A stretch of 62,215 bases of DNA, filler included, from Dugesia japonica (lineage: Eukaryota), in assembly GCA_001938525.1 (NCBI GenBank). It is 5 parts of 5 records of this genome, joined end to end, with 100 filler letters (N's around TTAATTAATTAA, not from the genome) between each part and the next. Parts side by side here need not be neighbours in the genome. Positions count along the whole stretch, not along the records: positions 13,097 to 25,376 come from MQRL01641003.1; 4 more parts are not named here. The stretch is one strand, 5' to 3'. Made by a program: the position numbers and the translations under genes. This document shows positions 1 through 62,215 of this stretch, in pieces. Each line of letters opens with the position of its first letter. Positions within the stretch are counted from its first letter, which is position 1. The notes under the pieces are model-generated. The model made no database searches. It was not told the origin of the DNA and saw only the letters and a list, made by a program, of their open reading frames with translations.

Positions 1-59
1 TAAATTATAATCTAGTAGAGACTACTTACAACAATTTCTTCATTGAATAAATAGGGTTT

Positions 60-3000
60 AAGGGACTTATATTTTTTTTTCTTATATTTTTTTTTTTATT
101 TTTCCCAATTTTTATGTAATTGGTCCTTTAAACTACAAGATAGCCAATCTCTTATTGTACGAAAATGTCTTTCTATTTGTCCATTGGCTTGGTGATGATA
201 GGGACTTGAATAAATAATATCAAAATTAAATTTTTCTGACAAATTTCGTAATAAATTTGATTCGAAATCTTTGTTTCTATCTACATTAATTGTTTTAGGA
301 ATCCCAAATTTTAAAATCCATTCATTTAAAAGTAATTTCGTGATGGTTTTTCATCTTGTGATATAACAGCCTTTAAATCGTATATTTACTAAATTGATCA
401 ATTATAGCAAAAATGTATTTCTTTCCAATTAAAGTGGTCTGAAATGGTCTGCAAAAATCAATAAAAATCCTTTGAAATATTTCATGTACATTACTTTTAA
501 CCATAATTCCTTTAGTTTTGCATTTCTATGTTTTAGGTTTTTGACAAATGTTTCAACTTGTAATAATTTCTGTGATGGTTTTATTCATATTTGTAAAATC
601 ATATGATGCAGAGATATAATTAATGAGTTTATTAGTCCCAGCATGACACAGNTCTTTGTGTGTTTCTAAAACAAACTCCTGTTTTCTTTCTTCGGGGATA
701 TATATTTTATTTTTCTGACTAAAAACTATTTACTTTCTTGTTTTTGATTGATTCTTGATATTATTGAATCAATTTCCTTACATTTGCTTTGCCATTTATA
801 TTCATTTTTTGTATCTTCAATTGCCAAAATCTTTGTCTTTATTCTTTCTGTTTTCGGATCTTGGTGGGCCATTTGACATTGTTTGTAATCTTCTATATTT
901 AACCTTGATAGGGCATTAGCGTTATTGGGTGATTCACCTTTACTATATTCTAGAATCATATCCAAACTATTTAAGAAATTTATCCAGTTTTNNNNNNNNN
1001 NNNNNNNNNNNNNNNNNNNNNNNNNNNNNNNNNNNNNNNNNNNNNNNNNNNNNNNNNNNNNNNNNNNNNNNNNNNNNNNNNNNNNNNNNNNNNNNNNNNN
1101 NNNNNNNNNNNNNNNNNNCAATTCCTTCCTAGTTATGCAGTATTCAAGTTCATGTTTATTCATGCTTTTCGATCCATATGCAATGGTGACTTCTTTTCCA
1201 TATTTTTTACCTATATTTTTCATGCGATAAAACTGCGCCCATTGAATCAAAACTTGTATCTGTATCTTAAATAAAAGTTTTCTGAAAATTTGGATGTCTT
1301 AATATTGGTGTTTTTGCAAGGCTATCTTTTAGACTTTTAAACTCTTTTTCACATTTTTCAGTNCAAACTAATTTTACCTCTTTAATNCCAATTAACTATT
1401 CCAATGGTCTGGCACTTTTCGAATAACCTTTTATGAATTTGCGATAATAATTTGTTAGACTTAAAAAGCTACGAAGATGCTTAATGCATCGAAGTTTTTC
1501 AAATTTTCTATCGCTTCTATCTTTAAATTATCAGTTTTAATCCCTTCCTTATTTATAATATGACCTAAGAACTTTAATTCGGATGCTAAAAAATTGCATT
1601 TATCTGGATTTAATTTTGGCCCCGATTTTTTAATTCGTAAAAATATTTTTTCAATCCTTTCTTTATGCTCATTTAAATTTTTTGAAAATACTAATATATC
1701 ATCGAGATAAACCAGAGCCTCTTTCCACATCATGTCTCCAATAATAATTGAGATCAATTTTTGGAATTTCGATGGAGCAGCAGCAATACCAAATAGCATT
1801 CGGTTAAAACAATATTGTCCCATTTATTCGAAAATGATGTCTTGAACTTACTATCTTCTTTCAACTCCACCTGATTGTATGCATTTCCTTAGTCTAGGGA
1901 TTAAAAATATTGTGCTCCATTTTAACGAATCAAGCATCTCCTCAATATTTGGAATTGGAAAAGCAGGTCTAACAGTGTATTTATTTAATAATCTNNNNNN
2001 NNNNNNNNNNNNNNNNNNNNNNNNNNNNNNNNNNNNNNNNNNNNNNNNNNNNNNNNNNNNNNNNNNCATGGGGATTCACACTTTTTATAATACCATTTTC
2101 TTCTAAATTATTTATAATTTCTACTATTTTTTCTTCGTAGAGCATTGGCTGCCTTCTAGTTTTCATTAATATCGGTTTGCAATCGGTTTCTATATTTTAT
2201 TTTAAAATGTCTGTTTTACCAATATCCCATTTATTGCTCATAAAATTTCAATTTATCTGAGAATAATATCATGAATACTATTATCGTCATTTAATTTTAA
2301 TTTTTTAATTAACTGTTCGCTACTATTAATACTTATATTATTTGTTGAAAAATTTAGCCTGTAAATTTAAAACGCTGGGATTTATATTATCTATTTCTAT
2401 TAATTTTATTTGTAGAGAATTTTAAATATTTATTCCTATAATTATATATTTATAAGGGGATAAATTCCTTCAGCAATAAAGATTTTGTTAGTACACTTTT
2501 TCCCAATTAATTCAATATTTATATCTACTTTATCTATAATATTTAGGGCACTTGCATTAGCGCATAATACTTACTTGTCATTAACATTTTCATTATTAAG
2601 TTTAATATTTTTAATTTCCCTAGCTATGGTTTTACTCATTACGCTTATTTTCGCCACCGTATCAAATAATTCCTTAAAACAACTTCCATTTAGTTTAATA
2701 TTATTAAAAGGTCTACCATCAATGTTACAATAATTAACAACATTCAAAAATTCAAGCATACATATATCAGTCATTCTATTTTCATCATTCATATTTTTAA
2801 ATATACATTGAATCATTGAATCATTTTCAATCACACCAATACTATTATTAAAATTATTCAAACAATCATCATCACACTCAAACATACTAATCCTCATATC
2901 ATTAATATCATATCTTACATGTAATTTATGGCTCTTATCATTTCCTCTTTGACTGGAGCTTTGGCATTTCCCGAATCATCATTGTTGGCACTCATCATCA

Positions 3001-4260
3001 TATAGAGCAGCAACTTGATTTCTTTTATTGGTAGGATATTATCTGTCATCTCCATGGTATTTGTCATTATTGTAATCTTTGACTTGGTTTCTAATATTCA
3101 TTCTTTTTTCGGTGTCTCCTCGATGGTAACATTTATAACTCAAATATCCTCTTCAATTACAAACAGAACATCGGATATTTGAGCAATCACGGCGTAAGTG
3201 TCCAAATTCATGGCATCCATAACATTGCCTAGAATCTTCATTTTTATTAAATTAAACATATTTGCTTTCTTCTCTACTTTCTGGATACATTTGTCTTGTT
3301 TGTTGACGCATTGGATGTTGAATTGAATTCATTGGTTTCTTAAATGAATATTTCTTTGATTGTTGGATTTCTGGAATTTTTCTTTGATTATTGCTGTATT
3401 TGCAGGGCTGATTATAATTTTCATTTTGTTGATATTTGAAAACTCCAGCATATGATTGTTTTTCTATCGCATTTATTTGTGCCACTGGTTTATTTTTATC
3501 GATGCAATGCAAAATATTTTTTATATATTTGCATGGAGTTGGACCTTTCTGTACGTTTTTAGTTTCGATTTGTTCCTCTTCTTTAAATACTTTCCCTCTT
3601 AATAAATCTTCAGTCATTTTATAACACAGAATTTCTTCCTACTGTGTTTCATTGTCAAGATAATGCTTCAGGAAAAATGTGATCAATTTAGTGCTGGTTA
3701 ATTTATGTCGCATAATATTTTTAACGTTTTTTTCAATTTTTGAAATGTATACATCCANCGTATCGTTTCTTCTTTTGTAATTTAGCAATTTGATTAGATC
3801 GTCGGCTTAATCTGGGCTTTTTAAAAATGCATTTTGCATGCTTTTTCATAATCTTCTTCTGTAATTTGGCAAAAATATTTTTCTTGACTCTTCGTCTAAA
3901 TATGCTCTGATANNNNNNNNNNNNNNNNNNNNNNNNNNNNNNNNNNNNNNNNNNNNNNNNNNCAATATTTCTTTGGTTGTTGTCGAGATGGATCATTGAA
4001 AAATATTGCTCCATGCTCTTCAAAAATTCTTCAACATCATCATTTGTGGTAAATATTCTTGGATGAGGAAGAATTTGTAAAAGATCTTTCGTGGATAACG
4101 TGGTTGCCACGTTATAAAGAAGTCCGACTAAAGTTCCTAAAATATATTTTATAACAATATGACATCATCGGCTTTTATATTTATTGTTTTAGAAGCCAGC
4201 AGTCTTGGGGAAATCTATGAAATAATAATACGGGACTAAAACAAATAAATCAACATACCT
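60..4260 (-). mobile_element. Decayed Ty3/gypsy (Metaviridae) LTR retrotransposon: gag-protease-RT-RNaseH-integrase
   Basis: Gag about 3120-4110 with tandem zinc knuckles (CYGCHEFGHLRRDC; CSVCN*RGYLSYKC). Protease motif LFDTVAKISV about 2640-2670. RT motifs FPIPNIEEMLD, RMLFGIAAAP and LVYLDDILVF at 1461-2170. RNase H (IAYGSKSMNKHELEYCITRKEL, NANALSR) 900-1260. Integrase (IIDQFSKY, SSPYHHQANGQIER) 150-480. Many frameshifts and stops; LTRs not resolved. Confidence 0.93.
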
Positions 4261-4287
4261 NNNNNNNNNNNNNNNNNNNNNNNNNNN

Positions 4288-5290
4288 TTAATTTATACGA
4301 GCACTGAGAGATGATTTTGTAATCATCTCACAATATCCAATCTCAAATTTTCTTGTTGAGACAATTGACGCTGATTTATTTCGAAATCCTTAGCAAGAAC
4401 AAATGTAAATAGCGGGTATTTGCTTTTAAATTCCTCAAGTGTTATTCCGCAATTCATATTCTTATCCAAATATTCTTTATTTCGAACAATATATTGCATA
4501 TATTTTGTACTATAATTATCATTTTCAAAATCTTTAATATATGTCTCTCAATAATGAATGTTTTTCGATAATGATATGGAGGTATCATTTAAATGTTGGA
4601 ATGTTGAAGTAGAAGTTTTATAATTACCATTATATTGATCGCCATTTTGAAATGCAATTAGAAAAAAGTTGGGTAAACGACGATCCCCAAGTATTTGCTC
4701 CTTATAAAATGATGTGCTATCTTTACTAATTGCAAAAGCAACAACTTCCTTCTTTCTTATCGGATAAATCACATTTTTCTTTTTTAAATAGGTAGATTCA
4801 TTGGCTGAAGATTCCAAACAAATTTTAGGAGATACTCTTTTCAATCAAAGGTGAACATTAACACCTGGAATAAGATATTTTAGTTGATCCATAAAGTCAA
4901 GTTGCAATGAACCACATAGGGATAATGCTTTAGATGCTTTTATAGTCTTTTTTCTATTTTCTTCTTATCCATTCCTCATTGCTGTAAGACAAATGTTATT
5001 ACTGTCACCATTATAGTTTAATATAGTTTTAATCAATGCTTTTTGAATATGGGTTCCATTTCCACCTTCAATTTTGAAATTAATAAATGAAAAAAATACA
5101 TCCTTAAAAAGCATATGCAACATATAACTCTACATCACTATGTGATTCAAAATTTGAATTCATAGGAAAGACCTCATCAAATGCACCACTTTCAATAACT
5201 GCTTGAGGTGAATCACGATCAAAAATACACAATTCAGTTTTACCACAAATCATTTTCAAAAGTTTTTCTATGTACTCGTATTCGCTTGTT
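4288..5290 (-). pseudogene. Polinton major capsid protein (double jelly-roll), frameshifted with internal deletions
   Basis: Minus-strand pieces KTELCIFDRDSPQAVIESGAFDEVFP, KALIKTILNYNGD, LDFMDQLKYLIPGVNVHL and QILGDRRLPNFFLIAFQNGDQYNGNYKTSTSTFQHLN follow the order of Polinton MCP motifs (KSELDLF..P.Q; IETLLNY; DIFNQ.KYL..GV; LGQLP......N..FNG...NPFNFQH). Confidence 0.8.
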
Positions 5291-5332
5291 TATACGTGAT
5301 GCTTTCGATTTTTGACGTTTTTTAATAATTTA

Positions 5333-5635
5333 TTATTTTTGCTTTCTTATCATATTACTTATTTCTGGCGAAATCTTATTTTTTATACTGTATGGTAACA
5401 TGTTTGTAACTTTTGGGGTCATATTAGTTACTCCACTAAGTAGCGAAGACACTATATTACCAAGTTTTGTCAATGCATTAGATTTCAATGTTAGTGATAT
5501 TTTTCCATTATTGGCTATTACATCTTGAGCAGGTTTTATACCGAATGACCCAATACGCTTAAGAATAAGAAGCACAAATCTATCTATTGCTCGCAACCAA
5601 CCTGAACCATACTTTTTTCCTACAAAGTTAGGCAA
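5333..5635 (-). CDS. Polinton small basic/amphipathic virion protein (PX / pVI-like)
   Basis: ORF contains GKKYGSGWLRAIDRFVLLILKRIG, resembling the G-x-G amphipathic helix of the small gene found between penton and MCP in Polintons; position fits. Confidence 0.6.
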   Translation of the reverse strand: MPNFVGKKYGSGWLRAIDRFVLLILKRIGSFGIKPAQDVIANNGKISLTLKSNALTKLGNIVSSLLSGVTNMTPKVTNMLPYSIKNKISPEISNMIRKQK

Positions 5636-5639
5636 TTTT

Positions 5640-6325
5640 GTGTTTTTGAATCTTTTGTAAACTTGATTAATTTCCCGTTATCATCACGTATATTAATTTC
5701 TATATTGTTTATACATGTTGTTGCAATTGGTAAATACATTGGATTATCAACTATTATTTATAATACTTAATCAGTTTCATGCTTTTCTATGCACACAGGT
5801 TTCAAAAGAGGAAATTAACATTTCCTACAATTATGGGTTTAACAATACATTTGTTGATGTAACTTAACTATTTTTGAGTTTCTTACACTTTGTAATACAC
5901 CATCCTGCATATCTGCACGTGAATATTGTTGTTTTTTAAATTCCAATCTTCTTGTCAAGACTTTATTGAATGTAACAGTTTTAATATCATCTTTTAGCGA
6001 GAATTGAAATTAAAGAATCTTCTTAAAATAATGTATACTTAATATTAAAAAATACAGTATCCATGTTGTTAATCTTATATGGGAATCCAAATTTGTGTAC
6101 GATTTTTTTCTGTTCAAATATGGTAACATATCGATATTCACCACTAATAGTTAAAAAACTCATATATGATATATAAGCATTGCCATTTTCAAGGATTGAC
6201 ACTTAAGGATTTGCTTAATTGTAACTGTGGTTTCATTTGATATATGTTTTGTAGATATGTTTTGAATTTTGGGCTTGCTATATAATGGAAATGTTTGATT
6301 TACGAAGGTAAAATTCAACATGAAT
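5640..6325 (-). pseudogene. Polinton minor capsid (penton) protein, fragmented
   Basis: C-terminal NPMYLPIATTCINNIEINIRDDNG (about 5675-5750) matches the penton P.Y.P...I..I.I.I.D..G signature; N-terminal VEFYLRKSNIS follows the integrase. Confidence 0.65.
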
Positions 6326-6329
6326 TCAA

Positions 6330-6990
6330 TAATGAATTGAACTGCCATGCCACTTTACATAAAATTGTTTATTCTTTTTTGTTCCTCTCAATTTTATAAT
6401 TTTCTGATTTTCAATATTGAAGGTGAAATGACTTGTAATTCTTGCTCATAAAATTTTTCTTGTATTATATTATTCTCAGAATCTTTAATTTCATACATAA
6501 CTGGACTTGGTTTAGTATTGATTTTTGTTATTTGAAACATTTCATTACTCCAATTGCTATCAAACATTTTAATGAATGAAAATGGACTTATTTTGGAGAT
6601 TCTAACATGGTCACTTTACATTTTGGTTTCTTGATTGCTTTAGTTTGATGACGCGATATAACCATAATTTTAGTTCATTGTTTGAACTTACTTCAACCGG
6701 TCTTGCTCCATTTAAAGATGTATGACTTGAATGATTATAACTTTGAATCATTTTCTGCAACACGTTTATCCAGGTTTTATTGCCAGTAGACGCAAAATCT
6801 TTTTTCAAAGCATCTCTTAATGTGCAATTAAATCTCTCTACATGTGCCACTTTATACTGTGAGAATAAGGTATAATGATTTATGTTTACATTTGATAAAA
6901 GATTTTTGACTTTAGTGTTGTAAAATTCCTTGCCAAATCCGTTTGTAAATTTCCAGGATTTCCTTCTTTGAACATTGACTGAATAGCAAC
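6330..6990 (-). pseudogene. Polinton-type rve integrase with C-terminal chromodomain; N-terminus missing
   Basis: GKEFYN, KVAHVERFNCTLR, WINVLQKMIQSYNHSSHTSL.GARP, VRISK, NWSNEMFQI, YEIKD, KFYEQELQ and chromo-like QFYVKWHG. Confidence 0.88.
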
Positions 6991-7265
6991 TTTGTAGTGT
7001 ATATGGCGGTTTCCCGACAAGTTTGTAACCTTNNNNNNNNNNNNNNNNNNNNNNNNNNNNNNNNNNNNNNNNNNNNNNNNNNNNNNNNNNNNNNNNNNNN
7101 NNNNNNNNNNNNNNNNNTTCTCGGGAAACCGCCACTACTTGGGTTATCAGCTTTATTTTGAAATTTGAATTTTAAAAAAACATCCCAAAGGGTCCCATTA
7201 AAGTTTGAAAAGAAATTTTAATGTCTAATATGAATCTTTAATAAAAAAATGAGTTAATAAAATTT

Positions 7266-7410
7266 ATAGTATAGAATTATAGTAAAGAATTACAGTATGG
7301 AATAAAAGTATAGAATTAAAGTATAGAATTACAATATAGAATTATAGTATAAAATTAAGTAAATATAGTATGGACTTAAGGGAAAACAGTATGGAAAAAT
7401 AGTATGGTGT
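7266..7410 (+). repeat. Degenerate ~13-bp tandem repeat (AGTATAGAATTAT) in the divergent intergenic region of the Polinton
   Basis: About 8-10 copies of agtatagaatta/agtatggaa directly upstream of the first + strand ATG at 7430. Confidence 0.75.
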
Positions 7411-7429
7411 TAAATTTTTTATTTATAAA

Positions 7430-8510
7430 ATGTCTTGTAATAATAAATTATATATAACTGAAGTAGAATTTTTTTAACTCTTAAAAGTTATAATTTTATT
7501 GAAAATTCAGTTTTGGGTTTTTATAAACAAAATAACTTGAGTGAAAAAACTGTGAGAAAACATTTAAGAGAATTTAATATTCCTTATAATAGAAGAACAA
7601 AAATTTAAACTTTAAAAAGAGATGTTAATGGTCAATATAAATCTTTAAAACAAAGATAAGAACGGTTGCAAAATCAAACACAAAACCAACAAATCCAAAA
7701 TCTTATTAGACCACTTCAAAATCAAAATTCTAATAGACCAGTTCAAATTCAAAACCAACAACTACAAAAACCTATAGTAGATTATCGGGAAATGAGTGAT
7801 TCAGATTTTCTAAACGTTGTTGAAAATACTATTCGCGGTAATGTAAAATAACTTTATTTTATTTCTAAAGAAAATGGGTAGTAAAAAANAAGTTATCAGT
7901 AAATCAAAATAACAAAAACTTTTGGGTATAAATACTTTAAATAATAGTATAAATAATTTAGCAAACCTTGAAAAATTTACTATTTCTGAAATTGAAAGTT
8001 TTGCCAAATGTGAAATTACAAATAAAACAGCAAAAAAATATTTAGCTCTTTTAAAGGAAATGTATTTACAAGTTGAAAATTTTAATGAATGCGAAAAGTT
8101 TAAAATATTATTAAGTATTATGGTTTCTAAATTTTTTGAATCAGAATGAAAAAGTAAATTAATAAATCAATTTTCTAAACAAGATGTAAGAAATATTGAA
8201 ATTATAAAACAATTAGAAATTGATTATCAAAAAGAAAGGGATGAAAATAAAAAATTTAGAGAACAATTAAATTTAGCTCTAAAACCAAAATTTATTGAAC
8301 ATCCAGGTTTAAAACTTACATTGATAAAATGGGAAGAAGATGATGATTTAATTATTACAAATGAAGATTGTATAAATATTGCTAAAAAAAATAAAAGAAA
8401 ATAGTGATGGTTTAAAAGTATTAAAAGTACCAGAAGAATATGAAGGAGAGATAAAAAGAGTTAACTCAGCTAAAAGCGATTTAGCAAATTATGTAGTAAA
8501 AACTTAAAAC
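7430..8510 (+). pseudogene. Polinton accessory gene(s), N-terminal helix-turn-helix-like segment, Gln-rich linker
   Basis: Starts after tttataaaATG; NLSEKTVRKHLREFNIPYNRR looks like an HTH recognition helix; frameshifted pieces at 7666-7851 and 7922-8149. Confidence 0.45.
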
Positions 8511-8530
8511 TCAAAATAAATTATATAAAA

Positions 8531-8910
8531 ATGGGAAGTAATAATGTTCTTGATTATATTAATTATGTAAATTTATTTGATCCACAAAAATTTATTAAAT
8601 CTCAGAAAATTTTGTTTAGTAGTAAAATATCAAAAATTGAGTTTTAAAAATCCAGATTTAAACGATACAGATATTGCTGTAGAAATGGGAATAACAATTC
8701 GCACATTAAATAAAACTTAAAGAGAATTTAATTTAAAACCACCAGTATAAAGATATTCTAGAGTTCAATATTCATTTAATGAACAAACAAATAATTTTAT
8801 TAAAAATAAGTATGGTGATTATGTTTTTAATATTAAAACAAATACTTTTGAAATTCAAGAAATTCCAAAAAAACAAAGTTTAACTGATAAAAGAAATAAG
8901 AACCTTTAAG
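8531..8910 (+). pseudogene. Polinton accessory HTH protein
   Basis: tataaaaATG start; PDLNDTDIAVEMGITIRTLNKT*REFNL is an HTH pattern similar to the upstream gene (REFNI/REFNL). Confidence 0.5.
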
Positions 8911-8951
8911 TTAGTTAATTTTTTTATACAACTAAATTTTTTATCTATAAA

Positions 8952-11900
8952 ATGAATAATTCTAACAAAAATATCATTAGTGGGAATCAATGCGCTTTAG
9001 CAGTTGATTTTAAATGTCCTCTGTGTAACAAGTCATTTATAAATAACGCATGATTGTCGTCGCATATCCAATCTCGAACCTGTTCACGATCGGTACACAA
9101 TCATTACACATGTAACATATGTCACAAAACATTAGCAAGTGAAAAAGGCTTGCGACTGCATAAACACTCCACCACATGTGGAGCTTTAGGAGCTTCAGGT
9201 GGTGGAAGTAGTAGAGGTTCTGCAGGGATTGGTGTGATTCCTTTGTATTGTAATATTTGTAATCATAAATTCACAAGAAGAAATCATGCTCAATCCCATT
9301 TCAACAGTGATTTACACAAAGAGCGTGTAAAAAAATTGAATGAAGAAAAAGTTAGAATTATTTGATGAATTACCTGGAGACGAAGCAATTGATTTTGAAA
9401 AGAATGAAATTCGAAAGTTATTAAAATATTTGAAAAATATAAAGTATTATAATATCGAATATTTTTAAGAAAGTAAAATTGAATTAACAAGAAACGTAAA
9501 AACACTAAATTGTAAATTAATAACCAGGTTTAAAAAAGAAATTATTTTGATTATTCAAAAAAGTTGATATTACGATTGAGTGTCAATTGTAATTATAATA
9601 AAGAAGATGAAGAAAGAATATTTAATTCATATTCNNNNNNNNNNNNNNNNNNNNNNNNNNNNNNNNNNNNNNNNNNNNNNNNNNNNNNNNNNNNNNNNNN
9701 NNNNNNNNNNNNNNNAGATGAAGATCAAAGTGGAAGTGGATGGAATTTGGATTATATAATTGATTTTAAAATTGAACTGTCAAAATATCAATCATTAGTT
9801 GGCTCAAGTTATCAAAATTACCTTTTATTAAACTAGTTGTAATTAATATTAAAATTAAACATAATTATTGTTTTCTATATTCGATTTTAGCTCATAAACA
9901 TTTATTTGAAGATCAACCAACTAGAGTTACAAATTATACTCTTTATTTATCTGAATTTAAAATAAACGAAATGAATTTTCCAGCAAGTATTGATAATGTA
10001 AAATTATTTGAAAAATTAAATGATTTTAAAAGAAATTTTTTTGAAGTAGTATATTTCTCATTATATTAAGTTATGAAAGTAACCCGTCATCAAACATAAA
10101 TAAATGTAATTTATTATTTTATAAAGGTCATTATATTTTATGTAAAGATGTTGGTGTTTTTGCAAGTACTAATAAAAATAAAAATCATTTGTGTTTATGT
10201 TGTATGAATTCATACAGAANTAAAACTTTATTAATTAATCATCAAAAAGAATGTATAAATCATGATTCTTCAAATGTTTATTTTGAAACTGATAAATATT
10301 ATTCATTTAAAAATCATCATTTTGGAAATGAATTACCATTTGTAATTTATTCTGATTTTGAAAGTTATACAAATAGAATTTCTTAAATAACAAAACCATT
10401 ATCTCTTGAAATTTATATCTAAAGTAAATATCCTGAATTAATTCAAAATGAATATAAAGAATTCCTTGGAGAAAATATTCATGAACAGTTCTTTCAATTT
10501 TTAGAAGAAATATAAAATAAATTAATTGATATTAAAGAAAATAAATTAATTCCTTATTTTAGAGGAGATGTGCCTGAACTTAGGGAAGGTAAGCAAACTC
10601 ACCTAAAATAAAATTAATAAATTAATTGATTAAATAAATTAATAAGTCCTGAAAAACCAGTTTTACATCACGATCATTTCAATGGAGAATTCAGAGGTTA
10701 TGCTCATTCAAATTGTGATTTGCAAGATAAATCAATTAAAGAATTATTTATTCCTTTATATTTTCACAATGCTTCTGGTCACGATAATATCTGTTTTTCA
10801 AGAAATTATTAACAAAATATCCAACAGAAGTTAAAAGAATAATTCCTTATACTGATGAAGTTTACATTTCCTTTGAATTCCGACAGATTAGATTTTTAGA
10901 TTTAGCAAGAATGTGTCCATTTACATCGATTGATACAATGGGTAAATTATTAAATCAATCTGGAAAATATAACCATTTAAAATCATTTAATCTATCTCCA
11001 AAGAAAATATCATTTCCATATGAATATGTTAAAGGAGAAAATATTAATCAAGTTATTGAATTATTAAAAAGTAGTCACATACCATCAAAAGAAGATTTCA
11101 ATAATAAACTAAAACAACAAAAAATAACTGATCAAGAATACAATGAATTTTTACAAGATTTCAGTAACTTTAATAATTTATGGGATTATAGGATGTTTTA
11201 TATGAAATTAGATGTAATTATTTTAGCAGACTTCTTTGCAAATTTCAGAGATTTGTTTAAATAATTATCAAAATGATCTAAGTTATTGCTATTCTGCTCC
11301 AGGATTAACTCGGGCTGCAGGAACAAAATTCACACAAGTTAAATTAAAATATGCTCTAAAGAAAGTTATGATACTTTCCTAAAAATTGAAAGAGGAGTTA
11401 GAGGAGGATATTCGGGTGTTTGTGGAGAAAGACAGGTTTTTAATAATAACAATATTAAAAACAGTAATTATAAAAAAATAAATCAAGCTGAAAAAAAGAT
11501 TTATTAAAATTATTAAAAGAAGGAAAATCAATTACACCTGAATACTTTGAAGATACATTTATAAAATATCTAGATGAAAACAGTCTTTACGCAAGCTGTA
11601 TAACAAAACCTTTACCAACTCATGAAATAATTGTATCTGATAATTTAATATATAGAAAATCAACCCCAGAAATTACTTACATTTATGAAGTTGATTTAGA
11701 ATATCTTCAAGAAATCAATGAAAAGACAAAATACTTTCCATNAGCTCCAGATAGAATAAATATAACTCAAGAAATGTTAGGACCATATCAATTGTCTTTT
11801 CAAAAGAAATTATCTAAGAAAAATATTAAATTAACGTTGAATCAATTTGATAAAAAAAATTATATAGTTTTAGGAAGTACATTAGATTTGTATTTATTTT

Positions 11901-12792
11901 TTGGAATGAAAAATAAAAAAATACATTCTAAATATATTCTTCCTGCAAAACCTTGGTTAAAAGATTACATTCAATTTAATATCGATCAAAGAAACACATC
12001 TAAAAGAACAAACGATGTATTTGGAGATTATTTCTTTAAATTATTAAATAATGCTTTATATGGAAAGACTTTAGAAGATATTAGAAAAAGGTGTAATGCA
12101 GAAATAGTTGGAACTGATAAAGATTATAAGAAATTTGCATCAAAAATAAACTTTAGATTTAGTAAAATATTTATATGTACAGAAACTGAAGCGTAGAAAC
12201 AGCAGCTATTTATTTAAGGCAATCTAAATTAAAATATAATAAATTCCCATACATAGGATTTACTATTTTAGAATATGCAAATGAAGTAATTTATGACTTA
12301 ATTTATAATTAGTTAGATGTAAATATTCCTAACAAGTATAAAATACATTATAGTGACTCAATCTTTGTAGAAATAATTGGAAGAGATAATTTTAAAAAAA
12401 GTAGAAAGTTTATTAGGTAATAATTTATTTCAAATGAAGGATGAGAAACCAAATTTTGAAATAATTAAATGTGATTTTATAAAAGCTAAAAGTTATGCTT
12501 ATGAATATGACACCAAGTTAGACAAAAGACATAAAGGTGTTTCAAAGTTTAATGAAATATGGATGAAGGAATTCGATAAAGCTTAAATTCAAAAGAAAAT
12601 ATTTATGGAACTAATTATTCACTCAAATCACAAAAACACAAAATAAAATTAGTTGAAAAAAAGATTGCTTTAACTGGTTATGATGATAAAAGATTGAGTG
12701 AGGATAATGGTATAAGAACTTGGCCACATGGAAATAAGTTTAAATGTGAAAATTGTAATCAATGGCATTCAAGATTAGATAAATTAAAATAA
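8952..12792 (+). pseudogene. Protein-primed family B DNA polymerase (pPolB) with three N-terminal zinc fingers and an endonuclease VII-like insert
   Basis: Zinc fingers CPLCNKSF, CNICHKTL and CNICNHKF; GSGW motif; ExoI LPFVIYSDFES; HHDHFNGEFRGYAHSNC; ExoII YFHNASGHD; FPYEY; ExoIII YMKLDVIILADFF; GVRGGYS; YLDENSLY; FFKLLNNALYGKT; degenerate YSDS; KSYAY; KGV; YDDKR. Many frameshifts. Confidence 0.93.
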
Positions 12793-12996
12793 AAATTAAA
12801 TTGTAATTTAATATAAAAATGGGCTGATTAATTTAAAATAAAAATTCAAAATCAAAAGTATCTCCCGCGGGAGACTACTTCTTTAATTTATTTATTATTT
12901 TCTGTTGATTTTCAATTTTTTCTTCAAGTTTCTTTAATAAATCATTTTCAATTTTAACTTCTTTAATTTTTTCATAGGAAATTAAATCTTTAACTT

Positions 12997-13096
12997 NNNN
13001 NNNNNNNNNNNNNNNNNNNNNNNNNNNNNNNNNNNNNNNNTTAATTAATTAANNNNNNNNNNNNNNNNNNNNNNNNNNNNNNNNNNNNNNNNNNNN
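12997..13096. other. Artificial contig linker (N44-TTAATTAATTAA-N44)
   Basis: Six-frame stop 12-mer at 13041-13052 flanked by exactly 44 N on each side; the same linker occurs four times. Confidence 0.97.
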
Positions 13097-13874
13097 AAAA
13101 TTTGATTGAAAATATTTTTTTTTTAATTATATTATTATTTTATAAAGTGATCATTTTAAAAATTTGATTGGAAATATTTTTTTGTTAATTATATTATTAT
13201 GATAATTTTTAAAATTTCTTGTTTTTCAATTTTTTAAATAATTTCGGTCAGAATTAAATGAAAATATTTAGCTTAAAACAACAAATTTTTAGTTTGTGTT
13301 TTTGTTTGTCTTGAATAAATCTTGGAATAAAAAGTGTTAATTTTTTAAATGCAAAGATGAATGTTAAAGATTCATCTAACAACCTAAATTATTGAACTCT
13401 AAAAGTGAATTCCCGAGATTGCTTATTTATTATCTATTTATTTGGTTATCTATCCGACGGTGAATTCAGCGACAGCGAATTTGTAACTTTATTTTTGTGG
13501 AATTCTAATCTGGGAGTAATACTAACGATTTCTGTCGGTAATTTGTTATTATAAATATTATCTGAGTTGGCTTTGCGATTAATTTGTACTGGCACGTTAG
13601 TATTTTGATTCTTATCAATTTCGTTGTAATTTATTGTTGTTATTATTATTAAATATTACTAATTTATTAAATGCAGTAAATCATCATATAAAAATACAGT
13701 TAATCATAAAGTAATTACATTGGTAACATAATTAGTTATTATTTTGACTTTATCGTTATATCATTTCCACGATTCCCAATCCGTTTGACATGAACCACAA
13801 AGGTTTTGTCATGATTTCTTTAATTGGATGTCCAAAGGTGTTTGAGTGTTTAATATAATTCTTGGAAAGTAAAC

Positions 13875-14115
13875 ATATTTTACTATTGGTAATTAATTAA
13901 AAATCAGGTTTGGCAGAAAAGAATATTGTATTTAGCCCTCGAGACATTCGCGTATCAATCGGTTAGTGTTTTAAGAGAAATATATCCGCGATAAACATNA
14001 CCACTGAAATTAATGGTGTTGTGGGGACAAATACGGTGACGTACTCCTCCGTTACCAATTTGTTTCGTAACTTTCAATAGGGCAGAACATCCTTTGATCA
14101 GGATGGACTCGTGGA
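13875..14115 (+). mobile_element. Mariner transposase N-terminal (HTH) fragment
   Basis: DIRVSIG*CFKRNISAINxTTEINGVVGTNTVTYSSVTNLFRNFQ*GRTSFDQD matches the mariner HTH pattern. Confidence 0.7.
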
Positions 14116-15086
14116 TCATTTTGAATTATAGTGTATTTGAGTTTTGGGAGATTACTTTCAGGAATTTTGTGAAACTTTGCAATTATTAAATAAATATTTG
14201 TTCAATAGTAGATGGATAGTGGCGCACCGTACCACCCCCCGCCTTACGTGATCAATATACAATGGGGACGAATTGTATAAAGCTTGTTAGGTAATGAATT
14301 AAATCCAACTACGTTATGCATATCTAATTACATCACAACCCATGATTACGTCATAATTGTATAATGATTGTGTAATATGTAAAAAGCACGCCATAAAACT
14401 ATTTATTTCACAGTTACGTCATTAATTATGTAATTACAATTAGAAATTTCATTTTTTCACGGAAATTCGGCACAAAGACAAATTTATGTTTAAATTAATC
14501 AAATTTTTAAAAAATTTTCAAAGTAATTTTTATTTTCTTAACACGATTTTATTTATACAAACTTTCTGAGAATTTCTTCGGGGTAAATTTTAATTATATT
14601 TCTATTTTTCCGTAACAAAATTTTACTCAAATTTTATCATTAGAGCATCGATTAAAAAGAGAATTTTACGATGATAATGACTAGCATAGTTAAAAATCAC
14701 CAAATCTTGTCATTGATGAAATAAAATGAAAAAACAATAATACGCACAAAGTGTGTATAGAAGAAATTTAAAAATCAAAAGCTTAATCTAAAGATGGAAA
14801 ATCTAGAATGTTTTTGGTAATTCTTTCGCAGAAAAAACTAAAGTTTTTACTAAAATAATCATATTGGAAAATGTTCATAAAAACTGAAATAAAATAATAT
14901 TTATAATTATAATTAAAATAACTAAAATGAACATAAGTTTTATTTAGGTTACAAAAAATTTCATACGTTAAATACTTCATATAAAATTATTTTTTTATTT
15001 ATTAATAACTAAAAAATACGTAAAATAATATTTAAAAACTGAAAATCAATAAATATTGTACGAATGAGATTAAAATTATAAGTTAC

Positions 15087-15510
15087 CATTAGTTGATAAT
15101 AGAAATCTTGCGTCATTTGCTTGAGGTAACCACTTAATTTTGTTTATCTTTTCTTCAATTTCTAATGACTTTAAATAATCAAATTCAGGTTCATGACTTG
15201 TGAAAGTACAATGAACTATGTAATCAACTAAACGACCATCTGTCTAAAATAAATAACAATCTAGCAATTTTCATCTTTACTCAAAAATTTTAATGCTAAT
15301 TACATTATGATTTCGCTTAAAAACAACAACCCTGCCACCTTTATCACCAGTGGCTACAAACTCTCCAGTGTGATCAAACTCCAGACAAGAAATTATATCA
15401 GCTAGATTAGAAAATATTTTTTAATTTTCTTTATTTACCTAAATGAATAAACCTTCATTTATTTCTTCATCTGAAGTTCCTTTCATTTGAGAGAAATACC
15501 AATCCATTGT
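15087..15510 (-). CDS. PPP2R2: Protein phosphatase 2A regulatory subunit B55 (twins/sur-6/Cdc55 family), first three coding exons
   Basis: Exons 15510-15453, 15401-15304 and 15243-15087 joined by 51- and 60-nt GT-AG introns give [48 protein letters not shown]...[40 protein letters not shown]. Remaining exons not found before the contig end. Confidence 0.96.
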
Positions 15511-17039
15511 CTAAAATTAAAAATTTAAGATAATACTGAAGCCTTTAAAAATAAAAATACAAAATATATTAACTAAAATGATTATGTAATAGTGTATAAA
15601 TTATTTGTAAATCTAGTTTATACAAAGTTAATATTCAGAAGTTGGTTAACTAAAGTAATTTATAAAATCTTATATTTGTCAAGCATAATTTAAATAAGAT
15701 AAACAAAAATGTAAGTTGAATTCATTTCAATTTAGAAATTTTATGGAAACCATTTTAAAAATATCATTTAAGAAATATTGAAGGAAAAACGGTAAAAAAT
15801 GTTTATTTTAGTTTGTGTGGAAATCATATTGCGATTCAATGTGAAAAAAATAAATAAAATTATTAAATATGTATTAAACGTGAAGTATTGTAAATACTAA
15901 ATACCAGAGGTGGCAAACCTTCTTTATATAGTGAATAAATTTTTGTAAAAAGTTTACATTGAAATTTCTTATAAGCAAAGTGATACATGTTTATATATCC
16001 ATTAAGCGAATAACTCAAAGAATAATAAACTTGATTATGGTGGAATGTTTGTAAAAATTATTGTAATATGACCAAATTATTTAAATTAAAAATTTCTCCT
16101 AGACATGCATCATTTAAGAATTACTCTTACAGACCAAAAACTATATTATATCTTAATTCATTCTTTGAACTTTAGAATTCTTGGGCCTGAGAATATTATA
16201 AAACAAATAGATAATTTATATTATGAATTAAATGTTTTTGGAAATTTAGTTTTCATTAAAAAATCTCGCTTCTTAATTTCATTATTTAGTTTATTTTTAG
16301 AAGTATGCATTTATGAAAAGTTATATTTGATATAATAGTTATCATACTTTGTTTTGTAATAATTCCTTAATCTAAAATATAATCTAATATTTTCATTATT
16401 TCTCTAAAAACATTGTGTTGTTAATTTAGCAGCAACCAATTTTCTAAAATTGACAATTAAATCAATGATAATATTAAATCTGTGACCTTTCTTTTGTACA
16501 AAAACATAGTGACATTTTCAATGGAATACATTTGAAAAGAGAATTGATATTTAATGAATTCACTTAATCTCTCAATAATAAGACATTATACCAGAAGTAC
16601 GCAACCTGCCATGGAAAAGTTCGATGTTGTGTTTAAATCTATAGTCATCAAATATGATACAAACAAGCTATACAAAGTTTATAATTTAGCTTATTACCAA
16701 AATCAAGCATTCATTGATTTGCGTGCTAAGCTTAAATAAAAAAATATTATTTATAATAAAATTTAATTATTTGTGTTGGGACAGAATCCACCAAAAATAT
16801 TCATTGAAAAAGTAAAAGGGGTGAAATCATTAGAAAATTAGGCTATAATATTCGAAAAACAAGAAATACGAACTGGAAATAAATTGCAAACAATATAAAC
16901 GAATTATATTAAAATGAAAATTGATAATAAATAAATAATAGATATTACGATNNNNNNNNNNNNNNNNNNNNNNNNNCAGATGATTTACGAACGATAAAAA
17001 TAATAATCAACTTATTAAACGAATTAATAATTAAAAAAA

Positions 17040-18980
17040 TGTGTTGGGGTTCCACCTGAGGTTATATCGAAAAGAAAAAGCTGGCTGGGGAAAACGGCTC
17101 TCAGGGGATCCCTCTCAAGAATTTAATCTAACGCCCTTAAGTTAGATCTTCGGTGTAGAGCGGTTGACCTTCGACCTTTACGGGAGGTTCACACTCGTAC
17201 ACCTTTAATTCGGGTTCTTTATTTTCCCTATTATGTTATTTACAAAATCAATTAATAAATCGTTAAAACTAATTTATATTTTATAACATACTACAAGAGA
17301 TCAATAGCATCCGGGTCTAACTACTGGGTGTGATCGTCATCTGAAAAATTAAACGCAGCTTCGTCGCCATTGTCGTTCCTTTGTACCCAGGACGGATTAC
17401 TAAGCTGACGAGATAAATCTGCCATGTACCTTTTCAAAAAATCAATTTTATTTTGAAGGAGCTGTTTCGATTGTTCGGCTAGATCTCCCTGTTTCCTAAC
17501 GATGAGATCTAGTTTTTTTATAAGCCTATTTCGTTGTGTGAGATGTTTCATTAACTCTCGCTCAGATCGGCGTTTAAGATGACGCTCGAATAATAATCGT
17601 CTGATAATCCGGTGACATTCTTTAGACTTTTGGGAAAGTTATTCGTGGCACTAAATATGATGATATTAATCTATTATTTTTTTACTTAAAGTAATATATT
17701 GAATATAAACGCAAGAGTCATCTGAAAAATTTAGTCGAAAAATTATTTATTAAAGAAATGAACCAAGTTTACGGCCGTGATGCCTGGTTCACCAACCGGT
17801 TTATTCTCTAGGTTGTGAAGGAACCGGATAATTTCTGCGTGAGACTCTACTTGAGCCTTCCATGCTCTCTCTTGAGTATGTGATGCCTTGGCTTCAGTCT
17901 TAAAGGCCACACATTTCTTTTTGTATCTTTTGACCTTGTTTTTGGCGTTCGCAGTGTCAGCCTACCAGGGACTTTGGCAAGCTTATAAACGTCCCAGGTC
18001 ATTTCTAAGTCCTCATTAGACTCACGGATTTTCTTAGTCGGGGCAGCTGCGCGATTTAAGGAGGAATGCACTAAAATATAGAACATTAAACGAAGTCTAC
18101 AGAAACCAAATAAAAGAAGTGATGCAGTGCATAAAACACATATTCACATACAGTGAACCCTTCCAACCTCACTGATCATAAAAAAATATTTCTTTTTTAA
18201 AGAATTAACTTAACTGAGAAAGAAAATTGAACTAAACGGATTTCTTATTAAGCCTTAAAAAACTATTTATTCAGATTACAGTGAAACCACAATTGACTTC
18301 GACAATTACTGGTCAGTCTCCGTGTTGACTATTGGTTCTCTATTTGCCGAGTTTTCTGCACCCATGGGTTCCCTAATACCCCAGAGTAAGTTCGTAATAA
18401 AAGCTTGTACTGCTGGGGGTGGGACTGAAGGTTGATAGCGGAATAGAGTTACATGATTACGCTCCGGTCCAGTCCAATTCTGGTAATTCTGACGTTACCC
18501 GAAATTCTGGATACGTGCCACCATAGCCTCTACTGGAGGTAGATTTGACTGGTCCGAAAGAATGCTCGCGTCTCGATTGTACCGATTTGTATGTCGCCAA
18601 AAATCATACGACTTGTCCGTCGGTCGCTAACTCTTTCCCATATGACATTCACTAAAATTTTATATAAACAGAAGATAATTCAAAGGCTCACAAGTTATCA
18701 AAAATTAGAATTAAAATAGAGTCATAAAATTATATTTTAGTTCCTTTAAAAAATAAAACAAATGCGATGGTACGTCACCATGTGGGATCTAGGTCTCCAT
18801 CAACTTGCTAATCAAATGGGAACATCTCAGAGAGACACTGTAAATCGGTCTCGTCCGGATGTTCTACCAGCTCGGGGAATAAAAGGGGTCCGATCAATTG
18901 CCTCAACCGAGAGGCTTTACGTTCTTTACGAATTTTGAATAGCATGGTATTCAGCTCAGTAGTCATATCCTAAATAATTT
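17040..18980 (-). other. Array of four GC-richer mini-ORF cassettes, each preceded by a TTTAG splice acceptor, followed by a structured LTR-like end; probably retroelement accessory exons
   Basis: Acceptors at about 18970, 18652, 18071 and 17651; frames of about 60-115 codons with few stops; AT-rich spacers; minus-strand AATAAA at 17223-17218 and ...CCCCAACA end at 17042. Confidence 0.45.
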
Positions 18981-21307
18981 TAAATTTTAAAACCGTCATT
19001 AATTGAATGCGCCTACAAAATGAGCCTCTAGATTTCAAGTACACTGGATCTTAACCACAACTGCCAACTTAAAATTCTCTTGAGCTGCAATTAAAATAAA
19101 TGTCCACAATACTGGTTAGTAACTGCGGAAAATAATAATGATGGCCTGACAAAAATGGTGACATTAATACTAATAATCAAGATGCTAATCGTTTTACTAA
19201 TATTAATAATAGTAATACCAATGGTATTAATAATGGAAATCGACATAAAGATATTAATAATTATAATGATATTGTTAATGTTAATAATAATGGAATGCAT
19301 AATAATATCATTTTAAGAATCATGATAACGTAAATAGGATGGTAATCCCTGCTCACATGAATAAAACAAATGATAGTTATAATTATCTACTACTTTAAAG
19401 TGAATGCAACACAGAATGCTCACGGACAAAATTCATAGTATTTGTGTTTCTAGTAACGACCTTAATTAGCAGTGTAATCAAAGAGATGAATGCCACTTTT
19501 ACACGAATATGATAAATAATGCTTCGCATACAAAATATTACCTAATAATTTCATCAATCATTAACCGCGTTTGTGTGTTCATTTACTACATTTCTACTCG
19601 GTGGTTGTGCATTCCATTACAGTGAGTCAGTAGTGAAGTGAACTTTTGTTTTACGTGTTAAAACTTCTGACACACCTACTGGTGAGAAGGTGAATATTAA
19701 CTTATTACTGCTCACATGGGGAACTGATTTGCTTGAATTAGTTACTGAGCTAGATTAGCAGGGAAAACGATTGAGAATAAAAGTGTGTTTTTTCAATCGA
19801 GTTTATCAATAGATGGCAGTTAGTATGTGCCAACCCATTTTCTAAGACTATCTGATCAATCATGAGAAAAGTTTCCATTACGTTTGCTGGCGTGTGAGTG
19901 TATCGTGAACTTTTGTGGTGACGATATGTGAGTTGATCTTTACTATCAAGACACGGGTTATATATTGTCTGGCTGCAGACAACAGCTAATTTTGGGTGAG
20001 ATCGTTTTTCTGACCAGATCATGATTGTCTAATAATTTAAATGGAAAAAGGAATTTCTATTCAGGTTTAGGTCTAAAATTTAGCAGATGTTAGCATATAT
20101 ATATATGCAGAATAAATTAACTTTAATTTTTTTCCCCACTTCTTCCTTATTGGGTGTTTATTTTTAGTTCAAATCTTGGGTTTCTGATTGGGTTTTATGT
20201 CAATTTTTAGATAATTTCTGCAATTTTCTGCGCTTCCATTGGCAGCTATTTTTGGAGTGCCATGTGATCAGCTTATCTTTGTTTAATTTTTATTTTCAGA
20301 TCGCCTACTGGTCCAATCTTTGACCCTTCGTAAAAATCCTCCTGATTGTGCTACAATTTTCTGGATACAAAATCCCAATGATCTGATACCTTTCCTGTTC
20401 AGTTTTTCTTAGTGCCAGCTTCTACTATTTTCCCGAACAAAGTTATTCGCAAAAAACGGATTTTTACTTAATTTAGATTTATTTTCCGTTAAAATTTAAT
20501 TAATAATTCTTCATTAATTAATTCTTCTTCAAAATTAATTTTCTTGTATTTAATAATTTTTCTTAATTATTGTTTTGATGGGGGTTACATTTGTCCATTA
20601 AGGATCTCCATACTCATTTGTCTTCAATTTCGGGATATGTTAACCGTTATTTTGATCACTTGTTGCCCTGAAAGTTTATTGTACTTTTCTCTACCACGGA
20701 CTTCTTTTTTGATCTACCTTTCTTTGTTTGTTTATGTTTTGAGCCCTTCGCCTCAATTTTCTTCCACCATTGGGTGTTTTACAAATGTGTAAAAAACGAT
20801 GGCAAATGTTTAATAAAAAAATAAATAACACCATTTAAAATAAAACTTTATTGTTATATTTTTTGGCGGATCAACCGTCATCATTAGGCAAAAATGAAAA
20901 AATGAGCTTTATCACTCTTTATTATTTAAACAAAGATTAATGCAATTATACGGAATATAAGACGACTATAATTCTTAATTTTTTAAAAATTCTTCAATAA
21001 AAAAATTAATTTATATTCTTATAAAAAATTTTTTCTTTAATAATATTTTATTAAAATTACTGTTACCTATAAAATCAAAGACGTTTTTCAAAAATATTTA
21101 AAATTTTTATAATTAAATCAATAGATTTTGACATAATAAAAATGAAATGCAATAAATCCAAATAATTTATAATAATTTTATTTTGAATTTAATTTTCTGT
21201 GTAATTTGTAAACATTTCAAGCAGTTTTTAATTTTTGTGACGCGAGATTTCTAACAAGGAAGTCGCCATTTTTCGGCCATTTTGTTTTGGTAATTTCAAA
21301 AAATTTT

Positions 21308-21505
21308 ATTAAAATAAGAAAAGGCTTCGATCAAAATAAAATTTATTTGTATAAAGGTTCAAATTTTCGACAAGACTATTGTAGAAAATGTGAACCTTTT
21401 TACAAATAAATTTTATTTTGATCGAAGCCTTTTCTTATTTTAATGAAATCTCAAATGCGATCAATGGTTAAGTCCAACAATTATTCTCACAATAATTGTA
21501 ATTAT
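21308..21505 (+). repeat. Fold-back (palindromic) repeat, Penelope-like terminal repeat family
   Basis: Inverted arms about 21308-21361 / 21391-21444 plus tail GATCAATGGTTAAGTCCAACAATTATTCTC shared with the copies at 28008 and 52441. Confidence 0.75.
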
Positions 21506-21578
21506 CAAAAAATTTTGTTATTTTAAAAATTTATCCTCTTGATCTCGGTAAATTTAAGACATTATTGTATCCCAATTT

Positions 21579-21800
21579 AATGAGATGATATTACTATCGC
21601 AGTTAATAAACCGAAAATAATTCATGGAAATTTATGAGATGATATTAATATCGAAGTTATTAAATCGAAATTATTTTGTGCAATTCAATGAGATGGTGTT
21701 ACTATCGCAATTAATAAACCTAAAATATTCTATGAAATTTAAAGAGATTATATTGCTATCAGAGTTGGTAAACAAAAAATATTTTTTGTGATGAGCTGTT
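21579..21800. repeat. 54-bp (18-codon) degenerate tandem repeat, about 4 units
   Basis: TGAGATGAT-like starts at 21581, 21635, 21689 and 21743; minus frame reads e.g. LNFIEYFRFINCDSNTIS with occasional stops. Confidence 0.75.
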
Positions 21801-22708
21801 ATCACTATTGAAGTCAATATGCTGTAAAGAATTCATGCAACTATGGCAGTTATAACTTAAAATTTCTTTAGGTAATTCAATGTGAAAGTACATTTGGTGA
21901 GGTTAATGGAATGAAATATGTTAAGTCTATTGTTTGGGAAGACAAAATTTTGACAAAACTGTTATTACAGTTGATGATCTGATGGCTGAATTGATTCAAA
22001 TGTTATTACAAATAATGAACTGTAATGAAATGTATTGAACCTCAAATGGACTCAAACGTTTATTACACCGAATGGTATGAATATTTAATGCCAATTACAT
22101 CAGAAGTTTAGGTGAACTCAGAGATAAGTTAATCCTAATGTTATGATAGTCAATGAGAATACATCAATAAATTGCCGGTTGGGGTAAATGTGATACACGA
22201 GAAAACTTTTAACGAAAAATGCTCCATCCGGTACGATGAACGTAATTATTAACAATTAACACTTTATGATTGTTTCATTGTAAATAAAATTTACAGAAAA
22301 TAAACCTCGTGTTGATTTCTTGATGAATATGTGAAATAGGAGAGCTTCTGCCGTCACAATCAATCTGGAGCTTATATTGCTCGCAATAAAAGAACCCACA
22401 TGTAATCGGTGCATGCCTTGATGAGTCATTGACGCTGCTGAAAATCCGGTCTGTGGTTGATTACACTTAGACCAACCGTAAATCTAAAATACAACCACTC
22501 ATACCCCAACATTTGTATTTAAATATTTATTAAATAGGATTATAATTAATTTTTATAAGATATCAAGAAGTTCGGTTTATATTTGAAAAACATTGCTCTT
22601 GTCATGTAGCCGCTATAAAATAAACATTTTGTTGTGCGCCCGTCGATAAACAAAAGGTTGCACACTCCTGTATTATGCCAAGCAATATGCATTGTCAATT
22701 TAAATTAT

Positions 22709-23190
22709 TTATACTAAAATTTTTATTGATGTGGATTTTAATTTTTTGATCTGGTATAAATAATATTTTAATTCTATGATCCATTTTAGAAAAGTCTGTT
22801 GGCATTTATATTTTGATGCTGGCATGACATGGTATTCAACAAAAGTAAAATTGATACATTCTCGTTTGTACAATGAAACTAATGCAAAAGACATTAATTG
22901 TATTGAAGAAGTGTGATTATCTCAGTGATAACACTACTGATAAAAGTTCATAAATGCCTGTTGTTGATTTTAGTCTTATCTATAACTTTCAGTAATTCTA
23001 ATAATGTGATAGTTCGCCCAATTGAATTTGCGTTGTTAATCTGTAATCGGTCATTACAGTCGGTTTCACTTTTGATCTCGACAACTCTATTATATTTCGT
23101 TATTTTAAAATATTTAATGCACAACTGATAAAATTTGCTATATTTCATATAACTGCATGCGAATATGGAAATTTTAAATGGCAACGCCAT
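22709..23190 (-). pseudogene. Intronless decayed gene of unknown (virus/Polinton-like) origin
   Basis: Consecutive ORFs 23190-22948 and 22894-22709 appear to be one gene broken by a stop and a frameshift; no recognisable family. Confidence 0.3.
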
Positions 23191-25070
23191 TAATTTAACA
23201 AGTGTACATAAATAAATATTAAAATTATATTTTACTCATAAAAATACCTTAAATGACGAAGTATAAATAATCAAACTTTATTTTAAAATGACATATTTTA
23301 TCAAAGTTTACATCAAGTTACGTTAAATGATTAACAATGTGAACAATGCTAATTAACAATGCTTGTTAATATCTTTTGTTAGATTAATAATGAGCTGCAA
23401 AATGATTGAGATAAATTTCTATATGATGTTCCTTCAAATTACAAAAAACACCATGTAGGTAGCTTTCTATTGGTCAAACTTCTGCAACTTGTATCTCTGT
23501 ATTTCAAGATTTTCAATCAACAATTTCTGATCATAATTCTCTGATTTTAGAGTGATTTCCTAATTTCTATTAATTACCATATAATTACCATATAACTATG
23601 TAAGGCCTTAAAATACTTTTGGGGGCGTAATTCTTCACTATTATAAATATTTGTTCTTTTATAGTTTTCTATATTTTTTTAATGATTTTATTATTGATTC
23701 TCTTTCTATTAAGATTTGGACTTTTTAATTATTGATTAAATACTCTTCCTCGCCTTATTTTACTTTCATTAATCCTGAAAAATTATAATCAAAGTTAGTC
23801 TAGTTATTTAAAATTATTTTTTGAGATTTTGGTTAAGATTATTTTAAAGATAAAATAAGATAAAGAATAGAAGTAGATTCACGGGAAGAAGATTTTGATT
23901 TAGATTTAGTTGATAGCAATTTAGGTTTTGTTTTCCTTAATTTTATGAGGAGATAATGGTAAGGGTGATAAACTACTTGGTTCACTTTCATCAAAAAAAG
24001 ATTTTTTAACATCATCATTAATCTATTTTATTTTCTTCTTAATTATTAATTACATGTTCATTTCTTTGTTTTTCTGATCTAAATTTAAATTAATTTTGTT
24101 GTTTTTTCTTTCATTAATTAATTCCTTTAATTTATTTTCTTTTCCTGCCATTATTATTTCAATATGATTTTCTTAATTTTGGCTAACGAACTAATTGTTA
24201 TTCATTATTTTCTTCATCTGGCTGATAACTTCTATTACTTCTTTCCTCCTTATTTCTGAGTTGTTTCTTGCTGTAAATTTAGATTTTTGCCGGTTATAAT
24301 GTTGGTTTTAACTAGCAACCTTTGTTTTTTTTAATTATTTCTTTCCTTAAATGAATTGTAACTTTCTTTTGTCCGGATTCTTTGTTTCTCCATTTGGTGA
24401 CTATCTTTTTATTTCGGCTTTACCTACTGCCATTTTTATTTCCCGTACCCAGTGTTTCACCCCAACAAATGTACTGTTTAATTAATATTTGATTATTTAA
24501 CCTGTTCTAAATTTTCACTTGTAATTTTGATTAATTTAATTATTGTTTAATTTACAATAGGAATAAAAAGATAAAATAATTTTTAAAAACTTGAAAAATT
24601 TAAACAAATTTACTTTTTCTATGAATTTCCGTAAAACTTCAACCCAAATTGACCATCCTGAATAAATGATAGACCAAAACGCCTAAAAATTACTTAAACT
24701 AACCAATCCATAGGAAAAAATTGACAAAATTCACCTGAACCAACCAAAGATTGGACCAATTCACCCAAAAATTACCCAAACCGAGTAATCTCGATGATAT
24801 ATTGGACCGAATCCACCTGAACCAACAAAAAGTTGATTATATTCGACCTCACCGAGTAAATTCCCAACCAAATTCACCTAAAACCAATCAAAAATTGATC
24901 TCATTCGACCTCACCGAATAAATTCCCAACTAAAAAGCCTAAAAAATATTACCGCTTAATAAGTCTTATTAGTATCGAGAACTAAATCCAAATAATTAAA
25001 ATTGTATTATAAAAGTAGGTAGATCTTAGCGCACATCACCCCCAACCCCCCACCAGGGGGAGGAGGGGTA

Positions 25071-25210
25071 GTGGTGTGATTTTAGATTATTGATTAGTGG
25101 TGTGACTTTAGATTATTTATTAGTGGTGTGATTTTAGATTATTGATTAGTGGTGTGATTTTAGATTATTTATTAGTGGTGTGATTTTAGATTATTGATTA
25201 GTGGTCTGAT
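25071..25210 (+). repeat. 26-bp minisatellite (GTGGTGTGATTTTAGATTATT[G/T]ATTA) x5+
   Basis: Units start at 25071, 25097, 25123, 25149 and 25175 with a partial unit at 25201; G/T alternates between successive units. Confidence 0.92.
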
Positions 25211-25376
25211 TTTTGATCGGATGAAATTTTTGATCGGAAAAAATTTTTTGATCGGATCAGAAAAATTTTTTTTTAAATTAATAGAAAAATATTTTTGTTT
25301 TCATGGTGATTTTTTCTTAAAATTTTTTTTGGTGGGAAATTCAAAAAAATATTTTTGGTGGGAAATTTAAAAAAAA

Positions 25377-25476
25377 NNNNNNNNNNNNNNNNNNNNNNNN
25401 NNNNNNNNNNNNNNNNNNNNTTAATTAATTAANNNNNNNNNNNNNNNNNNNNNNNNNNNNNNNNNNNNNNNNNNNN
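25377..25476. other. Artificial contig linker
   Basis: TTAATTAATTAA at 25421-25432 between 44-N blocks. Confidence 0.97.
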
Positions 25477-27314
25477 ATAATGTTTCTTCTACTACGCGAC
25501 GCATCATTAAAACACAATGTAACTAAGTAGCAGTCATGACGAGACCTAATCGTCATACGCTTTTGGGATTAGAATTTTATGACGAGACATACTCGTTATA
25601 CACAGGGAATAGGTTAATAAAACTTTAAGCAAATATATGAAAACATATTTGGATTTCTCAGACTGTAAACAATTGATGACTAACTTGTTGATCATTTGAA
25701 GTGTGAAATAACTATTTGCAAACTCTAATTATATTTGAAGATATAATTTTTTCAAATATTCATAAGTTCTTTAGCTACTTTTATTTCAATTTTGAAAATG
25801 TGTTTAAATCAAATAGCCTTGTATTTTCACGTTCAATTAATTTGAATATTTAAAATATACAAAAAATATTACTGTAAAATCTGTCTACATCATTTCAGTT
25901 TATTTTATGTATGTCTCAATGGGAAATGTCATATCGTGTATATTGACAGTTGAACATTAAGTAAATGAGAGACACCATGCAATTGGGTAAGGTGTGCCAG
26001 GATACTAATTAGAAGCTGATTCATCATATATTATTGTCCACTAGCATTTAGGATTTGGCACTGATTGAGGATGCGTGTGTGTAATTACACACTGATTTCT
26101 CTTCAGGTTAATGACTATTGTAATTAGAATTAGTAATACTTGACGACTACGCTTTAGTGATCCGAATCTGATCTATCAATCAAATACTTGTTGGATTTAA
26201 CAGTTTACTTTCTTTGACTGCTAATTATCTTATGGTTCTTCTTTATTTATGTAGAATAATAAAATTAATAAATAGTAATAAAATTAAAATTTTACATTTA
26301 ATATTTGTACTTTATTAAATAGATGTCCAAACTCGTTAAAAATTTGCATTAATTTGCAAAAATCCAATAGGTCGAACTGTATAAAATAAACAGATTGTAT
26401 TGATCTAAATTATTTTATCAATGTTTTAATAATAATAATAATTTTTAAAATTTATTTGGATACCAATCAATGGAGATTTAATTAAATTAGTTATTATTAA
26501 TTAATTGAATTATTATTAAAAAAATTAAAATTAGTAGAAATATATGTATATTTTAAACTTATTAGATAAGGTTAATTTTATTAAATAATTACTATCGAAG
26601 GTATATATTTAAAAATGGAAATGAGAAATGTATTCAGAAAATATTGTGTTAAAGGTTTTTTAAATTTAAATTTATGAAAGAATATAAATCATGTGCATTT
26701 TAAATATTAACCCATATTTCATATGGAAAAAAATAAATATTATATATATANNNNNNNNNNNNNNNNNNNNNNNNNNNNNNNNNNNNNNNNNNNNNNNNNN
26801 NNNNNNNNNNNNNNNNNNNNNNTGTCTTATTTAAGCGTTTTTTAAAATTCTCCCTTACTTTAACTTCTTAAATTAATCTAAATGCACATTTAATTCCTGT
26901 AAATTAGTTTTGTGATTAATTTTTTAGTGTTAAATATATTTTGATTCTAATCAAAAATAACATGAGCATAATGAGATCAATGTTGTCATATTAACAAGTT
27001 ATTTTGCAAATGAGTATTTCACTTAGATACTTTTCGATTACATTTTTTCGTCTTTAATTTTCAGTGTAATTGGAATCAACAAATTTTGTAAATTTTATCC
27101 AAAAAATGTTACATATTAGGTCATNNNNNNNNNNNNNNNNNNNNNNNNNNNNNNNNNNNNNNNNNNNNNNNNNNNNNNNNNNNNNNNNNNNNNNNNNNNN
27201 NNNNNNNNNNNNNNNNNNNNNNNNNNNNNNNNNNNNNNNNNNNNNNNNNNNNNNTTTTTCAGAATTCATTAAAATAAATGCTTCGATCAAAAGTATTTTT
27301 TTGGTTTTTGATAA

Positions 27315-27353
27315 AAATTCTATATTTCGACTTTGTCTTCGTTAGGAATTGAC
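27315..27353 (-). ncRNA. Minimal type I hammerhead ribozyme (one core mismatch) within a Penelope-like terminal repeat
   Basis: Minus strand reads GUCAAUUC-CUAACGA-AGACAAAGUC-GAAA-UAUA-GAAUU. The second copy (28074-28102) has AUGACGA, so the consensus core is CUGACGA...GAAA with stem I CAAUUC/GAAUUG and stem II GAC/GUC. Confidence 0.6.
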
Positions 27354-27967
27354 TTTTTTCTATAATCGTTTCATTAATTTTTATTAATAAAAATAATTAG
27401 TAATTAACTTTGTAAAATTTATACATTGTGGTTATTAAATAGGTGAAATCAGTTTTCTAAAATTTATTCTAAAAATATGACGTCTAAAATTATAATATTT
27501 AAATTGAAATAAACTTGTTATTAAAACAAACATAGACAACTAAAATAATATAAAATTTTCAATTGAATTTAATGACTACGTAAAAAGAACCCACTTTTTA
27601 AATTATACTTTTAAAATAAAAATTAAATAATTTGTTTAGGAAAATAAGAAATCGATTTTCATTTTTATTTAAATTAAATGGTATATTTCATGTATGAATT
27701 CACATTTTTTGAAAGCATTCATTAGCTTGAAATTATTTGGTGTAAGTAACTACATTGACAACGATTTGTGTTTTAGTGTTAAGAATTTTTTAAACATTCC
27801 TTTTTGAAATATTTTGACAAGTAAAGCTAATAATGACTTTACGGATATTAATATAATTTATAGTATTTGGTATATTTTTTAATATTTTAATGTTAAATTG
27901 AATTTTGTACTTTTATTTGAAATAAAATTTAATCGTAAGTTAGGAAAAAAGGGTTAAAATATATCAC

Positions 27968-28008
<41 letters not shown>

Positions 28009-28281
28009 GAATTCATTTAAAATAAAAGCTTCGATCAAAATTTGTTTTATTGGTTTTNNNNNNNNNNNNNNNNTTTCGACTTTATCTTCGTCATGAATTG
28101 ACTTTGAAAAAGTCGAAATATAGAATTGTTATCAAAAACCAAAAAACCAAATTTTGATCGAAGCTATTATTTTAAATGAATTCTGATAAACGGTCAATGG
28201 TTACGTCCAACAATTATTCTCCCAATAATTGCAATTGTAAAATTATTATTTTTATTATTATTTTTATTATTATTATTATTA

Positions 28282-28319
<38 letters not shown>

Positions 28320-28320
28320 T
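27968..28320 (+). repeat. Fold-back Penelope-like repeat (28008-28240) with hammerhead core, embedded between (ATT)n microsatellites
   Basis: Inverted arms span 28008-28184; conserved tail 28185-28240; (ATT)n at 27968-28007 and 28242-28318. Confidence 0.8.
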
Positions 28321-28323
28321 TAG

Positions 28324-31300
28324 AACCCTTAAGATCTTTACCAAGAGAAATGTCAGTCAAATATGTGAAAGAACCTGCAAATTATTTAGTAAACAGTTCA
28401 GAAACTTTATTAAAAGATCGAAACCTAGTGAACAGTAATTTTAAAAAGTCACACATGTCTTCAAAACAAGTGCCATCCGATAAACCGCCTAATGACAGTA
28501 TAGGAAATTTTAGTAGTGGTCCTCTTGCTATTGTGAGAGGCATTGAAAACCGGGTAATATTATTTTTCAATATTTTAATCAATAAAACACATTTTCAAAT
28601 AATCTTATTTAATAATGGCATTTCAATAAAATTTAAAATTTGTTAGTAAATTGTGATAATAATTTTATTACATAAAGATTCTTTGATTTTCTGTATTTTT
28701 ATCAGTTTTGGTTTTCATATAATTTTTAAATTTTTCTTTAATTCATTTTATTACACGTAATTTTTTAAATTTAAATTTAGCCACATAAATTTGTTTCATT
28801 GTTATTTATATTTAGCATTAATTTACATATATTCTTATATTTAATTGTTATTTTTTATTTTTTATTTTCAACTTTAAATATTAAAAATTATTTATCTTTG
28901 AGCCATTTATTTTGGAAATAGCATAAGTCACTTTATCAGACCAATCAAATTAATGCTAACATAAATTACAATTTAACGGTGTCTCTTCATTTAAATTTGA
29001 AAAAAATTAGTATTCTAAGATAACAAATATAATTAAATCTTCTTGAAAGTTGTCATCAATGTTTTTTTAAAATGTTAATGATCATTTCGGAATAAATGGC
29101 AAATTTATGTTTCATTTGGAATAATATCGGTTTCAATCTTTTAGTAAATATAATTAATTATTGCAGAAGCCTAAATAAATAAATTTTCTTAATAGGTAAT
29201 ATATTTATTTAATAAACAATTTATGACCAATCATAATTTTATTTTCCAGAAAATGAGATCTTTGATCTTTAATCACTTGTTTAATGTTTTATTTAATTAC
29301 TTTCTCGTCGAATTAATCTTTAATAAAATTTTGTCGACAGTAATTTTCATATAGAATTTTCAATTATTATTTTCTCTTCTTGAGTTAATAAAGAAATTTG
29401 TATTAGAAAAAATATTTTATGTTCTTTATTCATAACAAAAGTCCAATAGTTTATAGAAGACATAAAATGAAATTCAATTTAAAAACTACTTTTAGTTTCA
29501 TACTTTCTATGTTGAAAATTTTATTCATTCACTTTCTTAATTTGAAATTTATAAAAATTATTTTCTTCTTTGAAACCATTATAAAAAAATAATGTTTTTA
29601 ATGAATGAAATTTATTTTTATGGTTTATATTAAACAATTATTGTATTATTATTATTATTTAAGAAGCTATAAATTAGAAAAAACCAATGTTGTTTGATTA
29701 TTTATTATTAATAGTATTATATTTTATTGAAAATTTATAAATTTCAAATCAATAAAACTCAATAATTATTAGAGAAATAAATATAGTAATAAAAATTGTT
29801 CTTAATTAATTATTTTNNNNNNNTATTATTTGTTTCGTGTAATATTTTGGAAATTGTATGCATGTTATTCAAACATACCAACATTTAAAATTTTTTTTCA
29901 TTTTTATGTTGAGAAAATATATTTTATTATAAGTGATAATATATAATATTACGATTAATTAATATTATATTTATAATTGAACTTTCATAATTATTCATTG
30001 AAAGTATTTAGTCAAAAAATTATTGTCAATTAATTATTTTTAATTGAGAGTGAATACAGTATTTTATTTCTAATTAAATAATTAAAAATTATTGAAAAGT
30101 GTATTTTTATGCAATATTTAAATTAGTTTATTTGTTTATGAAACGAAACAATACAAAGCATAAGATAGTGCAAATTTTAATATATTTTTAATTATCATAA
30201 TATTAGTTTATTAAATATTCTTTTTTTGCCAGTGATGTAGCGAGTATAACTGGCGGCCGGGGCACATTCTTNTTGACGTCCACAACACCCCATCCCCGAA
30301 AACATATAGTAATGTAATATATAGCAGTGGTTCCCTTGCCAAAAAAGCTATTAAATTATTAATATTTTTTGAATGCAGGATGGGGTATAATGTACCTCAT
30401 TCCTTACACTCGCTACACCACTGTTTTCTGCTCTTTTTTATTACTGATATCATATTCTTTTTGATATTTTATAATTAAAAATCAGTCAATACAACTTAAG
30501 TATCAGAATNCATTCTCAGTATCAGGTTATAAATAAAAATTAATTAAGTCAATAAAATTACCGAGAAATCAATAAACTATAAATTCGATTATATAAAATC
30601 ATTACTGGAAAAAATTACATCTTAGAATTATATTTTCCAGAAAAACCCCCAAAATTCAACAATTGAGGTTCAATTACAAAATAATACAATTAGAAACTAT
30701 ACATATCCCGAAGTCAAAAAAAAATAATATTTTAAAACAATTTTCTCTTTAATATTAAAAGAAATTACATTTATTAAAACACTTATCTATTATTTATATA
30801 AACATCTTTTTACATTTATTAAAATGGCATGTCTTCAACATTCAATGTATTTGTAATTTGTTCTTGATTACCGGCAATGAATTTAGAACTTGTAACCGCT
30901 GATTTACTTCGAAAATTATAAAGGTTAGATTTTATTGTGAATATCTCCAACAGGGTTTAACAATTCAACTGAAATATTCATTAACTATTTGTTAAGCGGT
31001 TTAAAAATCTCATTCGCTTCTGATTCTTTCTAATTCTTCTTAAATTTCGTTGAATTCTTCTGGATTGATTTCTTTTAAGTGATTTGTAATTTTGTCTTTA
31101 TGTGTGTCCCAGATTCTGCAATAATTCTCTGATTTTTTTTTATTCTCTTGACTTAATTTCGATTATTTCTGTCAAAAATCTTTAATGCTTTCTAATGTTG
31201 TACTCCATTATAATTTTATTTAACAAAAATTATTTCATTAATTATTATTGAATTTTTCTTATTATTATTATTATCAATTTAATATCATATATTATTTGAA

Positions 31301-32100
31301 TAATAAATTAACCTTATTATATTATAATCATATTTATAAAAGCGGGTCAATTCAAAAATAAACAAACAATCTAATATCTCAATTTATTCAGAACGTATTA
31401 TTTGAATTCATTATTTTCATAATTATCATCAAAAGCTATGTAAATCGGTAATATTGTGTTAATCAATAACGGGAAACAATTGATTTGTTATAAGAGAAAT
31501 AATTATAAGAGTAATTATCACTCGAATCATAAAAGGTTTCTTTTAATTTAAGCAAAATTTCTGAAAAATCTTTTGCAAATAATCTGTCAACAGTTTATCA
31601 TGTAACGGAACTTGTTTGATTTAGATATTTTTTACATATTGTATAATTTTTGATAAATTAAGGAAAAACTAAATAATAATTCGGATTTTCGTTGTTGAAT
31701 ATCTTTATTGAGAATTTATATTAATCACAGTTATGATTCATTCATTCAATGACTCATTTCACCTGCCTGACACAGTTTTCGTTGATATTGTATTTGAATA
31801 AAATCGATTTTTTTAAACAATCAAGAAAATAATCATAATTTTTTATAAATAATTCAGAATTCTGGTGGATCAAGCAGTGTAGCTACTCCTAATAGTCCAC
31901 AACAGTCACCTTTATCGCTTTGTTCTAGTTCTGGGGGGAAGTCATCTGACGAACAGTTATATGAAGATGGGCTTAGTGAGGAAGAACTACGACAAATAGC
32001 TGTTCGACAACAGAGACAAATCCAATTACAACTTGATGAAATACGTCAAAAACAACAGCAAATTAATAAGCTAAAACAACAATTTGAAAAATCTGCAAAG
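28324..32100 (+). CDS. Two internal exons of a probable ASPP (apoptosis-stimulating p53 protein / PPP1R13) family gene
   Basis: Exons 28324-28553 and 31858-32100 have AG/GT borders and compatible phase 0. The second encodes LSEEELRQIAVRQQRQIQLQLDEIRQKQQQINKLKQQF, resembling the ASPP coiled coil (LTLSELQ.MA.RQQQQIE.QQQ.L..KEQRL..LKQQ). Exon status is more certain than the family call. Confidence 0.6.
30230..30423. mobile_element. hAT-type MITE
   Basis: TIRs CAGTGATGTAGCGAG / CTCGCTACACCACTG; 8-bp TSD ttttttgc / ttttctgc. Confidence 0.8.
30790..31208 (-). pseudogene. Short intronless decayed ORF (MEYNIRKH...), virus/Polinton-like, inside a host intron
   Basis: taaaattataATG start, Lys/Glu-rich frame with scattered stops, AATAAA near the end. 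Confidence 0.3.
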
Positions 32101-32608
32101 GTGACATGTTATTTTATTAATTCTTGGTTTTTTAAAATTTGATACCAGTAGGGAATTTGTACTAAATTTTATTTAATACAAAAGAAAATGATTCATTGAT
32201 GATATTTCTCGATTATCTTATAGGTCCGACATTTAATGCAAAATCTTGCAGAGAAAAAAAATGTAAAATGAATCACTCTATTGGTTTTATTATCTAGTTC
32301 AATTTTGAAACTAATGAATTAGATTCTTATAGAATGAGTCATGTTGGACTAATAAATTATGATAGAAATTCTATTTTATCATCATAGAAATAAGTAATTC
32401 CATTTGAAATTTTGAGTAGGAGAACTGATTGATTTACACGAAAATATCGTTAATTGCAGAGAAATGATTTGGAAATATTTAGGCAGTTAATTTAATGAAT
32501 TGATAATTATTATTTGAAAATCGAATTTAGAAGTTTTTTTAATATCAGTTTAATAATTCTGCTAAATCGTATCGTTAAAATTGAATTGAATGTCCTCTTT
32601 ATTATAGT

Positions 32609-33896
32609 CAGTGGCGTAGTGAGCATAACTGGCACCCGGGGCACAATACATTTTTGGCGCCCCCATCCCGAAAAACATTAATATAATATATAACAGTAGT
32701 TCCCAAACTTTATCGGTGTCAATATAGGAGTATTGTGCCCGTGAATAATATATTTCTCTGTATGTAGTACAATATTTTGGTTTTATGTTATAATATAATC
32801 ATATTTGGATTCATAAAATAAGCCTAGTGGGATGTCATAGTTTGATATTTATTATTTCAGTCTTATTTATGTATAATAGTCATAGTTGAGTTCACTATTT
32901 TGCTTTTCCTAGTTTCAATTATATTATGTAAAACATAGGTCTAATTTAATCCATAAAATTTTCTTTTAATCATGTAGTAAAGATTGAGAGACTAATTGAT
33001 ATCGATTTAACCTTAAGTGAAGACCAGTAAAGCATTAAAAACCCATGGAAGTTGAGGAGTCCAAGCAGGTTCAGCGGTGGAAATTGAAATCCGTTCGTTT
33101 GATTAAAGAAACCACGACCCTACGCCAACAGAACAATCAATTGTTTGCGAATATACTTGTACGAGAGAAGGAATTAAATATAAGGATGACTGGTCGGATG
33201 TTGGCGGATGTAGGGACAACTTAGTCGCCAGTATGTGTAGCCTATGTAGGAGTCGTGCAGACCAATGGGTGCAAGCGTAGACAGCCCGCGGAAGTAATCG
33301 TCCTGAATAATTTAAGCCAGAATTACAGGATCAAGACAACGGAGAGTATGTGAGTAGATTCAGGGGTTACAACTGACATTTTTCATAATTCCTGTTTGTA
33401 TCATGTGCATGCTTTGGTTAGAAATTAAATGTATAGTATAAATTGAGTTTGGGAACTGAATANNNNNNNNNNNNNNNNNNNNNNNNNNNNNNNNNNNNNN
33501 NNNNNNNNNNNNNNNNNNNNNNNNNNNNNACCAATTGGATTTGGTAAATGTGTCAGCACAGTAGGTGCACAAATCCTGTGGCTTCTACGTCATTTCCTAG
33601 ACTAGAACAACCACAACGACAAGTTTTGGGGGAAGTATTCCATACGATCTCCACGAGTAATAATAAAGGATTATAAGCTCTAACACCCAAAGCCTAGAAG
33701 CCAAACAGTTGTATAAATTATTAGTGCTTTTAGAAAATTCAATTATATTATTATACAGTCATTCCCAAACGTTGTCAGTCGCATATCCTTGGCCCAAAAA
33801 AACTTNAATTTTTTTAACGCAGTAAATCTTGTTCGTTTTGAAGGCCATTCAGCGCTCCTCATAATAGACCCCGTTCCTTCCCTTGCTACGCCACTG
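32609..33896. mobile_element. Non-autonomous hAT element with nested inserts
   Basis: TIRs CAGTGGCGTAG / CTACGCCACTG; perfect 8-bp TSD ATTATAGT (32601-32608, 33897-33904); left end homologous to the 30230 MITE; internal CAGT..TTCCCAAAC ends at 32694 and 33756. Confidence 0.88.
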
Positions 33897-34970
33897 ATTA
33901 TAGTAACAATTTTTATATAGTTTAGGAATAATATGTATTAGGTATTATAGTTCTTTTGTAATTGGATATATTGAATGATGTAGAATATTTTCTGAAATCT
34001 TTGTTTTAAAAGTTTTACTTTATTTGATTTATATAAAACAAACCAAAATTTGAAGTTAAACAATTAATAATATTAAATATAAATAATTAAATTTTTTTAA
34101 AACTCAATAAAGAATTATGTTAAAATATTAAATCATAATTAAAATGAAATATATTATTTTGATACTAAATTAGAAAACTTATTATTTAATTAATATTCTT
34201 ATCAGTTTTATCAAAAATATATTAATTTTAAATTGATTAATTTTAATTAAAATTATGGCAATATTTTGAAATGCTTAATATATTAATATACATTTAAGTA
34301 TTTTTATAAAACTTGGATACACAATATTTTTATTTATTCGAATATTGTACTTTTACAACAAAATGATAATATTTAAACATATTCGGATCACTTAATTGTG
34401 TTAAAATAAGTCAGAATCGTATTCGTCAAATAACTTGTAAATATATACAAGTAAATATATCATTCGTTTATTTTTCATTTTAAATTAATTACTGAATTAG
34501 TTTCTTAATATTTTTAAAAAAATATCTTGGTAATATAAAATCTCAGAGTGATTGTATAATTATTCAAAAATCATATACTGCTAAAATTTTCTTCGTGAAT
34601 TGCCAACTGAGAAAAGTTGTTTTATTGACCATAAACGGTTTTATTACATTCTATTTGGTCGTTACAAAATTTACGTTTCATAAAAGTGATACTAATTTTA
34701 TCATATATTTTATATTTTGAGTGACCTTGATTGTTAAAATTAATTTTCATATGATTTTCAATTTAATAATTTCAAAAAATAATAAAATATCATATTTACT
34801 TTTATTTACAATCCTCTACTTCTTAAAAGGATGTCATTAGAAGTTTTAGGTTCTTCAAATATTTATCATTTTAAAAACGATAAGAATGTATTAAATCGAA
34901 TAAAATATATTTGTAAAATCAGCACATGGTCATGATTAAAATGATTTCTTTCCCTTTCAAATAATAAATA

Positions 34971-36107
34971 TTGTGTCATTCGGAAGTAATGTGGGATTTC
35001 GAAACCAAACTTTAAACTTTCTTAACTGAGTCCATTACAAATGTTTTCTTAAAATTAAGTACCATTGGAATCTATGGATTGTTGCAAACGTGATAAAAGT
35101 TTATTGATACCCATTTGAAATAAATCTGGATTTTTGGAGTTAATGAAATCTTTGAATGCTGTTTCGATATCGCACTGATTTTTAACACTTTATTCTTCAA
35201 GAAGTGATCAAGATGTTTAAAGAAATAGAAATTTGCGAGTCATGCCCGGTGAGCATGGTGGTGAGCAATAGTTTCATATCCTATCTTATGTTGTTTTTGT
35301 ACGACTATTCATGAAACATAGTATGTGCGTTGTTGTAAAGGAACATTGGACCCTTGGATTGACTTAAACCGACTTTTTTGTACCATTTTTTACATTTCCT
35401 TCAACTGCTCACAGTACGATGTCGCAGTGATTGTATCGCTAGTCTGGGTGTAAGAAAAGTGATTAACTCTCATGGTAGACATAGACTTCAGATGGAGCTT
35501 CGTTTTTTGGAACTGTTTAGGTGACTTATCAACTGATAACTATTGTGCATAACTTTTGCAGTTATCATTTTTCACTTTTCATCAGAAATAATGGGATCGG
35601 TGGAATATATTCTGAGAGATTTTGGTATCTTCAGTCTCCTTTTCATGTGGATTTCAGTAAGATCATGCAGCATCCACTTATCCAGTTTCTTGACTTTGCC
35701 GATCAGCTTCAGATATTTGAAGGTAGTTGATTGATAAACATGCATATTTGTCGCTATCTCTGACAAACTTTGCCCTGAGCCCTCCCGGAGTATTTGTTTT
35801 AAAACATCGTCATCTACAGCAGAATGTCGCCAGGTTGTTTCTTTATCTTTAAGAGACTCATTTCCACTTCGGAACTTCTAGAACCAGCTCTGCATGGAAC
35901 ACTAAACTCCATCTTTGTTTATATTTTCTGTTGCATTGTGACCAAGTTTAAATTCATGAAATTTCTTTGCAAAACCTTTGCAATATATAGAAAACATAGT
36001 TCTTAATTATATTAACATAAAAAATCGATTGGAAATATTTATGCTTTATAGATATTCTTGGAAATCTGGTCTATTGAAAAATTCGCAATTACTTTCGAAT
36101 GACCTAA
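34971..36107 (-). mobile_element. Mariner element, decayed
   Basis: About 28-bp imperfect TIRs (TTGTGTCATTCGGAAGTAAT / ATTACTTTCGAATGACCTAA), TA flanks, transposase remnants LKLIGKVKKLDKWMLHDL (WVPHEL-like) and ISDEK. Confidence 0.9.
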
Positions 36108-36942
36108 TAGTTGTAAATAAATAATTATTCACTTAATATATATCAATATTTTCAAAAATAAGTAGTAGTTTTAGTGATTTTCAACGTTTAATATTCTCAA
36201 TCTTCGATTTGAATAACACAAATTTACCGAACAAATTTTTCTAGTTTTATCATTATTTGTTTCAAAATCAGATTTTGTATGTTAAAATTTCAAAGGAATG
36301 ATTTAATCATAAAATGAAGTACCGATATTAGTTTACACTTAATTCTAGACAATTTCCTGTCTGAAGTTAAACAAATGTTCTTTATTATCAAAAAAAAAAT
36401 TAATTGAACCAATAATAATATTATAACGATACATTGATTCTATTTTAATCTTAATAGTTTACTAACAATATTTGGTGTTTGTAAACTAACTCTTTATAAA
36501 AGATTATTTATTTTGTAAAATCAAAAGGAATTAAAATTTTCATAAAAATCAATTAATATAAAATTTATATATTTTTGATAAAAATATTTTAATTATTCTA
36601 ATTTAGAATGAAAATATTATTGATAAATCTAATAATTAAAAAGTTCTTATCATCCATTTAATATTATTAGAAGAAACTCATTGGAGTTAGAATGTTTAAA
36701 TCACGAAGTCTAATTGAATCCATAACAATTTATTTCTTACAATTTAAATCTATTTTTAAAAAAAACTAATTTCAAAAAATTAATTAAAATTAATTTTTCA
36801 AAAAAATGAATCAATTTTGAAAAAAATAATTAATTCTTTGAAAAATTTTAATAGAAGATTTTTTATAAAGTAAATTAAATTATAAATATAAAATTATTAT
36901 TTTTTATATTTAATAATAAATATTACGGTTGACTTTAACATA

Positions 36943-38264
36943 CAGAAAAACCTCCATATAAAGTACACCTCTCTTAAAGATACAAAAAAAATGAAAATGA
37001 GCCGCGATAGTATTTTTAAAGGATATTGACTCTTTATCCAAGGTACATCGCTATAAAGTACACAATTTTATTTATATAATTTTAAAAAATATTAATCAAC
37101 TCAATAGAAAGAATATCAATATACTTATTTTAAATATCTTATATTTTTTATAATCTTTAAAAACAGTGAAGTTGTTTTAATATTAAGAAAATTATTTCAT
37201 AATTAAATTTTTTTGAGCCCATATACCACAGTAACAAAAAGACAGTTTGTGGATTTTTAGAAGAAGATAAAGATTATAGAATATCTACGAAGGAATAAAA
37301 GTGTAATAGAAACGGCAAAATATTTTAATGTGTCTAAGGGATGTATTCAAGCGGTGAAAGACAAAGAGGCGGAAATAATGTGAATTGCTGAAGGAGGAGG
37401 TTCATTAAAAAGAGGCAGACTATCGAAAAACAATGAGGTTAATGTAGTTTTATATAGGTGGTTTGTCCGTGCGCGCTCGTTATATTATCATATCACTGGG
37501 CCTATTCTGCAAACAAAGGTCTTAAAAATATCGGATGCTCTTGGGATTGATCGATCAGACTTTAATGCCAGTGTAGGAAACGTTCAAAAGTCATCATAAT
37601 ATCAAACAATATGCAATATCTGGAGAATCGGGAACTATAAACTAAATATTAGTTGATGAATGAAAAATGTCACTAAAAACAATTCTAGTAAGGCATGANC
37701 CCCGTAATGTATTCAATATGGACGAGATAGGGTATTTTTTTTAGAGTTATACCAGATCAAACGCTTGCGCAAACCGGAGATTCTTGCAAAGGTGGCAAAC
37801 AAGGAAAGGTCCACATTACAGTTGCTCTAGCATGCTCAGCATTAGGTGAAAAACTACCCATTTTGGTTATTGTTAAGTCTCGTGAGCCGAGATGTTTTTN
37901 AGGAGTGGATATGTCAAAGATGAATTTTCAGTATGAGAGTTCAAAAAAGGCGTGGATTACAGTAAATATATTCAATTCTTATTTGAAGAAACTTGACAGT
38001 CAAGTTAGACGAGAAAAGAGGTAGATACTATTATTTGTTGATAATGCGCCAGTTCATTTACTAGATGAGCCCACTTGTCTAACGAATATAACAGTTAAAT
38101 ACCTTCTTCTTAATATGAAAAGTGTGCTACAACGACTTGATGGAGGAATAATACGTAGCCTCAATGCATTGGCAAGAAGATACCAGATTTTATCCCTATT
38201 GGAAATGATTGATTGCGGGCGGCCTATTTCTGATATTGTTAAATATGGTGTATCAAACTTTTTT
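36943..38264 (+). mobile_element. Tigger/pogo (CENP-B-like DDE_1) transposon, decayed
   Basis: TA-CAG.AAAACCTCC left end; psq-type HTH KKIKIIEYL; VLYRWF...ITGPILQTK; VFNMDE; CKGGK...ITVALACSALGEKLPILVI; LLFVDNAPVH; LQRLDGGII. Confidence 0.9.
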
Positions 38265-40269
38265 NNNNNNNNNNNNNNNNNNNNNNNNNNNNNNNNNNNN
38301 NNNNNNNNNNNNNNNNNNNGAGAATTGTTTGCAAATGGGCTGTACTTTATACTGAGATTTTACTGTATTTATTTTGGAAATTCAGTTTTAGTTTATTTAT
38401 CGTTGTCAAGTAAATTAAATATGTTATTATATTATTATATAAAAAAAATATTGAAAGTAAACGTAACAGAAGTAATTTTATCAATTTTCTTCGTAAAAGT
38501 TATTCATAATTTTTATTATATAAATTTTTAAAATTGTATAATTAATAACGCTTTTTATGCGAGGATATTATTCTAGCTAGAATAATATGAAGAAACCATT
38601 TATCTACAAAATCACGTCCTCAGTTACCTTTCTTCAATATTTGATAATATATGGTACTATAATATTATGTCCATTCATTCTCACGAAGAATAAAAAATTT
38701 CAGAGTCAAATGCTATATTTAAATATTTATACAAGTTTAAAACATTATTATAATAAGAAATGTTTATCNNNNNNNNNNNNNNNNNNNNNNNNNNNNNNNN
38801 NNNNNNNNNNNNNNNNNNNNNNNNNNNNNNNNNNNNNNNNNNNNNNNNNNNNNNNNNNNNNNNNNNNNNNNNNNNNNNNNNNNNNNNNNNNNNNNNNNNN
38901 NNNNNNNNNNNNNNNNNNNNNNNNNNNNNNNNNNNNNNNNNNNNNNNNNNNNNNNNNNNNNNNNNNNNNNNNNNNNNNNNNNNNNAAGTCATAAGTGGTG
39001 TGAACTCTAGCAGTGGGAACAGTAAAAATTATTTTGAGGCATAATCTTATCCAGTCATATAAACATATAATATTCTATTTTTTATTATTTTCAGCAACAA
39101 ACACTTCTTTTGAATGATTAATTATCTATTTAATATTTACTTCTAATTTGAATTTAGAATATTATTTATCAATTGATAAAATTATGAAAATTAAAAATTT
39201 ACTTTTAAAGAAATGTTTGATTAGTCTAGTAAAACAAATGTTACTCTTTCGATTTATGACTGATTTGACCTTACATTCTTGATTTCATTTAGAGTATTCA
39301 TCAAATTTTGCTTTTATCATGTCAATCAGATATATGAATTTCCCATTTCATTTAGTAATAATTTATTGAAAATATTTGCAGTAATAACACAATTTGTCTT
39401 TTTGTCGACACTCGTGAAATTTATGTACTTTGTAAAATTGGTTGACAGTTTAATTCAAGACTCAAACTTCACTAATTTAGTATTAATTCGATGATTTTTT
39501 TAATCTTTCAATCGATTTTATGCATCACCATAGTTTGTATTATTTAGTTTCAATTTTGCTCTGCGAGACTTATTAATAATTTTAGGTGAAGTAAATGCGA
39601 GATTAATTCTCATTTTTCGTCAGTATTTTATATTAATGAATCTTAGAGTATTACACATTTGATGTTCAAGTAACTGCAAAAATTTTTTTTTTCATTATTC
39701 ATTAATACAAAAGTATCTGATTTTCAAGAAATATTTGAAAATTTCTATAAAAATAAATTTTTCATTACTAATAAAATAATTGTTATGCTAAAATTAATTC
39801 ATGAATAATTCAATTTTCGGTCGAATATGTTTCATTACTAATAATGCAAAAGTACACTTTTGAAAAGTTGTCTAGAATTTCAGCTTCCAGACATCGACGG
39901 TGTGTGATTCAACTTCAAATGACCATATAATCAATTTCCCGGATATTTCAATATTTTAAATGTCTTATTTATTTTTTTATTAAAAATAAAATAAAATTCA
40001 TCGAATTGTATGAACAGCTGTTATTTGCTGTTTATACTACCCTAAATAAATTGATTTTTGTATTTGTTTGGTTATCGGATTAACATTTCAAAAATTAATA
40101 AAATAAAAATTCTTTTTCTAACCAATTTTTGATTTTTAAACGAATGGAACAATTCTTAAATTATTAATTTATCAGTCATAAACCAAATATAATAAATATA
40201 TTTTTTTTGATGAAATTATGTTGAACAGTCTTACTTAGTTTAATGAATTAATTATCTATAATCATATTT

Positions 40270-40369
40270 NNNNNNNNNNNNNNNNNNNNNNNNNNNNNNN
40301 NNNNNNNNNNNNNTTAATTAATTAANNNNNNNNNNNNNNNNNNNNNNNNNNNNNNNNNNNNNNNNNNNN
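40270..40369. other. Artificial contig linker
   Basis: TTAATTAATTAA at 40314-40325 between 44-N blocks. Confidence 0.97.
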
Positions 40370-41299
40370 GTCAAGATTTATGCGGATCGGGAGGCCACAT
40401 TGTTCCATACTCTACGAACCTTGTGGTTAAATTATCGATCTCCTCGGGAATCCACCGAAGCTATGGAGCAGACTGTCGATATGGATGCCTGACTACAATT
40501 TGCAGTGTACATAACCAAATAAATATTAATGAGTGTGGATGTAGTACTTTAACTTTCTTGAGATTTTATTTGTTGAAGTAGAGTTTTAACAGTATATTTT
40601 AACTGAGCATGTGTGATTACTGCTGTCCGGGTTCAAATGTTTTTGAGTAAGACGCGATACCGCAAAGTCGCGCTGAACCCGTGGAAATGAGGGGCATGTC
40701 ACTTAACTACTTGTGGTTTTTAGTTATGCCCCTAGACAGGTAAATGAAGTAGTAATTATTAAAAACGAGATCACTGAACTTGAATCAAAAATTTTAAAAC
40801 ATCAAAACATAAAAAAACAACAATATCTTGAATTCTGTATACCATATCTACACTTGTACCTTATGCATTTTTATTATTGGTGTTTGGACTTCAGGATCAG
40901 TATCATACACTTTCTTAACGTTGTAGACTGTTCGTAACGCGCTATTATTAAAGTTTACAATTTCTTTGGCAGTTTACCGTGCACGCAAACCAAAGATTAT
41001 AGTTGCTCTGATATAAGATTCCTTCAACATGATGGCTAATTTTTTGAATACGATATTTTATATATAAAATAATAAACCTTTAATTATAATAAATAATAAA
41101 TATTTTTCAAATTTTATAAATAGCTCTTGAAAAAGAAAAACAAAAGAAGTCATTGCCAATTTATCGTGCACATCCTTTATTTTTTTGTATTAAAAATTAT
41201 TTAAGAAACTTTTAAAAACAGTTTCCGTTAAAAATTTGAACAATTTGCGCGTACGCATATTATTCGCTCAAACTATCCGGAAAAGGCAGCAGTTTACAA

Positions 41300-42990
41300 T
41301 ACGAAGAGCTTCTTAAAAATTTGACAATAATATTAGAACAAATTTTCTAAATAATTTCTCTATATTATTATGTTAATAATTCTTTTTAAAATTCTCTGTA
41401 TTCCTGTTCTCTATTTTAATAATTTCTTTTTAGATTTTGCAAATCTCTTTATTTATATAAGTTGTTCTCTCGTGTTAGGATTTTGACTTTTATTGTTCTT
41501 GTAAAACTTGACAGTTTTTTTAATTACCTGTTCTTCCATCTTTCTAACGTCATCGATCCTATGTTTATTTTGACCTTCCGTGTTTATAAAAGTCTTGAAT
41601 TTCTGTTGCTCCTCCTCTTCCTTTTTAATATATTTTCCTTTCAAATTTCCGCTACATATTTTTTGATTAATTAATTATTTTATGTATTTAGGTATTGCTC
41701 ACTATTCGGAAATACTCAGAATAAAATACTCAAATGGATAAAAAAAATTTTATTTACAATTAACATATATAATTATATATTCCACATTTATATTAATTTA
41801 ATTCAAATATTAAACTATTTTCAATTTTTTTAGAAGTGGGCTGAAAAAATCAATATTTCCATTATCCAGTGTGAAATGTTGGATTGCACCTTCCAGTAAT
41901 TGTTTGTGTTTCATATTATTTATCCGGAATGATAAATTAATAAGTACGGGGATAAGAGTCATCCAGTAATAGTCCATGTTAGGTTGAATGATAGGGGTCT
42001 GATAAGATTTTGTAAAATGAAAACAATTACTACCATAAAGAACATTTCGATAGGATATTTAATGTATGTACAAAGTAGATGGAAAACGTTTCTTATTTTT
42101 TTTATCGTTATATCTATTATAATTAGGGCTTTTAGCACTTTTTAATATTGTTCATATTTTATATTTAAATATTTGTTCATCATCCATTTTCTAAAGGATT
42201 TCTACAATAAACTGTATTTTATGTTTTTAAATTAAGTAAAAAAATGTTTTGATATCTCTTTGCATATAAGTATAGAACAACGATTAATAATCCATATGTT
42301 AAATACTGTTTTAGTTTTAATATATTTTCCAATTACGAAAAATGAAAATTTGTATTTTTCTTGAAGCATTGGAAGTAAACATTGCTTGATTAAAAAAAAA
42401 TTAAAAAACCATTCTTTCATTATTAGCTTTATATCCAGAAGTTTATCATCAATAGGCGAAATTAAAGTGTGATTTAAATATATATTTTAGTTTCTTCACA
42501 TTTCATCAATATTATTTGTCGGAGGTCAACAAATAGTTATCCGAAAATAAGCCTTTCCATTTTGAAAACCACCTTTCATTTACTAGTCTCTTTCAATTGA
42601 TATTTTTTATGAAATGTCAAATCTTTCTAACTTAAATTCAATCCACTGATAGGTATACAAAATGTATATTACATGGCATAAGATATCCAAAATGCCATCT
42701 AACCCTGAATATTTTGCTGAACACATGTTAACGAGATGAGTTTATCATTCAGCTATAATGATAAGATTTTTCGTTATTTTTCAAATAAAGTTTATTGATT
42801 TTTGAAATACGAAATAAAATTTTCTAATCGTTTTAAAACTTGTTTTTATTAGTATAAGTTTTAATTTCACAATTAACTTTCCATTTTGCTTGAACAGTAA
42901 TAAATCGATAAAGCAGAATGGTACTACCCTCTTATCTCGTATTTTTACAGGGATGCAAAACCCTGTACAGTTTATTAGGTAATCGATATA
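41300..42990 (-). pseudogene. Tandem intronless decayed ORFs of unknown, possibly viral, origin
   Basis: Long interrupted minus frames (e.g. KSYQTPIIQPNMDYYWMTLIPVLINLSF...FFSPLLKKIENSLIFELN* ending about 41795; ORF 41453-41644) separated by short AT spacers; no family recognised. Confidence 0.3.
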
Positions 42991-43004
42991 TGATAACTCT
43001 ATAG

Positions 43005-43531
43005 CAGTGTTTATCAGCCAAAAACGCACTGCAGCTCACTAAACTGAAAAAAAATTCTAACCCGGACCACTAGTTGAGAAAAATTGCTCTATGACAGTGT
43101 TTCTTAACCAAAAACAAACCACTGATCAGTAGATAGCAAAACTTTCTAACGCCGAGTATTAATTATGGTTATACTTAGCATTTTTATTCTAAATTTTAGC
43201 TACAAATGTTATTTGCAAAAACGAATTTTACATGCATCACTTGATAAGGAAGGGATAAATTACACACTTCCAATTAATTGAGTTATAGTTCGACTGCATT
43301 TTTATTAGTCTAAAGCTTTAGTTTACCTATACTTTCTCAATATTCCTTTTTTGATATAGTTTGAATGTTTTCTTATCTATCGTTAAAATCGTCTTATTAA
43401 GAAAAGTAACCCAACCTCGAGATAAATTCAGAAATACTAATTATGAAATTATTTAATGATCCCCGGGCGGCCCCCTAGAATTTTATTTACGGACCGGATA
43501 AGGCCCACGGCCAACAGGTTGGGATCCACTG
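43005..43531. mobile_element. Two adjacent hAT (Charlie/Buster-type) MITEs sharing one target site
   Basis: ctctatag [43005-43086] ctctatga [43095-43531] cgctatag; CAGTG.TT... / ...CA(C/T)TG-type ends. Confidence 0.7.
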
Positions 43532-44221
43532 CGCTATAGTATACAAATACAACATAATTACGTAGCCGTCATGTAATCATTTCAGCGATTATATAATAAG
43601 GTTTATCACGTTATAAGTTTATCGTAGTCGTGTCATAACTCAAACGTTATGTAATAAAGGTTATTAGATCACAACTCCGTTATCTATTACATGATCAATC
43701 GGAGTAATTTAATTTACCATAAAAAATCGGCAGGAAACCTCATTTTTGTTTAAACTAACCAAATTTTCAATTTTTTAAAAAATCATTGTTAATCTCAAAA
43801 CATGAAAATTTTAATAGCAGTCTATTTGAATTTTTGGTAAAATTTTATTCTTAAATTTTATCAACAGTGTACTCATTCGATAGAGAATTTTACGCAAATC
43901 AAGTTAAAAATCGCTAAACCATATCATCGATGAAATAAATTGAAAAATAAGTACACAAATATATAATTAAATTCAAATTCTTCCTATAAATTGTGAAATT
44001 AAAACAAACTAATAAAAACTTATTAGTGAATAAAATAACTTTTATTAGTGAATAACCTTTCGAAAGCAGACAAATTGAAAGAGATTTTAAATTCTTATAC
44101 TTCCACTTTCTGAAACAGTGAAATAAATTTACTTCAAAACCCAAATGAAATTCGTACTAAATCGAGTATTGTAACAAAATTATCTATTATTAAAGAAGTA
44201 GCATTTCACAAAAATTATATT

Positions 44222-47200
44222 TTAAACTTCAATATTACTAATCATGGGTATATTACTGCAGAAGCCTCCAAGAATCTTTAAACAATTTTTTGTTTTACCA
44301 AGCCTCATTTCATGATACGTTGCTAAGGATATATAATTAATTGAGAATTTCAGCTTTGGATCTAAGTTTGTGGCTTCATTGAGACATTGTTCTACGTGTT
44401 TATCCTGTTGGAGAATAGCATAAACCACACCCAAATTATAATACATGATACTACGAGCCTATTTAACATAAATAAAGAAATCAATACAAAAATTTACTTC
44501 ATCTAAATTCGTTGGAAAATTATTAGATTTTGTATTTGTATTTAATGCATTGCGATCGAAATCTTTATTTGCATCAGAATTGCAATCGAAATTGTTTGAA
44601 AGTTGAGTTTGTGTAGCCTAGAAATAATTTAGCAGTTTGATAATAAAGATTAATTTTATTTATTTAAAAATCTTGAAAAATATTTTTTCACGAAATAATT
44701 TAATGATCAACTACATTATAATTTGATTTGTACGATTTCTATGAATGTAAAATTAGTTTCAGAATATCGTGTGAAACTTTACACTAATGTTTTATGCTTT
44801 GATATTTAACATTTCAAAAAATTCAATAAATTAAAAATTATTTAATTTGTTTTTATTTATTCTAGTTATTATAGATAAAGAAATAAATTTAGAAGTTATT
44901 TCATTGAATTTTAATTGGATAATTAATTTTAATAATAAATTACATTAATTTTAATTTTATCTTTTTTAATTAGTATTTTTTCATCTTTATTTCTGTGAAA
45001 TGTAGACCATGAGAATTAAATTTGATATTTTACATAANNNNNNNNNNNNNNNNNNNNNNNNNNNNNNNNNNNNNNNNNNNNNNNNNNNNNNNNNNNNNNN
45101 NNNNNNNNNNNNNNNNNNNNNNNNNNNNNNNNNNNNNNNNNNNNNNNNNNNNNNNNNNNNNNNNNNNNNNNNNNNNNNNNNNNNNNNNNNNNNNNNNNNN
45201 NNNNNNNNNNNNNNNNNNNNNNNNNNNNNNNNNNNNNNNNNNNNNNNNNNNNNNNNTTATGTTACACATAATTTACTGTTACACAAATTTATTTGAAGCA
45301 AAATTTTACGCCGATTAGGAATATCATAACATACACACAACAAATGAAATGAAAAATGACATTAGAATAGTTATAATCGTAATTATATACAATGCTATTT
45401 CTTAAGATATTTAGATACCATTCGACTCAATAGAAAATTTACTATACATTGTTTAATTAAAATTACTGGGAAAATAAATAGTCTTGGAAAATAATATAAT
45501 TTTACTTCGAAAACAAAAATTTAAGCCCACGAAAATTATGTGTTTTCAATTGTTACGTTTTAAAAATAAATATAGATGTTCCATGGAGAGAATTCAAATA
45601 TTATTAACCACCAGGGAGTATTATATTATCTCTGAGAAATAATTCACACGCTGTACATTCATCTACTTAAACAGTTTGCTGATGTATAAATTCATTGTAT
45701 CTACTCATTAATCTATATAACTTCTTAGTCGTATACGAGCACATTTCATGTGCTTAGCAGTTTATATTTATTTCGATGTTTAAGTGAATTTCATGTATTC
45801 ATAAAAATGGATTATTTTAACTGAAATTTACCTGCGTAATCACTTCGTGCAAACTGGTTGGTTAAAGAAGTTTTATGTTTCCCAAGGGGATTCTAACATC
45901 AAACAGAGAAAAGCTAAATGTTAATATTCCTCGCGGAGCATTCTAATGTTATTTTTCATTTAATTTGTTGTGTCGCGACTTTAAAGTATGATATTCTTAA
46001 TCAGTGTAAAATTTTGCTTCAAATGATGTGTAGCATAATTAAGGTAAAGGAAAAAAGGATTTATTTATAATTATATTAAAAAATATGTATTTTGAGGTGT
46101 TAAAATATTTAATAGGTAATATGTATGTAGTGAATTGTAAATAATCATAAAATAATAATAATATTAATAAAAATGATAATAATGATATAATAATAAAAAA
46201 TAATAAATTTTTATATAACATATCAATTATAAAGTGTAGAAAGATAACCTGTTTTTTATTAGAAGCAAGCTGCCCCGTGATCAAAGAATATGCGTATAAA
46301 AAAACATTTGCAGAAATATTTTTGAATTAAATTTTATTTATGCACTTCATTTTTGTCCTTTTTTTCGCTAAGGAGTTGCTCAGGTAAACTTATTTTCTCG
46401 AAATTAGTGTTTTCCAATTGCTCTCTTACTTCCTGTTGTCCAACGGACCTCATGTCCTTTGATTCATCCAACAACCTTATTTCACATTTTAATTTCTTCG
46501 GGAAGTTACTTGATCATGTTCCCCGTCATTTATTGATATTCCTGGACATCAGTTGCTTCTTGTCTTCTTTAGTTTTGATTATTTTATTCAAATTTTAATT
46601 GAAGTTGTATCTTTGAAGTTATATTGTCGCCGTTGAGAGCACATAGAAAAGCGACATAAAGTTGGCCATGGCCGAATATCGGAAGCTGCAGGTAATATGA
46701 TTGACCTTGGGATTTGTTCATGGTAAAGCAGAACGCAGGAGTCACCGAGAATTCACATCGTCGCAATACAAATAGCAAGGTAGTCTCGAAGAGTGCAAGA
46801 ATAATTCGAGGAACTATGACTACATTATCCCGATCGTACTTAGAAATTATTCGTGCAGTGATTATATTTCAAGATACTCAGCCACCAATCGTGTGCCGTT
46901 GCCGTTGCGGCGACTATCACTCTGTTCGACAACTGCTCATCGCTGAGGTTTCCGTCGATTAAGCTGCTATTGGCAATCATAGTCGGAGGAACTGGGATGA
47001 GTTCTGGATCACGAAGAGAAGTAAATTTAGAAAGAGTTCCTTCACCAATTTTAAGAAGCCACCCATTATGTTCTTGCTGACTGTCGCTTCGCGTATTAGC
47101 TAATAATGCCAAGTGGCGCCATAATGAACTTAACTTGATACAGTAATCAAGAACTTTCATTGAAAGTTTTAAAATTATCATTAGGTGAGTTTGGAAAACA

Positions 47201-50200
47201 TCAGAAAACATTAACATCAGAACTCAACTCCATAAATTTATTAAAATAAAAACTATAACATCATTAATTGTTTAAACAAACAAATTTAAAAACAAAAAAT
47301 ACTAAATATTTAATTTTATATTTTATTCTTTTTGAAATATATTTGATTTTAAAAAATATTAAAATACAAATCTTTTATTCATCTAATTTTATATTTTATT
47401 CTATAAAAAATATATATTGATTAAAAAAATACCCTAAAATAAACATCTTTTATTCCTTTAATTTTATATTTTAAAAATCCTTAAATTTTAGTAATTTATT
47501 TTATAAATTATTTTCTTGATACAATTTTAAATATAATTTTAATAAATTCCGTTTTAAAAATTAAAAAAATTTAAATCTGTTTGTTAAAAAACTATCTTAT
47601 AAATATGCATCTGTATCATTAAATTTAATATTTAAAACTTAAAATTTTGAGAATTATTTAAAAAATTTATAGATATTTTATTATCATTCTTTAAATTATC
47701 TGCATTCAAAAATTTTTCTTCTTTTTTTAAAATAATTTTCATTGAAAGATATAAAATTTTCTTTAAAATCACTATTTTAAATCACTGAAGTTAACCATTT
47801 TTGAATACATTTCTTGGTTATTTTCTGAATAACTTTCATGAAATCTTTCAAATTTTTTAACCTTTAAAAAAATTTTCAATAAAAACCACTGGGTTTTTCA
47901 TATAATTGAAAATTTTAAAGAGTATGATAAAAATCACAATTTTGAAATTTTATGATTAATATTGAGCATCACAGACATACAAAATAACAAACTTGTTAGT
48001 TTATGTTGTTCCTGTGAAATTTACAAGTCAAGTAAACATCATTTTAATCAAACTTTTTAATTTATTGAAACTTAAAAATGCGATCAACAATTATTTTCGC
48101 AATAATTATAATTATAAAATTTCAAAAGATATCAAGAATTTCTTACAAAAAAGGANNNNNNNNNNNNNNNNNNNNNNNNNNNNNNNNNNNNNNNNNNNNN
48201 NNNNNNNNNNNNNNNNNNNNNNNNNNNNNNNNNNNNNNNNNNNNNNNNNNNNNNNNNNNNNNNNNNNNNNNNNNNNNNNNNNNNNNNNNNNNNNNNNNNN
48301 NNNNNNNNNNNNNNNNNNNNNNNNNNNNNNNNNNNNNNNNNNNNNAAAATATCAATGTATAAAGATAATTGAAGTAATAACTTACTGGATTAAGTAATGT
48401 ATAAATATTATTAGAGAAATTGTTCATCATCACATTGGCTTCACTCATATACATCCGAGCAAGATATTTGTGATTAGGAGATAGAATTGGCTGGTTTAAT
48501 AATTTTTCGGAAAACTTGTAAGCTTCAGTATAGTTGCTAAGGCATAAAGAAATATATGCGCCATTTAATAAAATCGAGCATTCCAAATGAATTATATCAT
48601 TTCCTTGGATTATTCCACAAGGATAGACATACATACACTAAAAATAAAGTAGCATTTATTATTATATTTTTTTGAATAAATATTGATCTATACTAATATA
48701 TCATTTTGAAATGTGTGTTGGTCATTCCAAAATAAAAAAATTTATTTAATAAAAGCTAACTTTAATATACTTCATTTCTGCCAGTAGTTATATTTCGAAA
48801 TTTATATTTTTTTGAAAACCAAGTTAACTTTACCAGTGATAACGAACCTTTTGACCTCGGCAAGTCAGAATATTGAAAAACTCTAACTTAATTAATGCGT
48901 TGTGTCCTATTCATAATTATTTTTTGATATTTGCAAGTATAGTAAAAAAAGATTTATATTTTTTATAATTATTTAACATATTTAAATGCCATAAATCAAA
49001 GAAAAATAAACAAAACAATATGTATAAAATGAACAAAAACAGAAAAAACAATTTAGGAAAAAATAATAATAAAAACAATTGTAATCAAATGTTATGAAAA
49101 CTAGTGACTTTTTTTGCTAATTCTTCGATAGCAGGTTCATACTTGGTGCACTTCAAGGCCAAGCAAGCAATACTAATTTCATACGTTGGCCGTTTCCTTT
49201 TGTTCGTTTTAATAATATTTAATGCTGAGAACGAAGTNNNNNNNNNNNNNNNNGATGAAAAAATTGTTAGCAGAGCCATGGCTAGATATTTTATGTCGCT
49301 AAAAAACCAGGTTATCTGTTCTAAGCTTTCAAAATTTCTTGTTCATAGTTGCACTCTACTTCATTATTTAAACGACTTCGTTCCATATTTTCATGTTTCA
49401 AACCTTAAGTCGACCAACACATAAGTCCACATGTTGTCTTGGAAATCTGAAAGTTGCATCTCAAAAATAGTCAAATGTATTTATATTTTATTTTAAAAAA
49501 ATCAATTCGTTTAACATTGAGAATAAAGAGTGCGGATAACGGAGTTTTATATAAAAGTTTAATAAGTTTCTTATATATTAACGCTTTGCAGTGTTGTTGA
49601 ACATTTCAAGGATAGTATATATAACCAATAAAAAATTGATCAATTATCATACATAAAAAATGTAGAGCTGTAGAGCACATTATTAAAACTCGAGATCAGT
49701 AATATAAACGATCTAATTAAAAAATTCAGTGGCCCGCATTGAAATTTAATCCTAATGTTATCTATTTATGTAATAAAATAGATAACATAAAATAAAATAA
49801 ATTATATGTATAAAAACACAAAATAAAATTTTTAAAAATTTTCAAAAAAATTACAAAAATTTAAAATTAAAAAATTCTAATATTTAAAATATCTTCAAGA
49901 CTTTTCTATATTAATTAATAAAAAAAATTATTTTGGAAATTTTTTGAGTTGATTTGATTTAAAAAAAATAAAAATTAAAATCATTAAAATTAAAAGTATA
50001 AAAAAAATTAACCAATAAAATTTCGATNNNNNNNNNNNNNNNNNNNNNNNNNNNNNNNNNNNNNNNNNNNNNNNNNNNNNNNNNNNNNNNNNNNNNNNNN
50101 NNNNNNNNNNNNNNNNNNNNNNNNNNNNNNNNNNNNNNNNNNNNNNNNNNNNNNNNNNNNNNNNNNNNNNNNNNNNNNNNNNNNNNNNNNNNNNNNNNNN

Positions 50201-51188
50201 NNNNNNNNNNNNNNNNNNNNNNNNNNNNNNNNNNNNNNNNNNNNNNNNNNNNNNNNNNTGGTTTATTAAGTATTTTTAATACTTATTAAAATCGTCGACA
50301 AGCTACAATCTAATAATTACAATGCTAATTTACATCTATCACAACTTATTTAGGGATCAACATGTTTAATAGATAATTTTTCATCTTACGAATAAATTCA
50401 CAAATTTGATCAGAGAACTCAATATATCAAATTTTATTTTAATTACAATCTACTTATTTTACAACTCGTAAGAAAATATTAAAAAAGGTATTTTAATAAA
50501 GTATAAATCAGAGATTCTTAAACTGTGCGCCGCGAAAATTTTCCAATATTAGATACCTTCTAAAAAAAATAGAAAATCTAAAAGACGAAGCAAAACCACT
50601 GAATTATGTTCACCATTTGTAGTGACACCATAAACTATATAAATGAATAACTGGGAAAGATAATATTGTCCAGAAATTGAAAATTTTGCACAATAATAAA
50701 CCAATATATCGATTTGGACCCCCATGGTAGCATTTTGATATACTAGGAGCGCCACGAACCAAAAAAGATTTGGAACCCCTGATCTTATTACTAAAATGAA
50801 TAAATATATAGTTTAATATTAAAACATTAAATTGCAATAAATAATAACTAAATTGTTATATGAATTATTTCCAACATACTTGAGTTTTATACCACTCTAT
50901 TAAATTTAGATTTTTTGATTCAAAATCTGTATCACTAAATTCCGGATGATTTGGAAGTAAGAATATAGAGTTACGAATGCACAATGATCCAAATTCCAAT
51001 GTTGGAGTTGGCATTGCAGCAACTTCATCCCAAGGTTGTTTACACTGAAATACTAATTTGATATTTTCTTACAAATAAACTTAGTTACTTCTTTTATTTC
51101 GTTATCCAAGATCACTTTTTTAAATTTATCATTACCAACAACATTTTGGACAAATTTCATTTTAGATTCAGTGTCAGATTGCTCAATT
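44222..51188 (-). CDS. CNOT10: CCR4-NOT transcription complex subunit 10, 3' exons
   Basis: In-phase GT-AG exons 51188-51089, 51044-50880, 48637-48386, 47861-47796 (tentative), 44617-44498 and 44458-44222. They encode VQNVVGNDKFKKVIL, AAMPTPTLEFGSLCIRNSIFLLP, LECSILLNGAYISLCL...LARMYMSEA and FPTNLDEARSIMYYNLG...LATYHEMRLG, colinear with the CNOT10 C-terminal half. Stop TAA. Confidence 0.9.
46584..47160 (-). mobile_element. Helitron Rep/Hel (PIF1-like helicase) C-terminal fragment in a CNOT10 intron
   Basis: IKLSSLWRH...LLANTR...WLLKIGEG and FSVTPAFCFTMNKSQGQS...PIFGHGQLYVAF motifs. Confidence 0.88.
48834..49470 (-). mobile_element. hAT (Charlie/Buster) 3' fragment with dimerisation domain
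   Basis: LLTIFS....SFSALNIIKTNKR...LALKCTKYEPAIEELAK; TIR CAGTGATAACGAACC at 48834. Confidence 0.8.
50509..50781. mobile_element. hAT-type MITE
   Basis: Ends CAGAGATTCTTAAACT / AGATTTGGAACCCCTG; TSD not preserved. Confidence 0.6.
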
Positions 51189-51397
51189 CTTAAAAATAAT
51201 GATAATTTTCATGTTTAATGTATAAATATGGATGGGATTAATAAAGAAATTGATAATTAATTTAATAATTCTTAATATTAAAAAAATTTAAAACAAAAGT
51301 AATTTTAATTTATTCTTCTCTTCTACCTCAGTTATTTATTAAAGACATTAAAATTTTTCAAAGACAGTATATTTCTTATTTCACTAATAATAAATCG

Positions 51398-51497
51398 NNN
51401 NNNNNNNNNNNNNNNNNNNNNNNNNNNNNNNNNNNNNNNNNTTAATTAATTAANNNNNNNNNNNNNNNNNNNNNNNNNNNNNNNNNNNNNNNNNNNN
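51398..51497. other. Artificial contig linker
   Basis: TTAATTAATTAA at 51442-51453 between 44-N blocks. Confidence 0.97.
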
Positions 51498-51639
51498 AAT
51501 TTTCGGATGTTTTATATTTTAACCAATTTTCTTTTAATTTAAATGATTTCCCCACATTGCAATTTATCCCGCACACGGATTTTGAAAATTAGAGGAAACG
51601 TTGGTTATGTGACTACTGATAATGCTGATATCTTGACTG

Positions 51640-52407
51640 AAATCAAATCTTACGGTCATATCACGCACAGGCATTAGCACAATAAATGAAAGCTGAACAT
51701 TCAATATTTGCGAAGCGGTAAAAACTTGTTGAGATGAAGAAAAATTGGGATAAATCGGTCCTGTATGATTTATCAGGAAAAACCATAAAAATACTGGATT
51801 TATTTCTGAAGTAGATAATAACTACGGACTAAAAATGGATTAACATTTTACGTCGATGGTCAAGTTGCGGAACAGTATAAATAATTACTATCCTTCCTCA
51901 AACCAGATTTCCATCTCCAGAAGGTAATGAAATTGGAAAAGCATTATTTATAACGAGCTGCTTCCAAGTGGTGAGACTATCAATGTGACAAAGCATTGTG
52001 CTCCAATTGAAAAAGACGGTTACCAAGAAACATCAAGAATTTGCAAACAGGAAGAATGTGGTATTTCCCCATGACAACGCAGACCACATCATGCTTTGCA
52101 GACCAAGTCTAAACTGAAAGACGTCGGTTGAAAATTATTCAAACCATCCTGTACTCACCAGATGTAGTTGCTACTGAATATAGTTCAAATCGCTTCAATA
52201 TCATCTCAATACACAACGATTCCATTCCTTGGTGAATGTTAAAAAGGGCTTGTTCACTTTCGTAATTATGAGAAAAGCATAATGACATTACTTAAAGTTA
52301 TCCTTCAAAATTGTCAATATTTATGTGATTAAAATAATACTTTGTCTTTTAACTTTGTCTTTTCATTTTTATGAAAAATTCGACAGATTTAATTCCCCAA
52401 TACAGTA
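51640..52407 (+). mobile_element. Highly decayed mariner element
   Basis: Remnants KPDFHLQKVM, ETINV, FPHDNA.PH and PxYSPDV; mariner-like right end ...ATTCCCCAATACAGTA. Confidence 0.72.
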
Positions 52408-52440
52408 AAATATTTATATTTTACAATAATATTTATTATA

Positions 52441-52615
52441 TTACAATTGCAATTATTGCAAGAATAATTGTTGNACATAACCATTGATCGTTTTATAGAA
52501 TTCATTTAATATAAAAACTTTGATCAAAATTTTGTTTTTATTAATGATATTGGATAACAATTCGATATCATTAAAAAAAACCAAAACTTTGATCAAAGCT
52601 TTTATATTAATTGAA
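52441..52615 (-). repeat. Fold-back Penelope-like repeat family copy (reverse orientation)
   Basis: Reverse complement of the 28185-28240 tail (TTACAATTGCAATTATT...TAACCATTGA) followed by inverted arms 52501-52615. Confidence 0.75.
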
Positions 52616-53000
52616 TATTTATTATAATCTCAATTATAATTATAATTATATTTGTAATACTGAATACTGTTAATTGATTTTAATAAAACACAGTTTATTA
52701 AAATTTAATCTAATTTATTTGAACTCAGACACTACTGTTTGATTTTGCCTACAAAATTAAACTTATAAATTTAATTTTCGTTTTAAATCCTAACAGACAC
52801 TGTTTATTAATAATGTTTAATAAATATTTATTAAACATATCTTTAAATAAATAAATAAATATATTCAATGAACACAATGAAAAAATTCCATTAAAATAAA
52901 TGCGAAATCATTTCTTATATTAAATTGCATTTTTATTAATTCTTAAAGAGAATCACTACACTGATAATTCAAATATATTAATTATAATAAATTATCTTAC

Positions 53001-56000
53001 TGTTCCTGGAACAGGTTGTCCATTTTCTGCATTTTGGCCATCAGTTACATCAATTCTCACTGATCCTTCTTCATTTTCTAATCCCTCATTCAATATTCCT
53101 TCTGTTTCATTTCCAATATTATAAATATTTAGGCTTCTTTCACTTCTTTCATAAATGGTAGTTTTATCGCCATCCCTGTCTTCATCTAAATAATAAAACC
53201 ATAAATAATTATTAGATAATAATTAAAGACACAAGTAAAATAATAAAATAATTCAATTTAAATGGGTTTACTGAGTTGGAAAAATATAAAATACCAAAGA
53301 AAATGCTACGGTAAATATCCGAGTAATTTCATAATAATACAACATAATAATAATGATAAATAATAATGAAACAAATAAAGGCTTTTGTTTTTTCCCTTGA
53401 AAATGTATAAAGTTATATTATAGAATTTTTAATTTTGTGTAAATTGGCAAAATTATGATGTTATAAATAATCAGATATTAAAAACGAGTTTTGGAAATTT
53501 TGTAATAAATTTAATGTTGTGAATCACAAAATCGAAGTTAACTTATTGGTAAATTTTGTAGAAACATTTTAAATTGCTATTGTTAAACTTTCAATTTAAA
53601 TTGTATCACCAATATTTGTTATGTAACTAATTTTACGTACTTTTTGTGGTAGTTAGATAATTGTTAATAATTTAGTTGTTGCATAATATTTATTTAATTA
53701 AATGTTATAAAAGATTGTATTTATAGTTTTGGTTTTTCAGGTTTGAAGTGTCCAATTCAATTCCTTGCAAAAATAATTTTGTTATTTAATAAATTTTCAT
53801 TATGGCAGATTCATATACAGGGTGTTCGGGGAGGAATGCACAGGACTTTGTAGTTAGCTTCCTTGAGTTATTATAAACAAAAAATGCCTTATAAACATGA
53901 GTCCGATTATCAACCATTTAATAGATATTGAGGATCAAAGGAAGACAAATACAAACATTGTATTAAAAGTATAAACATTGTATTTACAACATAAAAAATT
54001 TACAACTGTTCAATGTGACCTCCTTCAACTTTCTCACAAAGTTCTACACAATTCCACAGCTCCTTCTGCCAATTATTGTTTTCATTGTTTGATTTCAATG
54101 TTTCAAACGCTGCAAAAATCCTCTCGATCAATTCCTCTTTATTTTCTGGTTTTTCAAATTCACAAGCTTGGGATTTTAAGTGGCCCCATATGAAGAAGTC
54201 TAATGGATTAAGATCTGATGATCTTGGCGGCCAGTCCACAGATCCATTTATTGCAATCCAAAGTATTTGAAAGTGCACATCAAAAAAATTGGTCCCCACA
54301 TTAGCTCGGTGGGATGAACATCCATCTTGCATGAACCCCATTTTTCTTCTTATAATAAGTAGAAAATTTTTGAGTACTACCGAAAACGCCAATTGCAGAA
54401 ATTTTTGATAAATATTGCTGTTCAGATAACCACAAAAGATGTGAGGCCCGACTAAAATTTTCCGATCAGTTCTGCCCATACGTTTACTGAGAACCTATTT
54501 TAAAAATGAGTTTCTCTTATCGCATGTAAATTTTCTGTTGTCCATACATGTTCATTGTGAGAATTGTTGATTCTGTCCCTTGTGAATGTAGCCTCATCGC
54601 AGAATAGAATAGTTGGAATCAATTGCGAGTGCTGATTTAACCATTTGCTAAATCCAACTCTTTTCTCATAATCACCTTAAAGCTATTGAATGTAATTAAA
54701 ATGATATGGATAAAAATTTCCTCACGTAACGTCTGCCAAACGGTTATTTGCTTAAGTTCAGTTTCAGCTGAGATTCTTCGTACGATTGATTTAGCATCTT
54801 TATTTACTTTTTTCAATACGACCTCAGCTCTGTTTCTTCTTTGTATAACTATTTCACTGCATGCCTTAGGGAAACATCCTTTTTCTTTAAGTGACTCTAA
54901 GACACGTCAAAATATTCAATAATCAGGTAACCTGCGGTTAGGAAATCTTTCACCATATTCCTTTCTAGCTGCGGCAAAATTACCGTTGCAGTATCCATAA
55001 AAAATAACATATCAACATACTCCTGATTGGAAAATTAAAATTGCATTATGTCTAATCTATAATATTCAAATGATAATAAAATATTCAAATATTAAAATAT
55101 TTTAATTATTAATAAAAATTTATCTAATTTTAAAATGGTGCGACAATAATAATTTTTTATTTGGAATATTAAAACAAGCACTTGTATCTTAATAGTTTGA
55201 ATATTAATAAATATTAAATAAATACAACGTTTAACAAATATTAAATAAATACAACGTTTAATAAATATTAAATAAATATAATTATTATTAAAAATTAATT
55301 TTTTGATCCTCAATATCTTGTAAATGGTTGATAATCGGACCCATGCTTATAAGATATTTTTTGTTTATAATGACTAAAGGAAGCTAACTAGAAAGTTCTG
55401 TGCATTCCTCCCCAAACACCCTGTATATAATCTCAGTTTTATATAGTGGAAAGGTGAAGTGACGCCAAAGGCAGCTTACCTCGCTCAGAATATTTTTCGA
55501 AATATTATCATATATAATACTTATACACAAGAAACACATCGAGCCATTTAAATATTCAACATTAATCTCATATAAAAATAGCTTTGCGATTTAAACTTGT
55601 TCTTAAAGCATAAGCGAACTCTTTCTTTGGCACCCATCTCCACACTTTTTTGAAAACTACGAATTTCTATTCGGAGAAGTAAATATGAAGGCAAAAATAT
55701 TGTGAAATGAAAGCCAAAATAATGTCAATAAAGTAATTTACAACCTCTATGTATTTAATTCTATATTTATTACTGTTTATTTCAACACAAATGAAACTTC
55801 TGCGTAAACAACAGGGAAAACATTAGACACAAGATACCTTGCCACACTCAATAGAAAGAAACATAAAGTAATCTTAATCGAAAGACATATATCTCAAATC
55901 AATGCAATTTTTAGTAATCAATTCATAATAATAAATGCAGAAATATTTTTTGAAAAAAAAATTTCATAATTTTTAGATAACATAAATAANTTAAAAAGAC

Positions 56001-56655
56001 GAATCTATAAAGCGACATGTTGTCAAAATTAGGATAAATGACAAATATTAAAGAATATAATAGAAGAAAAGTGTTAAAAATTTTATCCTTACCAACTTTA
56101 TTAGATTGATAATAATCGACAATACTAGAAATTGCATAATTACCAACAACTTGTTTCAAACCAAAGACACTAGTATTTATACAATTTATGCATATCGGTG
56201 GCCAAAACTGAGTGTTTTTTGGTAATCTCTGTAAAAAAATCCAAAACATGTTTTTAAAATTATTATTAAAAAAATCAAACCATATCTACAGAAACCAGAT
56301 TATCCTCAAAATTCGGTTGAATAGACCAGTCTGTTATTTTATCTGACTCTATCCGGTAACCACCAATGTCTATGGTGATTTTCGGTTGATTTACGGGAAA
56401 TATGCCAAACTTTTTAGACGCTACAAAAGGATTCTTTTTCAAATGCATCACTTCAATTCGTTGTAATTGCCGAACCCCCCACATTAGAATTTCAAATCTG
56501 AATGTTGACAATTCGGGTCGAATGTTTTCTGGAATTCGTAATTTATTATCATCCTTTTCACCAAAACGTCCATCGTTTATTTCTTCTGTCATTTTTTTGA
56601 TTTCATTTTTCGACGGAAGTCCTTTTACATGAATTTTCTTGGTTTTTACGTCCAC
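53001..56655 (-). CDS. Ferlin family (otoferlin/dysferlin/fer-1-like) gene, three internal exons including a C2 domain
   Basis: Exons 56655-56281, 56228-56093 and 53185-53001 are in phase. IPENIRPELSTFRFEILMWGVRQL...VNQPKITIDIGG...PNF...LPKNTQFWPPICINCINTSVFGLKQVVGNYAISS matches the ferlin motif P..IRP.L..YR.E.LFWGLR...P.N....PPL.I...D.R.FGR...VG. Confidence 0.88.
53818..55423 (-). mobile_element. Tc1/mariner DD41D (rosa/Visitor) transposon with about 120-bp TIRs, in a ferlin intron
   Basis: TIRs 53818-53939 / 55302-55423 starting CAGGGTGTT; TA duplication; motifs LFCDEATF, MQDGCSSH and WPPRSSDLNPLD with 41 residues between the 2nd and 3rd Asp; N-terminal YGYCNGNFAAARKEYGERFPNRR. Confidence 0.93.
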
Positions 56656-57299
56656 CTAGAGAAAAATCTTGGATGTATTTTTTTCAGAATATAAACTTTA
56701 AGAAATGGTAACTTATCAATTTTGATAAAAATAGAGATAATCTAGTAATTTATATTGTAAGGTGTTTTTTGGGGAATATTAAGAATAATTCTATTAATTC
56801 AGATGTTGAGAATTGTTGTCTACAAGGATTGTTTGGATGTGGTTTTAAAAGCATTTGATTAAATTATCATTCCAGGGAAACCTATTAAATCTTTGTAACG
56901 AATAATTGAACGGGTGCTTATTATTTCTTTATTTAAATAATTAATTAAATTAAAAATATATTTTAAATTTTTAAATATTATTACATTAAAAATCTTAAAT
57001 TTTCACATTATAATTTTGTATTGTTTTCATTAAAAAAAATCAGGCTTATGTTAAAATTAAATTTCTGAATAACGGTGATCCTAATAATATTATATCAAAA
57101 TATTTATCATCTATTTCATTAAATTAGTAACTTTAAAAAAGTTTATTTTATTTAGTTTATTTTTATTTTATTGAATTTTAATTGGTTAATTTATTTAATT
57201 ATTATTATTAGTTAACCTCACAACTTTCCAAAAATTGTATTTATTATTACAAGTATATTTGATTAAAATAAAAATTATGTCAAGAATAATTCATAGTAT

Positions 57300-59680
57300 T
57301 CAAACAAGAAAATTCACCACAGTCTGAAATTGCGGAGTAATTGGCTTGTTTATCTTTTTCATAAATGCTATCGCCTTGTGATCTGTTCTGACCAAAATTC
57401 TTTTTCCATACAAATAATGTTTAAAATGGTTACAAAAATAGTAAATGGCAGATAATTCTTTTCTAATTATACAATATCCTTGTTCGTGAGCTGACATAGT
57501 ATGTGACATATGCAATGACTTGTTCTAAACCTTTTTCATTTATTTGCGATAAAACTGCTCCAATTGCATCAAAACTCGCATCTGTATCTAGTACAAACAT
57601 CTTTTTGATCTCTGGAAAGCTCAATATCGGTGCTTTTGTTAATGCCTCTTTGATCTCATTAAAAGCTATATCGCAATTTTTAGATCACAAAAGTTTTTAA
57701 TTGTTATGTCTACATAGCTCTTCCAAGCTACTAGGTTTTTTGAGTAATTATTGATAATTCGTCTATAGTAATTGCATATTCCCAAAAAGCTTCTCACGTT
57801 CTTTACACATTTATGTCTTCCGAAATTTTTTATCGCATCAATTTTTGTTAAATCAGTTTGAAATCTATTCTTGCCTATGACGTGTGCTAAAAATTTGACT
57901 TTTCCTCGCAATAAATGACATTTTTCCGGATTAATTCTCAATCCTGTTTCTTGAATTCTTTTAAAAACTTGGTCTAAAATTCTATAGTGCTGCTCTAAAT
58001 TTTTTAAAAATATCAATATATCATCCATGTATACCATCATTCTTCTCAATCTTCCTAATACTTTTGTCATTAATTCTTAAAACGTTCAAGGTGCTGCAGC
58101 TAAACCAAAAAGAATTCTTGTGAAACAATACTATGCATTTTTCGTAGAGAATGCTGTTTTCTCTTGTGAATTTTTATGTAACGAAACTTGATAATATGAA
58201 CTACCCAAACCAATAGTACTAAAATATCTTGCATCACTTAAATTGTCTAGTATTTCTTCTATATTTGGCATCGGAAATGCTTGTCTTTCTGTGATTGCAT
58301 TCAGTTTTCTAAAATCAAGACATAATCTAACGTCTTCCTTTTCTTTTTTCAAGACACATACTAACAGAGTGTTCCATTGCGAATTACACTTTCTAATAAT
58401 GCCATTATCAAACAAATTCTTGATAGCTTCGTCGATCTTATTCTCTAAATGTATTAGTTGTCTCTATGGTTTCGTATTTATTGGTTCTCCATTTGTGATT
58501 ATTTTATGTTCTGTCATTGTTCGAATAATATATTTTTTTGCCATTTCCGAATTCTTTTCTGATCTGTTCACTTTTATTCTGATAACTAAACTGCCTGTTC
58601 ATATTTGTGTAACAGTTCGTTGTGTGGTGATCTTTCTTGTTGTATCTTGAACTACTAACTTTGGTACAGTCTCTTCTCAAATGTTCAGATCCACAAGCAT
58701 AGCACTTTCTTTTTCTTTCTTGACAATTTCTGCTTACATTTCCTATTTTGTTACAGGTTCAACACGTTATTTCTCGTCTTTCGTTGTTTCTGTTTGGTTG
58801 CATTCCTACATTTCGACTCTTGTTGAAATTTGTTTGTTCTGGACTTCGGTGAACGGCATCTCTGTAGTTACGAACTACATTTATTTCTTCAGTATTTACT
58901 TTGTCTTGTATGTCTTCCCACTTTTTTATGGTTTTAAATACATCGTCTACATTTTCTTTTTTTCCATATTTCATTTTATGTTTAATCTTTCTGTTGTTGT
59001 AACTATTCATTATTAGCTCTTTTGTTAAGTCCTCTTTGTTCCATTTATGAGCCACTAACTTTTCTACCAATCCTTCAATCTTCTTCTTATAGATATTTAT
59101 ATGCTCTTGATTTCTTCGATAATTTAGAGCTTCCTCCATATCTTTAATCATTGTTGATGGACTAAAGAAAGCCTTTCTGAATCTTTCTTCAAATCCCAAT
59201 GATTCGTCTTCATTTTCATAGATTTCACGCAGTTCTTTATCTATGAAACCAACTACAATCAAACTCCTTTGGCCTTTCTTTATTCCGGTTATATCAAAAT
59301 ATTTCGTTGTCTTAAAAATAAATTTTTCGACATTATCGCCCGATTTGAAAATTCCAGGTTTTATAGCTTCTTCTAGCAAATCCAATGATGCGTTGGTCGC
59401 CATATTAGTTAAATTCAAAACTTCACAACTCTCCATAAATTGTATTTATTATTACAAGTGTATTTGATTAAAATAAAAATTATGTCAAGAATAATTCATA
59501 GTACTCAAACAAATAATCTGAGAAATTTTTCAATAAAAAAATAAATAATAAATATTCTACTTTACATGAAAATTTAAAAAATATTTTAAAAATATCGACT
59601 TTTTAATTCAATGAAATATCTCATTTTACATAAAAATTTCATAAAATATTGTAAATGTAGTCTGTCCTAGTATCTTCCAT
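57300..59680 (-). mobile_element. Ty3/gypsy element: gag (three zinc knuckles), RT, RNase H; protease and integrase deleted
   Basis: Gag ORF 58759-59436; knuckles about 58600-58765; RT RLCLDFRKLN...FPMPNIEE and VYMDDILI; RNase H FVLDTDASFDAIGAVLSQ and RTDHKA. Confidence 0.92.
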
Positions 59681-61900
59681 GTTATATGATATTAGTCTTA
59701 GAGTTAATATCAATAAAAGAATTACAATTATTTTTCAAAGGTTTATTCATAAAAAAGTAACTTGATGGTTTTTATCTTCTTCTAAAAATTCCTTTGATCT
59801 GAATATTAATTTCTTGAAAATTAGAATTACTCTTCTTTTGAAAATCGCTCAACAAAATTTGCAATATCTAAACAAAAAACTACTTACATACAAATTCTAA
59901 AAATTAAAATATTATTAAACAAAAGTCCTCACATCCCCCTTTTTAAGAATTTTTTAATTTTTTCCACATTGCAAACCAATTTTCGACCATCGTCTCTCAC
60001 CACAGTATAACTTCTCTCGTGAATTTGCTCTGTAATCTTGTACGACCATTCAAATCTTTCCTGTCCTTTGTTTCTGGTTTCAACTTCAACTAAAACTTCA
60101 TCCTCTATTAGAAAATGTCTTCTTGTCTGACTTTGTTTTCGTTACAAGTCATTGTGCCCTAATGCTTCTTCGGATTCTTTTTCGTCTGTCCAACGTTCTC
60201 TACTAATCTGCCAACCGAAAACCATCTCTGCAGGACTGATAGTATCTATCTTATGTTTGGTTGCCTTTAAAGCAAACTCAATATTTGGCAAAATCTCCGG
60301 ACAATCCAATGTTCTTCTTTCCTTTATTGTTGCGTTCAAGAAATCCCTATTTGCTCTAAATCGGGGTTTAATCTGACCATTCGTTTTATGATGAAAATGA
60401 CTCGAACCATTTCACACAATATTTAATTTACTCGAAAGCTCTTTCATATCCGAGATTCAAAACCTTTGCTACAATCGGAACGAATTTCCCTGGAAAAAAA
60501 AATCTTAAAATCAAATTTCCCAGATTGTTTCTCGAATTGTCTTTTCATCTTGTCTAGCCAAGCCTACTAAAATTACTTATTTAGTACACTGGTCTATCAT
60601 TCCTACAATATATTTCTTTTTACTTTTGGTCTCTTTTAATGTACCACAAATGTCAACCACATTATTTCCATACGACTATAACTGCTCGACCATCTCGTTG
60701 CTTCACGTCTTGATCCTGTGTTCTGCATGAATCAACTGACAATGAATACAAGACTTACAGTTTAGCCTACTTAACATATCAGCATTGCTATTAAAAACAC
60801 CTTTCGGATATTCCAAACTTATGTCTAAACTATTTAAAAAGTTTATCCGTATCCAATATGAATCCTTTTCTCCAAATCAGGAAAACCTAAAATTTGAGAT
60901 GATATTGGAGATATCTTCAATCCTATAAAAATCTCTGTCAATTCTGCTGACCATACTAATTTAGTGTTTCCTGATCCACTACATAACTGTTCCAGTTTTC
61001 TAGCCTTCTCCGCATATTCTTTGATAAACTTCTTGTAGTAGTTGCAAACGCCTAAAAAACTACGAAGTCTCTTAACACACTTAGGTTTTCCAAACGAATT
61101 AATCGCTTCTACCTTAGCTGGATCTGTCTTAATATCTTTCAAGCTGACAATATGTTCTAAAGATTTTATCTCTTTTTTTAGAAAAGATCATTTTTCAGAA
61201 TTAATTCGCAACCCGTTTCTAAAATTCTTGTCAATACCTTTTCTATCACTGCATAATGTGCCTCCTTATTCTTGGAAAATATCAATATGTCGTCTAAGTA
61301 TACTATTGCATCTTCTAGTCTTCCAATTACTTTTACCATCATCTAATTAAAACTATAATGACCCTGTTTTGTGAAAAAAACTGTCTTTTTCTGTGACTCT
61401 GTCTCTTATTTCACTTGGTAATACGTATTACCCAAGTCAATCGAACTAAAAAAGCTGCTCCATTCAGAGTATCAACATTTCTTCAATATTTGCCATAGGG
61501 AATGCCTGCCGTTCTGTTATCGCATTCAACCTCCTAAAGTCCAAACACAATCTTATGTTTTTTTTATCCTTCTTCCAAATATAAACTAATGGAGTGTTCC
61601 ATGGCAATAGTATTTTCTAATGACACCGTTCTCAAACAAATTTCTGATGGTCTATTCAATTTTTCCTTCCAGATTCAAAGGCTGTCTATATGTTTTCACA
61701 TTAATTGGATCACCTTTCGTCACAATTCTATGTTTAACCACATGCATTCTACCCACATCCCATCTATTTTCCATAAAAATAGTCACTTTGTTCTTGCATG
61801 TCTCTTTCAATTGCATATCCCCATTCCAATTTATGCTATCACATACTTCCTTCCAACGTTCACTTTCACTAACCTGCCTACCAAAATTCGCTTCTAAATT
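59680..61900 (-). mobile_element. Second Ty3/gypsy family: RT-RNaseH-integrase remnants, polypurine tract and 3' LTR
   Basis: RT RLCLDFRRLNAITERQAFPM (about 61490-61560); LRSFLGVCNYY; integrase VDICG...IDQCTK and SPAEMVFG; PPT AAAAAGGGGGA at about 59944-59934 followed by TGT (59933); candidate LTR end ...AACA at 59680 with AATAAA about 60 nt upstream. Confidence 0.88.
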
Positions 61901-61954
61901 ACAAATATAATTTATTCCTTCAACAACCCATGTGCAAAGTGTTGAAAGCAGCGG

Positions 61955-62175
61955 GAAAATTGTAATTACCGATGTATAAATTGTAGTAAACCGCGTCTAA
62001 AGTACAGACACTTATATATGAATTACACCGTACGCGTAAATTGTTGACACCTAAATATAAATTATAGCAGACTATACTTAAATTATTTCAAGTTGTCTGT
62101 AAATTGTAACCGATTATGTGCAAATTGTAGCAAGCTATGGACAAATTATAGCCATATGTGTAAGTTGTAACCATC
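61955..62175 (+). repeat. Degenerate ~20-bp repeats (AAATTGTA...) probably from a DNA-transposon subterminal region
   Basis: About 9 recurrences of aaattgta(g/a)/aaattata(g). Confidence 0.5.
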
Positions 62176-62215
62176 AGTAGTAGATAGATAGTAGCGCATG
62201 TAGCCATCACACATT

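Follow-up and report, generated by a model that had tools for sequence, protein, structure and literature searches.

Conserved gene cassettes inside the long terminal repeats of a large Gypsy-type retrotransposon of Dugesia japonica, probably expressed by splicing from one leader

Complex retroviruses (HIV-1, HTLV, foamy virus and, with its sag gene, MMTV) carry accessory genes in the internal region or in U3, with one shared 3' end, and genes that overlap the long terminal repeat (LTR), i.e., HIV nef, MMTV sag and foamy-virus bel, are usually situated in U3. The foamy-virus LTR has its major splice donor upstream of the poly(A) signal, and U1 binding suppresses polyadenylation in the 5' LTR (PMC3694450). 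Planarians harbor giant Gypsy-like LTR retrotransposons, Burro or GYPSM1, for which accessory ORFs are mentioned; their internal region reaches 25 kb and their total length exceeds 30 kb, and they encode one polyprotein with a long insert between the Gag knuckles and the protease, the domains reported being BIR, BCL2, MATH, ankyrin, env and dUTPase-like (PMC6431247). The same source describes the Ogre elements of plant hosts, which have LTRs of 1.9-6.5 kb and extra ORFs in the internal region. Giant planarian Gypsy elements also feature in PMC8532177 and PMC11410931, the available portions of which hold nothing on LTR genes. In Drosophila gypsy and the springer clade, the Met codon of env is created by splicing, as AT/G, the slash marking the splice boundary (PMC2585583; bioRxiv 10.1101/2023.08.03.551782). 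Finally, the Cer1 element of C. elegans produces from a spliced RNA the lineage-specific protein CERV, which is needed for export of the genomic RNA (PMC10309623). Splice-made start codons, as in gypsy env, and accessory genes served by a common leader are already known. No description of a spliced gene array inside an LTR was found in the open-licence text of PMC and bioRxiv; the original Burro paper and its supplements, or Repbase, may annotate such frames.

Here we describe a candidate for such an array in Dugesia japonica. The DNA analyzed, referred to as the window, is a stretch of 62,215 nt composed of five joined parts of assembly GCA_001938525.1, and the array lies in the part at 13097-25376 (contig C641003), on the minus strand of the window, which is the sense strand of the parent element. 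An earlier note on this DNA, made from the sequence alone, had reported four acceptor-led islands here. The acceptor-like sites are present, with their last G at 18970, 18652, 18071 and 17651, and the islands, which we call cassettes 1 to 4, are indeed richer in GC (about 0.40-0.50) than the spacers (0.13-0.25). What that reading overlooked is that the array sits inside an LTR, that a start codon is split across the intron and that the copy is decayed.

The islands lie in a solo LTR of 3,742 bp (17042-20783), assigned to a large Gypsy-type retrotransposon by the family ends, the primer site and complete relatives. It is flanked by two copies of CATT, read from the sequence as the target-site duplication (20784-20787 on the 5' side and 17038-17041 on the 3' side); its 3' terminus is intact and its 5' terminus damaged. 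A conserved block at 20135-20570, delimited by alignment of 12 natural-copy stretches and containing CCAAT at 20242, 20191 and 20153, is inferred to act as a promoter. In relatives of this LTR a TATA-like box follows directly downstream of the CCAAT block. In the window, comparison with L032 and L135 places a deletion junction at 20129-20137, where the TATA box, leader exon and splice donor are gone; the two relatives carry the leader motif and donor at the position of the gap, and the window LTR is without the motif. A remnant of the first intron (18971-20129) begins about 70 nt past the donor of L032 and is 84-90% identical to L032, L137 and L142. A 92-aa frame at 20028-19750 was set aside; it falls in the first intron, and its relatives are near-identical DNA copies.

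Cassette 1 (18775-18969) encodes about 60-65 aa from its own ATG at 18966, with a premature stop at 18810-18808. Cassette 2 (18306-18651; about 115 aa), which opens AG/TG in the subfamily of the window copy, has a frameshift near 18600 and a stop at 18497-18495. Cassette 3 (17788-18070; about 118 aa in open copies) also opens AG/TG and is damaged by a frameshift near 17970 and a deletion cut near 17788, and cassette 4 (17291-17650; about 126 aa; AG/TG start) by a frameshift near 17630 and a premature stop at 17323-17321. The AATAAA signals that the earlier note saw in some spacers are found at 18271 and 17751, behind cassettes 2 and 3. It had also held that each island ends at its own stop, which is true of the cassettes, but the stops at 18808 and 17321 are premature, homology reaching on to 18778 and 17294. 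Similarly, the peptides it read do lie in conserved frames, but those from the frameshifted cassettes 2, 3 and 4 are only pieces of proteins of about 115-126 aa. A conserved terminal block common to all subfamilies compared (17042-17230) closes the LTR. All four cassettes are broken in the window copy, which, without TATA box, leader and donor, is probably silent. The islands are a real feature of a conserved system, although this copy of it is dead.

The window LTR is a mosaic, its cassette 4 and end being 91% identical to L138, its cassettes 1-3 84% identical to L135, and its intron 84-90% identical to L032, L142 and L147. Given that cassette content also differs among subfamilies, this suggests that cassettes are exchanged by recombination. 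Deletions are common in the family (L016, L020, L076, L137 and the window copy). In L076, L079 and L092 the next LTR starts no more than about 40 nt past an LTR end, or two ends stand tail to tail; LTR copies may cluster in the genome.

Other repeats surround the array. On the minus strand of the window, two more starts with the same 9-nt terminal motif occur at 24467 and 22511, the latter opening a separate repeat of about 1 kb; neither matches the cassette-bearing LTR by blastn at 1e-8, and both are probably related LTR families. A 71-nt inverted repeat at 21303-21449, 94% complementary and MITE-like, is found in other loci too, and tandem repeats of 26 nt and 54 nt occupy 25043-25243 and 21573-21788, respectively. 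Pieces of a C2H2 zinc finger and of DNA polymerase B2 at 9054-12196 are Polinton-like. Other Gypsy gag/pol (RVT_1) fragments, a DDE transposase fragment and two further pieces, which we take to be a mariner-like HTH and a Helitron-like helicase, are spread over 99-3638, 57669-61996, 54003-54494, 35575-35877 and 46587-47223. Near the LTR copy of L142, a 371-aa open frame (4331-5443) resembles a glycosyltransferase.

To identify the parent element, we used the DNA search for further copies that the earlier note had proposed. With 16980-19100 as the query, 65 matches were obtained in 40 scored of 5,857 candidate contigs, at 68-93% identity when the self match is set aside, in an assembly of 648,594 contigs; the region is a dispersed repeat. 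The LTR end motif has 2,174 exact occurrences genome-wide, against none for the reversed control, and the flanks of the LTR ends are mostly unrelated, with primer-site-like sequence in 2 of 30. An LTR end with the primer-site motif 7-8 nt behind it was found at 65 places (control, 0), and the complement of the primer site is present in four tRNA-like stretches. In L239 (C378538, 153-224), the LTR end and primer site continue into a tRNA body scoring 46.2 bits on Rfam RF00005, as would result from copying of the priming tRNA into DNA; we take the 5' half of this body to be Ala-like and the 3' half Pro-like. From the CGG/TGG anticodon loops in L237 and L238, the primer is presumably tRNA-Pro, and ARAGORN at default settings called no tRNA, so that no intact tRNA-Pro gene was obtained. 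Two complete solo copies, of 4,224 and 4,108 bp, are both flanked by 4-bp duplications (TATC and AAAG), and the TG...CA termini of complete copies form 9-bp inverted repeats, which are perfect in L139 and contain one mismatch in L140.

One of the LTR ends with a primer site leads into gag and RT, on contig C591397. In this single, decayed copy a zf-CCHC match (E 2.6e-7, at contig position 14,000 or so) precedes about 5 kb of coding pieces, mostly in one frame, and these in turn precede two protease-like motifs (at about 8,950 and 8,300; E 0.006, below the cut-off), RVT_1 (E 1.8e-24) and RNase H (E 9.3e-26), i.e., the order CCHC, protease-like, RT, RH; an integrase match at the end of the contig possibly derives from another element. 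The two protease-like motifs stand in tandem before the RT (L129:8296-8999, the same contig). Matches of the RT-side fragment bear RT, RNase H, integrase or protease Pfam domains, as is typical of Gypsy pol. In this one copy, the 3' end of which lies beyond the contig, RT ends about 10.4 kb from the LTR end and the last long frame is reached at 12.8 kb; none of the contigs gathered covers an element in full. The repeat is an LTR, as identified by its termini, duplications and primer site, and its parent is probably a large Gypsy-type element. A Ginger-like or other TG...CA DNA transposon was ruled out by the primer site and RT; only 9-bp inverted ends were found, and the complete copies contain no transposase frame.

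The element resembles Burro in being a large Gypsy-type retrotransposon of an AT-rich genome with about 5 kb of extra coding sequence between the CCHC knuckles and protease/RT, but the LTR-internal genes, leader splicing and split start codon are absent from the available part of the Burro description (PMC6431247). Pfam searches of 31 short, decayed pieces of C591397, one copy, gave no match to BIR, BCL2, MATH, ankyrin, env or dUTPase; because these signature domains were undetected, we call the element Burro-like and stop short of assigning it to Burro. Very long LTRs are shared with Ogre, whose partially available description, in contrast, puts the extra ORFs in the internal region and the hosts among plants.

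In open natural copies, cassettes 1-4 encode about 60-65, 115, 118-121 and 126 aa, respectively. The earlier note had suggested comparing selection per cassette across copies. Pairwise pN/pS in the sense frame was 0.42, 0.29, 0.31 and 0.27 for cassettes 1-4, among open copies only (21 of 36, 8 of 41, 10 of 44 and 11 of 39), with pairs that are non-independent and pS near saturation. In four other frames the ratio was 1.0-1.9, and in the mirror frame, which shares third positions, it was 0.42-0.55. All four cassettes are under purifying selection across copies, and this holds across subfamilies whose introns do not align. Behind the stops, AATAAA occurs within 80 nt in 33/39, 32/39 and 34/47 copies of cassettes 2, 3 and 4, but after cassette 1 in only 16/40; the background, in windows before acceptors, is 15/158. 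Cassette 2 also has a distant paralogue (27-31% identity), a fifth cassette, which takes its place in L138 and L139 and occurs next to it in L133.

The earlier note did not recognize the proteins, and our searches gave no named homologue. No Pfam family scored above the cut-off (for cassette 1, Pfam was the scope of the homologue search), and only weak coiled-coil matches were seen. No homologue of cassette 3 was found, and a profile of cassette 4 had 0 matches among 1.84 billion. The cassette 2 profile matched one unnamed 94-aa protein (P0009; 38% identity), encoded by a public contig of 512 nt; no other outside relative was found for any cassette. Metagenome and viral contigs yielded no relatives, and the Atlas search nothing at 0.9 or above. 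Cassette 1 combines a basic N-terminus with an acidic C-terminus, cassette 2 has an Arg-rich N-terminus, and cassette 4 has a basic start, a long predicted helix and an acidic tail. The structural model of cassette 4 is one helix over residues 7-90 (pLDDT 81, pTM 0.43) with a low-confidence acidic tail, and a fold search with it gave no viral match at E 0.001; the model of cassette 2 is unreliable (pLDDT 50). Judging from composition only, it is an even call whether the cassette proteins serve the element as nuclear regulators. CERV of Cer1, likewise a Gypsy-family element, provides a model for a possible role (PMC10309623, from the available text).

The starts of the cassettes point to an exon upstream. 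Of the copies of cassette 3, 41 of 44 open AG/TG, as do 32 of 39 copies of cassette 4; both cassettes are open in phase 1 and have no ATG at the start, while the intron ends before them fall into 16 dissimilar types for cassette 3 (one mis-anchored row and two deletion junctions included) and 18 for cassette 4. Since the islands belong to a dispersed repeat and AG/TG is kept while the intron ends are dissimilar, they are more than chance. For cassette 2, 16 copies of the window's subfamily open AG/TG (14) or AG/TA (2), in the register of the ATG of 8 other copies, a count that omits 7 rows with a wrong anchor and 15 with none. In cassette 1 an ATG of its own stands 2 nt (13 copies), 3 nt (12) or 4 nt (1) past the AG, and 10 of 36 copies have none. 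Where a cassette starts AG/TG without an ATG, the upstream exon should supply the A.

A suitable exon is present in the relatives. Across the 12 aligned natural-copy stretches, CCAAT boxes and then a TATA-like box occupy LTR nt 230-700 or so, and a conserved 9-nt motif with a donor lies about 300 nt beyond the TATA-like box. This motif followed by GTAAGT occurs at 779 places genome-wide (16 for the reversed motif), and in 765 of these A precedes the donor GT, another base in only 14; by comparison, A precedes 38 of 125 other GTAAGT sites in the loci examined. ATG is depleted from the sense strand of 21 leaders (17, against 90.7 +/- 8.8 after shuffling and 72 on the antisense strand), with an open in-frame ATG in one leader of the 21, and a purine occupies position -3 in 23 of 30 leaders. 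The 9-nt motif itself, 9-24 nt before the donor, is kept amid otherwise unalignable leader sequence and is retained in the joined copies described below; it may be a splicing enhancer or factor site. Separately, a conserved acceptor with an ATG 5 nt behind it lies 270-331 nt past the LTR end in 16 of 21 primer-site loci (e.g., L071 and L130) and may be the route to the internal genes; beyond it are tandem repeats and a donor-like site preceded by G (6/9 long loci). That splicing should create the Met codon of a subgenomic RNA recalls env of gypsy and the springer clade, which are likewise Gypsy-type, but there, in the available descriptions, the split is AT/G in one gene of the internal region; here it would be A/TG, reused for two or three LTR genes.

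Some genomic copies appear already spliced. A pattern of leader motif, free gap and cassette start, designed for cassettes 3 and 4, was found at four loci for cassette 3 (L232-L235) and one for cassette 4 (L236), with 0 in the control. All five have A as the free base ahead of TG, so that the junction reads ATG, and lack the acceptor G, which a deletion through a shared A-G-T would keep. The leaders of the five are mutually unrelated (local scores 19-24 of 300), and the copies thus represent separate events or lineages. L233 joins at the same base as the donor of its relative L178 (87% over 78 nt), the one case of the five with a matched unspliced relative among the loci gathered. CCAAT and TATA are kept 333-350 nt upstream in L232 and L233, and the spacer to cassette 4 and the LTR end in L233 and L235. 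Against the splice reading stands an unexplained excess of A at donor position -2, in 3 of 5 joined copies and 2 of 30 unspliced leaders. Two further candidates were rejected. The leader motif, ending CAG, is not a micro-exon acceptor, as the TATA-to-junction distances (333 and 350 nt) fall within the unspliced range of 241-479 nt and hence no upstream intron has been removed; and L076, the upstream part of which is without a following GT in 13 relatives, is a deletion. On the simplest reading, the joined copies are products of reverse transcription, along the LTR route, of element RNA that had been spliced once, which would place the array downstream of the start site, in R/U5 of the LTR.

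From this genomic record, the cassettes are very probably expressed by intact LTRs as alternative last exons, to any of which one non-coding leader is spliced. Transcription would start just past the CCAAT/TATA block, about 0.7 kb into the LTR, giving a leader of about 300 nt that ends in A. Its donor would be joined to one of four or five acceptors, and each message would consist of one short frame with its own poly(A) site, ending at the AATAAA behind the stop. For cassettes 3 and 4, and for cassette 2 in the window's subfamily, the ATG would be made only by the splice, as A/TG, and cassette 1 and the other forms of cassette 2 would use their own ATG 1-4 nt past the acceptor. Unspliced RNA that passes all the poly(A) signals and reaches the primer site would serve as the genome. 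One leader donor, several acceptors and several small proteins are what the element has in common with complex retroviruses, here by genomic evidence; it differs from them in that the array is downstream of the LTR promoter and has separate poly(A) signals, and hence each LTR of an element contains it, as do solo LTRs. The cassettes showed no sequence homology to complex-retrovirus accessory genes. By analogy with foamy virus, in which a strong donor likewise lies within the LTR ahead of the poly(A) signal, U1 at the donor might let the full-length RNA of the element pass its poly(A) signals; foamy virus differs in having one poly(A) site and no gene array in the available description (PMC3694450).

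The proposal in the earlier note of a mobile-element accessory locus, expressed by alternative 3' exon choice from one leader, is supported by the parent element, the leader with its donor, purifying selection and the precisely joined copies. Its alternative, trans-splicing, is unneeded, because the joined copies bear the element's own leader. Flatworms do trans-splice, and an operon resolved by a spliced leader would fit the T-rich acceptors with an ATG 1-4 nt behind them in cassette 1 and some forms of cassette 2; however, cassettes 3 and 4 are without an ATG at the start, cassette 2 starts with a stop when read in phase 0, and a cis donor with a fixed A exists, all of which makes such an operon highly improbable. 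It also seems quite unlikely that U3 contains the cassettes and that only the 3' LTR expresses them, through a donor close to the 5' terminus of the full-length RNA. U3 is the usual place of LTR-overlapping genes, and the donor-like site behind the primer site could be such a second donor, but G precedes it and not A, the CCAAT/TATA block is upstream of the array, and in the joined copies the cassette is preceded by the leader and promoter block of the LTR itself.

That all TG-starting cassettes open in phase 1 would also be expected if the leader were a coding first exon and the cassettes alternative C-termini, with the split codon an internal Met/Val. This is barely credible in view of the strong depletion of ATG in the leaders and the near lack of open in-frame ATGs, the variable spacers between motif and donor (9-24 nt) and the cassettes that have their own ATG at offsets of 1-4 nt. 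Captured host exons or chance GC-rich patches, useless to the element, have next to no probability and are already largely refuted as an explanation. The joined copies would then be ordinary DNA deletions; deletions are common in the family and most copies are broken, but the acceptor G that a deletion through A-G-T would keep is missing from all five, selection acts across subfamilies whose introns do not align, and no Pfam family exceeds the cut-off. Nor do the islands behave as ordinary exons of one host gene or as the antisense of a known ORF, two of the outcomes that the earlier note had set against its proposal: the cassettes end in their own stops, and the selected frame is the sense frame.

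RNA data were consulted for the leader-to-cassette junctions. The index lookup found no runs recorded as RNA that contain the stretch. Four raw-read runs mapped to 16980-20900 at 85% gave 18-320 reads, many of them past the LTR end or in simple repeat, with a depth of up to about 2 on cassette 3 in run X7, a local depth peak on the terminal block (17042-17230) in runs X7 and X8, and 0 joints of leader to cassette. When three contig sets and one raw run were mapped to 17030-19120 at 80%, diverged relatives covered the cassettes, and none of the joints listed was a junction at an acceptor. Data sets X1, X2 and X4 are only guessed to be RNA. This null result is weak, since depth is low, the reference is without the leader and most loose ends lie outside those listed (300 in the contig-set mapping). 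It is plausible that the family is expressed.

LTRs are usually taken to be non-coding, and solo LTRs to be inert remains or isolated promoters. The LTR described here, of 4-5 kb, carries four or five conserved genes without named homologues, the splicing of which is recorded by the genome itself, and it is so long because the gene array is inside it. This raises the problem of how full-length RNA gets past several poly(A) signals and of how an R/U5 of 4 kb is reverse transcribed. It is also a warning, in that such genes are lost to repeat masking and overlooked by ATG-based gene finding. In a host rich in retroelements, the cassettes are candidate regulators or silencing suppressors. Taken as a whole, a more far-reaching reading is possible but doubtful: the LTR, with its promoter, leader, four or five exchangeable last exons and poly(A) signals, would be a self-contained modular gene cluster, hundreds of solo LTRs could keep making regulators without the element, the split A/TG would keep the genes untranslatable in the unspliced 4-kb leader of the genomic RNA, and the choice of splice site would switch between regulators (a Rev-like cassette 2 and an activator-like cassette 4) and full-length RNA. 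If true, a control circuit of the complex-retrovirus kind would have evolved separately in an invertebrate Gypsy lineage.
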